Virus record (IMG/VR): IMGVR_UViG_3300029880_000015
Direction: 5' to 3' (one strand)
Source: a virus
Length of the DNA: 46,255 nt
Part shown: positions 1 through 46,255 of the stretch, piece by piece
Numbering within the stretch: the stretch's first letter is position 1
How the letters are laid out: each line of letters starts with the position of its first letter
The notes under the pieces: generated by a model
Seen by the model: the letters and a program-made list of their open reading frames with translations, nothing else
Database searches by the model: none
What the model was told of the DNA's origin: nothing
Program-made: the position numbers and the translations under genes

Positions 1-99
1 GGTCAACATAGTAAAGTACGATGTTCTCAACGGGTGTCGCAATAATCTGTCCTCTTGGAATCTCACTGTCAGATAACAGGAAGATGGTATTGAAGCCCA
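1..99. repeat. Terminal direct repeat, copy 1 (identical to 46157-46255)
   Basis: ggtcaacatagtaaagtacg...gtattgaagccca occurs at both ends. This looks like an assembly overlap of a circular or permuted molecule. Confidence 0.9.
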
Positions 100-703
100 T
101 GAAATCTTTCATGTACTGGAATCCGAACTGATTCTGAATAGAAATCTCAGCTGCTCCAATATACTCATACACATCAAGAATATTCACAAATCCAACAACG
201 CCAGTCACATTTCTGTGCATCTGTTTGAATTTGTTTTCTACACGGCCTTTAGCCATTGCCAGAGCCATCTGGAAAGTAGTTTCTGTGAATGTGAGGGTAC
301 CTGTTTTCAGATAATCGTAAAATCTTTCAGTAACATTGGTCTGAAGCTGGAAAAGGAATTCATCATCGGTCATCTGAACAGCGTTCTCATAACCGTGATC
401 CTTGATTGCTTCGATAGATACAGCCTTTGCGTACTTCTCAATATTCATTTCTGCATAAGGCTTTTCTTTTACAGTGAATTTGCTGTAAGGGATTTCCTCA
501 CCCTCTTTAACATTTCCGTCCTGTAATGTGCCTTCTGCGTATTTCGATTTAAGAACCGCTCCGGGTGTCTTTTTGATTGGACGCATGATACCAAGAATCT
601 CGCGCAAGTGTTCCCAGTTTCTTTCAAATCTGGTTACAAAGTCAATCTCACGTGCTGTGACTTGGATATCATTTGTCATAATAAGATTAGCTTTTGCTGC
701 CAT
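1..703 (-). CDS. Major capsid protein, 5' part (continues at 46156->45693 through the circular junction)
   Basis: ATG at 703 follows an AGAAAGGA SD. The frame stays open to base 1 and rejoins the 45693..46156 ORF in frame (703+464=1167 nt, 388 aa). The gene lies directly after the scaffold gene. N-terminus is MAAKANLIMTNDIQVTAREIDF... Confidence 0.85.
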   Translation of the reverse strand, partial: MAAKANLIMTNDIQVTAREIDFVTRFERNWEHLREILGIMRPIKKTPGAVLKSKYAEGTLQDGNVKEGEEIPYSKFTVKEKPYAEMNIEKYAKAVSIEAIKDHGYENAVQMTDDEFLFQLQTNVTERFYDYLKTGTLTFTETTFQMALAMAKGRVENKFKQMHRNVTGVVGFVNILDVYEYIGAAEISIQNQFGFQYMKDFMGFNTIFLLSDSEIPRGQIIATPVENIVLYYVD

Positions 704-775
704 ATAAAAATCCTTTCTACCCATAATTGTTAAGGCATTGGGTTAGCGGCTATACTCTGTCGTATAGTCGGTGTA
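704..775 (-). promoter_or_regulatory. Conserved structured leader upstream of the capsid gene (copy A)
   Basis: On the minus strand: ACCGACTATAC-GACAGA-GTATAGCCGCTAACC...GCCTTAACAATTATGGGTAGAAAGGA-ATG. A second copy with a covarying stem lies at 42433-42510. Confidence 0.5.
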
Positions 776-779
776 AAAA

Positions 780-1412
780 TCACTGGAATAACTGGATATT
801 CTGAGCGATTGCAGCCTGTCTCTCGGACGGGTCTTTGATTGCTTCGATATCTTTCTTTGTCATGCTTCCCGGTGTCTGCTGCTGTCCAACGTGAGTGGTA
901 AATCTTGCCTGGTTCTGCTGAGCCTGTTGCTGAGATTCGTCTACAAAAGCGGATGCGTCAGTCTGTTTCATTTGCTCGATCAAGTCATTCAGCCCAAGGA
1001 TTTTATCGTCTTTCAGCTTCAATCCGGCTTCTTTAATGTCTGCCATAACAGACTTCTTTGCAGCCTCACTGGAAAATTTAACATCATCAAGTGCTGTTTT
1101 AAGTGCGTCTGAAAAATCGCGGTCATAGATCTTCGCATTGAATTCCTTTTCTGCATCCTCGGCTTTCTTCTTCCATTCAGCAAGCTCTGTCTGAATGTTC
1201 GCCGGGTCGATACCGTCAAAACCTTTCAGAGTTTCTTCTACTGTCTCAGCACGTTCTTTCCAGTCATCACGTTCTCCCTCGACTTTTGACAGAGTTTTCG
1301 CTACTTCTTTCGCATTTTTGTAATGCTCAGAGAGTGCTTTCTTAACATCTGCCTGCTTGTCCTCCGGGATCTCAATTCCAAATGATTTTAATGTGTCAAT
1401 AAGTTTCTGCAT
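780..1412 (-). CDS. Scaffolding protein (GP20-like, coiled-coil)
   Basis: Start is the internal ATG at 1412 (MQKLIDTLKSFG...), preceded by GGAGGATATATAT. The upstream part of the 780..1520 ORF overlaps a tRNA. The protein is charged and helical and sits immediately before the capsid gene. Confidence 0.8.
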   Translation of the reverse strand: MQKLIDTLKSFGIEIPEDKQADVKKALSEHYKNAKEVAKTLSKVEGERDDWKERAETVEETLKGFDGIDPANIQTELAEWKKKAEDAEKEFNAKIYDRDFSDALKTALDDVKFSSEAAKKSVMADIKEAGLKLKDDKILGLNDLIEQMKQTDASAFVDESQQQAQQNQARFTTHVGQQQTPGSMTKKDIEAIKDPSERQAAIAQNIQLFQ

Positions 1413-1488
1413 ATATATCCTCCTGGCCGTTTTTATTGACCTGCCGCCGCAGGTATGGATTAAGCCAGTTAGACCACTGGCAAGGTAA

Positions 1489-1560
1489 TCGGAAGGGCAG
1501 GAATCGAACCTGCGGCACATAGCTTATAAGGCTACTGCTCTACCACTGAGCTACATTCCA
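1489..1560 (-). tRNA. tRNA, anticodon UAU (Ile, AUA) by manual fold
   Basis: Cloverleaf read by eye. Acceptor TGGAATG/CCTTCCG has a U1-G72 wobble and one U-C mismatch. U8 A9; D arm GCTC-AGTGGTA-GAGC; anticodon arm GTAGC-CTTATAA-GCTAT; variable loop GTGCC; T arm GCAGG-TTCGATT-CCTGC; discriminator A; no encoded CCA. Confidence 0.7.
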
Positions 1561-1836
1561 TTAACCCGGATTCCCGGGTTAGCAAGGTATTTATCGTGTT
1601 ATGCCTGCCACTATCCGACTTTCACGGAGATGTTGTTTCATTTACAAAGAGGTGTTACCAGTCAGTCAAACCGGCTAATGAATATGCCGGAAATTGCATC
1701 CGCTTTTCAACCTCCAGATTCCGCTCGAATCTGTTTCTCTTAAGGACATATTCACAAAGAAAGGAGGACATGAAACGAAAAAGAAAGCAAAAACTTCTAA
1801 TCAGCAAGCCCTACAAGGTTCACCATGCCTTGCAAG

Positions 1837-1878
1837 ATTATAGTATCACATTTTTTTTAAAAAGTTGTCCCCACATTT
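1837..1878 (-). promoter_or_regulatory. Putative late promoter with shared upstream motif (copy 1)
   Basis: The minus strand reads AAATGTGGGGACAACTTTTT, then 22 nt from the end of the 14-nt core, then TATAAT (preceded by TGTGATAC). The same motif and spacing occur at 10766-10807. Confidence 0.5.
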
Positions 1879-1885
1879 GCAAGAG

Positions 1886-2449
1886 TCAAAGCATACTTCT
1901 CAGTTTTTCAACGTATCTTTTAACAAGATCACGCTCTTCCCGGCACTCTGCATCCTTGGACATATCGCTCATTTCTGTAGTAAGTTCGTCAAGATGTTCT
2001 TCCAGAGCGGCAAGCATCTTCCTCTTGCAGTCCTCAGACTTTCCAGAACGATAATTCTGTTTCTGTGTCATATAGTCACTGTAAGTGTCTCGTCCATCAG
2101 ATCGGCTATAATTTCCTCTTCCGGTTCCGTAGTCGCGACTTTCATCACCGTAAGAGGTGCCACGATCATAATCTGGGTACATCATTCTTCCATCACTGCG
2201 GCTGTATCTCCCCATGCCGCCACGTTTTCTTCCGCGCTCGCTGTAATCGTCATTGTATCCGCTACGCATTTCATCAAGGACGGCGTTGTAATACTCCACC
2301 TTTTTGTCCCAGTACTGCGTATTTTTTATATCTTTGTACATATCAATCAACTTATATGTCATTTCCAAGTTTCCAGTGGTCAGCCCACTATCTGCGATTT
2401 TTGCAAGCTCGTCTTCTATCCTTGCGCATAAATCCTTGATATCTCTCAT
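1886..2449 (-). CDS. Hypothetical protein with helical ends and an R/D/Y/G/S-rich low-complexity core
   Basis: 187-aa ORF with GGAGGTG SD 5 nt before the ATG. The core contains repeated RSDGR / DY / GRG motifs. No family recognised. Confidence 0.7.
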   Translation of the reverse strand: MRDIKDLCARIEDELAKIADSGLTTGNLEMTYKLIDMYKDIKNTQYWDKKVEYYNAVLDEMRSGYNDDYSERGRKRGGMGRYSRSDGRMMYPDYDRGTSYGDESRDYGTGRGNYSRSDGRDTYSDYMTQKQNYRSGKSEDCKRKMLAALEEHLDELTTEMSDMSKDAECREERDLVKRYVEKLRSML

Positions 2450-2460
2450 AACTGCACCTC

Positions 2461-2883
2461 CTACGCTTCTCTAGTCACGACAATATTTGCGTTCGCAACA
2501 GAAATAGCCTGATCGCTTGTGTTCTCTACTGCAATATTAACGCAACATCCGCGTGGTACATCCACGTAAATTCCGGAAGACACATTATTATACTGATCTA
2601 CTGCTGCCGGTGTGGAAATCATCTGAGAAGAAAGAACCGGCTCACCAGAGATTGCAATAGCCAGAGAAATAGCTCCGACAGTACCGCCTGTTGGAATCGC
2701 GATATTACCGGAAAAATCCACGAAAAATCTCGCTTTACACTGGTTAGTAAGTCCTCTTAGCGTAATAATTCCGCTTCCCTCTCTGTGCTGAATGCAGTTA
2801 GAGCCTTTAACTGCTGTGTTTGAAAATACTACGTTTCCATTTGCTGCTACGGTCTGAGCAGCTATATTTGTAAATTCTGCCAT
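2461..2883 (-). CDS. C1q/TNF-like (BclA C-terminal-domain-like) beta-sandwich protein
   Basis: Start at the second Met (MAEFTNI...) after GAAAGGGG. The pattern ANGNVVF...GIITL...FFVDFSGNIAI...ISLAIAISG...NIAVEN...ANANIVVTR resembles BclA_C/C1q-type domains. There is no collagen repeat. Confidence 0.5.
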   Translation of the reverse strand: MAEFTNIAAQTVAANGNVVFSNTAVKGSNCIQHREGSGIITLRGLTNQCKARFFVDFSGNIAIPTGGTVGAISLAIAISGEPVLSSQMISTPAAVDQYNNVSSGIYVDVPRGCCVNIAVENTSDQAISVANANIVVTREA

Positions 2884-2903
2884 AATTTTTACCCCTTTCA
2901 TAT

Positions 2904-2930
2904 CACAAAAGGACAGGTCTCAGCCTGCCC
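2904..2930 (-). terminator. Hairpin plus U-tract (attenuator/terminator) between 2995..3774 and 2461..2883
   Basis: Minus strand: GGGCAGG-CTGAGA-CCTGTCC followed by TTTTGTG. Confidence 0.45.
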
Positions 2931-2994
2931 CTCTGTGTAATACGGCAAAAGCCGACATTCGAATCAATCGAAAGATACTCTCGATATGAAGTTA

Positions 2995-3774
2995 TTAGCA
3001 ATTACATCCAGTATTGCATCCGCATCCGTAGAATGTATTCGGGTTAGGAACCTGATATGCCGGAATTGGTGCTGGATTAATCGCATTAATAAGCTGCTGT
3101 GTCTGTGAAGCCATTGCAGTTGTGAGAAGTGCACTCTGGCGATCCTGAGAAGCAGCGCGTCTGAGATCATTGTTTTCAGCCTGCAGGTTAGAAATCTTTT
3201 CATTGCAAAGATAGTCAAGAATGGCTCTTGTCCCTGCGTTCTGGCTGTCGATAATGTCTCTTGTGTTGCTGTTCATGGTGTTCTGCAATGCACAGGTGTT
3301 CTGTGCCATATTGTAGTTTACGCCCTGGATAGCTTCCCTGGTTTCACAACAGCAGTTCGCAAGCTGTGCCTGCAAAGCATTTGTATTCTGCATATTCGCT
3401 ACAGTATCAGCATTGATTGCCTGCTGGATTCCGAAGCCAGTCTGCATGATGTTGGTGTTAATTCCGTTAAAGCCGGTAAGCATACCGTTATTCACTGCAT
3501 AGAATCCATCACAGAGTCCATTGTTGATCCCGTCAAGTTTGCTGATTACTGCGGAATTGTCAAATCCTCTCTGAATATCTGCCTGAGTAGCTGCTGTGGC
3601 TGCATATCCGCCACCATTGCCATTATTGCCCCAGCCGTTGTTTCCCCATCCAAAGAAAGCAAAAATGAATAAAACAATAATCCACCAGCTACCATCTCCA
3701 CCAAACATGCCGTCATTATTTCTACCGTTTCCAGTAGCAGCGGCAATATCTGCTAAGCTATAATTTCCATCCAT
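2995..3774 (-). CDS. Membrane-anchored N/Q/G-rich protein with cysteine motifs
   Basis: 259 aa with AAGGAG SD. One TM segment (WWIIVLFIFAFFGW), then GWGNNGWGNNGNGGG, a long N/Q/A-rich region with a CCC triplet, and the C-terminus YGCGCNTGCNC. No family recognised. Confidence 0.7.
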   Translation of the reverse strand: MDGNYSLADIAAATGNGRNNDGMFGGDGSWWIIVLFIFAFFGWGNNGWGNNGNGGGYAATAATQADIQRGFDNSAVISKLDGINNGLCDGFYAVNNGMLTGFNGINTNIMQTGFGIQQAINADTVANMQNTNALQAQLANCCCETREAIQGVNYNMAQNTCALQNTMNSNTRDIIDSQNAGTRAILDYLCNEKISNLQAENNDLRRAASQDRQSALLTTAMASQTQQLINAINPAPIPAYQVPNPNTFYGCGCNTGCNC

Positions 3775-3827
3775 AGTTATAATCTCCTTTTTGTGTATTT
3801 ACATCAATCTGGCCAGATTGTAATGTA

Positions 3828-4049
3828 CTATTTCATATTCTTCAGCAGATTTTGAAACTGCCCTGCCATCTGTTGAACTTGATTGAGTTGCTGTTGGGAA
3901 ATCTTCCCAGACTGTAACATCTTCTGAACTTCTTCCTTCGGGTCTCCCTTAAAATTCTGTTTGAACTGCATAAACTGCTGTATCATCTGCATTAGCCCAT
4001 TTCCCTGCGGCATCCCGCCACCAAGCGCGTTAAACAATGGATTACTCAT
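3828..4049 (-). CDS. Small Q/M-rich hypothetical protein
   Basis: The second ATG (4049) lies 8 nt after GGGAGG and overlaps the upstream stop (ATGAGTAA coupling). Sequence MSNPLFNALGGGMPQGNG...QQLNQVQQMAGQFQNLL. Confidence 0.6.
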   Translation of the reverse strand: MSNPLFNALGGGMPQGNGLMQMIQQFMQFKQNFKGDPKEEVQKMLQSGKISQQQLNQVQQMAGQFQNLLKNMK

Positions 4050-4512
4050 CTGCATTTCCTCCCTTGACCGCTGATTCCTGTGCGGTATTAGCTCTAACAG
4101 GTTCAGAAAAAGAATTTAATCGGTTTATGATAGCTTCGTATTTACCCTTTAAATCGTCATATTCCTGTCTGGTGACGTATTTACTGTCCATGTTCTGAAC
4201 AGGCTGTTTAGGCGGCATCTGAGTGCCTATTTCATGATACTCAAACGTCCGTAATGGTTGTGGCATACCAGAAACGTCTGTGGATTTTATGTAGAACTTT
4301 TCACTTTCACTGTCCATCAGCAAAACACTTGTCCCGGGTGCTACCAGATAGGATTTTGCGCCGACTTCGCCGGATACCCACAGGATACCGCTATTATTCT
4401 GCTGTGGTTGCTGTACTGGTTGAGCTGGAATCTGGACAGGCTGTTGCTGGAACTGGTTCATCTGCCCAGGAACGCCAAAACTATATTGATAAGGATTGTT
4501 ATATAATGCCAT
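4042..4512 (-). CDS. Hypothetical protein with a Q/P-rich N-terminus and a globular core
   Basis: ATG at 4512 (MALYNNPYQYSF...). A minus-strand TATAAT lies about 20 nt upstream. Core sequence is ILWVSGEVGAKSYLVAPGTSVLLMDSESEKFYIKSTD. Confidence 0.65.
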   Translation of the reverse strand: MALYNNPYQYSFGVPGQMNQFQQQPVQIPAQPVQQPQQNNSGILWVSGEVGAKSYLVAPGTSVLLMDSESEKFYIKSTDVSGMPQPLRTFEYHEIGTQMPPKQPVQNMDSKYVTRQEYDDLKGKYEAIINRLNSFSEPVRANTAQESAVKGGNADE

Positions 4513-4546
4513 CTTATACACCGCCTTTCTGATTATATTTTTACAT

Positions 4547-4580
4547 AAAAAAAGAACCGGAAACAGGTCGTTTCTGGCTC
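4547..4580 (-). terminator. Rho-independent terminator after the sigma-r4-like gene
   Basis: Minus strand: GAGCCAGAAAC-GACCT-GTTTCCGGTTC followed by TTTTTTT. Confidence 0.6.
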
Positions 4581-4600
4581 TAATTAGTATCCAAAAAGTA

Positions 4601-4801
4601 TCAGCACACTTTGATTATTTTATTGTTTACTCGGCGGCTTAATCGTTTCGCCGTAGATATGCTCACGTTCATCTGTTCAGCGCAGTATTCAAGCGTGTAT
4701 TCTTTACATCTCAACCGAAACAATCTTTCTTCGTCCGGTGTAAAATTACACTCTATCAAGAATCTGTCTATATCTTTCTTTGTGAACACATATAACTTCA
4801 T
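4601..4801 (-). CDS. Small HTH protein resembling sigma-70 region 4 only (putative transcription regulator)
   Basis: 66 aa from the second ATG, 7 nt after AAGGGG. FTPDEERLFRLRCKEYTLEYCAEQMNVSISTAKRLSRRVNNKI matches the region-4/LuxR-type HTH pattern. No region 2 is present. Confidence 0.55.
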   Translation of the reverse strand: MKLYVFTKKDIDRFLIECNFTPDEERLFRLRCKEYTLEYCAEQMNVSISTAKRLSRRVNNKIIKVC

Positions 4802-4824
4802 GAGCATACCCCTTATTAATGCAA

Positions 4825-5130
4825 TTAACGTTGATTCTGTGCAAGATAATTTGTAAGCTTCTGTTTTGTTTTTTTTAATTCCTCCACATTATTCCCACTG
4901 ATCTGACTGTCCAACATGGTTGATAACACTTCCAGAATCAACGAATCACGTTCTGCAATCCTCTGAAGACTCTCGTAATCTCGTTTATCATGTTCTTCCA
5001 GTGTTTCTACTCGCTTATTGAGCCGGAATGCCGGAGTAATCCACTTAAAGATCACAGCTGCTGCCCCTCCGACAATGGACACCCCTCCGCAGATAGAGAG
5101 GAAAATCTGTACAAATTCTGATATGCTCAT
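4825..5130 (-). CDS. N-terminal TM plus coiled-coil protein
   Basis: 101 aa with AAAAGGAG SD. TM segment FLSICGGVSIVGGAAAVIF is followed by a charged helical region. Its start overlaps the upstream stop. Confidence 0.65.
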   Translation of the reverse strand: MSISEFVQIFLSICGGVSIVGGAAAVIFKWITPAFRLNKRVETLEEHDKRDYESLQRIAERDSLILEVLSTMLDSQISGNNVEELKKTKQKLTNYLAQNQR

Positions 5131-5513
5131 TTATTCTCCTTTTCCCAGTAATATACCGGGATCTCATTTCCGGAATCCCATGTATCGAAATATTTGCCAT
5201 CCTGCACTGTCACCACATGACCATCTATACAGAGAATGTATGTGCCTGTTGGATGATCTGCGCAAAAGTCATTGACTGTATAAATATATCGCTCCGACTG
5301 CTCAATCAGTTTGCGTCTGTACCCATGCTTATACAGATACGCTCCCCAGACATAATTTGCACTCGGCATATCTGATAGCGAGCAAGCATATACCATTAAT
5401 CCTGTAAATACCGTCTCCCAGTCAAGCTCTAACGCCTTGCATATCGCCCGGACAGCACAGTCACCTACACGATTCCCGGCTGGATTCGGATTAAAATATA
5501 CCCATCTTTCCAT
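5127..5513 (-). CDS. Hypothetical protein, possible papain-like Cys-His-Asp fold
   Basis: 128 aa. Contains NPNPAGNRVGDCAVRAI (Cys), IDGHVVTV (His) and FDTWD (Asp), in the order seen in C39/NlpC-like peptidases. The assignment is an inference only. Confidence 0.4.
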   Translation of the reverse strand: MERWVYFNPNPAGNRVGDCAVRAICKALELDWETVFTGLMVYACSLSDMPSANYVWGAYLYKHGYRRKLIEQSERYIYTVNDFCADHPTGTYILCIDGHVVTVQDGKYFDTWDSGNEIPVYYWEKENK

Positions 5514-5520
5514 ATCTACC

Positions 5521-6771
5521 TCACTTTGCCCTCACAAATCTTTTTGCTCCTGCATTTGCCCTGGACTGCTGCTTATATCCAAAGTCTGCTACCTTGTTAC
5601 GGTAATATTGTGCTGCAAGATTGTTTTCCTCGCAGAATTTATTATACTCCTTATTCTGTTCAGTCAGTTTAAAAGCCATTCGATCATATTCCGATCTTAG
5701 TTTTTCTTTTTCAGATTCTGGTACATCGTCTGAGTTGATTTCTTCGTTTTTCATTATCAGCCGGCGTTTAGTCGATCTGATTGAACGTTCCATTGCTCGC
5801 TGCTTCTGTGTATCTTCATAGATCTTTTTATTCTCTTCAGAATCAATCTTGTGTTCGTCCGCCCATGGATTCCGTAATCCTTTTGCCCATGGCTGGTGAC
5901 TATGCTTGCAATTCCACCCATGCAGTCCGTGCGGATCCACAACTGTTCCCTGTCCGGTTTTCGGGCTTATATCATATCCAGTGTTTTCCAAAAGATTAGG
6001 ATATCCCGGTTCCGATCCAACTATTGAGTAAGGCTTTCCCTGCCAGGATGAATGATCTCCGCAAGGGGGCTGTCCTTTCTGTGCTGTTCTGGCTCCCATA
6101 TGCGCTGATACAAGGACATAATTTGTCTTTGCCTGTGCAATGTACTGATTCGTTACCTGTGCCGCCGTTTGATTCATACTTGTTACCACGCAACACCTCA
6201 CAGCTGCTTCAAGGGTTCTTTTTGCACCGCTTGTTGGATAATCCACCATGATTCCTTTTTGTGCATAATTGTCCAACACATCACAAATTGCAGTGGTGTA
6301 GGATTGCACACCGGAAGCAACACGGATTTCAGCTTTATCCAGCAGATTAATTAGATCACGCTGAGATTGATTTATTGTAGTCCTGCTCAGGTTGCTAAGC
6401 TCACCCAATGTTTTTTTGAATTCTGCATCCATCACCGCTATCACTTCTGGATTCTCCAATGGTGGACTTATATTCTCGTCAATCCCTAAAAGAATATCTT
6501 TATCATTATCCCAGGACGTCATCACGGCATTTTGCAGGATCCGTCTAAGCTCTGGTTGTGTCATTTTTGTAAGCTTCTGCAACTTCTGTTCAATGGCAGC
6601 TCTGCTCTCTCCCATTTGCGTGAGTTTCCAGATAAGCCGATCAGCTGTGGCAGTCATGCCGCCAGTTTGAAGAATGCGCTTGGAAATGTCCGTCATTATA
6701 AAATCTTCCAGTTCCTGGTAAATCGCAAGGATTCTTTTTTCTTTTCCGTGAAAATACTCTGGTGGAAGCAT
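5521..6771 (-). CDS. Minor capsid / head morphogenesis protein (Phage_min_cap2 / SPP1 gp7-like)
   Basis: 416 aa located after the portal-proximal genes. Contains YVLVSAHMGARTAQKGQPPCGDHSSWQGKPYS, characteristic of this family as I recall it. Confidence 0.7.
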   Translation of the reverse strand: MLPPEYFHGKEKRILAIYQELEDFIMTDISKRILQTGGMTATADRLIWKLTQMGESRAAIEQKLQKLTKMTQPELRRILQNAVMTSWDNDKDILLGIDENISPPLENPEVIAVMDAEFKKTLGELSNLSRTTINQSQRDLINLLDKAEIRVASGVQSYTTAICDVLDNYAQKGIMVDYPTSGAKRTLEAAVRCCVVTSMNQTAAQVTNQYIAQAKTNYVLVSAHMGARTAQKGQPPCGDHSSWQGKPYSIVGSEPGYPNLLENTGYDISPKTGQGTVVDPHGLHGWNCKHSHQPWAKGLRNPWADEHKIDSEENKKIYEDTQKQRAMERSIRSTKRRLIMKNEEINSDDVPESEKEKLRSEYDRMAFKLTEQNKEYNKFCEENNLAAQYYRNKVADFGYKQQSRANAGAKRFVRAK

Positions 6772-7202
6772 TATTTACCACCTGCCGTTTCTTTTACAAG
6801 CCGCACCCAATCAGATAGATGTTCCTGCTTAGCACGATCAAACCAGTGATCGGACGTTCCTGGTGTATGATATTGTAATCTTCTCCCTGTGGGTGATTTT
6901 TTAGGCGGAGATGTCCATCCGATAATATTGCCCTGTGCATCCTTGAGCGGAATGTTCGGACCATATACTTCTCCCGCGTACAGATAATGAGCATAAGAAG
7001 TATTGTATTCAATCTCTCCGCCATCAATTCCCTGCGGATATCTTACGCTGCTTCTCAATGCTCCTTGCTGGAAAGGTACATAAGGCTCGCAGTCCGCTAC
7101 GATCTGCATGTTCAGCTTCTTCTGAGCTTCTTTCAAATTACCATCAATCCGCTTTGTATCAAATTTGATATGTACATTTCCAACATGATTATTGATCTTC
7201 AT
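6771..7202 (-). CDS. Minor capsid protein
   Basis: 143 aa directly after the portal gene. ...YNTSYAHYLYAGEVYGPNIP...HWFDRAK resembles small minor-capsid proteins of A118/r1t-type phages. Confidence 0.55.
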   Translation of the reverse strand: MKINNHVGNVHIKFDTKRIDGNLKEAQKKLNMQIVADCEPYVPFQQGALRSSVRYPQGIDGGEIEYNTSYAHYLYAGEVYGPNIPLKDAQGNIIGWTSPPKKSPTGRRLQYHTPGTSDHWFDRAKQEHLSDWVRLVKETAGGK

Positions 7203-7205
7203 AGG

Positions 7206-8657
7206 CTATTCATCCCCAAATAATCCGCTTGCTTTGTTTTCTTTATTCGCTTCATTTGCGAGAGCTTTCGCATCCTCTTCGCTGAATCCTTCAAATTTTA
7301 CCAGATAGTACCAGAACGGAACCCTTCCGGTGTTTACATAGCTAAGCCAAGTCTGCTTATCCTCTGCAAAAGAATATGTGATGTCTCCGAAATCATAATT
7401 GACTTCATAGGCTCCGACAGGTGCAAGTCCGTACAAATCAGCATGGACATTCAGTGCGTAGATTACTTGATCTAAACAGGATTCTAGTTTATCCCTTACA
7501 TCCTTGATAAACTGTATGGTCCTCTGCTGTTCTGCTTCTACCCCTGTGGCTGTCTGTATGCCGCTTGTTTCGTTAAAGACAAAATACCCATTGGAGAATC
7601 CAATCTTGTACCCTAACTGGCTTAAAAGGGCATTTATCCCGCTTATGCGGGTATCAGTGTTTAAAATCGGATTGATTTCTTGATAAAACTCTTTTTCATC
7701 CTGTCCGAATACATTTTTCACATAATCCGGCAAGCTCATTTCTTTGCATCTGTGTTCCATGGCCTGCGGTGTCATAGCTGCTACTGGTGATCCACTCGGC
7801 ATGAGTATTCTATCATCAGCCAGAACGGTTCTCTTAGAATCAAGGATTTCTTTTGCATTACGGCTGTATGCAATGTCCAGGTCTTTCAACTCTTCAATTG
7901 CTTCTGCAAATATCGGTAAGCCAAGTGGCGTACTGATATCCACATTGTTCGCCTGTGGAGTCCGCAGCACTCCGTACAGAGGTCCATTCAACTTCTCTCC
8001 GTTCGCCTTAAGAATCGGCGGCGTGTCTGCTATGAGGTCAGCCCACTTGGTCTGTTTAAGGTCAATCTTATCGCCGATTGACTGCGGGGATTTTGATACA
8101 TAGGCTCTGTTGGAAACATAATACGGATAGGTTGTCACTCCGTCCACTGTTGTCTCAACAAACCTGTGATACTCGAGTCTTGTGTAGTATTTTCTACCAA
8201 CGGTATAAGAATCCTTAAATATAATCCCTTTGATTTCTTGGTTGTCGTAATCCACGATCATCACATCTGCCGGAGTAAATACGTCAAGGTTCTCACCGTT
8301 TGGTTTAATAAAAACTGTTCCATAAGCACAGCCATATTCTACCCAGTGACGTATTTGGAAATACACTTTATCAATCTGCTCCTGTAGCCATGTAGCTCTT
8401 GCGGAACCATCAATCTGAATGCCGATTGCCAGTGTTGCGAGCCGAGCTGTTTCTGAGCAGACAGATTTAGCGAAATTAATCGTCTTAATATTATTCTTAT
8501 CATCTAGCCAGTATGGAACGCCTCGATATATGTTCGCACATTTATTAATTAACGATTCCATTTCCGGGAATTCTGCTGCTTGGATATTAAAATCCTCTTC
8601 GGCTTGTTTTTTGAATATCATGTTAAACCACCTTTTTAGTGTTGTTATAAGTCCCAT
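7206..8657 (-). CDS. Portal protein
   Basis: 483 aa located between terminase and the minor capsid genes. Size and acidic C-terminus are typical of SPP1 gp6-type portals. Confidence 0.85.
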   Translation of the reverse strand: MGLITTLKRWFNMIFKKQAEEDFNIQAAEFPEMESLINKCANIYRGVPYWLDDKNNIKTINFAKSVCSETARLATLAIGIQIDGSARATWLQEQIDKVYFQIRHWVEYGCAYGTVFIKPNGENLDVFTPADVMIVDYDNQEIKGIIFKDSYTVGRKYYTRLEYHRFVETTVDGVTTYPYYVSNRAYVSKSPQSIGDKIDLKQTKWADLIADTPPILKANGEKLNGPLYGVLRTPQANNVDISTPLGLPIFAEAIEELKDLDIAYSRNAKEILDSKRTVLADDRILMPSGSPVAAMTPQAMEHRCKEMSLPDYVKNVFGQDEKEFYQEINPILNTDTRISGINALLSQLGYKIGFSNGYFVFNETSGIQTATGVEAEQQRTIQFIKDVRDKLESCLDQVIYALNVHADLYGLAPVGAYEVNYDFGDITYSFAEDKQTWLSYVNTGRVPFWYYLVKFEGFSEEDAKALANEANKENKASGLFGDE

Positions 8658-8662
8658 TTAAT

Positions 8663-8821
8663 CTACCTTTTAAAATCCATCCATCTTACAGAAGTATCTC
8701 GCACAATAATGTCTTCATATTCTACAACTTTTAAGATTTCGTTAATGTCAGATGATCCATATATTTTTAAACCGATGCTTAAGAATTTATTTATTTTATC
8801 TGAAAAGTACCTATCTAACAT
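8663..8821 (-). CDS. Small hypothetical protein (52 aa, below the ORF-track cutoff)
   Basis: ATG at 8821 lies 5 nt after AGGTGA and fills the gap between 8823..9014 and the portal gene. Sequence MLDRYFSDKINKFLSIGLKIYG... Confidence 0.4.
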   Translation of the reverse strand: MLDRYFSDKINKFLSIGLKIYGSSDINEILKVVEYEDIIVRDTSVRWMDFKR

Positions 8822-8822
8822 T

Positions 8823-9014
8823 TTAGTCACCTGTCGCTATCTTTTTTCCACACATCGGACAATAATTAAGGTCAAACGGTCTGGAAGTAATGCTCCCTTT
8901 TCGGTCTTTCATGTATATGTACAACATACAGCCGTATATATATTTATTCTTCTTGTATTCTGGATTATCATGGCATTCTTTCCAAGAAGCTAATTCATCG
9001 CAAAATTTACACAT
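8823..9014 (-). CDS. Small zinc-ribbon protein
   Basis: 63 aa with CxxC (MCKFCDE) and CPMC pairs. Translationally coupled to terL. Confidence 0.6.
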   Translation of the reverse strand: MCKFCDELASWKECHDNPEYKKNKYIYGCMLYIYMKDRKGSITSRPFDLNYCPMCGKKIATGD

Positions 9015-10270
9015 TATGCACTGTTCCCCCTTCTCATCGACAATGGACTTGTCGCATACCTAAGAGAATCTATCCAGTGATCGTTACCATCTGGATAATC
9101 TGCGATAACTTCTCCATTGCTATCTACTTCATGTTCATAATTAATAATTTCCTTGTATGCTCTAGGCGTTCGTGCCGGATCAATGACTAATGTTCGGCAC
9201 TGTAACCACTCAAAAGTATATTTGCGGCTTCCCGGTGTGACAATAGCCCTACGTGCTGGAAGCCCTGCATCTCGGAAGTCAATAATACTTTCTTCTTCAT
9301 CAACTCCGCAAGATATTGAATAATCATCATATCCTTTTTTCTTTATCTGGTTAGCCATTGCTGTATTTCGAATTTTACATCCGCCAAGCTCATCCAGCAG
9401 GATAACTTTGTCCTGATTAGGCACATAAGCCACACGAATAAACGCTTTGGGATCCGGGTACCATCCCCAGTCTTGCCCCTGATAGACACTTTGATATTTT
9501 TGAATTTCTTCGTCTGGAATCGTTCGGATTTCCAACAACTCAAAGATATTTGTACCGAGTCCGACAGGCAATCCAAGATATTCATGCTGATAGGCTCTTG
9601 GATTTGTCTTTTTAAGATGCTCCGCATCATCAAGGAATTGTTGACCAAGCCATTCAACAGGAACTGATCTGTAATCACTCTTATGTCTGTAGCTGTCGTC
9701 TCGTGGCTCTTCTACATACACATTCGCCCAGTTGCTCCGGCTAATTGGCGGATTGAATGTCTTAAATACAACAAACTTACTGCCGCCTCGAAGGACTGAC
9801 TGCTGCACTGTACGAATTTCTTCAATTCCCGAAAATTCGTCAAGCTCCTCGAACCAGAGATACTTGAAATATCCCTTGCTTGCTTTAATAGATTTAGTCT
9901 TTTTTGCCTTGTCCAGTCCTCTGAATATGATTTTCTGTCCAGTAGGCTTATAAGTGTACTGCATAGGGCTTACACTGGTGTCCCATAGTTCATTGACTCC
10001 GAGCGCGTCAATTCCCCATGCTATCTGTTCATAAACGGATTCTCGAAGTGTGTTTCCAACTTTACGGAAAATAACAGCATTCGAGAACACATCATTCTCT
10101 GCGTCCTGCATCATCAGGAAAGGAATCATTACACCCACAAAAGACGACTTCGTGGATCCACGCCCGCCGTACAGATCGTAATATGTATGTTTCTCGTCCA
10201 GAATGTCCCAAAAGACTTCATAGAAAGCAGGAGCTATTATATCTTTCAGGCTAATAGGATTATTATCCAT
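9014..10270 (-). CDS. terL: Terminase large subunit (PBSX-type)
   Basis: 418 aa. Walker A-like YGGRGSTKSSF, WFEELDEF (Walker B) and a C-terminal nuclease region. Follows terS. Confidence 0.9.
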   Translation of the reverse strand: MDNNPISLKDIIAPAFYEVFWDILDEKHTYYDLYGGRGSTKSSFVGVMIPFLMMQDAENDVFSNAVIFRKVGNTLRESVYEQIAWGIDALGVNELWDTSVSPMQYTYKPTGQKIIFRGLDKAKKTKSIKASKGYFKYLWFEELDEFSGIEEIRTVQQSVLRGGSKFVVFKTFNPPISRSNWANVYVEEPRDDSYRHKSDYRSVPVEWLGQQFLDDAEHLKKTNPRAYQHEYLGLPVGLGTNIFELLEIRTIPDEEIQKYQSVYQGQDWGWYPDPKAFIRVAYVPNQDKVILLDELGGCKIRNTAMANQIKKKGYDDYSISCGVDEEESIIDFRDAGLPARRAIVTPGSRKYTFEWLQCRTLVIDPARTPRAYKEIINYEHEVDSNGEVIADYPDGNDHWIDSLRYATSPLSMRRGNSA

Positions 10271-10712
10271 CCTGTTTCTCCGGCCTTGGAATATTGTTCA
10301 CGATCGTAATCTTTCCGTCTCCAAAATCATCATTTTTCTTATCAGCGTCCCATCCTTTAAAGTTGTTTCTCAAGCTGAACTGAGCGCCATTTGAACCGTC
10401 ACGATCAAATAGTCTTTCCTCTGCGTACTGTTCCACTCTGGCTTTCGCGCGCGTAATCGTGTCATTAAACTCTGGCTTCGCTTGATAATTCAAAAGCGCC
10501 TGTCTGCTTGCAAATCCAAGTGCCAATGCCAATCCTGTAATCGTTGGAGGATGAACGTCTACAAAAACTGGTGAGCCAAATTTATTAAATACTTGCTTGC
10601 CTTTGCTATCAGTCAAAGGATATCCTTTACAATCCTCAAAATATTTTTCGATTTTTTTTTCAATTTCATCCACCGTTTTATACATGGGCGGTTTTCCCAT
10701 TGGCATTCCCAC
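10263..10712 (-). CDS. terS: Terminase small subunit
   Basis: GKPPMYKTVDEIEKKIEKYFEDC...PTITGLALALGF is a typical TerS HTH N-terminus. GTG at 10712 lies 7 nt after GGAGG (an alternative ATG is at 10706). The N-terminal extension in the ORF track is unlikely to be translated. Confidence 0.8.
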   Translation of the reverse strand: MGMPMGKPPMYKTVDEIEKKIEKYFEDCKGYPLTDSKGKQVFNKFGSPVFVDVHPPTITGLALALGFASRQALLNYQAKPEFNDTITRAKARVEQYAEERLFDRDGSNGAQFSLRNNFKGWDADKKNDDFGDGKITIVNNIPRPEKQDG

Positions 10713-10765
10713 GTTCTCACCTCCAAACAAAAACTGCCATATATGGCACATAGTCATAGATATAT

Positions 10766-10807
10766 ACTATATTACCATACATGGCAGAAAAATTTGTCCC
10801 CACATTT
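10766..10807 (-). promoter_or_regulatory. Putative late promoter with shared upstream motif (copy 2), upstream of terS
   Basis: The minus strand reads AAATGTGGGGACAAATTTTT, then 22 nt from the end of the 14-nt core, then TATAGT (with an overlapping TAATAT). Confidence 0.5.
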
Positions 10808-10824
10808 TAATATTAATTGTAGTA

Positions 10825-11124
10825 TTATATTTCTCTTAGTTTTCTTAAAGTATCATAAAACATAGCCATTGCCTTGCGCTTGTATGCATAGAAATCATCT
10901 CGCTTTGCCGGTATGTATTTTGTCTTCATGATACGGTCATAGGATTTGTTTGTTACAATAGATTCATACACCAGAAGTTCAATCCCTGGAGGGCAAGAGC
11001 TTATGCAGCAGTGCAAAATATCATGTCTCTGCTCTGGTGTAGCTTTTTGACATATATCCTTTAAACGGTTAATATCTTCTGGATATACGCCAAAATCAAC
11101 AAGTGACTTTTGCCTGGTTCGCAT
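10825..11124 (-). CDS. Hypothetical protein, candidate late-gene regulator by position
   Basis: 99 aa, the last gene before the late-promoter motif and terS, a position typical of RinA/ArpU-type activators. I recognise no clear sequence family. Confidence 0.35.
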   Translation of the reverse strand: MRTRQKSLVDFGVYPEDINRLKDICQKATPEQRHDILHCCISSCPPGIELLVYESIVTNKSYDRIMKTKYIPAKRDDFYAYKRKAMAMFYDTLRKLREI

Positions 11125-11145
11125 ATCATCACCGCCTTTTTATTG

Positions 11146-11241
11146 CTATTTACGCTTGCCGATAAAATGTGCAATCAAGTAAATAGTGCCAAATGATCCG
11201 AATATTATTCCAAATGTAAATGCTATTAAACTATCAATCAT
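11146..11241 (-). CDS. 31-aa hydrophobic peptide
   Basis: ATG at 11241 lies 8 nt after AAGGAGGG. MIDSLIAFTFGIIFGSFGTIYLIAHFIGKRK forms a single TM segment. Confidence 0.45.
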   Translation of the reverse strand: MIDSLIAFTFGIIFGSFGTIYLIAHFIGKRK

Positions 11242-11256
11242 AGATACGTCCCTCCT

Positions 11257-11490
11257 TTAAACCACATAAAGTTCCTTTAATTCTTTTGGAGTGCCAATAT
11301 CTTTGTAAGACTTTAATTCTTCAAGCCACTCTGCGATCTGTTCATACTCCTTTACATATTGATTGCATATATCTGCATGTAACTCATTTGCATCTTCTGA
11401 ACCCATATCTGCATTCTCGATACTCCATTTATAACGATTTGCAACTATCTTTGACTGTTTAATACCATCATCAATTAGAAATCTCTCCAT
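11257..11490 (-). CDS. Hypothetical acidic protein
   Basis: 77-aa ORF tightly packed in the operon. Confidence 0.6.
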   Translation of the reverse strand: MERFLIDDGIKQSKIVANRYKWSIENADMGSEDANELHADICNQYVKEYEQIAEWLEELKSYKDIGTPKELKELYVV

Positions 11491-11685
11491 CTACTTCACC
11501 TCTTTCATCCAATTCTGAAATTCTTTCATACAGTCAGGGCATAAGTCCGTTACGCCATGTGAATAATACTTTCTATCAACATCTAAATTCACTGGAATAA
11601 ATCCATTGATGTTTTTATTATCTTTTTTAGTGTTGTATGATTCATATAACTTTCCGCATCGATCACATTTCATTGCATTCGCCAT
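11491..11685 (-). CDS. Zinc-ribbon protein
   Basis: 64 aa with CDRC...CPDC pairs. GGAGGAATGAGAG precedes the ATG. Confidence 0.6.
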   Translation of the reverse strand: MANAMKCDRCGKLYESYNTKKDNKNINGFIPVNLDVDRKYYSHGVTDLCPDCMKEFQNWMKEVK

Positions 11686-11986
11686 CTCTCATTCCTCCTG
11701 TAATCTCATCAATACACTGGTTCCATCCTTCTGCAAAGCCAGCATCAGACGTATTAGCTGGATAATCTCCATTGTCTTTTTCTGGCAAATCCATAAGCGG
11801 ACACCAGTCTGGTCTTGATTTACTTTCACAATCATAATGTTCTTCTGTCATCAGAATTACATCGCAATCTAAACAGTCAGCTAATTCACACAAACCCTCA
11901 TATTCAAGAGCGCTACAGTATGCAGTTCCGAACGGGCAAACATAGCAATTCTCTGGTGTTTCCATCACTAATACTGATTTACTCAT
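11663..11986 (-). CDS. Cys-rich hypothetical protein
   Basis: 107-aa ORF with 11 Cys residues. Overlaps its neighbours by a few nt. Confidence 0.6.
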   Translation of the reverse strand: MSKSVLVMETPENCYVCPFGTAYCSALEYEGLCELADCLDCDVILMTEEHYDCESKSRPDWCPLMDLPEKDNGDYPANTSDAGFAEGWNQCIDEITGGMRDGECNEM

Positions 11987-12684
11987 TCCGGCACCTCCAT
12001 TCCTAAATCAAATAATGTTAATTGTGATCTGAACTCGTTCAACCGTTTTTGAGCTGAATCGTAATAATCTTTATTGATTTCATAACCAACATATTCCAGG
12101 CCGTATTCCTCATATGCAATCAGTGAGCTTGCACTCCCCACATGGGTATCAAGAATCTTCATTCCTTTCTGCAGATATTTATGACATATCCAACGATATA
12201 AATTTACAGGCTTTTGAGTTGGGTGGATTCGCTTTTCATTCAGTTTTTTGTTGCCCTGCATTATTTCTCCGTGCGCGATACTCTTTCCCTGTAGCATACC
12301 ATTCCACATATACCTAAAAAGTCTTACACTGTCATGGAAACTGCAAGCAGCTATCTCACAATCGGAAAAGCTTGAATTCCCATTGCACTTATCCCATACA
12401 ATTCTTCCTGGTGGGAAGCTGTATTCAAAATAATTGCAGCCCCACACAATTTGATTTTTGGAAACTCTAAAGAGCTGGTCGAAATATTCCTGGTTCGGTA
12501 TATTCCATTGTTCAGAGACTTTGTATATTCTCTGTACTCCTATTGGACTTATCTTTCTTCCGTAGAATCCTCTCTTTTCTGGGCCGCTGAAATACGGTGG
12601 ATCTACAACTGCCACATCGAAGTAATTATCTGGAAAGTCCGGGAGAAAATTCATGCAGTCACCGCAAATAAATTCTCTTTGCAT
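11983..12684 (-). CDS. DNA methyltransferase (beta-class, DPPY; probably N6-adenine)
   Basis: 233 aa. VAVVDPPY (motif IV) near the N-terminus, HPTQKPVNLYRWI, and ILDTHVGSASS (motif I). No cognate endonuclease is nearby. Confidence 0.85.
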   Translation of the reverse strand: MQREFICGDCMNFLPDFPDNYFDVAVVDPPYFSGPEKRGFYGRKISPIGVQRIYKVSEQWNIPNQEYFDQLFRVSKNQIVWGCNYFEYSFPPGRIVWDKCNGNSSFSDCEIAACSFHDSVRLFRYMWNGMLQGKSIAHGEIMQGNKKLNEKRIHPTQKPVNLYRWICHKYLQKGMKILDTHVGSASSLIAYEEYGLEYVGYEINKDYYDSAQKRLNEFRSQLTLFDLGMEVPE

Positions 12685-13151
12685 CAGTGTTCCTCCTGTA
12701 ATAATTCTGGGTTGTCAAACACGTTTCCGGAAGTTTCAACCTTTCTGCGCCAATACCCAAGTTCTTTTCGGTAAAATGTCTCTTCTGGAAAATCAACATA
12801 AAATCCTAAATTATAGCTTCCGTAATCAAAGCTTGAACAATACATTCCAAATTTTACCAGGGCATATTCTCCGTTATGATTAACGATGTCATTTTCCCAG
12901 ATTCTCTTATTGCTCTTATCAGTCAGTCCGGTGAACTGGCAGAGGGTTTCTGAATCAATTTCAATCTGTACTATCTGATTTGGGAGTCCCCAGTCAGTCA
13001 TTCTCTCTTGCAAAATATAGTGATGTTCTGATACTGGTTTTCGTTCATAGTCCTCTTTAAAACAATAGGTTGTTTCAGACATTTTCTGATAATATCCCTC
13101 AACCCATTTTCCATTATCAATCCGCTTTGCCTTGAAAAGAATTTCTCTCAT
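12684..13151 (-). CDS. YopX family protein
   Basis: MREILFKAKRIDNGKWVEGYY... and C-terminal GNVFDNPELLQEE are YopX hallmarks. Confidence 0.8.
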   Translation of the reverse strand: MREILFKAKRIDNGKWVEGYYQKMSETTYCFKEDYERKPVSEHHYILQERMTDWGLPNQIVQIEIDSETLCQFTGLTDKSNKRIWENDIVNHNGEYALVKFGMYCSSFDYGSYNLGFYVDFPEETFYRKELGYWRRKVETSGNVFDNPELLQEEH

Positions 13152-13402
13152 TCAACTCCACCGCCTTTCACGATTTCAATTGCCGTGTGCGTTTCAATAA
13201 TTTCTCTTTTACGATCCCACCCCATGGGTCTTGCTATACAGCTTGCTCTTAAAATTTCATCCGTAACCTTTTCTACATCAAAAGCAGTCGGCTGTTTGTT
13301 GACACAATCAATAAACTCTTTCTGATCTGAACTAATACTTGTCCCGATCTCCCAAATTTTAATGTATTTGATTAATTCGTCTGCATCAATCAGTCTGCTC
13401 AT
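13148..13402 (-). CDS. Hypothetical protein
   Basis: 84-aa ORF coupled to its neighbours. Confidence 0.6.
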   Translation of the reverse strand: MSRLIDADELIKYIKIWEIGTSISSDQKEFIDCVNKQPTAFDVEKVTDEILRASCIARPMGWDRKREIIETHTAIEIVKGGGVE

Positions 13403-13419
13403 CTGATTCCTCCCTGTGC

Positions 13420-13851
13420 TTACATTTTAGGTCCTCTAAAAATTACTATCATTGACGGAAACGGTGCACTATTCTTGCTGCCTCCGAATTTTAACCTTCC
13501 TTTCAAAAATCTAATTTCCGATCTGTGATATACAAAATCTTGAAACCATTTCGTATCTGTCCTTGCCGGAACCAGTAAAACAACGAGCGTATTCTCTTTA
13601 TGTCCTTCCTGATAGCTCTTTTCAACCCATTGATATATTTCTCTTCCGTAAGGCGGGTTGCAAAACACTCGCATCCCCCACCAGTCCTGTATAAGACCAT
13701 TTTCATTTTTAGTAAAAAATTTCTCGCATTTATGGTTTTTTGCGTCCGCGCATGGGTCTAGCGTGAAATCAAACTCTTTGTTTAATTCATCGAAAATATA
13801 TTTAGGTGTAGCCCATTGATCGGAATTGCTGCTAAATAAACATTTTTCCAT
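13420..13851 (-). CDS. Phage-type DNA N6-adenine methyltransferase (Dam family)
   Basis: 143 aa. Contains SDQWATP, LDPCA, FCNPPYG and LVPARTDTKWF motifs. Confidence 0.85.
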   Translation of the reverse strand: MEKCLFSSNSDQWATPKYIFDELNKEFDFTLDPCADAKNHKCEKFFTKNENGLIQDWWGMRVFCNPPYGREIYQWVEKSYQEGHKENTLVVLLVPARTDTKWFQDFVYHRSEIRFLKGRLKFGGSKNSAPFPSMIVIFRGPKM

Positions 13852-13946
13852 TTTTCCCTCTTATTCTGTTTCCTCCTGTAATAGTTCTTTATTGTCGAAA
13901 ATGTTGCCAACTACTTCCATTTCGCACCTGTCGATATAATCTTTGG

Positions 13947-14177
13947 TCAGTGGCATTGACCAGCAGAAAGGTTCGCATCACAGCCGTAGATATCAATATC
14001 TGATTTCTTAATAGTGCTGTCCCATAACACTTTTCCAAACAGTTCTCCTGCACTCATATCGCAGTATTTAATCATGCTTCCACACGAGCCATCTATAGCC
14101 CAGTATTTACCTGGGCCAGAAAAACAGCTTTTTTCCAGCAATTGACTAAGAAATTTTGTTGTTTCAGATCTTTTCAT
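13947..14177 (-). CDS. Hypothetical protein
   Basis: 76-aa ORF with an ATGA overlap to the upstream gene. It is followed by an out-of-frame YopX-like C-terminal remnant (see findings). Confidence 0.5.
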   Translation of the reverse strand: MKRSETTKFLSQLLEKSCFSGPGKYWAIDGSCGSMIKYCDMSAGELFGKVLWDSTIKKSDIDIYGCDANLSAGQCH

Positions 14178-14467
14178 TCTTCCACATCCTCATAAGTTTC
14201 TCTGAATATATCTGGCTTACACGGATAAAATTCACCGTGAACACCACGGATGATATAATCACCAATATTTGCCAGATGTTCACCCTCTAGCGTTTTGATT
14301 ACTAATCCGCCCGGAACCTTCCGATGGTCAATATAGAAATTCTTACCTTCTGCCGGAATGTACTGGTCTGTACACTGATAGTCCTCCAGAAAATCGAACA
14401 TTTCTCTCTTATTTTTACCAGTCCACTGAAGTGCATCAATTATAACTGGTTTCTTTCTGTACTTCAT
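14174..14467 (-). CDS. Hypothetical protein (KKPVxIxAxQW type)
   Basis: Start MKYRKKPVIIDALQW at 14467, with an ATGA overlap to the upstream stop and GGAG 9 nt upstream. Confidence 0.6.
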   Translation of the reverse strand: MKYRKKPVIIDALQWTGKNKREMFDFLEDYQCTDQYIPAEGKNFYIDHRKVPGGLVIKTLEGEHLANIGDYIIRGVHGEFYPCKPDIFRETYEDVEE

Positions 14468-14823
14468 ACTTCCACGCTCCAATCTTCTGGCATCTGGAAC
14501 GTCATTTCTTTTTTGAGCATTTCTCCAAGTTCTCCAGCATGTGCTTTGTTTTCTTCCGTTTTTGGCTTCATACTTAATATCCTACATACTTCTGGAATTA
14601 CATATTTTGTGTATTCCGAATCTCCGTATGCTTCCTGGATCATATCCAGTACTTTCATGGCTTTTGCTTTGGTGGAATATTCTCCTAAAATAAAATATCC
14701 TCCACTTCTCTGTGTATCCTGCCAACTCCAACATATAACTTTCAACGAATCTGGAAGTTTTAGATTGACTACAATGTTTTCGAACCTTACCAACGTTGTT
14801 TTATCCTGACTTCTGATTAACAT
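14464..14823 (-). CDS. Hypothetical protein
   Basis: 119-aa ORF with AAGGAGGAC SD. Confidence 0.65.
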   Translation of the reverse strand: MLIRSQDKTTLVRFENIVVNLKLPDSLKVICWSWQDTQRSGGYFILGEYSTKAKAMKVLDMIQEAYGDSEYTKYVIPEVCRILSMKPKTEENKAHAGELGEMLKKEMTFQMPEDWSVEV

Positions 14824-15017
14824 TTTGCGTCCTCCTTATCGTTCGCTCTTTTATTCCATGCTTCTATTGCATATTCGGGATTGTTATAATGTCCTGTACC
14901 GCAAAGACAGTTACCGCATTTTACAAGATACTGAGCATTACCTAAATATCCAATTTCATCATCGGTAAAAATTTGCGCCTCTTCTCCGCAAAACGGACAA
15001 GGTTTTAATTTATCCAT
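14817..15017 (-). CDS. Lar-family restriction-alleviation-like zinc-ribbon protein
   Basis: MDKLKPCPFCGEEA...VKCGNCLCG...AIEAWNKR matches the Lar family pattern. Start taken at the second ATG, after GAGGAC. Confidence 0.65.
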   Translation of the reverse strand: MDKLKPCPFCGEEAQIFTDDEIGYLGNAQYLVKCGNCLCGTGHYNNPEYAIEAWNKRANDKEDAKC

Positions 15018-15024
15018 TACGTCC

Positions 15025-15420
15025 TCACTTTCCATAACCTTTCAGAATTTCTGCAACTGCATTAATGTGTTCTGATAATGCGTCTAAATCTTCATCTTTA
15101 ATTATTCTCAGACCACGGCTCGACTTAAAATCTTCAATGGTATATACACCATCTCTGATTTCCTTAAATTTCTTTGCCATTTCACTTTCTTTTATGGCTT
15201 CGGAATCATATTTATAAAATGTCTCATATTTATCGTGCTCTCCGAACTTGTCGGTTTCGATTTTGGTTCGTTTAGGAGTTATGCGAATGATCTTTGTCGG
15301 ATACACCATGACGTGTCTAAAACTTGTTGCCCATCCGCACCGTACTTCTCTTGCAACTCCAACCACATCTCCGACTTTTAAATCATCTTTATTTATCGGG
15401 TTTAATTTTCCTATTACCAT
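15025..15420 (-). CDS. Hypothetical protein
   Basis: 131-aa ORF. Confidence 0.6.
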   Translation of the reverse strand: MVIGKLNPINKDDLKVGDVVGVAREVRCGWATSFRHVMVYPTKIIRITPKRTKIETDKFGEHDKYETFYKYDSEAIKESEMAKKFKEIRDGVYTIEDFKSSRGLRIIKDEDLDALSEHINAVAEILKGYGK

Positions 15421-15486
15421 TTTCTTGCCGTCCTCACTTTCTCCATGTAAGCAACTGGCACGCTATTGCGCAGTTGGTACATGATT

Positions 15487-15867
15487 TTAAACTCCCATCT
15501 TCTTAACCAGATTCTTATTCATCTCATCAAATCTAACGTCTGTATTCTCTTCAATGTCCTGTATCATGCTCAGAACGTTCATTTCGCCCCTATTTGCCAT
15601 TTCAACGTACTCATTGGCAGTTTGTACGACTGCGAGTAAACGCTTCGTAGAGAAGCCATATAAGCGTCTCAGAGCCATCATGGTGGTGACAGTGTTGATC
15701 GTGTTGCTCCAATCTTCACCAACAGTAAAACCATCTTCATAAGCTTTCTTTTCCATTTCCTTAAGCTCTTTCTGGCAGTTCTGGATAGACTGTGCAAACA
15801 TATGAGCCTGCTGATTCGTATATGGAATGAATGCTTTCTTTTTCTGCTTAATTTTTAGGTTTCCCAT
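15487..15867 (-). CDS. Hypothetical protein
   Basis: 126-aa ORF. Confidence 0.6.
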   Translation of the reverse strand: MGNLKIKQKKKAFIPYTNQQAHMFAQSIQNCQKELKEMEKKAYEDGFTVGEDWSNTINTVTTMMALRRLYGFSTKRLLAVVQTANEYVEMANRGEMNVLSMIQDIEENTDVRFDEMNKNLVKKMGV

Positions 15868-16112
15868 CCAACAGTCCTCCTTATTTTCTGAGTCAGAATG
15901 TCAAACTGTAAGAATAATTCCCTGTCCTTACATTCCCTTGCTTTTATGTCACAGTCGTAATCATTTATCTGATATTTCCCTTCTAACAGATCGCCATTAT
16001 CCAGATGTCTTTGAAAGACTCCCTTAGAAATCCCGAACCGTTCCAAAATTTCTATTCTTCTCATACTGTCGACGAATGTACCATCTGCTGTAACAATGTC
16101 ATAAAGTTTCAT
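15855..16112 (-). CDS. Hypothetical protein, possible small HTH
   Basis: 85 aa. RRIEILERFGISKGVFQRHL resembles an HTH. Confidence 0.5.
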   Translation of the reverse strand: MKLYDIVTADGTFVDSMRRIEILERFGISKGVFQRHLDNGDLLEGKYQINDYDCDIKARECKDRELFLQFDILTQKIRRTVGWET

Positions 16113-16378
16113 TTTATCTCCTTACTTGTCTTTCTTATTCCGTACCCAACCGGAGTATATGCCCTGTCGGTACTGGGATGGTTCGTTCTGAGCAAGTCAT
16201 CATCGACTAATTGATTAATATGTTTCCAGACCGTAGCTCTCCCGACATCCACCTTTTCGGAAATCTCCGTAATCGACGGTGCGTATCCAACCAGTTTGAT
16301 ATAACTGACGATATACATATAAATTTCTTTTCTGAGGGCCTGTCCCTGTTCGTATCTATTTTTCGTGTTGTACGGCAT
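16109..16378 (-). CDS. Winged-helix DNA-binding protein (LexA N-terminal/MarR-like)
   Basis: Internal start MPYNTKNRYEQ after AAAAGGAG. YAPSITEISEKVDVGRATVWKHINQLVDDDLL is a wHTH pattern. Confidence 0.6.
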   Translation of the reverse strand: MPYNTKNRYEQGQALRKEIYMYIVSYIKLVGYAPSITEISEKVDVGRATVWKHINQLVDDDLLRTNHPSTDRAYTPVGYGIRKTSKEIK

Positions 16379-16625
16379 TTTGATTCTCCTTTTCCAATTC
16401 TTTTGCCTTATTAAACATCTTAGAAAGATAATCCGAATAAGCAACAAGCATGTGATCTACAAATCCATTTTTGCTATATTTTTCAGACACAACATGGATC
16501 TGTTCAACTACCTGCTGCCAGTATTCATCCTTTGCCTCAATTCCGGCAGTCTGGAGGACCAGTGCCGGAAAGTCAATCTGTAAAAACTTTATGGTGTTCG
16601 GTATCTGCTCATGCGTCACTCTCAT
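16356..16625 (-). CDS. Hypothetical protein
   Basis: 89-aa ORF following the helicase gene. Confidence 0.6.
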   Translation of the reverse strand: MRVTHEQIPNTIKFLQIDFPALVLQTAGIEAKDEYWQQVVEQIHVVSEKYSKNGFVDHMLVAYSDYLSKMFNKAKELEKENQNAVQHEK

Positions 16626-16627
16626 AC

Positions 16628-18028
16628 TTACGCACCTTCTTCTACCTCAAAACTCTGTTCAAGAAGTCGCTCGTTATCCTTGCTAAACGCCTTTATATAG
16701 CTCTGTTTTATCGGTCTGATAAAATGTATGCCGTTAGCTGATTTAGCCCGGGAAACAGCCACATAGAACTGTCCAGGATCCCAACAGCAAGGGTCAATGT
16801 TGATTTTTTCAAATGTCTGTCCCTGTGATTTATGAATGCTGATTGCCCAGGCAAGTTTTACCGGGAACTGAGAGAAAGAGCCTACTTTCTTACGGACAAT
16901 CTTCTCTTTCACGATCTTCCGACCATCCTTTTCTTGTTCGGATTCCTCAATAACCTGTTTCTCAATGTCTTTATTGTATCTATATAAGCTAACTGTTTTG
17001 CCCTTATCAGTTTTGATAACCAGATAAGATTCTTCAAATTCTCCGTTTTCCACAATTTTCTGAATGATGCCAATCGTTCCATTAACGTAGTTTCCAGACA
17101 AATCATTGACTGTAATCATCACTTTTGCACCGATGTTAAGAATTAAGTCCTCTCTGGCAAATGCAATGTTCTTAATATCGGCAGATGTTAGCTCGCCGTC
17201 AACTGCTGCATGAAACACTTTTTCGGTCTTTTTATCCAACTTGCCAAGGAAAGTATTGTTAATTCTGTCAGCTTCTGCATTAGTGCCAACCAAGAACGGC
17301 GCTTCCGGTATAACTTTGTCTGATTCGTTGTTCTCCAGATATGCAATGGATTTTCTAATATTGTTGCCATATTTAATATCATTCAGCACATACTTAAATC
17401 CCTCATCATTCTGCCTGCATACCTCATCAAGTTTGATATATTCAAATCCCATTTCTTTCCAGTATTCAGACATGAAAGCATATCCATGTTCATACTTTCC
17501 ACCCTTTCCATAATCAGATCCATACATCCGACAGAGAATTTTTCGATCGTCTGTCGTAATAACTGGCGGAAGCTGGTAGAAATCACCTATCACGATTAAC
17601 TGAATGTCTTCTTTGTCCTCTCCGATCAGAAGTCTGTCAACTGCTCTCTCTTCATTCTCCGTGATGATTGTCTTCGCAATCATATTAAACAGATCGAACC
17701 GACACATGCTGATTTCATCAATGATAAGAACGTCTGCTTCTTCTAACAGTTCAGCTCTGGATTTCACTTTTTTCTTGTAGTCCTCAAATTTAATTGAGAT
17801 ATTCAACGCACGATGTACAGTAGTTGCTCCGTATCCGATATTGTCCGCAGCTATTCCGGTAGTAGCAGATACCAGAACACTTTTACCAGCTTTTTCCGCC
17901 TCATCAATGAATGTCTGAATAACCGTTGTCTTGCCTGTTCCTGCATCTCCTGTAAGGAAAACATTACTACCAGATAGCATTGTGTCCAATGCGTACCGCT
18001 GTTTTTTATTAAGCTTCTCTTTTTCCAT
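16628..18028 (-). CDS. PIF1/RecD-like SF1 DNA helicase
   Basis: Start MEKEKL (ATG 18028) lies 11 nt after AAGGAG. FLTGDAGTGKTT (Walker A), VLIIDEISM (Walker B) and a C-terminal ISIHKSQGQTF. Confidence 0.85.
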   Translation of the reverse strand: MEKEKLNKKQRYALDTMLSGSNVFLTGDAGTGKTTVIQTFIDEAEKAGKSVLVSATTGIAADNIGYGATTVHRALNISIKFEDYKKKVKSRAELLEEADVLIIDEISMCRFDLFNMIAKTIITENEERAVDRLLIGEDKEDIQLIVIGDFYQLPPVITTDDRKILCRMYGSDYGKGGKYEHGYAFMSEYWKEMGFEYIKLDEVCRQNDEGFKYVLNDIKYGNNIRKSIAYLENNESDKVIPEAPFLVGTNAEADRINNTFLGKLDKKTEKVFHAAVDGELTSADIKNIAFAREDLILNIGAKVMITVNDLSGNYVNGTIGIIQKIVENGEFEESYLVIKTDKGKTVSLYRYNKDIEKQVIEESEQEKDGRKIVKEKIVRKKVGSFSQFPVKLAWAISIHKSQGQTFEKINIDPCCWDPGQFYVAVSRAKSANGIHFIRPIKQSYIKAFSKDNERLLEQSFEVEEGA

Positions 18029-18333
18029 TTTTGTAACCACTCCTTATGCCTTAGTAACCAATTGTAACAATCTGAATTTTCATATAATTTAATTTTATTT
18101 TTTAATTTGTGTAATCATTTTATTTTTGTAACCAATGTGTAACCAACTTTTCAACCACCTTGGTTACACCACAAACCCTTATTTTATGCGGGTTTCAGAG
18201 TTGTGTAACCGTGTAACCAATGTAACCAAGGTTTTCCTATAGGAGATTGCAATGTATATATGATTTTTTTATATATTTTTTTATTCCCTATACACATGCT
18301 TTTCCGCGGGTTACATGGTTACATGGTTACAAA
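18029..18333. repeat. Putative replication origin: GTAACC(A)/TGGTTAC iterons flanking AT-rich tracts
   Basis: Direct GTAACCA copies at 18033, 18054, 18128, 18139, 18205 (GTAACC only), 18212 and 18222. Inverted (T/G)GGTTAC copies at 18161, 18308, 18317 and 18326. AT-rich stretches at 18070-18127 and 18250-18290. The region lies between the two helicase genes. Confidence 0.65.
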
Positions 18334-20292
18334 TCACGAAAACGGAACACTTGTTCCAGTATTGGCAGGTATAAAATCAGCTTCAACATGCTCATTTTCC
18401 TGTTCGTCTTCAAGATCTTTTATATCAATAATCTTTACAGCAACAAGTCTCATTACGCTTCCCCCATCTCTTTTTATTACCGTATCCCTTTTTCCTGTAT
18501 GCTTAATTAATTCTCGATTAATCGCCCATGCTGAAAAGGCCTTTCTGGAGAATCCGTTGTTCTTTAGGAGATTTTCAAGAGGTTTCGGATAAAAGTATAC
18601 ATATACGTCTCCATACTCATCTGGAGTTTCCTTGAATCCCCATTGATCACAGCTGAATTGTGCATCAAAGTGTTGCCCGTACACGGAAAGACTTTCAAGA
18701 ATGAATTCATAGCATCTCTGACCTTCTGATACATCTTTTTTGCGTGTAGGAATATCTACGACGTCCTCGACTGTCAGCTCACGTCCATCCTTAAATATGA
18801 AATCTGTAGCTAATTTATCCGCTAGTAGAAGAGTAGATATAGCCATTACCTGCTTTGCCGGGAAATTATATCCATCAAAGCCCTTTTCAATCTCAGACTT
18901 CATTTCTTTCAGCTCATCCGGTGTAAATTTTTTTAGATTTCCAACAAATACTCTTCCAGCAAAACCATAATTTTTCATTACAGTGCTATTAATTTCTGCT
19001 GGATTCTCATAAATATCTTCGCAGCACTCAATTTCAATAATTCTGTTGATTGCTCCACCGGAATCTGCAAATTCTGAAATAGGATTCTCGCCGTTGCAAA
19101 TGGTTACATTACTCCATGTATTCTCCTTAGCTGCTCCGAGGTCCTTATTTGATCTTCCTTTCCCTTTACCGGAACAGAGATTGTAAATCAATGTTTCGTA
19201 GTTGTCCCGAATATATTGAGAAGCGTTCTTAGAGTCATCAAGGATCATCGGAAAGTTATTAAGCATGTCTGCCCTTGTCTCCAATGACGTATCTGTTGAC
19301 CGGAAATTCCCAACGTAGGATCCTGGCGACGGGTTTCCCCAGATAGATGCAGCTATGTTGATCGTTACTGTCTTGCCGCCGCCCGTCTGTCCGTAGAAAT
19401 CCACAATGAATGGCAGTGCGTCAAGTGGTTGCACAAGCACACTTGCAAAAGATGCCGCCAGTGCTATTCGTGGTTCTAATCGTCCGCACGACCGTAACTG
19501 TTTGGCCAGAGTCACCCACTTGAAGTAGTCTCCACTTTCCTGTATACTCTGGAATAGTGTTTTAAAGCGGTATTCGCCATCAAAAACGATTGAAAGGTCG
19601 TAAGGTACAAATGCATTGCCATGCCACCCTAACTTGCTCGTAGAGTGCTGTATGTCGATCATATCGGCATTGTACATTTCAACATCCGCCAGATACTTCA
19701 CAAGAAGCCTTGCATTCTCTGAGTTGACCTGCACACCGAACCTTGCAAGATTAGTTATCGCCCTGGAAGTCACAATGTCGATTTTTGGAACAGTTATTTC
19801 TGTCCAGTATCCATCTCTTTTAAAAGCCACTGTGATCTGTTCTTCGCCTGTCTCAATATTTTTCAGTCGACGTATCGGCATGATTGGATGGTGGCAAACA
19901 AGTTCTCTCGCCTTGGATGTTTCAGAAGAAAATATTCCGTTTTCTGTAGCTATCCAGCTGCCACAAGCCATGTTTGGATATTCTTTTCCAATATCATCCT
20001 CATAAAAGTTTGTGATATTTTCAACTAACTGCATAGAACGATTTACTTTTTCTTCCTTTTCCTTGTCCTGTTCTGCTTTCTGGAATTCTTTTATGAATTC
20101 CTCGGCTATGCTTTTTGCTCTTACACTCTTCGCCCTGTCCATTAACTTAAATTTAGCTTCCGAACGGTCGATTTTACTTTTTATTGAAAAAAGTTCTTCA
20201 TACAGTTGCTTCTGCATAAAATCATTTGCTTGCAAATTTTCAATATTTTCAAGAATGCTTCTCACCTCCTGCCTTAGCTGACAATATTTCAT
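18334..20292 (-). CDS. Replicative helicase-like P-loop protein (DUF927/MCM-like or P4/D5-type)
   Basis: About 652 aa. FYGQTGGGKTVT (Walker A) and FPMILDDS (Walker B), with a large N-terminal domain. It follows the CHC2 zinc-finger gene. The start is uncertain (ATG 20292 or TTG 20313). Confidence 0.65.
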   Translation of the reverse strand: MKYCQLRQEVRSILENIENLQANDFMQKQLYEELFSIKSKIDRSEAKFKLMDRAKSVRAKSIAEEFIKEFQKAEQDKEKEEKVNRSMQLVENITNFYEDDIGKEYPNMACGSWIATENGIFSSETSKARELVCHHPIMPIRRLKNIETGEEQITVAFKRDGYWTEITVPKIDIVTSRAITNLARFGVQVNSENARLLVKYLADVEMYNADMIDIQHSTSKLGWHGNAFVPYDLSIVFDGEYRFKTLFQSIQESGDYFKWVTLAKQLRSCGRLEPRIALAASFASVLVQPLDALPFIVDFYGQTGGGKTVTINIAASIWGNPSPGSYVGNFRSTDTSLETRADMLNNFPMILDDSKNASQYIRDNYETLIYNLCSGKGKGRSNKDLGAAKENTWSNVTICNGENPISEFADSGGAINRIIEIECCEDIYENPAEINSTVMKNYGFAGRVFVGNLKKFTPDELKEMKSEIEKGFDGYNFPAKQVMAISTLLLADKLATDFIFKDGRELTVEDVVDIPTRKKDVSEGQRCYEFILESLSVYGQHFDAQFSCDQWGFKETPDEYGDVYVYFYPKPLENLLKNNGFSRKAFSAWAINRELIKHTGKRDTVIKRDGGSVMRLVAVKIIDIKDLEDEQENEHVEADFIPANTGTSVPFS

Positions 20293-20746
20293 ATCTGCTT
20301 CTTTCTTTTTCAAGGTTGAACTGGCACATATACCACTCTTCTGAACCAGGAGGGAAGGTTTTTAGCGCTGTTTCGTACATAAGTATGTTCTTTTCTACCT
20401 GCTCAAGCTCATTAGGATCCTGAGCGGGATTACATTTTTTTAATTTGATATCTCGCACTTCATGTCTGATCTGGTTACGACTTTTACCTTTTTTAGAGAT
20501 ATAAGTACCACCCAGCTCGATAAATGCAGTGCTAAAAGGGACGGATTCGTATTGCATCACGAAATCAAACACATCGCCACCGGTTCCGCAGCCGAAGCAG
20601 TAAAAGGAATCATCGTAAATCTTACATGACGCTGACTTTTCCTTGTGAAATGGACAACATATAAATCCTGCTCTGTTTGGTTTTAGTCCATACCTGGAAA
20701 GTATCTCCGACATTTTCACTGACTGTTTGATTTCTTCTTTCGTCAT
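20249..20746 (-). CDS. CHC2 (DnaG-type) zinc-finger protein without a recognisable TOPRIM domain
   Basis: 165 aa. Contains FICCPFHKEKSASCKIYDDSFYCFGCGTGGDVFDFV. Confidence 0.75.
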   Translation of the reverse strand: MTKEEIKQSVKMSEILSRYGLKPNRAGFICCPFHKEKSASCKIYDDSFYCFGCGTGGDVFDFVMQYESVPFSTAFIELGGTYISKKGKSRNQIRHEVRDIKLKKCNPAQDPNELEQVEKNILMYETALKTFPPGSEEWYMCQFNLEKERSRYEILSAKAGGEKHS

Positions 20747-21324
20747 GTCAGCAACTCCACGATTCTCCGCCCGGTTTCTTCTTTTGTACAGAATTCAAAC
20801 TGGACGTTATATCGGTCTCTGATAGTGCAAATGGAACGAAACAGAGAAACTCCTTTAATTTCTTTCTGAATATATTTTTCTTTCATTCGTATTGTTCTCC
20901 CATTGATGTTTCTTGCCCTCCAACGAAACCGCTCCATTTCTGGCTGGTAAAAAAAATACACATCTTCAAGGCACTTTACATCCTCGCCGTGTTCGCAAAG
21001 AATGACTAACTTTGATTGATTATTAATAGGCTTTAACAGTTCTCTTTTAAACCTTTCATGTTGAGCACATACATTTCCATATAACTCTTGTAGATCTTTT
21101 TTTGTATCTATAGATAATGGAATAACTGCTTCCAGATCCTTTTTGCATACCTTCTTTTTGCTGTCAATAATAGATTGAATCTCATCCGTAATCTTACAGT
21201 AATCGCCAAATGGAAGTGATACAGGGACAAGAATCGCCCCCATATTTTCCATTTGTTTGTGCTTAACAGAATTTGATTTTCCATGTGAACCGGAAAACTG
21301 GTTTTTGTCTACCGCAATTTTCAC
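20743..21324 (-). CDS. Hypothetical protein, possible ERCC4/PD-(D/E)XK-like nuclease
   Basis: 193 aa. IAVDKNQ...LPFGDYCKI...SIDTKKDLQEL...LVILCEHG loosely follows the ERCC4 motif order. Weak call. Confidence 0.3.
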   Translation of the reverse strand: MKIAVDKNQFSGSHGKSNSVKHKQMENMGAILVPVSLPFGDYCKITDEIQSIIDSKKKVCKKDLEAVIPLSIDTKKDLQELYGNVCAQHERFKRELLKPINNQSKLVILCEHGEDVKCLEDVYFFYQPEMERFRWRARNINGRTIRMKEKYIQKEIKGVSLFRSICTIRDRYNVQFEFCTKEETGRRIVELLT

Positions 21325-21335
21325 AAAATCACCTC

Positions 21336-21962
21336 TTAATTGAACGGAAGGACATCATCTGCTACGTTATCTGGAATGCTCATAAAGTCCGTACCTGCCG
21401 GATTCACTCCCATGATAGCTTCTTCTTTCAGATGATCATCATAGGCTTTTGTGGTGCGCTCTTCTGGGATATCCGCATCCTTAATTCCCTCAATACTACG
21501 GAACCATGCAAGCTTGTGATGTTTTACTTCTTTGTTTTCGTACCAGTCTTTCTCCAGACGGAAGATACCGCCGATTAGCTTACCTTTAAACTGCTGTCCG
21601 AAGTTGTCACCCCACTTAACAGCAAAACCCGGATTTGACTTTTCTACGCATGTGATAAATGTTTTAAGGTTACGGACACCATAATCTACGCTCTCGTCAA
21701 TAACCATATAGTTAGTACCGGCATTCGGATACTTCTTGTCTGGACGGATATCGTTTTCGAACTGCTTCATAAAATATCCAGCCTGTTCGTCACCGTCGGC
21801 AAAATCAAACAGAATAACGAGCATATTTTTAGTTTTTCCCTCATCGTCTGGTTTTGACTGACGTTCAGACACCTGTTTAATCACCATTTTATGACCGCCA
21901 AGCTTAATTGGTTCAAATTCTCCTGCTGCCTGTGTTGTATCATACATTGCCGGTTTATTCAT
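21336..21962 (-). CDS. DUF669-like protein (putative ssDNA-binding accessory of Sak4-type recombination modules)
   Basis: 208 aa directly downstream of the AAA ATPase, the usual gene order for this module. N-terminus FEPIKLGGHKMVIKQV. Confidence 0.55.
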   Translation of the reverse strand: MNKPAMYDTTQAAGEFEPIKLGGHKMVIKQVSERQSKPDDEGKTKNMLVILFDFADGDEQAGYFMKQFENDIRPDKKYPNAGTNYMVIDESVDYGVRNLKTFITCVEKSNPGFAVKWGDNFGQQFKGKLIGGIFRLEKDWYENKEVKHHKLAWFRSIEGIKDADIPEERTTKAYDDHLKEEAIMGVNPAGTDFMSIPDNVADDVLPFN

Positions 21963-22602
21963 CTTTATTCTCTCCCTTTCCTAATTCGTAATAATCTCTA
22001 ATAATCTTGTCTACCGCTGCCAGATCATTGTCTATGGTCAGTGAATCAAACATACCAATTGGTGATTTGCTGACAGCTCCCTGACTTGCCTGAGTGACAA
22101 ATAAATGTTTTCCACTTTCTTCAATGCAACGGAGAACTATTGTAAACATGCCCTCTACGCAAACTTTTTCATCCAAAAGCTTTCCTATTGTCTTTGGTTT
22201 TACGTCTCCAGAATCATCCTTATCTTCGTGCATCATAAGATATACGACTTTGCTTTCCGGAACCTTTGTCACAATGAATTGAATCAGATTCCAGAAATAA
22301 TCGCCAATGTCATTGTAAAGTGAGAATACTGCATTACCTTTTCCGGCAGAAGCATGTCCTCTCATAAAGTGATTCGTAATAAGATAGCCTGCATCATCAA
22401 TTACGATTGACTCTGCTTTTGATGCAATTAGGCATTTCATAACCTGCTGGTAATCATCTGTAAACCATCCGTCAATTTTCCCCTTGAATGGAAGTGGCTT
22501 GTTTAATACTCTGATAAGGTTCCAGTTTTTGTTCTGACAGTTTCTAAGACTAGTACTTTTACCGGAACCAGATTTTCCAATAATCAATACCGGTGTTGCC
22601 AT
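21955..22602 (-). CDS. AAA_24/Sak4-like RecA-fold ATPase
   Basis: 215 aa. IIGKSGSGKSTS (Walker A) and SIVIDDAGY (Walker B). Confidence 0.65.
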   Translation of the reverse strand: MATPVLIIGKSGSGKSTSLRNCQNKNWNLIRVLNKPLPFKGKIDGWFTDDYQQVMKCLIASKAESIVIDDAGYLITNHFMRGHASAGKGNAVFSLYNDIGDYFWNLIQFIVTKVPESKVVYLMMHEDKDDSGDVKPKTIGKLLDEKVCVEGMFTIVLRCIEESGKHLFVTQASQGAVSKSPIGMFDSLTIDNDLAAVDKIIRDYYELGKGENKDE

Positions 22603-22604
22603 TG

Positions 22605-22805
22605 TTATTCCTCCTTGTCATAAACTACATGCTTGCTGCTCTCAATAATCAGCAAGCTTGTAATATCTTTCATTGATAAGGTTGATTCGTTATAGATTTC
22701 AACCAGCGCGTTGTATGCAACTGTTGATACTTTCACGACCGGGTTATCCTTATCGGTTGCCGGCTGCTTCTTCCTTACCGGAATACGGATTTCAAATTCA
22801 CTCAC
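22605..22805 (-). CDS. Hypothetical protein
   Basis: 66 aa with a GTG start after AAGGAGGAAAG. Confidence 0.55.
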   Translation of the reverse strand: MSEFEIRIPVRKKQPATDKDNPVVKVSTVAYNALVEIYNESTLSMKDITSLLIIESSKHVVYDKEE

Positions 22806-22971
22806 TAATACTTTCCTCCTTATATGATTTCTGAGCCGTTAAAAGCCCATTTAAGGCTTGTACGTAGCTTGCCAATGTTCTTGCCTTGTATGATTCTTCT
22901 ATCGGATTATCCGGCACAATAGCAAGCTGGGTGTCGATTAATCTAACAATCTCATTAATGCGCTCTTCCAT
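22798..22971 (-). CDS. Small hypothetical protein (57 aa, below the ORF-track cutoff)
   Basis: ATG at 22971 gives MEERINEIVRLIDTQLAIVPDN.... The ORF fills an otherwise non-coding gap and overlaps the next start. Confidence 0.45.
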   Translation of the reverse strand: MEERINEIVRLIDTQLAIVPDNPIEESYKARTLASYVQALNGLLTAQKSYKEESISE

Positions 22972-22973
22972 GT

Positions 22974-23210
22974 TTACACCGCCTTAAAAAAGCAATACAC
23001 ATTGTCAGAACCATCCCCTCTCACCGGATTTTTTTTGCCATTCGAAAATACTCCGCCGGCACAGTGATACTCGAGGTGATTCAGATACATGTCCGGATTT
23101 TCCCAATCAAGAATGTACTCTTTCCGTCTGTTCAGCTCCGTCAGAAGCTCGTTCGCCGTTGTTATCAGTTCCATTGTCGGCAGGAGCTTCAACTCCATCT
23201 GATTCAACAT
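22974..23210 (-). CDS. Hypothetical protein
   Basis: 78 aa. The ATG lies 8 nt after GGGAGGTG, inside the 3' end of 23107..23478. Confidence 0.55.
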   Translation of the reverse strand: MLNQMELKLLPTMELITTANELLTELNRRKEYILDWENPDMYLNHLEYHCAGGVFSNGKKNPVRGDGSDNVYCFFKAV

Positions 23211-23478
23211 TTAGCGGACACCTCCCATCTATTAAGAGTCTAAGAAGATGTGCTTTTGCAAGTTTGCACTGCTCAGCTGATTCCTTCTTAAGCAGTTTAC
23301 TATCAAAGTAGATTGTGTAATTTCCATCCTTTTTCCTGTTCGGATCCCACTTTGAATTCATAATGTCGATATCGCAAAGATGCACGTGCGAAGTGATGTA
23401 AAACGAAACAAAATAATCTGTTTCGTTTGAAACTCTCCATGCTAATTCAAAAAGCTCTTTGATTTTTTTTTTAAACAT
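23107..23478 (-). CDS. Hypothetical protein
   Basis: 123-aa ORF. The last ~35 codons overlap 22974..23210 in another frame. Confidence 0.55.
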   Translation of the reverse strand: MFKKKIKELFELAWRVSNETDYFVSFYITSHVHLCDIDIMNSKWDPNRKKDGNYTIYFDSKLLKKESAEQCKLAKAHLLRLLIDGRCPLNVESDGVEAPADNGTDNNGERASDGAEQTERVHS

Positions 23479-23493
23479 TTTCGTTCTCCTTTC

Positions 23494-23649
23494 TTAAAGC
23501 AGTGCTAAATACGTAAACAGCGCAAATACAATGCCTGCCAGGACCTGCTGCAAGCTCTTCTCCCACATCCACACCGGAAGAAAAGTAAACAGGATCCCGA
23601 TAATCACACTGACTACAATATCCTTTCTGTTCTGTCTAGGTGATTTCAT
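23494..23649 (-). CDS. 51-aa membrane protein (two hydrophobic segments)
   Basis: The ATG lies 5 nt after GGAGGGGAAAG. Sequence MKSPRQNRKDIVVSVIIGILFTFLPVWMWEKSLQQVLAGIVFALFTYLALL. Confidence 0.5.
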   Translation of the reverse strand: MKSPRQNRKDIVVSVIIGILFTFLPVWMWEKSLQQVLAGIVFALFTYLALL

Positions 23650-23676
23650 TCTTTCCCCTCCAAAAAGAAAAAAAGA

Positions 23677-23862
23677 TTACAGACTGTAAGCAATATACCA
23701 AAAGATATTAGTAATGATTAACAGCGCGGCAGTCAAAAGCCATGCACTGAACCACTTCTTAGTCTCTCTCTTTGCTTTTTTTACGATTTCGGTAGCCAGC
23801 ATTGTTTCCAAATCGTTCCATGTAATCTTTTCGTTGTTTGTTGCATTTTTTTTATTTTCCAT
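23677..23862 (-). CDS. 61-aa C-terminally TM-anchored protein
   Basis: The ORF ends in WFSAWLLTAALLIITNIFWYIAYSL. Confidence 0.55.
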   Translation of the reverse strand: MENKKNATNNEKITWNDLETMLATEIVKKAKRETKKWFSAWLLTAALLIITNIFWYIAYSL

Positions 23863-23890
23863 ATTATTTTCCTCTCGCTTATCGCTTATA

Positions 23891-23919
23891 TTGACTTTTA
23901 GCGGATAGAGGATTATAAT
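23891..23919 (+). promoter_or_regulatory. Near-consensus sigma-70-type promoter on the plus strand (orphan)
   Basis: TTGACT (23891-96), a 17-nt spacer, then TATAAT (23914-19). There is no plus-strand ORF downstream. Confidence 0.55.
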
Positions 23920-23925
23920 TTACCT

Positions 23926-23995
23926 GTATCCACTAAGGTTGGTTTAGTGGCTTACTGCTCCGGGGTGGAGGTCGTGACTCCCTCCGGGGCGTTTA
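23926..23995 (+). ncRNA. Candidate ~70-nt small RNA with two hairpins
   Basis: Downstream of the orphan promoter. Hairpin 1 is CCACTAA-GGTTGGT-TTAGTGG (23930-50). Hairpin 2 is a GC-rich stem with a 1-nt bulge, CCGGGG(T)GGAG-GTCGTGA-CTCCCTCCGG (23960-87), followed by GGCGTTTA. Confidence 0.35.
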
Positions 23996-24151
23996 TGCCA
24001 AATTTGCTTCTTTTCTTCTGTAGTAGTCCAAGATAATTCTTGAGCATTCATCGACAATCCTTTGATTGTCCTCGGCTGTGTTGTCTTTGCAGTAATCATC
24101 ATGTATTCTGATTACCCCAGACCCCATTTTGATTGTTTTGATTACTGCCAT
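23993..24151 (-). CDS. Small hypothetical protein (52 aa, below the ORF-track cutoff)
   Basis: The ATG lies 7 nt after GAAGGGGGA. Sequence MAVIKTIKMGSGVIRIHDDYCKDNTAEDNQRIVDECSRIILDYYRRKEANLA. Confidence 0.5.
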   Translation of the reverse strand: MAVIKTIKMGSGVIRIHDDYCKDNTAEDNQRIVDECSRIILDYYRRKEANLA

Positions 24152-24189
24152 TGCAATTCCCCCTTCTACGATAGATTATGATGCTTCTT

Positions 24190-25011
24190 CTATTTTGCTT
24201 CTTCTGCAAAATGTTTCTCCATGAGATCGGCAATCATCAAGTATTCTTCGGCGATTTTGCCTTTTCTGGTATTTTTAACCTGTTCACGGAACTCTGGAAT
24301 TGTTCCATAGAAGCAGCCGCAAGATACTTTAACTTGTTTGTCCTTACATCTGAAGAATGTAGTTGTGCGGAATTGAGTACCGAATCCATGAATAGTTGCG
24401 TAATCTGCATTGCCGGACACCCTTGCATTGCCGGACACCCTTGCATTGCCGGACACCCTTGCATTGCCGAACACCTCTGCATTGCCGGACACCCATGCAT
24501 TGTCGAACACCCTTGCATTGTCGAACACCCTTGCATTGCCGAACGCCCATGCATTGCCGAACACCCTTGCATTGCCGGACACCCTTGCATTGCCGGACAC
24601 CCTTGCATTGCCGAACACCTCTGCATTGCCGAACACCCTTGCATTGCCGAACACCCATGCATTGTCGAACACCCTTGCATTGTCGAACACCCTTGCATTG
24701 CCGGACACCCATGCATTGCCGGACACCCTTGCATTGCCGAACACCTCTGCATTGCCGAACACCTCTGCATTGCCGAACACCCATGCATTGTCGAACACCC
24801 TTGCATTGCCGGACACCCTTGCATTGCCGAACACCTCTGCATTGCCGAACACCCATGCATCGCCGGACTGGTTTACATTTTCTTTTTTTTCTACCCATCC
24901 GCCAGTTTCTCCGGCTTCTACATTCCCAAATGATATGAGCGCCTTGATTCGAAAAAGCTTCTTCCCGAAAATGTTAATTTTGGTTTCTGATGTTAATTCA
25001 AATTTCTTCAT
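24190..25011 (-). CDS. Hexapeptide-repeat (beta-helix) protein with unique N- and C-terminal domains
   Basis: 273 aa with AAGGAGGAAAAC SD. About 26 tandem (G/D)NA(R/W/E)V(F/S) hexapeptides lie between an N-terminal ~50 aa (MKKFELTSETKINIFGKKLFRIKALISFGNVEAGETGGWVEKKENV) and a C-terminal ~70 aa (...CGCFYGTIPEFREQV...). Confidence 0.8.
   Translation of the reverse strand: MKKFELTSETKINIFGKKLFRIKALISFGNVEAGETGGWVEKKENVNQSGDAWVFGNAEVFGNARVSGNARVFDNAWVFGNAEVFGNAEVFGNARVSGNAWVSGNARVFDNARVFDNAWVFGNARVFGNAEVFGNARVSGNARVSGNARVFGNAWAFGNARVFDNARVFDNAWVSGNAEVFGNARVSGNARVSGNARVSGNADYATIHGFGTQFRTTTFFRCKDKQVKVSCGCFYGTIPEFREQVKNTRKGKIAEEYLMIADLMEKHFAEEAK
24404..24870. repeat. Tandem 18-bp repeat array, about 26 units (coding)
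   Basis: Plus-strand unit gcattgcc(g/a)(g/a)acacc(c/t)(t/a/c)t, repeated head to tail. All six frames lack stop codons across the array. Confidence 0.95.
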
Positions 25012-25077
25012 GTTTTCCTCCTTAATTACTGTGAAGTTACAGATTCTTTCTTATCTGATTCTTGCTCCAGATTATTC

Positions 25078-25306
25078 TCAGAAAAAACTTTCCGTCTTCT
25101 TCTCAAATAATGTCTTGCCATTCAGATTAGCTCGAAGCTCATATTTATGATCTTGATATTGACTCTCTTGAAGAATCTGGGCTAAAATGTCGTTTGGAGT
25201 AACCAATTGACATGTAAAAGTAGCTTGCGGACATTGAAGTTGTGACTCAATATCTGATATTCTCTTTTCAAGAGAACGGATCTTTTTCCTGGTTGATTTT
25301 TTTCAC
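25078..25306 (-). pseudogene. Small coiled-coil ORF split by a frame change at an A7 run (frameshift, sequencing error or slippage)
   Basis: GAAAGGAGAAAGGC-GTG-AAAAAAA: the GTG frame stops after 12 codons. The adjacent frame is open for 73 codons (KKSTRKKIRSLEKRISDIESQLQ...TESFF) but has no start codon of its own. Confidence 0.3.
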
Positions 25307-25371
25307 GCCTTTCTCCTTTCTGCTGATAAAATTTCGTGTTATACTCTCCTTTGGAAAGGAGGAATTTGCTA

Positions 25372-25616
25372 TGCCCGATAATTTTGGTTTAAGTTACAGT
25401 GAACTTTCAGAAATCCGTACTATCAATCCAGAACTGGCAGCACACAATATTGCTTTAGCTTATATCCAAGTAACTGCACAAGTTAATAAATTAAACAGCG
25501 AAGATGAAGTTAATTCTTCTGATGTACTGTCACTGTCCAACCAGTATGTACAAGCCTATAACTATGCTTATAATTTTGTCGTTCATGAAAATAAGATTAT
25601 AAACGAGGCTGAATAG
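25372..25616 (+). CDS. Hypothetical protein (plus-strand moron in the early region)
   Basis: 81 aa. The ATG lies 8 nt after GGAAAGGAGGAA, with TGTTATACT (extended -10) upstream. Its 3' end overlaps a convergent minus-strand gene by 20 nt. Confidence 0.6.
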
Positions 25617-25824
25617 TATTTATTAAGGTGTCTTGACTCCGCTTATACATTTCTTCCATAACAGAGTCCAGATGCTTACGGGCAACTTTGCTTTCTGCGA
25701 TTGTCAATTCTCCCATTGCCATTACGCAATTTTCTACTGCCTTGAGAATCTTTTCTTTATCATATCCAAGCATCTCAAAAGCATAGTCCGTAAGTCCGGC
25801 GATTGATTTTCCTTCCATCTTCAT
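25597..25824 (-). CDS. Hypothetical protein
   Basis: Start MKMEGKSIAG at 25824 after AAAGGAG. The longer ORF-track version would overlap the cro-like gene. Confidence 0.55.
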   Translation of the reverse strand: MKMEGKSIAGLTDYAFEMLGYDKEKILKAVENCVMAMGELTIAESKVARKHLDSVMEEMYKRSQDTLINTIQPRL

Positions 25825-25834
25825 ACACTCCTTT

Positions 25835-26047
25835 CTACTTAACTTCTGGCAACCTTGGTTCAAGAAACTTGTCGGTCCCAACGGATAACGCCCCACAAAT
25901 TAGTTCGTATTCATCGAAATCTAATCTGCGATTTCCATTGAGAGAAAGATTGAGTTTCTGAACAGGAATTCCAGTTCTGTTGGCGACAAATGTCTGTGTT
26001 ATGCCGTTGTTTTCAAGGTATGACTTGATTTTCTTACCAACGCACAT
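25835..26047 (-). CDS. Cro-like XRE-family HTH protein
   Basis: 70 aa. IKSYLENNGITQTFVANRTGIPVQKLNLSLNG is an HTH_3 pattern. The gene is divergent from the repressor gene. Confidence 0.8.
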   Translation of the reverse strand: MCVGKKIKSYLENNGITQTFVANRTGIPVQKLNLSLNGNRRLDFDEYELICGALSVGTDKFLEPRLPEVK

Positions 26048-26073
26048 TCTTCATTTCTCCTTTCTGTTTGAAT

Positions 26074-26147
26074 TTCGTTCCTATCGAACAATTATAGTAT
26101 AACTTCGAAATATCCGAATGTCAAGAAGAAGTTTCGAAAAAATCGAA
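26074..26147. promoter_or_regulatory. Genetic-switch operators: three TTCG-N7-CGAA palindromes plus divergent promoters
   Basis: Sites at 26074-88, 26104-18 and 26133-47, with centres 30 and 29 bp apart. TTGACA (26157-62) and TATTAT serve the plus-strand repressor. A minus-strand TATAAT (26091-96) serves cro. Confidence 0.6.
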
Positions 26148-26209
26148 ATTATTTTATTGACAGTCCGAAATTTTTATATTATTATTAGTTATGAAGGGAG
26201 GAAACGATA

Positions 26210-26554
26210 ATGACATTTGGCGAGAAAGTCAAGCAAGCCAGAACGGTAAAGAAGCTGACCCAGAAACAACTTGCAGAAAAAATCAATGCAAAGCACAATT
26301 CAATTAGTGACTGGGAAAAAGATAAGTGTAAGCCAGACATGGACACTATTGAACTTCTATGTGGCGTTTTGGAAGTAACACCGACATACCTCATGGGTTC
26401 TAAAAGCGATGATGATTATGCAACCATAATTGGAAATCTTATGTCGGAACCTGACATCTTAGATTTTATCGAGGAATACAAAGCACTCGATAAAGAAGAT
26501 AAGAAAGCAATAAAACAAATAGTTTCATCGCTAAACAAAAGGAGCAAGGGTTAA
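26210..26554 (+). CDS. CI-like XRE-family repressor (no S24 peptidase domain)
   Basis: 114 aa with GGGAGGAAACGATA SD. FGEKVKQARTVKKLTQKQLAEKINAKHNSISDWEKDK is an HTH_3 pattern. Confidence 0.8.
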   Translation: MTFGEKVKQARTVKKLTQKQLAEKINAKHNSISDWEKDKCKPDMDTIELLCGVLEVTPTYLMGSKSDDDYATIIGNLMSEPDILDFIEEYKALDKEDKKAIKQIVSSLNKRSKG

Positions 26555-26667
26555 TCCCCTTGCTTCTTTGATTTCAGATATTTAATAAGAATCGTATAGA
26601 CAAATTTTAACTTGCCCTCATTTTCAGTATTCTCTATCATTTCAATAATTTCCTTTTTGTAATCCAT
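26551..26667 (-). CDS. 38-aa hypothetical protein
   Basis: The ATG lies 7 nt after GGAGGGA. Sequence MDYKKEIIEMIENTENEGKLKFVYTILIKYLKSKKQGD. Its 3' end overlaps the repressor stop. Confidence 0.4.
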   Translation of the reverse strand: MDYKKEIIEMIENTENEGKLKFVYTILIKYLKSKKQGD

Positions 26668-26733
26668 TTTCCGTCCCTCCAATATCACGCAAGCAAGAAC
26701 ATTTGTTCTCTTTTATTCCATTATACCCTCTTC

Positions 26734-27057
26734 TCAGCGATATAGAACGGACTGGATCATACTTCTTGCCCTCTGCTTAAAAAGTGTTCCCTCCATTTGT
26801 CTTGAACGATTGAAAAAGAAATGACATGTACATTCCGCAGAAATATTGTTGCTTTTCTTCACAACAAATGACTGCTGCTCTGCTTCAGATACAACCGCCT
26901 GTGTATAATTATGTATCACATATTGATTGTTGGCACTTGTCTTAATAATCACTTCGGAATCTGTTGGATCAATACTCTCACATAGCGGCGCATGCACAGA
27001 AAATGTGAGCATTATTCCGAACAGAAAAAATATAACCAGCTTTTTTATTCCTTTCAT
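26734..27057 (-). CDS. Small secreted protein (signal peptide)
   Basis: 107 aa with GGGAGGA SD. MKGIKKLVIFFLFGIMLTFSVHA is a signal-peptide-like N-terminus. It has its own extended -10 (TGTATAAT) upstream. Confidence 0.6.
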   Translation of the reverse strand: MKGIKKLVIFFLFGIMLTFSVHAPLCESIDPTDSEVIIKTSANNQYVIHNYTQAVVSEAEQQSFVVKKSNNISAECTCHFFFNRSRQMEGTLFKQRARSMIQSVLYR

Positions 27058-27185
27058 AAAATTCCTCCCAAATTAGTTTATATTATACTCTCAATATAAC
27101 AATTATACAATATCTCAATCTTGCACAAATTTTCTTACATTAATGCTGTATTTGACGAAAATCGAGAAAATTCTACTTTTTTCGT

Positions 27186-27932
27186 TCAGTCGTCCCAGAT
27201 TGAGCGCTGTCCGTTTATCATATAGATTTCGTCCTGGAGATACAGGGGTGCGTCATATCGTGCGATCACGTTCAAGGCAGAGTCACACTGGTTTCGCTTG
27301 ATTGACTTGTAGGAGCGCACACGGAAGTTCGCTTTTAAGTCTGCATAGATGTTACTGTATACTCGCTGCCTCATTGACCTGTCTTGGTATGCGTTCGAGC
27401 CTTTTCCACCTAGGATATCCACGCCACGCTTGCGTACTGCCTCTGTGATCCTGTCGGCTTCAATTGGAAGGATTGGCAAATCAAATTCCAGGCGTTCAAG
27501 TTCCTGCCGGACAATATCCACTTTCTTCTCAACCTGGGTTACTCTCTTATCTACTACGATAACGGCTTGCAGTTCTTTGGAAATGCCAGAAAGGGCAAGT
27601 TCGTTTCTCTTCTGGAAATATTCATCCACCAGAGCGTCATATACATCCCACGCCTTGTCAGTGTTTAATGACTTTGCGTGAAGAAAAGCACCTTTCTGTG
27701 TCCAAAGGTAGAGTTTGTTGAGTCTTGACGAATCGTCAAAATGACGTTTCGTTTTAAACTCTTTTAATTCTTCACCCTCAAGGTAAATAAAATGTTTGCC
27801 CTCAATGTATCTTTCTTTATTTCTGCTGAAATTTTTTTAAATAATTTTAGTATCAGTTTCGTATGCTTCCGCAATCTGCTGTGTAGTAAGAACTAAAGTT
27901 CCATTAAATTCAACTTTTTGTAATCCGTTCAT
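27186..27932 (-). pseudogene. ORF6N/ORF6C-type antirepressor-like gene interrupted by one in-frame TAA
   Basis: ATG at 27932 gives MNGLQKVEFNGTLVLTTQQIAEAYETDTKII-TAA(27837-39)-KNFSRNKERYIEGKHFIYLEGEELKEFK...WDVYDALVDEYFQKRN.... Both halves are in the same frame and together match the ORF6N+ORF6C layout. Confidence 0.6.
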
Positions 27933-27961
27933 AATTTTTTTATCCTTTCTATAAAAAAATA

Positions 27962-27990
27962 TTGATTTTTTACGGAAAGTGTGTTATCAT
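27962..27990 (+). promoter_or_regulatory. Strong plus-strand promoter facing into the RHH gene
   Basis: TTGATT (27962-67), a 17-nt spacer ending in TGT, then TATCAT (27985-90), with an A/T-rich upstream region. No plus-strand ORF lies downstream. Confidence 0.55.
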
Positions 27991-28052
27991 ACAGACACTC
28001 GTGAAAGAGTGATTTATAAAAATAACACAACTTTCCATAAGGGCATATTGGT

Positions 28053-28217
28053 CTATGCCTTGGTAAGTTTTGCTTGTGCGACAATTCCACGGCGCACAAT
28101 TTCGGCTTTAGATACGCCCTGTTTGCGCGCTGTGGTGACAAGCAAATCATAAATTTCCTGTTCCATTCTGATTTGGAAATATGTGTTTTTTGTAATCTCT
28201 TTTTTAGGTCTACCCAT
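28053..28217 (-). CDS. Ribbon-helix-helix (Arc/CopG-like) protein, 54 aa (below the ORF-track cutoff)
   Basis: The ATG lies 5 nt after AAAGGAG. Sequence MGRPKKEITKNTYFQIRMEQEIYDLLVTTARKQGVSKAEIVRRGIVAQAKLTKA. It replaces the implausible 27929..28270 ORF in another frame. Confidence 0.6.
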   Translation of the reverse strand: MGRPKKEITKNTYFQIRMEQEIYDLLVTTARKQGVSKAEIVRRGIVAQAKLTKA

Positions 28218-28241
28218 AGTCTCCTTTCTGTCGTAAATTCC

Positions 28242-28270
28242 ATTTTATTGTAATGACAACTAAATGTCAA
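28242..28270 (-). promoter_or_regulatory. Promoter with embedded palindromic operator for the RHH2/antirepressor unit
   Basis: Minus strand: TTGACA (28265-70), a 17-nt spacer, then TAAAAT (28242-47). The palindrome TGACA-N6-TGTCA (28254-69) overlaps the -35 and spacer. Confidence 0.55.
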
Positions 28271-28305
28271 TTTACTCTAAGTATATAAATTATTGTAATT
28301 GGTTA

Positions 28306-28343
28306 GGTGCCCGCTTTTATGCAGGCACCATTTTCTTATTTTA
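28306..28343 (+). terminator. Plus-oriented rho-independent terminator
   Basis: GGTGCC-cgcttttatgca-GGCACC followed by ATTTTCTTATTTT. The minus-strand reading has no U-tract. Confidence 0.55.
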
Positions 28344-28533
28344 TGCTCTTTTCAAGCATATTCTTGATTTCGATAATTTCCTGCAAGATTCTATCTTCCT
28401 TATCTGCACGAATGTCTCCATCAATTAATCTTCGGATATAGTCGTTTTTGCTCACCCCCATTTCCTTTGCCTTTTCACCAACAAAATCAATTTGTTCCTC
28501 TGTGAGTCTTAACGTAAATGTTTTGATACTCAT
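28336..28533 (-). CDS. Ribbon-helix-helix (CopG/Arc/Mnt-like) protein, 65 aa
   Basis: Start MSIKTFTLRLTEEQIDFVGEKAKEMGVSKNDYIRRLI at 28533 after GAAAGGAGAAG. The longer ORF-track N-terminus is unlikely to be translated. Confidence 0.65.
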   Translation of the reverse strand: MSIKTFTLRLTEEQIDFVGEKAKEMGVSKNDYIRRLIDGDIRADKEDRILQEIIEIKNMLEKSIK

Positions 28534-28553
28534 TGGCTTCTCCTTTCTTTTAT

Positions 28554-28607
28554 GAAGTCGTATTGACTTCTTGTGTTTAATATAGCATGAAGTCATTTAG
28601 AAGTCAA
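28554..28607 (-). promoter_or_regulatory. Promoter and GAAGTC-repeat operators upstream of RHH gene 1
   Basis: Minus strand: TTGACT (28602-07), a 17-nt spacer, then TATATT (28579-84). Inverted repeat GAAGTC-N5-GACTTC at 28554-70. Direct GAAGTCA copies at 28589-95 and 28600-06, 11 bp apart. Confidence 0.55.
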
Positions 28608-28714
28608 GTATTATTTTTGTCGAAATCTGTCGAGTTATTATAAATTATTATGTTTTATTTTATTTTGCGCTGTGGTACAATCAGATAAAATAAACCATAT
28701 GAGGAGGATTTTCT

Positions 28715-29251
28715 ATGGAAAAGACCAAAAAGTGCAAATATTGCAAAACAGAGATTCCGGCAGACGCTAAAGTGTGTCCGCAGTGCCGGAAGAAATTAAA
28801 AGGTGGAAAGTTTAAGTGGATTCTGCTTACCCTTATCATCCTTTGTGCTATAGGTGCGGTGACAGGCGGAAGTAATAGTAATTCCAGTACGAAATCTACA
28901 AATTCTACATCAAGTAAAAAAGAAGATATACCAAAAGAATACACTTCCGTATCAGTTAATGATATGATGGCAGATCTTGATAACAATGCCATGGGAGCGT
29001 CTGATAAATACAAAGATAAATATCTTGAAATTACTGGAAAACTTACAAACATTGACGCTTCTGGAAAGTATATTGACTTGATGGCTGATGGAGACTTTGA
29101 GATTATCGGAGTTCAATGCTACATAAAAAATGATGAACAAAAAACAAAAGTAGCTTCCATGACCAAAGGAGAGACAGTTACTTTAAAAGGGAAATGTACA
29201 GATGTTGGAGAAGTCTTTGGATATTCTCTTGATATTGATGAAATAGAATAA
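28715..29251 (+). CDS. Zinc-ribbon / TM / OB-fold-like membrane protein (prophage-expressed moron)
   Basis: 178 aa with GAGGAGGA SD. CKYCKTEIPADAKVCPQCR, TM segment WILLTLIILCAIGAV, a Ser/Asn-rich linker, and a C-terminal domain resembling the tRNA_anti-like OB fold. Confidence 0.65.
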   Translation: MEKTKKCKYCKTEIPADAKVCPQCRKKLKGGKFKWILLTLIILCAIGAVTGGSNSNSSTKSTNSTSSKKEDIPKEYTSVSVNDMMADLDNNAMGASDKYKDKYLEITGKLTNIDASGKYIDLMADGDFEIIGVQCYIKNDEQKTKVASMTKGETVTLKGKCTDVGEVFGYSLDIDEIE

Positions 29252-29271
29252 ATAATAAAAAAGCCGGCTCC

Positions 29272-29304
29272 TGCGACCAACAGGAACCGGTTTTAATAAA
29301 TAAG
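29272..29304 (+). terminator. Rho-independent terminator
   Basis: GCCGGCTCCTG-cgaccaa-CAGGAACCGGT followed by TTTTA. Confidence 0.6.
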
Positions 29305-29386
29305 ATAATCCGGAGAAAATCTTACCTACACCATAATTATATCATCTCCTGGATTATCGCACAAGTAAAAAAAGGAGAATGATAAA

Positions 29387-30961
29387 ATGAATGAATCAGT
29401 ATGCATCTATCTAAGGAAATCCAGAGCCGATCGGGAAGCTGAGGCGCACGGAGAGGGCGAAACGCTTGCCAGGCATGAACGGATCTTGTTAGATCTTGCA
29501 AAGAAAAAAGAGTACATTGTAGGTGCAATTTACCGCGAAGTGGTATCTGGAGAAACTATCGCCGACCGTCCTGTCATGCAGCAACTTCTGCATGAGGTAG
29601 AATCCGGTATGTGGGATGGCGTTCTGGTTGTGGAAGTGGAACGTCTTGCCAGAGGTGATACAATTGACCAAGGTGTTGTGTCAAGGGCTTTCCAGTATTC
29701 TGACACGAAAATTATTACCCCCACAAAAATATATGATCCAAACAATGAATTTGATGAAGAATATTTTGAGTTTGGGCTATTTATGAGCCGCAGAGAGTAT
29801 AAAACCATCAAGCGCCGACTGAACGCTGGAAGAATCTCATCGGTCAAAGAGGGGAAATACTGTGGTAACAAACCACCTTACGGATACGAAAGAGTAAAAC
29901 TCGAAAAAGAAAAAGGCTATACTCTCCGACCTGTTCCGACTCAAGCTGAGATTGTAAAAATGATCTACACCTGGTATTCCGGTGATGGCTGCGAACAAAT
30001 CGGAGTTGCGAAGATTGCACGGAAATTAAATGAAATGGGAATAGAATCTGCACTGGGCGGTGACTGGACTCCTGCCAGTATACAGGGAATTCTGACAAAT
30101 CCGGTATACATCGGAAAAATACGATGGAATGGGAGAAAAACAGTGAAGACTATACAGAATGGTCAAGTAATTAAGACACGCCCTCGATCAAAAGATACTC
30201 TTATTTGTAATGGATTACATCCGGCTGTTATATCAGAAGATCTGTATAATTCCGTCCAGGAAATACGAAAAAAGAACCCGCCTCGCCCAGTTAGTATAGC
30301 AAACTCGATTCGTAATCCACTTGCCGGAATTGTCTATTGCAGCAAATGTGGTCGCGCCATGGTTCGCCGCCCTTATCAAAAGCGCAGGCAGGAAGATACC
30401 CTCATGTGTCCTTATACATCTTGCCCCACAGCAAGCAGCAAGTTGTCTTTGGTTGAAAAATCTGTGATTGATGGAATTAGGGAGATTGTGGAGGAATATA
30501 AGTTAAACAATGATATTAATGCATCTTCAAAGGATATTGATTGCGTAATAACCTCTAAACAAAATCTCATACATGAGAAAGAAAACGAGCTGGAAAGCTT
30601 GAACTCTCAGAAAGCAAAACAATACGACCTACTCGAACAGGGTATCTATACCACGGAGATTTTTCTTGAACGTGCTAAAACAATATCCGCATCTATCCAG
30701 TCATGCTCCGACACTATAGAAAAATTAAAAGAAGAAATCAAGCATGACGAGAACATTATAAAACAACGGTCGGATTTTATCCCACGTTGCGAAGAGCTAC
30801 TTGATAACTATTGGGGCCTTGACACGGAATCCAAGAATAAAATGCTTAAGAGTTTAATCGAAAAGGTTACATACTCAAAAGATACCAAAAACGCTTACGG
30901 GAAAGGCAATGAGATTGGTTTTCAGCTCGACATTTTCCCCAAAATCCAGAAAAATAATTAA
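29387..30961 (+). CDS. int: Large serine recombinase (integrase)
   Basis: 524 aa. N-terminal resolvase domain (VCIYLRKSRAD...VVEVERLARGD), a recombinase domain, a zinc ribbon (YCSKCGRAM...CPYTSCP) and a C-terminal coiled coil. Confidence 0.9.
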   Translation: MNESVCIYLRKSRADREAEAHGEGETLARHERILLDLAKKKEYIVGAIYREVVSGETIADRPVMQQLLHEVESGMWDGVLVVEVERLARGDTIDQGVVSRAFQYSDTKIITPTKIYDPNNEFDEEYFEFGLFMSRREYKTIKRRLNAGRISSVKEGKYCGNKPPYGYERVKLEKEKGYTLRPVPTQAEIVKMIYTWYSGDGCEQIGVAKIARKLNEMGIESALGGDWTPASIQGILTNPVYIGKIRWNGRKTVKTIQNGQVIKTRPRSKDTLICNGLHPAVISEDLYNSVQEIRKKNPPRPVSIANSIRNPLAGIVYCSKCGRAMVRRPYQKRRQEDTLMCPYTSCPTASSKLSLVEKSVIDGIREIVEEYKLNNDINASSKDIDCVITSKQNLIHEKENELESLNSQKAKQYDLLEQGIYTTEIFLERAKTISASIQSCSDTIEKLKEEIKHDENIIKQRSDFIPRCEELLDNYWGLDTESKNKMLKSLIEKVTYSKDTKNAYGKGNEIGFQLDIFPKIQKNN

Positions 30962-31024
30962 TGATATCTTCTATGCGCTGACGAACTGGCGCATTGATGT
31001 TATCAGCAATTAAATAAAAGAAAT

Positions 31025-31046
31025 TCCCGGGGCTAATTCCCCGGGA
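31025..31046. terminator. Bidirectional terminator between int and the endolysin gene
   Basis: TCCCGGGG-ctaatt-CCCCGGGA with T-rich runs on both sides. Confidence 0.65.
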
Positions 31047-31051
31047 TATTT

Positions 31052-32056
31052 TTACTGTTTCTTAATATATTTTGCAGATACAAATCCATAATATTTTCCA
31101 GCAATGCGAATGTAATACCACTTACTACCGTTTTTATCTTTCTGGGTAAAATTCATTACCTCTACTTCATTTCCCTGGTTGAGCTTTGGGTATTTTTTGA
31201 TGTTCGGGTACTCAGTTCCAGCCCAGGTACGCACATTAAGCACAGTGGCGGTTACATTCCCCTTGAAAAGCACCTGTGTCTTGTCCTGTTTTCCTGTAAT
31301 GGTAGCGGATGCGGGGCCACCCTCCTTTGCTAGATATCCAGTCCAGATCCAGCCAATACCGATACCGGAAACTTTTACATGCGTCCACTTTTCGCTTGTC
31401 TTTCCGTCAATTTCAACAACGGTTCCTTTATTGATTGAACCCATAATGTAGCCATTCGGTGTCTCGCGGACATACAAGTCATTCACGGTTGCAGTTCTGA
31501 TTCCAGTCTTTTTCCATGTGGCTGTATCTTCGTAGGATTCCCAATCAATCCAAACATATCCATCAATGGAAGAATCATCAATAGCGTAGGATTTATTTCG
31601 TACCGCTCCGCCATTTGCTACTACTCCAGCTGCACTAGAAGTATTTCCTTCATTTGTATAGATTCTCGAGCTATCAAAACTCTGCACACTTCCAACATGG
31701 GAGCCATTGCGGAAGATTACAAGCGCACCTACCTTTTGAGTGTTGCGCCAAGTACCTTTTTTCTTAGCCCAATTAGTGATTGATACACAATTGTAAAAAC
31801 CACCACCCATGATTTTGAGGGCATTTGTGATTCCAATTACTTTCACCAGCTTCCAGAACTGATACTCTGCACACCATGGCTGTCCCTGGCATCCTGGCTG
31901 TCCCCAACTATTTACATCTCTTGCAAATTTTGTGTAATTGTTGTATCCTGCATTCTTTTTAAAATCATCCAGATAGGAGTTGCTTTTCTTTTCAAGGTAC
32001 CCGCCGTTGGATGCGTAATAATCACCAAGGTTTAAAAATTCTTGTAATTTGCTCAT
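31052..32056 (-). CDS. Endolysin: N-terminal CHAP-type amidase/peptidase plus two SH3b-like wall-binding repeats
   Basis: 334 aa. GQPWCAEYQFW (Cys), GSHVGSV (His) and NEGNTS. The C-terminus has two repeats of the type ATVNDLYVRETPNG...GWIWTGYL. Confidence 0.8.
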   Translation of the reverse strand: MSKLQEFLNLGDYYASNGGYLEKKSNSYLDDFKKNAGYNNYTKFARDVNSWGQPGCQGQPWCAEYQFWKLVKVIGITNALKIMGGGFYNCVSITNWAKKKGTWRNTQKVGALVIFRNGSHVGSVQSFDSSRIYTNEGNTSSAAGVVANGGAVRNKSYAIDDSSIDGYVWIDWESYEDTATWKKTGIRTATVNDLYVRETPNGYIMGSINKGTVVEIDGKTSEKWTHVKVSGIGIGWIWTGYLAKEGGPASATITGKQDKTQVLFKGNVTATVLNVRTWAGTEYPNIKKYPKLNQGNEVEVMNFTQKDKNGSKWYYIRIAGKYYGFVSAKYIKKQ

Positions 32057-32177
32057 TATATAATTCCTTTCATATTTGGTTCGCCCCTCAAAATTAAGGA
32101 GCGCAATGCTTCACTAAAAGTCGTGGTACATGTTTTAAAAATATGCTATAATCAACCTATTAAGGAGGTGTCGCAAA

Positions 32178-32405
32178 ATGTTTTTAAAATTGAAAATTTT
32201 CTGTACTTGTAATTGCAACTATTACGTAAATGAACAAATTAACACGGAAAAGGTAATTTGTCCAAATTGCGGCAAGGAGCATCCGTCTTCATCACAAATC
32301 ATATCTATGCTTCGCATGGCTAAGTGTATTAATGATGGCAATGTTCCTGGTGCAAATATAGTGAGGACATTTGCTGTATCTAAGCAAGAAGATTCTGGCT
32401 GTTAA
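32178..32405 (+). CDS. Small zinc-ribbon protein (plus-strand moron between tail fibre and lysin)
   Basis: 75 aa. TAAGGAGGTG SD, TGCTATAAT extended -10 upstream and its own terminator. CTCNC...CPNCG motif. Confidence 0.6.
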   Translation: MFLKLKIFCTCNCNYYVNEQINTEKVICPNCGKEHPSSSQIISMLRMAKCINDGNVPGANIVRTFAVSKQEDSGC

Positions 32406-32420
32406 TAATGTCGCTGCAAA

Positions 32421-32456
32421 GTGGAGAGGGGTTTTAATCCTCCCCACTTTTTTTTA
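32421..32456 (+). terminator. Rho-independent terminator
   Basis: GTGGAGAGG-ggttttaat-CCTCCCCAC (one mismatch) followed by T9. Confidence 0.6.
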
Positions 32457-32485
32457 CTTAATTCACTAAAGCCCTCTTTAGTTAA

Positions 32486-33970
32486 TTACCAGTAACCAAG
32501 TTCTTTTCCACGTTCAGAAGCAAGAGTAGCAATTATATTGTAGCCTTTATCATTATAATGCACATCGTCGTATAGTAAAGATGGTGGTATTTTACCCTGC
32601 GAAATGGCTGTTGTATCTTCAACCGTTGGTGTAATTCCCGCATCAGATAAACCATATTCAATCATATATTTTCTTTGATTTATATAACGCCTACCAAAAT
32701 GCATTGCCATATTTTTTTCTATCGTTTCAAACGTTTCGGTAACTGTACTAACTAAGTGATGGATTCCAATCACAATATATTTTTTGTTGATAGGACTCAT
32801 ATAGTCAATCATTGCTTCTATACATTCAATCAGTTCGGCTAAGGTAGTAAACCCACCATTAGTTCCAATCCATATAATGTTAATATTATCACGCATTGAT
32901 TTCATTGCATAAGTAATTAAGGGAGTTGGGCGAGAAACAATTACGGACTCTCCATTTTCGGAACGAGAAAAATAATATTTTCCATTTTCATAGGTAAGTG
33001 TACCCTCTACTCCATTGATAGAACAGGGATTTATTTGTGCGGTCATAACATATTTACCTGTCGTTGGGTCTAATGCCGAACCACCTTGCAACAATATGCC
33101 AGTACTGCCACCATATATGTTAGTTAATTTAACTTCTACTTTACTTGCATTTGCAGGTATGGTAAATGGCTTTACAATATTTGGTAAACCACCTTGTCTT
33201 GAAGCTATGTTAATCGTATTTTCTCCGCCTACACCACAATTAATCACTTCTCTACCATCAAGTAAGCCATATAAAACATATGGGAATGCTTTAGAATATG
33301 AATCACCAACACCCACTCCACGAGTGAGTGAATCACCCCAACAATTTACAGTTTCTTTTCCATTTATTTTAGAAATATTTATAGTTTCTATTTTATTAAC
33401 CACTAAGGGATATGTCTGTGTTGGAAATTCATTCAAATATAATTCAACACCATTCGATGGTATTGATATTTCAGTTGTGATATAAGTATTTGGCGATACA
33501 CCCATTTTTGCTGAATTTATCACTTTACCGTTCGAATCACATATAGCATATAACAATGTGTTTACACTACCATGTGTTTGTGACAGTATTCTATATTTTT
33601 CTCCACTAATAACGATTTTGTGCATCACATAAGCGTTTGCGTTTTCATATGTCATAATTTCATTATTAGTATCAATATACGCAACTTTATTTTCTAATAA
33701 GTTGTAATCAGACGGCTCGACAGCAATTTCTTCCTTTTCTTTATTATACAATTCATTTGAAGTGTCAGTTATAGCTTTATCTAAATCTTCCTTTAGCGAA
33801 GCAGTCTCACTGTCTACTTTCGCGAATTTATCCCCTACCGCTTTAGAATCCGCAAACCCGCCCTCTTTAGACAACGTTGCGTCAGAAACTGGCCCGTCCA
33901 ACACCGCACCGTAAGGCAGCTGCCGTTTCTTTCCATCCGCTGTGATTATCCCTTTAAATGTATCAGCCAT
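32486..33970 (-). CDS. Tail fibre / receptor-binding protein with a C-terminal SGNH (GDSL) hydrolase domain
   Basis: 494 aa. The N-terminus MADTFKGIITADGKKRQLPYGAV is typical of fibre anchors. CWGDSLTRG (block I) and DDVHYNDKGY (block V, DxxH). Confidence 0.75.
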   Translation of the reverse strand: MADTFKGIITADGKKRQLPYGAVLDGPVSDATLSKEGGFADSKAVGDKFAKVDSETASLKEDLDKAITDTSNELYNKEKEEIAVEPSDYNLLENKVAYIDTNNEIMTYENANAYVMHKIVISGEKYRILSQTHGSVNTLLYAICDSNGKVINSAKMGVSPNTYITTEISIPSNGVELYLNEFPTQTYPLVVNKIETINISKINGKETVNCWGDSLTRGVGVGDSYSKAFPYVLYGLLDGREVINCGVGGENTINIASRQGGLPNIVKPFTIPANASKVEVKLTNIYGGSTGILLQGGSALDPTTGKYVMTAQINPCSINGVEGTLTYENGKYYFSRSENGESVIVSRPTPLITYAMKSMRDNINIIWIGTNGGFTTLAELIECIEAMIDYMSPINKKYIVIGIHHLVSTVTETFETIEKNMAMHFGRRYINQRKYMIEYGLSDAGITPTVEDTTAISQGKIPPSLLYDDVHYNDKGYNIIATLASERGKELGYW

Positions 33971-34220
33971 TATTGTTTACCTCCGTCGTTTTCAAACTCA
34001 CATAACCATCTGCATCCATGTTAAGTCCAACGCCCTTACCAGTCAGATACGTCTGGACTGCTTCTGCGATACTTTCCTTACTAGCTCCAATCCCATCAGT
34101 ACACAGTTTATACAGGTATCTTTCTTTTCTGGTTATTGGCTCTGGTACCTTCCCTGTATAATCTCCAGTTAGCTTTGCGAGATACATTTCTTCTCGCGTG
34201 ATAGGTTTGTTGTCAAGCAT
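33963..34220 (-). CDS. Small tail-associated hypothetical protein
   Basis: 85 aa between Tal and the fibre gene. Repeated (T)REEMYLAKL / RKERYLYKL motif. Confidence 0.5.
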   Translation of the reverse strand: MLDNKPITREEMYLAKLTGDYTGKVPEPITRKERYLYKLCTDGIGASKESIAEAVQTYLTGKGVGLNMDADGYVSLKTTEVNNNG

Positions 34221-34223
34221 TTT

Positions 34224-37200
34224 TTATACCTTCTTTTTTACTATGTATTGATTAATAACCTCTTTTAATTCCGTCAGTTCTGTTTTGATTGATTCTAACT
34301 CGGATTGTAGATTTTTAACTTTCTCATGCTCATTTTTTAGCATTGCGAACATGCATGGAATCATAATACGATAGTTCCAGTTTTCAGCACGTCCCTTTTT
34401 ATCATGGTCAACAGCGATTGGAAATCTGCGGTCAATATCCTCTGCAATAAACATTGGCATTTCTTTGCCACACCGTTCGTCTTGCTCCATAAGATATCCG
34501 TCTTTGTACTTCGCCCAGATTACTTTGATTCTGTAGAGGTCTTCCAATTCGTCTTCTCTTACAGTTTTGCCAAGCACTTTGTAACGTTTAGAGGAAGCGG
34601 AGGAATATCCTGCATAATAACTTGAAGAATTATACAGCATTGAACTTCCACTTGTGACTGCTTTTAACCCCTCTATTCTAAAATATCGACTTATTTTAAA
34701 GATCAAATCTCCTGATATAGCAGATAATACCACATGTCTGCCATCATCATATTGAGCTGATAAATCGAGTACTCCGTCTGTAAGACTTCCATATCCTGCG
34801 CTGAATATAGATTCCTTTATTTGCGCCCATTCGCTTCCTTTTATATTTTTAAAACCATCTGTGTTATTTATTTTACAAATAACATTTCCGTCCGCATCAT
34901 ATACTTCAAATGTTCCATATCCATTGTTCGGACCGCCAAGCTTCAACGTTCCGCCTTTTGCATAAGTAAAGGATATGTATAATTGATTTCCCTCTTTATA
35001 AATTCCTTTAATCGCACCATCATTTGTTAAAAGATTTAAAATTTCCTCATGTGTAAGCGCATCAACATCAATCAATATTGGAATAGTTTGTATATCGAGC
35101 TGATTGCTGTTTCCTCCAGCTTCATACAACATAAATCTTATATATATAACACTTCTGTCCAATGATCCAACTGTATAAGATTTTGCTGATTCATCCACAA
35201 TACTTGCTAAAACATTGCTATAAGTAGATCCATCAGTTGATGTTTGAACTTTCCATCTGCCTTTATATTCTTTTCTTTCTGCCTTATCCCCATCTCTGTA
35301 ATATGCTTTTGCAGTTATACTGTTTGGTGATACTTTATTATCCTGTCCACGTTTTAAAATACCCGATGACATTTCAATAAAATACGTTCTGCCAGGTACG
35401 CCTTGTTCTCCTTTTTCCCCGGCGTATTGCTTTGAAACAGAGAATCTTTTGCTAACGGATAATGTTTCCAGATAAGTAGCTTTTATATCTATCCATCCAT
35501 TATCTGTATTTAATCCAGTTACAGTATATGTTTTTGTTGAGATATTCCATGTTCCATCCACTCCATCAGATTTTGATATCGTATAACTACAATCAGCCGT
35601 AATATCCTGTGTTCCGTACATCACGACTGCCTGTGTAGTCACACCACTTGGAAATGTCCCGTAATTCCCGTTAGAGTCAACAGATATTCCCTGATATTCG
35701 TTGCTTAATTGCAATGTCATATTTTTAGCAAGCGCAGCTGCTTTCATTGCATTTTCAGCTGTTTGCTTGATATCATTGATAGATTTTCCCCCGCCTATCT
35801 GCACGGATCCATCGAGATATACTTTTTTTGTATTCATATCTGCCTGGAATATTATATTTCCATCAGAATCCCTAACAGTTAAAGCACCGGAATCTATATA
35901 ATTCGCATTTATCCCTTCTGCGTATAAAAGCCTTGTTATCAATGTTCCGTCAACAACAAATCCGTATGGATAAGTTTCACCGCCATCATTGGAAACCCCT
36001 ATAGCATTACTGGTTAGCTTTATCACAACTTTTGATTCTTCTAGTAATGGTTTATCGTGCAAATAAGTAATAACGCTTTTATCTTCAAGCACCTCAAGAG
36101 TTTCAAAAAGTCCCTCTGAATTAGCCAGCGCATTTTCAAGTTTTTTAACAGCTTGTTCTCTGGCTGTTTTTTCGTTTTCAATGATTTTTTTAGCAGCTAT
36201 TAATGTTTTATCAGCAGATGATAAAAACTTACTGCTCCCTCTTATTGGATTTTCGGCTTTTGTTTTTACATCTGTTGTTCCGTTCAGCCTGCTTGATACA
36301 TCGGTAATTGGCGTTATATACTTATTTTCTTTTCTGTCGTAAGTAAAAGCCATATCTCCAAATTCTGTTAATGGGTTGTAAATCAGACTTCCCTCCATGC
36401 TCCGGAATGATTTCCCGATTAGATTACCTCCGATCCAACCAGCTACAGTTTCAAGATCGGCATCACTAAGCAAATCATTCTCCAATTCCAGGACGTACCC
36501 ATCTTTTCCGTACATGGCATTTGATTCCGTATTTTTTATCTTGATTCCAGTTATTACGATATCATCACTTGAGAGAGTCGGCGAAGAAAAATAATCTCTC
36601 AATCTGATAGGATTTCCAACTCCTTCTTTTAATGTGAGATATCCATCACTATCTAAGTACCAGTTTCCGGCGCTTGGAGAAATGAATCCGTTGGAATCTA
36701 CGCTTGATCCTCCTCCAAACACAAGATATCCATCAGCCCCAACTGTCGCTCCGTAGTCTACTGATACAGAATCGAAATTCCATTTGATTAACTGTAAATT
36801 ACCATTTACGTCCACCCTTGCATTAGCCGAATCTAACATAGCTACCCAGCCAATCAGCTGCCGGAAAGTGATCCCATCTGGAATACTGTTAATCACCACG
36901 TCCCCGTGTTCCATGGAGGAAAATCCCATAGAGATTCCAATAGTTTCGCAGGCATCCCGGAGCAATGTAAAAGCTGACTGTGGAAGCACAAGGTTGCTTG
37001 TGTAAGGCGCATTAGCTTTATACATATCATCTAGTGCTGTGAATTCAAGGACTTCACCGTACTGCTCAGGAGCTGTAATGGTGTAGGTTCCTTTTTTTAT
37101 GGTTTCCACAACGCTATCAGTTACTTGCATTTTGAGGTAGGCGGTTAATTTTGCTTTGTAAAAGTAGTAATCCTTCCACTGGTCCTCTGTGTTATCCAGG

Positions 37201-37400
37201 CTCAGTGTCATGGACTTGCATATTGTGGTTCCAATCGGGAAACTGCTGCTTTCAGCGCAATCCGTAAAGCCTCCTCCGCCTACCAGAATTTCGCTGTCCA
37301 AGGTCTTTTTTCTTCCATCGGCAAAAGTGATATCCACTATTTCACATAGTATTTTACCTTCTGCAAGTGCGTTTTTAAATTCTTTAGACGCATTAATCAA
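34224..37400 (-). CDS. Tail-associated protein (Tal-like) with a C-terminal S74 intramolecular-chaperone domain
   Basis: 1058 aa. TTG start 6 nt after GGGGGTGA. The N-terminus has the prophage-tail/minor-structural-protein pattern. The C-terminus SSKRYKVLGKTV...MFIAEDIDRRFPIAV...NWNYRIMIPCMFAMLKNEHEKVKNLQSEL matches endosialidase-chaperone autoprocessing domains. Confidence 0.75.
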   Translation of the reverse strand: MINASKEFKNALAEGKILCEIVDITFADGRKKTLDSEILVGGGGFTDCAESSSFPIGTTICKSMTLSLDNTEDQWKDYYFYKAKLTAYLKMQVTDSVVETIKKGTYTITAPEQYGEVLEFTALDDMYKANAPYTSNLVLPQSAFTLLRDACETIGISMGFSSMEHGDVVINSIPDGITFRQLIGWVAMLDSANARVDVNGNLQLIKWNFDSVSVDYGATVGADGYLVFGGGSSVDSNGFISPSAGNWYLDSDGYLTLKEGVGNPIRLRDYFSSPTLSSDDIVITGIKIKNTESNAMYGKDGYVLELENDLLSDADLETVAGWIGGNLIGKSFRSMEGSLIYNPLTEFGDMAFTYDRKENKYITPITDVSSRLNGTTDVKTKAENPIRGSSKFLSSADKTLIAAKKIIENEKTAREQAVKKLENALANSEGLFETLEVLEDKSVITYLHDKPLLEESKVVIKLTSNAIGVSNDGGETYPYGFVVDGTLITRLLYAEGINANYIDSGALTVRDSDGNIIFQADMNTKKVYLDGSVQIGGGKSINDIKQTAENAMKAAALAKNMTLQLSNEYQGISVDSNGNYGTFPSGVTTQAVVMYGTQDITADCSYTISKSDGVDGTWNISTKTYTVTGLNTDNGWIDIKATYLETLSVSKRFSVSKQYAGEKGEQGVPGRTYFIEMSSGILKRGQDNKVSPNSITAKAYYRDGDKAERKEYKGRWKVQTSTDGSTYSNVLASIVDESAKSYTVGSLDRSVIYIRFMLYEAGGNSNQLDIQTIPILIDVDALTHEEILNLLTNDGAIKGIYKEGNQLYISFTYAKGGTLKLGGPNNGYGTFEVYDADGNVICKINNTDGFKNIKGSEWAQIKESIFSAGYGSLTDGVLDLSAQYDDGRHVVLSAISGDLIFKISRYFRIEGLKAVTSGSSMLYNSSSYYAGYSSASSKRYKVLGKTVREDELEDLYRIKVIWAKYKDGYLMEQDERCGKEMPMFIAEDIDRRFPIAVDHDKKGRAENWNYRIMIPCMFAMLKNEHEKVKNLQSELESIKTELTELKEVINQYIVKKKV

Positions 37401-37788
37401 GCGGATTCACCCCCTGCATATTGAATGATATTTCAGAATAATATTCTCCTACTTGAGCTATATTATATTGCATTTTTCCAACATAAAACTGTTCTGAACG
37501 CCATTCATTTTTGTGTGCTAACCAGTGATACAACATAAACGGCTCTCCTTTAATGATTGCATTTACGAGATTAGCTGATTTCTCATCAACGCGAACATTT
37601 GTGGCTTTATAGCTATATTGCATAACTGTATAAAGTGGTACTATTATTGCTCTTCCATACTGTGTGCGGTTGCTTCCTTCCGAATAGGTGGTTTCAAAAT
37701 TACACTGCATATCCTCATCTGGCTGAGGGATGAGAAGCCCATTTATCTTATATCTATCAGTTCTTGATTTACTTATCGAAAATGCCAC
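37393..37788 (-). CDS. Distal tail protein (Dit-like, short form)
   Basis: 131 aa immediately after the tape measure gene. GTG start 7 nt after GGGGG (GGGGGTGAGAAC-GTG). Confidence 0.55.
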   Translation of the reverse strand: MAFSISKSRTDRYKINGLLIPQPDEDMQCNFETTYSEGSNRTQYGRAIIVPLYTVMQYSYKATNVRVDEKSANLVNAIIKGEPFMLYHWLAHKNEWRSEQFYVGKMQYNIAQVGEYYSEISFNMQGVNPLD

Positions 37789-37799
37789 GTTCTCACCCC

Positions 37800-40700
37800 C
37801 TATGCCAGTTCAAACGGATTTGTACCGCTTGCATCACGTCTTAACTTTGCTTCGTCAATCATCTCATCAAATATCGTTCTGCGGTTCAACTGCGCTGTAA
37901 ATCTGTAATTTCCGCCACTGCCCTGATTTCCACCAGTTTCCTCTCTCACGATCTGTCTTAATAGGTCTTCTGGTGCTTCCAGGTTGCGACCATTCTTCTG
38001 ATCTCCAAGGACTGCCAGAAACTCTGATCGCGGCGGAATAACGGCACCTTTTGCAAGATATGGAATTGTAGGAACTCTTGGGAAATTAGCCGTAAATCCA
38101 ATTGTCCTTGAGCCAAACGGAGTTGGAACCTTCCACGGTCCAAATGTAAATGCTGATTCAATGCCACCGATTGCACTGTTTACAGTTCCGATAGCGCTGT
38201 TTGCAATTCCAATCACTTTGTTTAATATATCTTTGATAGTATCGCGTATACTTTCAAAAGCTCTTACAACTGTATCTCTGGCACTTGTAAATTTACCCAC
38301 GATTGCATCATGAATAGCGCTTACTTTTCCGTCAACAAATGTTTTTATTTTCCCCCATATAGATGACGTTTTTTCTGATACAGAATCCCAAATTCTTGTA
38401 ATTTTAGACTTTATTCCATCAAATATTGTCGAAACTGTAGTTTTTATTGCTTCCCATGTATTAGACAGCCATGTTTTTATAGCATTCCATACTGTAACAG
38501 TAACTGTTTTTATTGCATTCCAAGAAAGAGAAATGATACTTTTTATTATTGTTAATGCGGTTTTTACTATTCCATTAATAGCTTCCCAGGCTCCAGATAT
38601 AATATCTTTTATAAGGTTCCATGCACCTCTTGCAATTTCTTTTATTCCGTTCCATGCCAGTTCCCAATTGCCTGTAAAAACTCCTTTCAGAAAATCAATA
38701 ACTCCGCTCAGAACATCTAATACATCTCCAATAATTTTAATAACGGATTTTATTGCCTCTATAACAGTGTCGCCAATTACATTTGCAACGTCTGCTATTA
38801 CTGGAATTGCATTTGATACGATCCAGCTAATTATTGGAACTAAAATATTTTCCCAAAGCTCTTTTAAGATATCTATTAATTTGCCAAGAAAAGTTTGGAC
38901 TTTTACAAACATTTCTCCCAATTCCCCATCCATAAGCTCTTTTATCTTAGAAGCTAAACCTTGCAGAACTGGAAGAATATATGTGTTATATCCATCTATT
39001 AAAGTTCCAAAAATGGTTGAAAGTCCATTAGCTATTGAATCAAAAAAAGGTTTTAAATGCTCATCGTATAATGCGGTCACTAAATCGGAAAGATTTTGAA
39101 TAACTGTTGATAATCCATCAGTTATTGTTTCGATAACTCCAAGTGTTCCTTCAACTGCACTTTTTAATATATCCTTATTATCAATGAACGGCTGTGCAAT
39201 CATATTCAGCATATCTCTTCCAAGTCTTGCACATAATCCCATAGCAGTCATTGAGATATTTGAGAATATCCCTATGATATTGGCTGTTATCTGCTGCGCA
39301 ACTCCTCCACCAAATGCAGAAAATACCTCTGCTAGAGTGGATGAAAAATTCCCTTCAATTTGAGCGACCTCGGATCCGATATTAAACATATCAATTAAAT
39401 ATGTTTTTATTCTACTGGCGTTTTGCTTTAGAAATTTTTCTATTCCTCCAATAATATTTTGAGCAATTGTTATTCCGATTCTAGAAAAAGATCCTGCTGT
39501 TTTCCCGATGGAATAGGCAAATGTATCTAAAAAATCACCTGCCGCTCCAATTACTTCTGGATCAGTAAATATATTCTGCAAAGATTTCCCGATAGAGTTA
39601 ATATTTTTCTTAATATCATCAAAAATCGGTTCGTAATCGCCTAATCCATCCCAGAATCCTTTTGATAGCAGTTTGGCTAATTTTTTAAACTTCTTTATTA
39701 TGATATCAAGCGGCTTGGACATTTTATCAATAGCAGTTTCACCCTCTGCAAGCTTTCCGTAATCCACATTATTTACTGCGCCGGATAATCCTCCAGACGA
39801 TCCACTTCCATTTCCACCAGACGAAGATGGTGTAGAAGAACCGCTATCTGTAGAAGTAGCTTTGTGTATTTCGTCTAATGAAGAAAGATAATTTTTTGTT
39901 TCTTTATTTGCCTTTCTCGTAGCCTTAGCATTGTCATTCGTGGCATCTGCAAGCTGTTCTGCATTATCCGCTGCCTGTCCATACTGATCTGCTGTATCTG
40001 CGATCACGTCTGTTCCGGTCAGCCCTGCTCCACCTCCGCTTGTCTGACCGGAAGATTTCTTGCCAGTGATAAGCTCCGTGAATGACTTGAAGGCATTTGC
40101 CAGAGTTGCCAGTTTGCCTAGCAGAATATTAATAACTTTCAGAACAGGTGTGAAAATATTAATCAATCCCTGTCCGACTGTTGCCTTGAGAGACTTCAAC
40201 TGCAACTGCATCACTCGCACCTGGTTCGCCCAGCTGCCAGATGTTCTGATGAAGTCACCAGATGCGGCTGATAACTGTTTCTGTACAAAAGCCAGGCGGA
40301 GAGCAACTTTCTCCTGTTCTGTCATGGCGGATGTGGTTTTTCCGTATCCATTAGCCAATGCATACTGGTCAAGTGCTGACTGGGTCATGACCACACCTAA
40401 ATCTTTCAATGTCTCGGTTTCGCCCGTAAACACTGATTTCAGCTTGATGTAAGCCAAGTCCTGACTGATGTTATAGAATGATGCTACATCACCAGTTAGC
40501 TGTGTCAGAGCCGTTGACATGTCGTAAGCCTGTGATTCTGAAAATCCGAACGACTTAGACATTGCTCCAAACGTTCCAACATACCTTTTTGCCATGGTTT
40601 CTGACAATCCGGCAGAGGTCATGGCATTCTTTGCAAATTCATTGACCTTATCCGACATTGTGGTAAATGTAACATCGACCACATTCTGAACTTCCGCCAG

Positions 40701-40895
40701 GTCAGAGCCAAGTTCTACGCACTCTTTTCCGAACTGCACTAACTTGCCAACTGCAAAAGCCCCACCAATCAGCAAACCGATTTTTTTTACAGCACTTCCA
40801 AGGCCGTTAAATGACTGTTTTATAGCTGATACGCCATTTTGGACACCGGTTGTATCCATTCTGGTATCAATAATGACTGAGCCATCAGCAGCCAT
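37800..40895 (-). CDS. Tape measure protein
   Basis: 1031 aa, helical and repetitive, with a Gly/Ser-rich central patch. Positioned after the chaperones. Confidence 0.9.
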   Translation of the reverse strand: MAADGSVIIDTRMDTTGVQNGVSAIKQSFNGLGSAVKKIGLLIGGAFAVGKLVQFGKECVELGSDLAEVQNVVDVTFTTMSDKVNEFAKNAMTSAGLSETMAKRYVGTFGAMSKSFGFSESQAYDMSTALTQLTGDVASFYNISQDLAYIKLKSVFTGETETLKDLGVVMTQSALDQYALANGYGKTTSAMTEQEKVALRLAFVQKQLSAASGDFIRTSGSWANQVRVMQLQLKSLKATVGQGLINIFTPVLKVINILLGKLATLANAFKSFTELITGKKSSGQTSGGGAGLTGTDVIADTADQYGQAADNAEQLADATNDNAKATRKANKETKNYLSSLDEIHKATSTDSGSSTPSSSGGNGSGSSGGLSGAVNNVDYGKLAEGETAIDKMSKPLDIIIKKFKKLAKLLSKGFWDGLGDYEPIFDDIKKNINSIGKSLQNIFTDPEVIGAAGDFLDTFAYSIGKTAGSFSRIGITIAQNIIGGIEKFLKQNASRIKTYLIDMFNIGSEVAQIEGNFSSTLAEVFSAFGGGVAQQITANIIGIFSNISMTAMGLCARLGRDMLNMIAQPFIDNKDILKSAVEGTLGVIETITDGLSTVIQNLSDLVTALYDEHLKPFFDSIANGLSTIFGTLIDGYNTYILPVLQGLASKIKELMDGELGEMFVKVQTFLGKLIDILKELWENILVPIISWIVSNAIPVIADVANVIGDTVIEAIKSVIKIIGDVLDVLSGVIDFLKGVFTGNWELAWNGIKEIARGAWNLIKDIISGAWEAINGIVKTALTIIKSIISLSWNAIKTVTVTVWNAIKTWLSNTWEAIKTTVSTIFDGIKSKITRIWDSVSEKTSSIWGKIKTFVDGKVSAIHDAIVGKFTSARDTVVRAFESIRDTIKDILNKVIGIANSAIGTVNSAIGGIESAFTFGPWKVPTPFGSRTIGFTANFPRVPTIPYLAKGAVIPPRSEFLAVLGDQKNGRNLEAPEDLLRQIVREETGGNQGSGGNYRFTAQLNRRTIFDEMIDEAKLRRDASGTNPFELA

Positions 40896-40910
40896 GTGTC
40901 CACCTCCTAA

Positions 40911-41483
40911 CTATTTGAGGTTCAACATCTCATTCAGCTTATCTTTATAAGCTTGCTCCTCATCGCTGAGACGTGTTTTTATGTCAATTGTGTTTTTATT
41001 TTCCTGATAGAATTTCTTTTCCCATTTATCGAGCTTTTCGCCCTTTGCCTTTTTAGACCGGATTCCAACAACCGTGTTGAACAGGCATTCGCCAGATTCC
41101 ATGAAATATCCAAAGAATGTCCACCAGTGCATATAAGGCACTGCTCTGATTTCTTTACCGGTAATCTTATTTACCGCCGGAACGATCATATCTCCATCCT
41201 GTTCCCAGTCCATCAAACGGGGTTTAGGTTTATTCGGACTATCGTCAACTTGACCGCAGTCAATAAACTCGCAAGCTTTCTGACAAGCTTCCGTAAGATG
41301 TTCTGGGGGTATGCTTTGCCAGTCCTCGAATAAAATCTGCAGCATAACAACTGCTTTCGCTTGTTCGTCCAGTTCTGGGTCGTTCATGGCTATGAGGATA
41401 TCAATAATCGCACGAAAATCTGTTCTGATAGAAAAATCCACCCCACTGATATTTAGTGAGGTGGGAAGCTCATAGGCGGTCAT
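40911..41483 (-). CDS. Gp15-family tail assembly protein
   Basis: 190 aa. MTAYELPTSLNISGVDFSIRTDFRAIIDILIAMNDPEL resembles the Listeria A118 Gp15 family. ATGA overlap with the upstream chaperone gene. Confidence 0.65.
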   Translation of the reverse strand: MTAYELPTSLNISGVDFSIRTDFRAIIDILIAMNDPELDEQAKAVVMLQILFEDWQSIPPEHLTEACQKACEFIDCGQVDDSPNKPKPRLMDWEQDGDMIVPAVNKITGKEIRAVPYMHWWTFFGYFMESGECLFNTVVGIRSKKAKGEKLDKWEKKFYQENKNTIDIKTRLSDEEQAYKDKLNEMLNLK

Positions 41484-41905
41484 TTTGTATACTTCTCCGT
41501 ATACTTATTGACTGCTGCCTGCATTTTCTTTTTTCTCTTTTCGATTTCCGGTGCAATTGCTTCTTCGATTTTATCCAGAACAATGTAAGCGAACACCTGG
41601 CCATTACCGAATACAGTTGTTGCGGTAATTGGTTCTTTGAACAGGTCTTTGGATGCTTCATATCCGAGCAGATAATTGATTTTGTCTTCGATCTGTCTAT
41701 TCAACTCTGCCATCTCTTTACCAGATGTGACTTTCTGGACAGAATCCTTGAACTGTTCAAAGCACTCCTCCAGTTCCTCTGCGCGTGCTGCTACATTGAT
41801 ATCAGTCGGGTTCAGTTTGAAAGAAGAAAAAACTTCGTCTTCGTTGTTGGTAAATGTAAAAATGAGAACTCCATCATCAATTTTGGTATTAATTACTTTT
41901 GCCAT
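41480..41905 (-). CDS. Tail assembly chaperone
   Basis: 141 aa, acidic, located between the tail tube gene and the Gp15-like gene. Confidence 0.6.
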   Translation of the reverse strand: MAKVINTKIDDGVLIFTFTNNEDEVFSSFKLNPTDINVAARAEELEECFEQFKDSVQKVTSGKEMAELNRQIEDKINYLLGYEASKDLFKEPITATTVFGNGQVFAYIVLDKIEEAIAPEIEKRKKKMQAAVNKYTEKYTK

Positions 41906-41931
41906 TTAGCATGTCCTCCTTGTATATGTGT

Positions 41932-42432
41932 TTATTCGCTGTCAGCTGTGAATGTGCCGGAAGTAATGTCAAATTTTCCTTTGACACGTTCTCCAACGTA
42001 GTTCACGGTAAATGGAATCTGATAGCCGGACGTATCGCCGCCGTAGGAGGTCGGAACAATGTAGCAGTCCTGCTGGTATGCTTCATATTTGCCTGCTGTG
42101 GCTTCTGTCCAGAGATGAACTTCAACTGCTTTTGTCTTGAGGTTGTCGTCTTTGAGACGTCCATCTACGATCTTCTGTAATGCTGTGAACAGGCCTGATG
42201 TGGTATCTGCATAGAACGGATCAGCGTCAGAAGAAACTTCATAGCCATTATGTTTAAATGTGGATTCTCCAAGAATATTTTTAGATGTTTCGGTGTCTGG
42301 ATTGAGTTCTACATTGTACTCTTCCAGATCTTTTCCAAGACGCTCATACTTCGGTGTCAGTCCTCCACAGAGAGAACCTGCATCGATATAATGAGCCATG
42401 TATTTACGGTCAATTTTGCCTGTAACTGCCAT
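41932..42432 (-). CDS. Major tail (tube) protein
   Basis: 166 aa. Called from position, size and the strongly conserved leader shared with the capsid gene. Confidence 0.7.
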   Translation of the reverse strand: MAVTGKIDRKYMAHYIDAGSLCGGLTPKYERLGKDLEEYNVELNPDTETSKNILGESTFKHNGYEVSSDADPFYADTTSGLFTALQKIVDGRLKDDNLKTKAVEVHLWTEATAGKYEAYQQDCYIVPTSYGGDTSGYQIPFTVNYVGERVKGKFDITSGTFTADSE

Positions 42433-42510
42433 AGAAATGTCCTTTCTGCCTATAACTCTTAAAAGGCTGTGTAGGTTAGCGACTATCTCCGATTGATAGC
42501 CGGTTAGTTA
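42433..42510 (-). promoter_or_regulatory. Conserved structured leader upstream of the tail tube gene (copy B)
   Basis: On the minus strand: ACCGGCTATC-AATCGGA-GATAGTCGCTAACC...GCCTTTTAAGAGTTATAGGCAGAAAGGA-ATG. Parallels copy A at 704-775. Confidence 0.5.
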
Positions 42511-42529
42511 TTATATTTAATTGGTGTAA

Positions 42530-43030
42530 TCACCATTTTTCCCAGTCATATTCATATTTGACTGTGATCGGAAGTAACCAGTCCTGTACACCGTTCTCCT
42601 GTGGCTCTGTACCGTAGGAATTATCCCTTGTGATACGTTTTATCACCCTTCCTCTTGAAAGCTCTGGAAACGCGGATAAGCGCGTCTCAATGCCATCTAC
42701 TGTGACTGGTTCACGGCAAATCCACTTTCCAAGGTTATCAAGGAACTTCTGAACAGAGAGCTTCTGTCGTTCCTTTTCGGATGCGGTACGATATACCACG
42801 ATAAACGGATACTGGCACACCTGGTGCATCGTTCCACATACATCCTCTTTTTCTGAATAGATTAATGCTCCGGTATCTGCAAAGAACGAGATACCGCTAT
42901 CGGTTCCAAGTTCTTCATATTTGATTGTTTCGTTTTCATATAACCCCGGATACTGATTCAGCAGAGCTTTCATGGCTTCTGTCAGAATCTCATATCCCTC
43001 TGCGTCCTTGCCGATCGGTTTATCCGCCAT
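42530..43030 (-). CDS. Head-tail joining / tail completion protein (minor capsid 3-like)
   Basis: 166 aa, directly upstream of the tail tube gene. Confidence 0.5.
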   Translation of the reverse strand: MADKPIGKDAEGYEILTEAMKALLNQYPGLYENETIKYEELGTDSGISFFADTGALIYSEKEDVCGTMHQVCQYPFIVVYRTASEKERQKLSVQKFLDNLGKWICREPVTVDGIETRLSAFPELSRGRVIKRITRDNSYGTEPQENGVQDWLLPITVKYEYDWEKW

Positions 43031-43038
43031 ATTGCATC

Positions 43039-43500
43039 CTACTTTCCTAATATTTCAAAATGTGGTATCAGTGTATACGGTCCACCCACGCTTGTGATTT
43101 TGAATACATTGTCTTTGTTTTGGTTTGTGTATTGATAGAATCCATTTCGGTAATCTCTATCAGTTACTATTCCACCAGCCCACTCACCTTCCCAGAAGAA
43201 CGATTCATCTGAGAATGTAATAGTATCTTCCAGAGCGTTGTTAATCTGTCTTTTCCACTCCTTAGGCGGCACCCATGGAAGAATCTTGCCGTCTTTATCA
43301 GTAATGGTTACATTGCCGTTCTGGACAGTGTATCGAACGTGTAACTGTGCGTTGTCGGTTGCGTCTGGTCCGTACTTTTTGAGAATTGCTCCCTTGTCCG
43401 TAATGAGGTCAACGCCAGATAACACATGAGGATACCAGTACGCATCTCCCGTTGTGGCACTTTCGTAATAGTTGAAAATCGTCACCGTTTTTTCGTACAT
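43039..43500 (-). CDS. Head-tail joining protein (minor capsid 2-like)
   Basis: 153 aa. Called from its position in the connector block. Confidence 0.5.
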   Translation of the reverse strand: MYEKTVTIFNYYESATTGDAYWYPHVLSGVDLITDKGAILKKYGPDATDNAQLHVRYTVQNGNVTITDKDGKILPWVPPKEWKRQINNALEDTITFSDESFFWEGEWAGGIVTDRDYRNGFYQYTNQNKDNVFKITSVGGPYTLIPHFEILGK

Positions 43501-43509
43501 GATACCCTC

Positions 43510-44151
43510 CTATCCTTCACATATTGCTTTTGAAAATCTATCAGAGAATGGTTTTATTCGGACAATATTGCCTTTGCACTCTTCCGGCACTTTCCCGTAA
43601 AAGATAATGCTTTCTGGGTGCAGCTTTTCAATCATGGCATTGTATCCAGATAAGAATAGGCATTTTTTGCCCTTGCTGTTCATACAACCTACTGAGCTGA
43701 CCGCCACCGTTCTGCCCTCTGGCTCCCCATCGAAACACCAATCGTAAGAATCCGGTGTACTCCATGATATTGTTGGAATCACACGGCAACCATATTCTTG
43801 CAGATATGCACCTATCCAGTGTTTTCGGTAATGGTTGTATATCTGGATGACTTTCGGGAAATCAGTGTAAGTGCTGAAATCCGGTGTTAGAATGTACCGG
43901 AATTTGCTCAGCTTATCCACATATCTGTCTGGATTTCTCCATAGTGCATCAAACTGATAATCGTCCAAAAAGAAATGAACAGCTTTCTCTTCTGGGTTAT
44001 TGCATTTTTTTCTGGCATAATTAAAACCGACAAATTCACAGTTGCCCTCGAATGCCTCAGGTTCTATCTGCGGTATACCGTATTCACCAACGCCGGGGAA
44101 AATACGGCGGTTCAGATTTTCATAGGCTATACTGGTTTGTTTGTTTGCCAT
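43510..44151 (-). CDS. DUF4417 domain protein
   Basis: 213 aa. HFFLDDYQFDALWRNPDRY...ILTPDFSTYTDFPKVIQIYNHYRKHWIGAY...VIPTISW matches my recollection of DUF4417. Confidence 0.65.
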   Translation of the reverse strand: MANKQTSIAYENLNRRIFPGVGEYGIPQIEPEAFEGNCEFVGFNYARKKCNNPEEKAVHFFLDDYQFDALWRNPDRYVDKLSKFRYILTPDFSTYTDFPKVIQIYNHYRKHWIGAYLQEYGCRVIPTISWSTPDSYDWCFDGEPEGRTVAVSSVGCMNSKGKKCLFLSGYNAMIEKLHPESIIFYGKVPEECKGNIVRIKPFSDRFSKAICEG

Positions 44152-44154
44152 AAT

Positions 44155-44478
44155 TTACCGTTTTCCTCTTTTTATAAGGGTTTCTGTTTTGACTGGTTTG
44201 TTTTCTCGACGTAATCCATCTTTCATAATTTTCCCAGTTATAACTTCTGTGCGACGGTAAACATCGTTCTTTTCAGCACTTTGCATTTTCCCGCCATGAA
44301 CATGATTGATTATCTGTTCCTTTTTATACTCATAAGAAACCGAACCATCCTTGTTTTTTGTGAATTTTGGTGTTGAATACATAGAGTATTTAGCATTACG
44401 TTTCTGCAAGTTACTCATAAGACGTTTTTGTTCTGGACTTACAGATGTTAATCCACTACTTCCGCCACGTCCGCCCAT
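44155..44478 (-). CDS. Basic hypothetical protein (MGGRGGSSG N-terminus)
   Basis: 107-aa ORF. Confidence 0.55.
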   Translation of the reverse strand: MGGRGGSSGLTSVSPEQKRLMSNLQKRNAKYSMYSTPKFTKNKDGSVSYEYKKEQIINHVHGGKMQSAEKNDVYRRTEVITGKIMKDGLRRENKPVKTETLIKRGKR

Positions 44479-44482
44479 AAAA

Positions 44483-44752
44483 TCACTCTTTCTGCACTGT
44501 CTGCTTAATAACCTGATTCACACCAGTAGCTGACAATCCGTTAAACATACCGACCGCAACTGCCGTGATATAGTCCGATGCCGGGAAATCCGGGATAACT
44601 CCCATCCCGACAGCTCCAAGAATCCCACCAATAACCGCCATGATTACTGGAATCCATTCATCAGAGATTCTTTTTGATGCTTTACAGCCCATTCCTACGA
44701 TGTAGCAAATCATAACGATTGCTATACATGAGCCTAATGTTGAAATGTCCAT
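44483..44752 (-). CDS. Holin (Hol118/A118-like, Phage_holin_5 type)
   Basis: 89 aa with 2-3 TM segments. DEWIPVIMAVIGGILGAVGMG...AVAVGMFNGLSATGVNQVIKQ parallels Hol118 (KWLPTVSILIGAILGALA...GAGGTGLFEQ). Confidence 0.6.
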   Translation of the reverse strand: MDISTLGSCIAIVMICYIVGMGCKASKRISDEWIPVIMAVIGGILGAVGMGVIPDFPASDYITAVAVGMFNGLSATGVNQVIKQTVQKE

Positions 44753-44764
44753 ATAATCACTCCT

Positions 44765-45031
44765 TTACGCTCCAAAATTCAGAGAAAAAGGCTCTCGCAA
44801 AGCCTTATATATTTCTCTTTCAATATCATCTTTATATACCGTTGTGAGTACACCACCGACATTTATAGTCTTTGTTTCTCTCATAAGTGGCTGTGATGCC
44901 TCTTCTATAATGCTTGCATCTAAATAGGCTACTCCAACATTTTTACCGCTCCAACACTGTTGTTTGTCTGGGCAGCTTTCACAGTCTTTTCGCATATCTG
45001 AATAAGCCTTTTTATTGCAAATCATACTCAC
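44765..45031 (-). CDS. Hypothetical Cys-containing protein
   Basis: 88-aa ORF. Contains CESCPDKQQC. Confidence 0.5.
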   Translation of the reverse strand: MSMICNKKAYSDMRKDCESCPDKQQCWSGKNVGVAYLDASIIEEASQPLMRETKTINVGGVLTTVYKDDIEREIYKALREPFSLNFGA

Positions 45032-45669
45032 ACCCCCGCATATAAAATCGGTATTCCATCATCTGTCCTTACTCCCATTAGAAGTGGCAAAGCTGTCTTT
45101 AAGAGTAAGTCATTCGTTTTTTGTACATCTCCGGCGGCGGCATATACTGCGCTCCATTCCTTTGCGCTTGCCCCAATCTGCTGAGGGGTGGCGTAGGAAA
45201 TGGATTCACTGCCAGAGCTTATAGAAGTTACGATCCCGGTATTTTTATCACCAGAATCTTCCTTGCTGTTTATCAGCTCAACATTGCCACTTGCGTCTGA
45301 TACAAGTCGAGCATTTACCTTGCTGTTTTCTGCCGATGCTCCTCTTACTAGCTGAATGTTTCCGTCACCATCTGTTACTAAACCATATTCACCAGGTCTG
45401 GTTGATACAGAGGATCCATTCATGGTGGCGTAAGAAGTTGCATTTTTCTCGGCAAGTTCCAGCTGATACATTAATTCAGCCAATGAACAGACCGCCTTTT
45501 TGATGCGTTCCTGTGAGCGTTCATTTGTCGGCAGTCCATCCACCAACCTGTCGAATGTCATCAAATCCACAAAATCACTGGCTCTTTCTGCCAGTCGTGG
45601 AAAGTCGGTTTCTGGCACGACAGAGCCGAAGTATGAAGTTGTGTAAAATTCATAATCTGCATAAGCCAT
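45028..45669 (-). CDS. Head-tail connector (gp6-like) with an extended C-terminus
   Basis: 213 aa. N-terminus YADYEFYTTSYFGSVVPETDFPRLAERASDFVDLMTF is typical of gp6-like connector/DNA-packaging proteins. First gene after the capsid gene. Confidence 0.65.
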   Translation of the reverse strand: MAYADYEFYTTSYFGSVVPETDFPRLAERASDFVDLMTFDRLVDGLPTNERSQERIKKAVCSLAELMYQLELAEKNATSYATMNGSSVSTRPGEYGLVTDGDGNIQLVRGASAENSKVNARLVSDASGNVELINSKEDSGDKNTGIVTSISSGSESISYATPQQIGASAKEWSAVYAAAGDVQKTNDLLLKTALPLLMGVRTDDGIPILYAGV

Positions 45670-45692
45670 GCCAGTTACCTCCTAGTCGATCA

Positions 45693-46156
45693 TCATTTTG
45701 CTGTTACAGTCGCGTGTCCAGCACTAAGCGCCTTATAGGTGCTGTCGCACTCAACCACTGTGATTACCTGCCCTGTTGCTGCTGTAATGTCAGATTCTCC
45801 ATCCCATGCGCTCCAGTTCTTCACATTCTGTCCGTAGTCTACAGCAGTCTCAGATGATGCAACTTTGTACTTGTACACATTTCCTGCGCTTGCTTTTGCC
45901 GGAGTAATGGTTACTTTAGTATCTCCGCTTTTGCTTCCTGCCGCAGAGTTTACAGTCAGAGTTCCAAGTGTCTGAGTTGCGTTGATGGTTCCGACAGCAA
46001 TAGCATCAATGTACTCTGCGAAGAGTGTAAGTCCCATGATTGCAAACGCTTCGGATACTGCTGTGTGGTAGTTACCCTGTGTGTGGAATCCGATCAGATT
46101 TGTCTCGCCGGAAACGGTATACACCAGCCCAGCTCTCGCAAAGTCAGATTCATTCG
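45693..46156 (-). CDS. Major capsid protein, 3' part, including a C-terminal Ig-like (Big_2-like) domain
   Basis: In frame with 1..703 across the junction. The last ~95 aa (LTVNSAAGSKSGDTKVTITPAKASAGNVYKYKV...VITVVECDSTYKALSAGHATVTAK) look like a bacterial Ig-like domain. Confidence 0.8.
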
Positions 46157-46255
46157 GGTCAACATAGTAAAGTACGATGTTCTCAACGGGTGTCGCAATA
46201 ATCTGTCCTCTTGGAATCTCACTGTCAGATAACAGGAAGATGGTATTGAAGCCCA
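46157..46255. repeat. Terminal direct repeat, copy 2 (identical to 1-99)
   Basis: Exact match to the first 99 bases. Confidence 0.9.

Follow-up and report, generated by a model that had tools for sequence, protein, structure and literature searches.

A probable mobile accessory cassette in the head module of a temperate Blautia-type phage

The window, i.e. the whole stretch of 46,255 nucleotides analysed here (IMG/VR record IMGVR_UViG_3300029880_000015), comes from a temperate (serine-recombinase) Blautia-type siphophage lineage and represents a gut prophage. Positions 1886–5513 carry eight open reading frames, all on the minus strand and all located where the first-pass annotation had placed them. 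This island is flanked by a Phage_min_cap2 minor capsid gene (mcp2, 5521–6771, PF06152, E 2.8e-74) and by a Phage_scaffold gene (780–1520, PF06810, E 4.4e-21), which likely starts at the ATG at 1412. The GC content of the island (0.41–0.44) is the same as that of its neighbours. Outside the island, a RAGATH-21 RNA (1679–1754, minus strand; 93.5 bits versus a gathering score of 70.3) lies between the island and the scaffold gene, and a tRNA-Ile with the anticodon TAT (1489–1560, minus strand) lies between this RNA and the scaffold gene. The position equivalent to that of RAGATH-21 is filled in L028, L086, L128 and L168.

The island begins downstream of mcp2 with p128 (5127–5513, minus strand), a small cytoplasmic protein proposed earlier as a Cys-His-Asp peptidase. 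Its AF2 model (pLDDT 93.6) places the candidate triad residue Cys19 at the N-terminus of a helix (residues 19–28), His99 at the start of a strand (99–104) and Asp110 at the end of another (107–110). D18, C19 and D110 do not vary among 96 homologues, and H99 is kept in at least 90% of them. The best Foldseek matches in the PDB were Josephin-2 (probability 0.93, E 0.07) and the C39 domain of PCAT1, and matches to solved structures were weak (E 0.07–0.14, TM 0.43–0.54). In BFVD 24 phage proteins matched at E ≤ 1e-3, one of them named "Peptidase C39 domain". The protein also matches phrog_3754, and no sequence-level match to any Pfam or NCBIfam peptidase family was found. Fold, triad geometry and residue conservation resemble those of papain-like (clan CA) peptidases such as the bacteriocin-processing C39 domain and the Josephin deubiquitinases. 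In contrast to these enzymes, p128 is a single domain of 128 residues without a transporter or substrate-binding domain. On the basis of the model p128 can be confidently predicted to be a papain-like Cys-His-Asp hydrolase, in agreement with the earlier proposal.

The next two genes encode p101 (4825–5130) and p68 (4601–4807), both on the minus strand. p101 consists of an N-terminal TM-like segment (residues 9–27, KD19 2.21), as predicted earlier, and a charged helical tail. Profile searches returned no family matches for p101, one member of its cluster is labelled DUF4083 by its source, and of 80 diverse loci only 2 gave a match to p101. It is lineage-specific. p68 is a sigma-70 region-4-like helix-turn-helix protein. 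The helix-turn-helix assignment of the first-pass annotation holds, but the protein comprises 68 rather than 66 amino acids, and its matches to Sigma70_r4 (16.3 bits, under the Pfam cutoff of 24.1) and TIGR02937 (E 9e-5) are sub-threshold. In PHROGs it matches phrog_1190, "RNA polymerase sigma factor" (E 1.8e-6), and relatives carry source names such as "ECF sigma factor" or "UPF0251 DNA-binding". p68 accompanies the other genes in several lineages, preceding p128 in five loci and following it in eight, and is a candidate regulator.

An intrinsic terminator at 4547–4580 (minus strand) closes the mcp2-p128-p101-p68 unit. Its stem, GAGCC(A)GAAAC paired with GUUUC(C)GGUUC, leads into a run of seven U; the structure has a free energy of -13.5 kcal/mol (z = -3.6), and only one of 200 shuffles was as stable. 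A simple pattern scan overlooked it because of the internal mismatch in the stem, yet the rho-independent terminator described at first is real. Relatives carry insertions of two to four opposite-strand genes immediately behind it. The terminator is the edge of an insertion hot spot, a junction which collects opposite-strand morons, HNH endonucleases, tRNAs and RAGATH-21, ROOL and GP20-b RNAs. Directly behind it lies a promoter-like element (4532–4547, minus strand). The TATAAT (4537–4532) singled out previously abuts the ribosome binding site and would start a transcript about 7 nt downstream, that is, within this site. A TRTGn-type extended -10, TATG-T-AAAAAT (4547–4537), fits better as the candidate promoter, judged from the letters alone. 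The element is kept in 49 variants regardless of upstream content, and a comparable pair of terminator and TG-n-(-10) stands in front of the first cassette gene in several other lineages (e.g. L103, L104, L108 and L152). Thus, the island does possess transcription punctuation of its own, although TATAAT is a poor choice for the -10 box. p159 to p259 may be transcribed from this putative promoter, which would allow them to be expressed, e.g. from the prophage, without the late operon.

The genes behind this element encode p159, p75 and p259, all on the minus strand. For p159 (4042–4512; open reading frame 4042–4521; phrog_21718, E 1.9e-38) the ATG at 4512 is the most probable start. The protein has a Y/P/Q-rich N-terminus, a conserved core (WVQGE.GAK.YLVAPG..V.LMDSE..FYLKS.D.SGMP in an alignment of 46 diverse homologues) and a C-terminal helix; no Pfam or PDB relatives were found. 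It always stands immediately ahead of p75 (3828–4055; phrog_22984, E 8e-26), a small helical protein with 23% Q and 12% M, relatives of which are labelled DUF2680 by one source. p259 (2995–3774; phrog_16490, E 3e-58) is a bitopic membrane protein with a hydrophobic segment at about residues 29–44. GWGNNG repeats come next, then a helical region that is rich in N and Q and carries an invariant CCC, and finally a PxPIPAY motif and a Cys-rich tail. The protein contains 15% N and 10 Cys and ends in GCGCNTGCNC. The N/Q-rich membrane protein with CCC and this C-terminus was therefore described correctly, and so was the composition of p75. Signal peptides or TM segments were found in no island protein other than p259 and p101, so most components are cytoplasmic. 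Members of the p259 family are also present in crAss-like phages, a Bacteroides uniformis phage, a C. perfringens phage and Methanomassiliicoccales viruses, and the TM segment, CCC and C-terminal motifs are kept in the alignment with these homologues.

Between p259 and p146 lies a conserved, covarying, structured RNA (2884–2990, minus strand), directly followed by the ribosome binding site of p146. It is composed of a hairpin P1 (2958–2972), UGU, a hairpin P2 (2943–2954), UAUUAC and a terminator-like stem P3 (2904–2937) with a U-run. P3 has a 14-bp stem and a free energy of -24.9 kcal/mol (z = -5.7), and none of 200 shuffles was as stable. The attenuator hairpin reported earlier at 2904–2930 is thus real, but its extent was given too small and it is not a hairpin on its own, forming the third and final stem of a terminator-containing RNA. 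A covariance model (R1) scored the window at 62.4 bits (E 2e-9) and found 58 matches in 1.38 Mb, one per locus and each just 3' of p259. In the alignment 98.2% of cells are paired and 13 of 14 pairs show compensatory changes; this covariation was equalled by none of 500 shuffles, and slid controls gave 39–61%. P1 forms in 51 of the 53 sequences compared, which between them have 34 different arm sequences. No match to Rfam 15 was obtained. Two small conserved hairpins, conserved single-stranded linkers, strong covariation and an intrinsic-terminator stem with the next ribosome binding site directly downstream are also features of cis-regulatory leader RNAs (riboswitches, attenuators) and of the put-type antitermination RNAs of phages. 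Unlike leader RNAs, it is located between two genes of the island and not behind a promoter. The RNA with its terminator may set the amount of transcription reaching p146 and p187; it could instead act as a 3' stabiliser of the p259 message.

p146 (140 aa; 2461–2883, minus strand; open reading frame 2461–2901) starts family-wide at the ATG at 2883 and has conserved residues at Cys30, Cys49 and Cys113-Cys114. It belongs to a stand-alone BclA_C-type (TNF/C1q-fold) jelly-roll family, as the earlier description as C1q/BclA-C-like had it. Pfam BclA_C is matched by 7 of 80 diverse family members (best E 2.3e-10), and the protein of the window itself stays below Pfam significance. Its low-confidence model (pLDDT 56.7) is all-beta, and Foldseek returned nearly exclusively TNF/C1q-type folds including the exosporium protein ExsFA. 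The likeness thus extends to the BclA C-terminal domain (PF18573), the C1q/TNF superfamily and ExsFA/BxpB, and the size is that of the stand-alone ExsFA. By analogy p146 is presumably trimeric. In contrast to BclA it lacks collagen-like repeats and an exosporium-targeting N-terminus, and in contrast to both BclA and ExsFA it is phage-encoded and stands beside a membrane protein. Following p146 in many lineages, p187 (1886–2449, minus strand; phrog_28802, E 6.7e-55) has helical termini flanking an R/G/Y/S/D low-complexity centre with RGHYSR-type repeats in an alignment of 17 relatives. It is rich in D, R, Y and E, in line with the composition noted at first, and has no Pfam match.

This composition had suggested spore-coat or exosporium material, i.e. 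products laid on the host spore and cross-linked by p128 as a papain- or transglutaminase-like enzyme. The compositional parallels are indeed striking: p146 resembles ExsFA/BclA, the Cys-rich p259 ExsY/CdeC, the Tyr/Arg-rich p187 CotG/CotC, and the Gln-rich p159 and p75 GerQ. Synthesis in the mother cell would need no signal peptide, and the hosts named in the records are mostly Clostridia, a class with many spore-formers. The site between lysin and integrase which these genes usually occupy (see below) suits lysogenic conversion. However, the complete core is present in Ceridwen, a phage of Butyrivibrio fibrisolvens observed only in the lytic cycle, and Butyrivibrio is non-sporulating. The hosts of the crAss-like, Bacteroides uniformis and Methanomassiliicoccales viruses with p259 homologues do not sporulate either. 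The 150 best p146 representatives are all single-domain proteins of 54–196 aa without a collagen-like stalk or BclA N-terminal targeting region. No Pfam match to GerQ, CotH, Tgl or other coat families was found, and inspection by eye, which is not rigorous, revealed no sigma-E/sigma-K-type -10 (CATA..) upstream of p159. The spore-surface interpretation is weakened accordingly and is now very improbable.

Comparison with related phages showed that the block is an insertion. The isolated phages Jekyll of Roseburia (mcp2 52.6% identical to that of the window) and Montmirail of Blautia (portal 55.8% identical) contain the same canonical head module with the minor capsid gene, one small open reading frame and then the scaffold gene. 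Neither has an island homologue. They pass almost directly from minor capsid to scaffold; consequently, the block is an accessory insertion, as proposed from the gene order at first, and is dispensable for this head type. The region also shows mosaicism: sequence similarity to MT835739 and others ends exactly at 5513. mcp2 exists as two alleles about 33% identical to each other, and the island proteins stay at 73–100%. The cassette was found in 80 of 80 close relatives, a circular result since this set was retrieved through p146.

The cassette moves as a unit between genomic positions and phage lineages. It follows the endolysin in Ceridwen. In Dulem virus 33 a PGRP lysin and the integrase flank it, in Dulem virus 39 the integrase is its neighbour, and in Dulem virus 35 and Enterocloster prophages it is part of the head module. 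In six further sampled lineages an endolysin is located upstream in five and an integrase downstream in four; in most lineages other than that of the window the cassette sits between these two genes. In Gram-positive phages this gap is where lysogenic-conversion genes classically reside. The order p128, p159, p259, p146 was observed in 40 of 61 species-level Clostridia genome loci. The mobile core thus consists of five or six genes, p128, p159, p75, p259, the structured RNA, p146 and then p187, and not of eight genes as one unit as assumed before. In the lineage of the window p101, p68, the terminator and the insertion hot spot are wedged between p128 and p159. Very probably we are dealing with a mobile accessory cassette and not with head morphogenesis. 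Like morons and lysogenic-conversion cassettes (the Hendrix/Juhala concept), it is inserted between genes adjacent in relatives, bounded by a terminator and a promoter-like element and transferred horizontally between phage lineages, and it shares the lysin-integrase junction with Gram-positive prophage cargo. Unlike typical morons of one or two genes, it comprises five or six conserved genes whose order is fixed, its base composition does not stand out, and it is strongly conserved throughout a large phage lineage. In contrast to lysogenic-conversion cassettes it is also carried by a phage for which only lytic growth was observed, and its expression from the prophage is putative.

The genes might be a mere stack of independent accessory functions at a permissive junction, with p128 as a solo host-takeover or anti-defence hydrolase (a Josephin/C39-like deconjugating peptidase) and p259 as a solo membrane protein, e.g. 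an exclusion or lysis-timing factor. Homologues of p128 stand alone in the early regions of Tsamsa-like Bacillus phages, where they adjoin a Ser/Thr kinase and an Ocr-like gene, and of GBK2; they also occur in Lak megaphages, and the fold family is widespread in unrelated phages. p259 is solitary in the crAss-like, Bacteroides, C. perfringens and archaeal viruses, and the junction is a proven hot spot for insertions. Since both proteins stand alone elsewhere, parts of the cassette can function without each other. Against this, the order p128-p159-p75-p259-p146 is kept at different positions across lineages with only 30–60% protein identity, and p259 and p146 are neighbours in 75 of 80 genome loci with the dedicated RNA in between, which is hard to explain without functional coupling. 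We therefore regard independent genes as distinctly unlikely. PADLOC defence models gave no match to the cassette.

Alternatively, the products could be auxiliary virion proteins, a portable particle-surface kit for e.g. gut adhesion. p146 would then be a trimeric decoration or fibre knob on capsid or tail, p128 a maturation peptidase, and p259, p159 and p187 fibre, linker or internal (ejection) proteins. Trimeric knobs of the TNF/BclA_C type are typical of phage and viral fibres, and p146 matches this fold type. Among the island proteins p146 shows the highest conservation (median 97% identity, at least 95.9%), equal to that of structural proteins, which is more in keeping with a core function of the phage than with optional cargo. 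In the window lineage, Dulem virus 35 and Enterocloster prophages the cassette is co-oriented with the late genes of the head module, elsewhere it comes after the tail and lysis genes and stays on the late strand, and it is carried by the lytic-only-observed Ceridwen. The crAss-like cr116_1 has its p259 homologue immediately ahead of the capsid genes. On the other hand, Jekyll and Montmirail build such heads without the cassette. p259 has a TM segment, its homologues in the phages of C. perfringens and Bacteroides belong to early or replication regions, and the p128 relatives are early genes. The crAss001 head fibres gp21 and gp29 show no similarity to p259 and are much smaller (modelled to residues 97 and 118), and a terminator and a regulatory RNA within a structural operon would be unusual. 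Because the cassette is not linked to capsid genes in most lineages, where it lies between lysin and integrase, capsid decoration is possible but not favoured, and a virion role overall appears unlikely.

Tentatively, we prefer as the best overall explanation a moron-type cassette of gut Clostridia phages that builds a membrane-anchored, envelope-altering assembly. A membrane complex would be in keeping with the conserved TM segment of p259, its adjacency to p146 and the trimerisation normal for the p146 fold type. The mechanism itself is more doubtful, and the mostly cytoplasmic components and the ability of the parts to work separately speak against it. In the envelope assembly p259 would be the anchor and p146 its trimeric partner, and the Q-rich and R/G/Y-rich proteins may be auxiliary parts or substrates which p128 processes or cross-links. 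Ceridwen lacks an integrase and is known from lytic growth only; thus, at least there, the cassette must work in the lytic cycle. Such an assembly would alter the envelope of the infected or lysogenic cell, and the most plausible outcome would be exclusion of other phages or changed surface properties.

Over its first 28 kb the window carries genes on the minus strand only. The head module comprises, in transcription order, the small terminase (10263-10757), the large terminase (9014-10270), the portal (7206-8657), a PF11114 minor capsid protein (6771-7202) and the PF06152 "minor capsid protein 2" (5521-6771), followed by the eight island ORFs, a 370-nt non-coding stretch and the PF06810 scaffold gene (780-1412). 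Each end of the window (1-770 and 45693-46255, minus strand) holds a part of what is apparently one split major capsid gene, and the contig is therefore circularly permuted. The C-terminal part of this gene and the Enterocloster capsid match the Pfam family S-l_SbsC_C (PF18316). A serine recombinase (29387-30961) and a CHAP/SH3 lysin (31052-32056) are also encoded. Every ORF, motif and coordinate listed in the first-pass annotation was found in the sequence; the start codons of p146 (to 2883) and p159 (to 4512) were revised slightly (island proteins are named by their approximate length in amino acids).

The analysis firmly supports the view that the island (1886-5513) is a mobile accessory cassette which is dispensable for this head type. 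It had been described as lying between genes that are otherwise neighbours, and synteny comparison with isolated relatives, found by tblastn with the minor capsid protein, bore this out. Roseburia phage Jekyll (52.6% identity) has one 88-aa ORF after the minor capsid gene and then the scaffold and the capsid gene, and in Blautia phage Montmirail, whose portal is 55.8% identical, a 40-aa ORF alone lies between the minor head protein and the scaffold. Relatives of the island proteins are absent from both phages. Thus, the island shows one hallmark of a moron, insertion between genes adjacent in related phages. A second, a terminator of its own, is provided by the terminator at 4547-4580 and by a covarying stem with a U-run at 2904-2937. 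Deviant base composition is lacking, the GC content being 0.41-0.44 in the island versus 0.42-0.45 in the flanking kilobases.

By megablast the window is ~89% similar to several gut contigs, MT835739 among them, across scaffold and island, and this similarity ends exactly at 5513. Among 80 close IMG/VR relatives the minor-capsid gene occurs as two alleles with a mutual identity of ~33%. The island proteins of these relatives are 73-100% identical, with p146 never below 95.9%, and the cassette is more tightly conserved than the adjoining head genes. The presence of the cassette in 80/80 relatives is circular, since they were retrieved through p146. An independent test based on minor capsid protein 2 found it in some relatives and not in others, and universality in the family was rejected. 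The minor-capsid gene pair of the window itself (5521-7202, minus strand) is a swapped allele with its mosaic junction exactly at 5513/5521; most close relatives carry the ~33%-identical version, with the PF11114 gene elsewhere and portal and island at ~73-100% identity.

The island proteins were also run by tblastn against annotated phages and one genome per species. This search uncovered a block, p128-p159-p75-p259-p146, that recurs, often with a p187-type protein after it. Order was counted in the 61 species-level loci whose upstream sequence was long enough: p146 comes after p259 in 60 and the full order p128 < p159 < p259 < p146 is found in 40, while a window-type minor capsid gene lies upstream of the cassette in only 8. 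The cassette follows the endolysin in the cultured Butyrivibrio phage Ceridwen, lies between a PGRP lysin and the integrase in Dulem virus 33 and adjoins the integrase in Dulem virus 39. Dulem virus 35 and Enterocloster clostridioformis prophages carry it in the head module, as in the window. Six further lineages were sampled; five have a same-strand endolysin (Amidase_3, CHAP or NlpC/P60) upstream of the cassette and four an opposite-strand tyrosine integrase downstream. The capsid decoration set considered in the first-pass annotation, or more broadly a virion-decoration or fibre kit, is consequently rather unlikely, because the linkage to capsid genes seen in the window fails in Ceridwen, in Dulem viruses 33 and 39 and in the six further lineages. 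An apparently stand-alone chromosomal p259-p146-p187 copy (locus L121) proved to be the decayed edge of a prophage, containing a fragment of an ISL3 transposase, and therefore holds no information on a cellular function.

The recurring order and the lineage-specific extras indicate that these are not eight equal genes. The block is real, but what had been taken for one eight-gene unit consists of a core of five to six genes, an associated HTH gene (p68) and a lineage-specific membrane protein (p101). The latter is almost specific to the window lineage, in which p101, p68 and a terminator lie between p128 and p159. In other lineages relatives of p68 are found ahead of p128 (5 loci) or after it (8 loci). 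The 68-aa p68 had been called a sigma region-4-only HTH. An HTH with a region-4-like match was recovered, the match staying below threshold (16.3 versus 24.1 bits) and region 2 being absent; from its sequence, p68 is judged to be an HTH protein and not a sigma factor. This weak sigma region-4 match was the sole result of Pfam, NCBIfam, PADLOC and PDB-sequence searches with all eight proteins, the PADLOC models giving 0 matches at E<=0.1. Profile searches of the p146, p128 and p159 families against the PDB yielded chance matches only. PHROGs labels each cassette protein as "unknown function". For p159, p75 and p187 no relatives were detectable outside their PHROG families, and member-by-member Pfam scans of the p159 and p187 families returned only noise.

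The terminator proposed at 4547-4580 was confirmed as an 11-bp interrupted stem followed by seven U, and of 200 shuffles only 1 folds as well. The TATAAT about 20 nt ahead of the next start, proposed as a promoter, was not accepted as a -10 element: it is too near the RBS, and a transcription start ~7 nt downstream would fall inside the RBS. Directly behind the terminator and overlapping this TATAAT (4537-4532) lies TATG-T-AAAAAT (4547-4537), which resembles a Gram-positive-style TRTGn extended -10 element. A generic sigma-70 scan showed nothing at this position. The element is kept in 49 upstream variants, even where inserted genes replace the terminator, and several lysin-integrase lineages (such as L103, L104, L108 and L152) have a terminator, a T-run and a TG-n-(-10) ahead of the first cassette gene. 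As a sequence arrangement, a terminator followed by an extended -10-like element has the appearance of a moron signature. Together with the usual lysin-integrase position and the temperate hosts, this boundary of terminator and putative promoter speaks for a unit that is autonomous and may be expressed from the prophage.

Two further elements were observed near this boundary. Some close relatives (e.g., L044, L041, L042, L055) have ~two to seven copies of a variable-number 11-nt tandem repeat (AATAAGTCATAG), situated after the -10-like element and before the RBS of p159, a repeat that might tune expression; the equivalent stretch of the window (~4513-4532) is free of the repeat. A GATAC-TTTTTG-GATAC / CAATAC-TTTTTT-GATAC element, at ~4582-4600 (minus strand) in the window and ~60-70 nt upstream of p159, is kept whether or not morons are inserted; it could serve as an operator, for instance for p68.

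The spacer between p259 and p146 contains a conserved RNA (2884-2990, minus strand). The attenuator hairpin reported at 2904-2930 is real and is in fact a 14-bp stem at 2904-2937, matched by no shuffle, which forms the last stem of this larger RNA. In distant relatives the spacer consists of a stem P1, a conserved UGU, a stem P2, a conserved (U)AUUAC (UAUUAC in the window), a GC-rich stem P3 with a U-run, which is the terminator, and the RBS of p146. With RNAalifold, P2 and P3 were recovered, and 12 of their 14 pairs carry compensatory changes. A covariance model (R1) built from 31 seed sequences was used to search 1.38 Mb from 95 sources on both strands. It gave 58 matches, 27 of them outside the seed, one per locus, on the coding strand and always directly 3' of p259; there were no matches elsewhere in the 1.38 Mb. 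In the 53 aligned matches 98.2% of cells are paired, with double-sided changes in 13 of 14 pairs, values that none of 500 shuffles reached; slid registers gave 39-61% pairing. P1 is present in 51 of the 53 sequences with 34 different arm sequences and, by eye, ends exactly before UG in most of them. None of the 4227 covariance models of Rfam 15 matched the window between 2850 and 3020 at E<=10, and the best-scoring relative of the RNA gave only insignificant Rfam matches, far below the gathering scores. Where an extra gene lies between p259 and p146, the RNA stays either with p259 (L091-L094) or with p146 (L042, L050) and thus behaves as a unit of its own. We read it as a probable cis-acting control of the amount of transcription, or of stable message, that runs from p159-p259 into p146-p187; it may be a riboswitch-like, a protein-dependent attenuator or an antitermination element.

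In close relatives three positions gather extra cargo. Behind the p68 terminator many of them carry two to four opposite-strand genes ahead of p159 (L007:7092-8234, L011:6631-8235, L036:6225-8227, L169:10016-11483), including HTH proteins and, in one Enterocloster prophage, a Cas7-like protein. The insert junction is always immediately upstream of ATG(T/C)AAAAATATAAT. HNH-type homing-endonuclease-like genes lie within the cassette of some relatives, in the p259/p146 or the p75/p259 gap (L042:8861-9907; L050:7788-8630; L085:6410-6961). The stretch from p187 to the scaffold gene is a hot spot for non-coding RNA genes, where relatives carry RAGATH-21, tRNAs, ROOL or GP20-b. In the window it holds a RAGATH-21 RNA (1679-1754, minus strand, 93.5 bits) and a tRNA-Ile with anticodon TAT (1489-1560, minus strand). 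RAGATH-21 is found at the same place in L028, L086, L128 and L168 and is absent beside cassettes located elsewhere and from Jekyll and Montmirail; a literature search for it found no papers. At this junction the close relative L028 has a 561-nt ROOL RNA (11420-11980, full match, 384 bits), and an Enterocloster prophage (L168) has a GP20-b motif directly upstream of the scaffold gene (14325-14388). Other RNAs were observed as well: L088 (12504-12572 and 13821-13889) and L084 (10918-10985 and 13127-13191) have type II hammerhead ribozymes at a distance of a few kb from the cassette, and Ceridwen (L002) carries a RAGATH-18 RNA (1705-1777).

The recognisable features of p259 are a hydrophobic segment that is conserved, GWGNNG repeats, an invariant CCC within an N/Q-rich region, a PxPIPAY motif and a tail rich in Cys. 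All of them can be aligned with homologues from crAss-like phages, Bacteroides phage C3_41T2LP, C. perfringens phages and Methanomassiliicoccales viruses; in these viruses p259 occurs without p146. The genes downstream of the crAss-like, Bacteroides-phage and C. perfringens-phage homologues were compared as possible hidden p146 relatives, with hhalign probabilities of <=0.5%. Identity of p259 with the crAss001 head fibre protein gp21 or gp29 was rejected on account of size and of the absence of crAss001 among the tblastn matches.

At E<=1e-3 the p146 family comprises 6,970 clusters of 90% identity; at 50% identity there are 756. Each of the best 150 representatives is 54-196 aa long and consists of a single domain, with one matched stretch. 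The window protein (140 aa) has no Pfam match at E<=0.1. Seven of 80 diverse family members, all of which score E<1e-22 against the p146 profile, match Pfam BclA_C (PF18573), with a best E of 2.3e-10. The AlphaFold2 model is weak (pLDDT 56.7) because the alignment is shallow (81-99% identity). Its Foldseek matches are almost all TNF/C1q-type folds (4-1BBL at E 2e-4, C1q, Cbln1, EDA and the exosporium protein ExsFA); with so poor a model they are supportive only, and we rely on the BclA_C sequence link. The label "C1q/BclA-C-like" is thus right at the family level. However, BclA-type exosporium glycoproteins possess a collagen-like GXX stalk and an N-terminal exosporium-targeting motif, both of which the single-domain p146 lacks. 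The compositions of the cassette proteins fit the spore-surface module suggested in the first-pass annotation remarkably well. Nevertheless, the core cassette is present in a phage of Butyrivibrio fibrisolvens, a member of a non-sporulating genus, and p259 homologues occur in crAss-like, Bacteroides and archaeal (Methanomassiliicoccales) viruses. Cassette and p259 are not confined to phages of spore-forming hosts, which weakens the suggestion and leaves it highly improbable.

The candidate Cys-His-Asp peptidase p128 gained support from both model and conservation. In the AlphaFold2 model (pLDDT 93.6, 96-sequence alignment) Cys19 is located at a helix start and His99 at a strand start, and the next strand ends with Asp110; this is the arrangement of papain. 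In the 96 sequences C19 and D110 do not vary, and H99 is found in >=90%. p128 thereby shows the features of clan CA, a conserved Cys at a helix N-terminus with His and Asp/Asn on adjacent strands. No Pfam or NCBIfam match was obtained, p128 did not join the curated families C39, Josephin, CHAP or NlpC/P60, and no PDB sequence matched, even with the 96-sequence profile. The best solved-structure matches, both weak, were Josephin-2 and the C39 peptidase domain of PCAT1. In a viral structure library 24 phage proteins matched at E<=1e-3, nearly all of them uncharacterised. The early regions of Bacillus Tsamsa-like phages, where a Ser/Thr kinase and an Ocr-like gene are the neighbours, contain solitary relatives of p128, as do Geobacillus GBK2 and Lak megaphages. 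Several lysin-integrase-type cassettes have an extra small ORF (~45-60 aa), absent from the window, ahead of p128 (L085 ~5210-5340, L119, L140, L138, L115, L002 ~6910-7075), with the motif ..RLI.AG[MYF][ST]...A..I..Y...G....LE.Y, UBA-like by eye.

The invariant p259-p146 pairing with a dedicated RNA in between suggests joint action of the membrane protein and the BclA_C-type protein. As a tentative working model, p259 and p146 would form a membrane-anchored assembly that alters the envelope of the infected or lysogenic cell, and p128 would process or cross-link its components. Candidate Gly-Gly sites for p128 lie in the N-terminal part of p259 and in p75. The very strong conservation of p146, the observation of the core carrier Ceridwen only in the lytic cycle and the cytoplasmic nature of most components count against this envelope assembly. 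So does the solitary occurrence of p128 and of p259 in other viruses. A virion-decoration or fibre kit and a stack of independent accessory genes are each rather unlikely, yet both are serious rivals of the model. A further reading, which we regard as improbable, is an undescribed self-regulated phage system that would build a cross-linked coat-like assembly at the host membrane or at the particle or spore surface. It would combine a BclA_C-type trimer and a Cys-rich membrane anchor, of a kind also present in crAss-like and archaeal gut viruses, with building blocks rich in Gln or in Tyr/Arg and with an enzyme resembling papain or transglutaminase. A new class of cis-regulatory RNA (riboswitch-like or antitermination) in the p259-p146 spacer would set the balance of anchor and shell genes.

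Late operons are already known to carry accessory cassettes. The present one is uncharacterised, very abundant in gut metagenomes and made up of an unusual set of components, with a well-supported RNA motif outside Rfam. This motif is a clean candidate for a new cis-regulatory RNA family, and the p187-scaffold junction additionally gathers RAGATH-21, ROOL and GP20-b RNAs. The cassette is very common, single 90% clusters of island proteins holding up to ~4,000 sequences from human and animal gut samples. Its function, once known, would explain a sizeable piece of gut-phage dark matter and could reveal how prophages of abundant commensals (by source names Blautia, Enterocloster, Eubacterium and Oscillospiraceae) alter their hosts or particles.

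Follow-up and report, generated by a model that had tools for sequence, protein, structure and literature searches.

A putative immI-like RHH-ant cassette with a predicted antisense RNA switch in a temperate gut Clostridia phage

In Salmonella phage P22, mnt, arc, ant and sar make up the secondary immunity region, immI (PMC2629481, PMC11016777). The viral record IMGVR_UViG_3300029880_000015, the whole of whose 46,255 nucleotides is here called the window, contains within positions 27186–28612 two ribbon-helix-helix (RHH) genes followed by an antirepressor-like gene, ant, and the question this locus raises is how ant would be held off. An initial annotation had described the locus as a P22 immI-like module. 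All of the features that it listed (P1, RHH1, P2, RHH2, ant, a plus-strand promoter and a plus-oriented terminator) were found, each at the position listed below, and the likeness itself stands in part: two RHH genes, an Arc-like gene upstream of ant and a convergent promoter are present, but Pfam homology to P22 Ant and a Mnt-like layout are not. We consider it on balance probable that the cassette is analogous to immI, with RHH repression, an antisense RNA and refolding of the mRNA together holding ant off.

Genes and setting of the cassette

The genes, their promoters and the candidate operator are as follows.

27186–27932, minus strand: ant, ORF6N/ORF6C antirepressor-like gene, a pseudogene here (domain search)
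28053–28217, minus strand: RHH2, 54 aa, Arc-like RHH protein with an N-terminal GRP arm (profile and model)
28242–28270, minus strand: P2 promoter, TTGACA-17-TAAAAT, predicted to drive RHH2 and ant (scan, 11/12)
28336–28533, minus strand: RHH1, 65 aa, ribbon-helix-helix protein of NikA-like/CopG type (profile match)
28554–28606, no strand assigned: four TGACTTC-type half-sites, candidate RHH1 operator
28579–28607, minus strand: P1 promoter, TTGACT-17-TATATT with a TG-extended -10, predicted to drive RHH1 (scan, 10/12)

Sequence comparison indicates that RHH1-RHH2-ant is a self-contained ant-control cassette, separable and accessory, in a temperate gut Clostridia phage. It is flanked by integrase and Sie-like genes on one side and by a 114-aa XRE repressor on the other, and the entire trio is missing from phage MT835739, which is otherwise 90–97% similar. 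Phages that have a tyrosine integrase and a different repressor show this gene order too. A genome scan returned only distant Clostridia/Lachnospiraceae prophages, and the leader types recovered from viral-contig scans and one metagenome scan (with a conserved 27-mer) were A, B and L010 only. An Rfam search of 26.4–29.4 kb matched no family and gave two sub-threshold matches near 26.5 kb.

With its stop codon read through, ant contains both an ORF6N domain (E 3e-19) and an ORF6C domain (E 4e-30), each far above the cut-offs, and is 40% identical to ORF6 of phages TP901-1 and bIL285. The description of ant as an ORF6N/ORF6C antirepressor-like gene is thus borne out by the domains, but Pfam found these two domains only, with no match to the P22 Ant domains, and does not make it a P22 Ant homologue. 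The PHROG families named 'Ant' matched weakly (2e-13 to 3e-5), and a sequence search retrieved no solved structures for ORF6N or ORF6C. The antirepressor role of ORF6N/ORF6C proteins comes from annotation, and that activity is putative here.

Codon 32 of ant is an in-frame TAA (27837–27839), whereas CAA stands at this codon in all 32 related copies fetched, a figure that includes many repeat fetches of contigs already counted. Judged from the reading frames, ant is inactive in the window (Gln32 to stop) and intact in relatives. Recoding of TAA as a sense codon was rejected, since the relatives all carry CAA and the other genes of the window are open in code 11. Taken together, the relative that lacks the cassette and the nonsense allele of ant show that the cassette is dispensable and actively turning over. 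Overexpression of an ORF6C-domain protein from pneumococcal phage MM1 is toxic (PMC4257102), and such toxicity would fit both a tight control of ant and its nonsense allele.

By profile or fold, RHH1 and RHH2 both belong to the ribbon-helix-helix (Arc/MetJ/CopG) class. With 32.6 bits against a cut-off of 27, RHH1 matches the NikA-like profile; it also matches RHH_1 (E 0.001), and its best sequence match among solved structures is Arc (E 0.03). The existence of a second, 54-aa RHH gene was confirmed at 28053–28217, directly upstream of ant. RHH2 matches phrog_876, 'transcriptional repressor' (E 2.9e-8), and falls below the cut-off for Pfam RHH_1 (E 0.004, 17.4 versus 20.5). Its AF2 model (pLDDT 70) has Arc (1par), CopG and VapB/MazE as best Foldseek matches, and nearly all of the top matches are RHH proteins; the N-terminal strand appears as a helix in this monomer model. 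The RHH2 family is small (16 clusters at at least 70% identity in a search of 5.8 billion proteins), and RHH2 is constant across the cassette family.

A different reading would make RHH2 and ant a toxin-antitoxin-like or abortive-infection pair, with an RHH antitoxin and autorepressor set against a growth-inhibiting ORF6C protein. Repressor-antirepressor pairs have been called toxin-antitoxin-like (PMC2701414), overexpressing the pneumococcal Bro (Bro-N::ORF6C) and Ant proteins proved toxic (PMC4257102), ant is knocked out in the window, and among the relatives the Ant N-domain does not co-vary with the type of phage repressor, a point that counts against the immI-like reading as well. However, RHH2 consists of a 54-aa DNA-binding domain and nothing more, lacking a C-terminal tail that would bind a toxin, a 120-nt regulatory leader lies between it and ant and uncouples the two, and the domain search matched no toxin family of the kind expected in a type II system. 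The location of the cassette in relatives, confined to the lysogeny region of phages, likewise speaks against this reading, which we regard as highly improbable.

Promoters and candidate operators of the RHH genes

The annotated P1 promoter with GAAGTC repeats upstream of RHH1 is present at 28579–28607, with the repeats at 28554–28606. Two direct TGACTTC half-sites (28600–28606 and 28589–28595), 11 bp apart, cover the -35 and spacer of P1; the other two, an inverted GAAGTCA (28564–28570) and a CGACTTC (28554–28560), give the palindrome GAAGTC-N5-GACTTC immediately downstream of the -10, in the expected start region. Exact copies of TGACTTC number eight in the window, three of them inside 43 bp at P1. 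P1 is kept in groups A and B as well as in L116, which retains the TGACTTC repeats despite different flanks. Where the first RHH gene is a different one, the repeats at P1 become two copies of TGCCAGACA (L010/L111) or of TTGTGGATACATA (L120). The half-sites vary with the type of RHH1, making them a candidate RHH1 operator, with RHH1 as the cassette's variable 'specificity' repressor. We infer occupancy of these operators, with RHH1 made from a strong P1 and probably repressing that promoter through the four half-sites. All four TGACTTC-type sites lie at P1 and no copy was seen at P2.

For P2 the earlier proposal survives in part: the promoter and the palindrome TGACA-N6-TGTCA (28254–28269) are both there, but the palindrome is not conserved. 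As an RHH2 operator it was rejected as unsupported, since group B and the L010-type relatives have lost it. The P2 hexamers and TCATTACAATAAAAT are conserved across all variants, and ATTACAATAA, which occurs twice near P2 (28290–28299 and 28245–28254), is a candidate RHH2 site. P2 would transcribe RHH2 and ant as a single operon. Transcripts from P1 probably also run on into the next genes, as there is no sense-direction terminator after RHH1; the hairpin at 28306–28343 has no U-tract on the minus (sense) strand.

The RHH2-ant leader and its antisense promoter

The elements between RHH2 and ant, and those of the opposite strand, are listed here.

27933–28052, minus strand: structured RHH2-ant leader, 120 nt (folds and inverted repeats)
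28022–28036, minus strand: leader 5' arm
27996–28011, minus strand: leader inner hairpin
27974–27987, minus strand: leader 3' arm (anti-SD)
27966–27979 with 27945–27958, minus strand: leader alternative helix
27943–27949, minus strand: ant SD
27962–27990, plus strand: antisense promoter, TTGATT-17-TATCAT with TG, predicted start at about 27997 (scan, 9/12)
27997–28071, plus strand: predicted short antisense RNA of about 74 nt, 5' hairpin and terminator hairpin
28040–28071, plus strand: hairpin 1 over the RHH2 stop codon, weak plus-oriented terminator (scan and fold)
28306–28343, plus strand: intrinsic terminator, GGTGCCCGC-TTTTAT-GCAGGCACC then ATTTTCTTATTTT (fold)

The leader contains the inverted repeats I4, I10 and I16, and in the window its fold A has a free energy of -29.2 kcal/mol (z -7.6) and fold B one of -9.1 kcal/mol. 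Constrained folding of the variants shows fold B forming, at -9 to -16 kcal/mol, once the antisense target is blocked; in the window the probability that the SD is unpaired then falls from 0.86 to 0.31. The C at 27974 in the window and group A weakens fold B by a C.A mismatch (-9.1 versus about -15 kcal/mol). With longer flanks the SD is already paired in the free state in group B and L010, so the switch is not clean in every variant; in L026 the folds are ambiguous. One leader pair, judged by hand like the others over about six sequence types, is G-C for the window and for group A and changes to G.U in group B and to A-U in L010. Sense-strand G.U pairs, present in group B and L116, point to an mRNA structure; the C.A mismatches of L120 would be G.U on the antisense strand, leaving the strand-specific wobble evidence mixed. 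The layout of SD mimic, anti-SD and SD, with the antisense -10 in the loop, is also found in L123, L028 and L032, which are unrelated in sequence.

The models predict that the two leader folds, both conserved among the variants, are mutually exclusive and that the countertranscript, if it starts about 7 nt after the -10, is complementary to the upstream arm only. By its coordinates the predicted antisense RNA would not reach the ant SD. RHH2 had been proposed as the target; the likely target is instead the fold of the ant leader.

The plus-strand promoter placed in the RHH2-ant spacer is indeed present at 27962–27990, conserved, and recurrent in other RHH-ant cassettes. A promoter scan of the window gave 14 matches versus 12.0 ± 3.5 in shuffles, which alone is not above chance; the weight of the promoter matches comes from their conservation. 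Both antisense hexamers are invariant in 12 of the 13 leader variants, the exception being L120, whose TACCAT weakens the -10, and the loop enclosed by the promoter block is replaced outright between variants. Unrelated leaders each have a single TG-extended antisense promoter (L026/L032, L121 and L123 at 11/12, L028 at 10/12), lying 20–35 nt upstream of the next start codon, and shuffled spacers gave such a hit in 0.9–2.5% of trials each. By sequence, an antisense promoter recurs at the equivalent place in three or four further unrelated RHH-ant leaders, while none of 13 metagenomic ant contexts without an RHH gene has one there. Antisense promoters before ant in L011 and L034–L037 look like ordinary divergent-gene promoters and were left out of the count.

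Conservation of the 3'-arm block could reflect RNA structure alone, and this bears on a second reading, one that does without a functional antisense RNA: the leader hairpin would act only in cis (to stabilise the mRNA, to mark it for processing or to attenuate transcription or translation) and the promoter-like hexamers would be a by-product of an AT-rich conserved RNA structure. The promoter match is 9/12 in AT-rich DNA, and most of the block is constrained by pairing, with ATGATA pairing with the 5' arm or AUUAUG and CUUUCYG with the SD. L120 also combines a sense-oriented terminator-like hairpin, formed from the 5' arm, with its weakened -10. However, the -35 sits in the unpaired loop of fold B and is invariant nonetheless, so that pairing does not explain its conservation. 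The TG-extended antisense promoters in three or four unrelated RHH-ant leaders, at a chance of about 1–2% each, and the reverse-oriented terminators described below, purposeless without an antisense transcript, also count against a cis-only leader, and we find it distinctly unlikely.

Where the antisense RNA would end depends on two hairpins. The plus-oriented terminator at 28306–28343 is as annotated, a stem-loop with a U-tract: the hairpin at 28306–28329 has a plus-strand free energy of -15.4 kcal/mol (z -3.3) and the tail AUUUUCUUAUUUU. A C.A mismatch on the plus strand made the scan's terminator rule miss it; the scan did pick up the equivalent hairpins of L010 and L120, in plus orientation. 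In L010/L111, L120, L125/L127 and L026 the first gene is likewise followed by a hairpin of this orientation but of other sequence, and the orientation of the terminator behind RHH1 is kept in five sequence versions. Hairpin 1, which had been overlooked, is nearer, with its stem at 28040–28061 and the tail GGTAAGTTTT. Reverse terminators adjoining the RHH stop codon in L026, L028, L121 and L123 are equivalent to it in position; in these sister cassettes an A-run followed by a hairpin at the stop codon makes an antisense-strand terminator and implies RNAs of 65–75 nt.

The main RNA had been annotated at roughly 345 nt, and a third reading retains it as a single antisense RNA from 27997 to the 28306–28343 terminator, acting chiefly on RHH2 and P2 (by pairing with RHH2 mRNA and by collision with P2 transcription), not on ant translation. 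For it speak the poor U-tract of hairpin 1, which is absent or degenerate in L116, and the fact that the sole strong plus terminator downstream is the one behind RHH1, with its conserved orientation; P2 and the antisense promoter are moreover convergent and about 280 bp apart. Yet in the sisters with a single RHH gene the reverse terminator stands at the RHH stop codon and the 65–75-nt RNA never extends over a promoter, and a long RNA leaves both the start within the leader loop and the recurrent SD mimic/anti-SD/SD layout without a role. We judge this reading unlikely; going by the sister cassettes, the antisense RNA is more likely to be about 74 nt, and the form of about 345 nt (to about 28343) to be read-through. 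The claim that the RNA holds no ORF requires a qualification, since mechanical translation of the plus strand gives ORFs of 57 and 59 aa. One of them begins upstream of the predicted transcription start and the other has no ribosome site visible in the sequence, and as genes they were set aside as shadows of the RHH2 frame.

We infer antisense transcription, the 3' ends of the RNA and the switch itself, and the reading that we favour, an immI-analogous control of ant, would operate as follows. The leader would by default form the long hairpin of 5' arm and 3' arm, leaving the ant ribosome-binding site open. The convergent promoter is embedded in the 3' arm and its RNA would start within the loop, being complementary to the loop and the 5' arm and not to the 3' arm; pairing would therefore free the 3' arm (CUUUCYGUAARAAA). 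This arm could then pair with UUUUUU..AGAAAG, and in the majority of variants also with the AUG, closing the ant ribosome site. Most antisense transcripts would end at the weak hairpin at the RHH2 stop codon (about 74 nt) and the remainder at the strong plus terminator behind RHH1 (about 345 nt), which would shield RHH1 and P1 as well as the Sie-like and integrase genes. It is possible, though we hold it doubtful, that the RHH-ant cassettes of Clostridia phages make up an undescribed class in which sar-sized antisense RNAs leave the ribosome site unmasked and strip an SD-mimic arm off an anti-SD arm, the latter then closing the start of ant translation (the window family, L123, L028/L121 and L032).

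Comparison with known control circuits

As in P22 immI, the cassette has two RHH repressors and an antirepressor-type gene, with the Arc-like RHH gene right upstream of ant in one operon and, within the RHH-ant spacer, a convergent promoter that would give a small antisense RNA, predicted here at about 74 nt; the sar RNA of P22 is 68–69 nt. Both are dispensable and moron-like, lie beside a superinfection-exclusion-type gene and have degraded ant alleles in nature. Unlike in P22, Ant here is an ORF6N/ORF6C protein, and RHH1 is co-directional with its own promoter and operators, with no sites overlapping P2, whereas mnt is divergent. The predicted antisense RNA would stay off the ant ribosome site and act by freeing the anti-SD arm; int and cI flank the cassette, which is not part of the late operon, and the host is a Gram-positive anaerobe. 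To our knowledge, P22 and its relatives are essentially the only phages in which a circuit of antirepressor, RHH repressors and antisense RNA is known in detail.

The protein itself resembles ORF6 of Lactococcus phages TP901-1 and bIL285 and the ORF6C proteins of Wbeta-like Bacillus phages, which share ORF6N and ORF6C (38–40% identity along the whole protein) and the annotation 'anti-repressor', but there the gene stands in the early lytic operon just after mor/cro, without RHH genes. At the RNA level the predicted switch resembles the countertranscript-driven attenuation of Gram-positive plasmids (pT181, pIP501/pAMbeta1 and, as a translational variant, pSK41 RNAI): an antisense start in the leader, pairing with an upstream element, a downstream inhibitory hairpin and two exclusive folds. 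In the cassette, by contrast, the inhibitory hairpin has no U-tract and would sequester the SD and AUG rather than terminate transcription, and the gene controlled is a phage ant and not the rep gene of the plasmid systems. In the immI regions of phages P1 and P7, c4 RNA controls icd-ant, so that there too a small RNA acting on a leader upstream of ant silences an antirepressor; c4, however, arises by processing of a same-strand RNA, its targets are repeated sites on which it works in trans, and no RHH proteins take part.

The immI parts list in uncultured temperate phages of human-gut Clostridia, with several unrelated leaders, suggests an old or repeatedly selected design, and the antisense-triggered release of an anti-SD arm proposed here gives it a concrete RNA mechanism. 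If true, immI would have a Gram-positive counterpart that works by an RNA switch and keeps its logic without similarity of leader sequence. The cassette would also bear on the induction and cross-induction of gut prophages and on why ORF6C-type genes need tight control. With regard to LexA, no Cheo box with one mismatch or fewer was found at P1, P2 or the antisense promoter; elsewhere in the window, a candidate LexA site, AGAACAAATGTTCT, is present at 26695–26710.

Gene order and the RHH1-RHH2-ant cassette

The window looks like the genome of a temperate phage, with its genes in the order of the unintegrated form. Its relatives come from human-gut viromes and metagenomes; among genomes, only distant prophages in MAGs of Clostridia and Lachnospiraceae are related to it. 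Every element of the P22 immI-like module proposed in the initial annotation is present where it had been placed, in the following setting.

Gene order in the window
~46 kb down to 31 kb, minus strand: late genes
29387-30961, plus: large serine recombinase (Resolvase, Recombinase and Zn_ribbon_recom domains)
28715-29251, plus: zinc-ribbon/tRNA_anti-like membrane protein (top PHROG match, a superinfection-exclusion-like family); the RHH1-RHH2-ant segment comes next
28336-28533, minus: RHH1, ribbon-helix-helix protein above the NikA-like cut-off
28053-28217, minus: RHH2, Arc-like protein under the Pfam RHH cut-off, matching a PHROG repressor family (2.9e-8)
27186-27932, minus: ant, antirepressor-like gene
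26734-27057, minus: 107-aa signal-peptide protein, after ant
26551-26667, minus: 38-aa ORF, converging on the XRE repressor gene
26210-26554, plus: XRE repressor without peptidase domain
25835-26047, minus: cro-like gene, with early genes next

The top PDB matches of the RHH2 AlphaFold model (pLDDT 70) are Arc, CopG and RHH antitoxins. The third gene, ant, clearly belongs to the ORF6N + ORF6C type, and its codon 32 (27837-27839) is an in-frame TAA. This codon is CAA in 32/32 copies fetched from related loci, a count in which many contigs appear more than once, and TAA in the window only, which rules out recoding; the TAA is either a nonsense mutation by one C-to-T substitution or an error of sequencing. 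As it stands, ant is dead in the window.

Ant relatives are encoded in 68 viral loci. The RHH1-RHH2-ant arrangement recurs in group A (L002-L009). In group B (L014-L024, L059), RHH1, RHH2 and the leader (the RHH2-ant spacer) are retained, and the same ORF6C is fused to another Ant N-domain that by eye looks Rha-like; L126 and L120 carry a further N-domain type on a window-type leader, AntA in the case of L120. L010, L111, L116 and L120 are phages whose integrases are of the tyrosine type and whose repressors differ from that of the window; in them RHH2 (80-85% identical) and then ant follow a first RHH gene that is either similar to RHH1 or unlike it. MT835739, whose flanking genes are 90-97% similar to those of the window, lacks precisely RHH1-RHH2-ant, yet retains the small ORF and a membrane protein. 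The cassette behaves as a unit.

Exchange of the Ant N-domain takes place precisely at the start codon and leaves both the leader ahead of it and the C-terminal ORF6C domain almost unchanged: in contrast to the ORF6N of the window, the N-domain is Rha-like by eye in L014-L024, L059 and L125, of a further type in L026-L033 and L126, and AntA in L120. This is a clean case of domain shuffling at a fixed junction. L120 has a second antirepressor-type gene (AntA + ANT, 4591-5220) in its early operon, besides the RHH-controlled one. The calls for the RHH2 homologues P0012 and P0013, on short metagenome contigs (L126 and L125), read a TAG stop as Gln, which looks like the source pipeline's alternative-code choice and not biology.

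The 107-aa protein has no family match, and its position is occupied by another membrane protein in relatives, including the cassette-less one; it could be a surface or exclusion moron.

Candidate operators at the two RHH promoters

The RHH1 promoter, P1, contains four TGACTTC-type half-sites: a pair of direct repeats, spaced by 11 bp, that covers the -35 and the spacer, and a GAAGTC-N5-GACTTC pair just downstream of the -10, at the expected transcript start. L116, with an RHH1 homologue, retains all four sites amid different flanking bases; L010/L111, with another first RHH gene, have TGCCAGACA twice in their place, and L120, with a third one, has TTGTGGATACATA twice. The repeat type thus co-varies with the first RHH protein, which is good indirect evidence for RHH1 autoregulation at P1.

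At the RHH2 promoter, P2, the hexamers and TCATTACAATAAAAT are conserved in all variants. The TGACA-N6-TGTCA palindrome previously proposed as an operator there is not conserved, TGTCA becoming TATCA in group B and TTTCA in L010. The repeat ATTACAAT(AA), of which P2 has two copies and the leader loop of L010-type phages the form GTCATTACAA, may be the better candidate for an RHH2 site, although weakly so.

Three YCGAAAT repeats cluster in the cI-cro intergenic region (26105-26171), which suggests XRE/Cro operators. A lone copy (28620-28626) lies ~13 nt upstream of the P1 -35 and is absent in L116, whose repressor differs.

The predicted antisense RNA and the ant leader

The window scan gave 14 promoter matches where chance predicts 12; no match by itself stands out from this background, so judgement of the plus-strand antisense promoter in the leader (TTGATT-17-TATCAT with TG, 27962-27990) rests on comparison with relatives. 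It sits in a block, ATGATAACACACTTTCYGTAARAAATCAATAT, that is invariant in 12/13 leader variants, while the 30-60 nt upstream are replaced wholesale from variant to variant. Leaders of unrelated sequence each contain exactly one antisense promoter, with a TG-extended -10 and a -35 that precedes the next start codon by 20-35 nt; no sense promoter was found in these RHH-to-ant leaders.

Antisense promoters in leaders of unrelated sequence
L026/L032: TTGCCA-18-TATAAT
L028: TTGAAA-17-TAGAAT
L121: TTGAAA-17-TATAAT
L123: TTGACT-17-TATAAT

The proteins encoded upstream are RHH-type by Pfam, except in L028 (no Pfam match). L028 and L121 have 13 nt in common around the -35, and independent families were therefore counted as four. 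Shuffled spacers gave a TG-extended antisense match in 0.9-2.5% of trials each, for a joint probability on the order of 1e-7. None of the 13 ant contexts that lack an RHH gene upstream shows a promoter of this kind in that position; promoters in L011 and L034-37 were rejected as they appear to belong to a divergent gene. Recurrence in dissimilar leaders is the decisive point for the predicted promoter. The comparative evidence as a whole makes an antisense RNA considerably more credible than a single sequence could, and it changes the probable length of that RNA and the way it would act.

Only on the plus strand does the hairpin at 28306-28329 run into a U-tract, and hairpins of differing sequence keep its position and orientation in L116, L010/L111, L120, L125/L127 and L026. 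In single-RHH cassettes, an A-run and then a hairpin abut the RHH stop codon, i.e. a reverse terminator on the antisense strand, predicting RNAs of ~65-75 nt counted from the antisense -10. Hairpin 1, over the RHH2 stop codon (28040-28061, tail GGTAAGTTTT), is terminator-like on the plus strand in the window scan and is their positional equivalent. Because it is weak, both a short form of ~74 nt and read-through to ~28340 would be expected; the 345-nt RNA originally proposed corresponds to the latter.

On the sense strand of the leader, GGAAAGUUGUGUUAU (28036-28022) pairs with AUAACACACUUUCC (27987-27974) at -29.2 kcal/mol (z -7.6). One pair varies between G-C (window and group A), G.U (group B) and A-U (L010), and the pair next to it changes from U.G to C-G. 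Alternatively, the 3' arm pairs with the ant ribosome site, CUUUCCGUAAAAAA with UUUUUUAUAGAAAG (an inverted repeat). This fold is worth -9.1 kcal/mol in the window; the other variants, in which CAUGAU pairs with AUUAUG too, reach -13 to -16 kcal/mol. In L010 the same 10 nt, GAACAGAAAG, are found in direct orientation in both the 5' arm and the Shine-Dalgarno (SD) region. Read on the opposite strand, the loop-proximal end of the 3' arm is the antisense -10, so an RNA starting ~7 nt downstream of that -10 would have its 5' end at the inner hairpin (27996-28011) and could pair with the loop and 5' arm, not with the 3' arm. Blocking this target in silico lowers the SD unpaired probability from 0.86 to 0.31 in the window and to 0.00-0.09 in L123, L028 and L032. 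In these leaders of unrelated sequence, SD mimic, anti-SD and SD are arranged as in the window, and the loop again contains the antisense -10. As modelled, the switch is not uniform among variants: with longer flanks the SD of group B and L010 is weakly paired already in the free state, L026 is ambiguous, the 5' arm of L120 folds into a local sense-oriented terminator-like hairpin, and a C at 27974 in the window weakens the closed fold. We infer all RNA-level steps of this circuit.

Known systems and a LexA-type box

P22 immI has in common with the cassette two RHH repressors, ant, an antisense RNA (predicted here), dispensability and an adjoining exclusion-type gene (PMC2629481, PMC11016777). 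The observation stands, and the immI-like interpretation is supported in part. The cassette departs from immI in the domain family of Ant, here ORF6N/ORF6C, in RHH1, neither placed nor wired like Mnt, and in the RNA, which would work through leader refolding, a logic not known from sar, the P22 antisense RNA. Leader refolding by a countertranscript is a known logic of Gram-positive plasmids. The closest cultured Ant relatives, ORF6 of TP901-1 and bIL285 (40% identity), are encoded in the early operon without RHH genes, and we found no description of such a cassette in Firmicute phages in open-access text. Ant N-domain and phage repressor vary independently among relatives, so the resident XRE repressor is only a putative Ant target. 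ORF6C-type proteins can be toxic when overexpressed (PMC4257102), which fits layered repression and the knock-out ant allele. A TA-like reading of the cassette is possible but poorly supported, as RHH2 is a bare DNA-binding domain and is kept apart from ant by a regulatory leader.

Between a TATAAT and the 38-aa ORF (MDYKKEIIEMIEN...), at 26695-26710 on the minus strand, is a perfect core of the Firmicute LexA (Cheo) box, AGAACAAATGTTCT; the TATAAT is ~12 nt upstream of it and the ORF 30 nt downstream. Relatives (L028, L032, L120) keep the GAAC/GTTC arms while the central four bases vary, L010-type phages have GAACAAATGTTT, and the ORF is present also in the cassette-less relative. The ORF may encode a small inducer or antirepressor under SOS control, comparable to those of Gifsy phages or to Tum of phage 186. 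The window holds 3 perfect Cheo cores against 0.6 expected; the two further GAAC-N4-GTTC cores, inside ant (27890-27901, codons 11-14) and inside a 659-aa ORF (18345-18356), are probably coding coincidences. Hexapeptide repeats in tandem, GNA[RWE]V[FS], make up nearly all of a 273-aa ORF (24190-25011, minus strand), whose opposite strand is open too.
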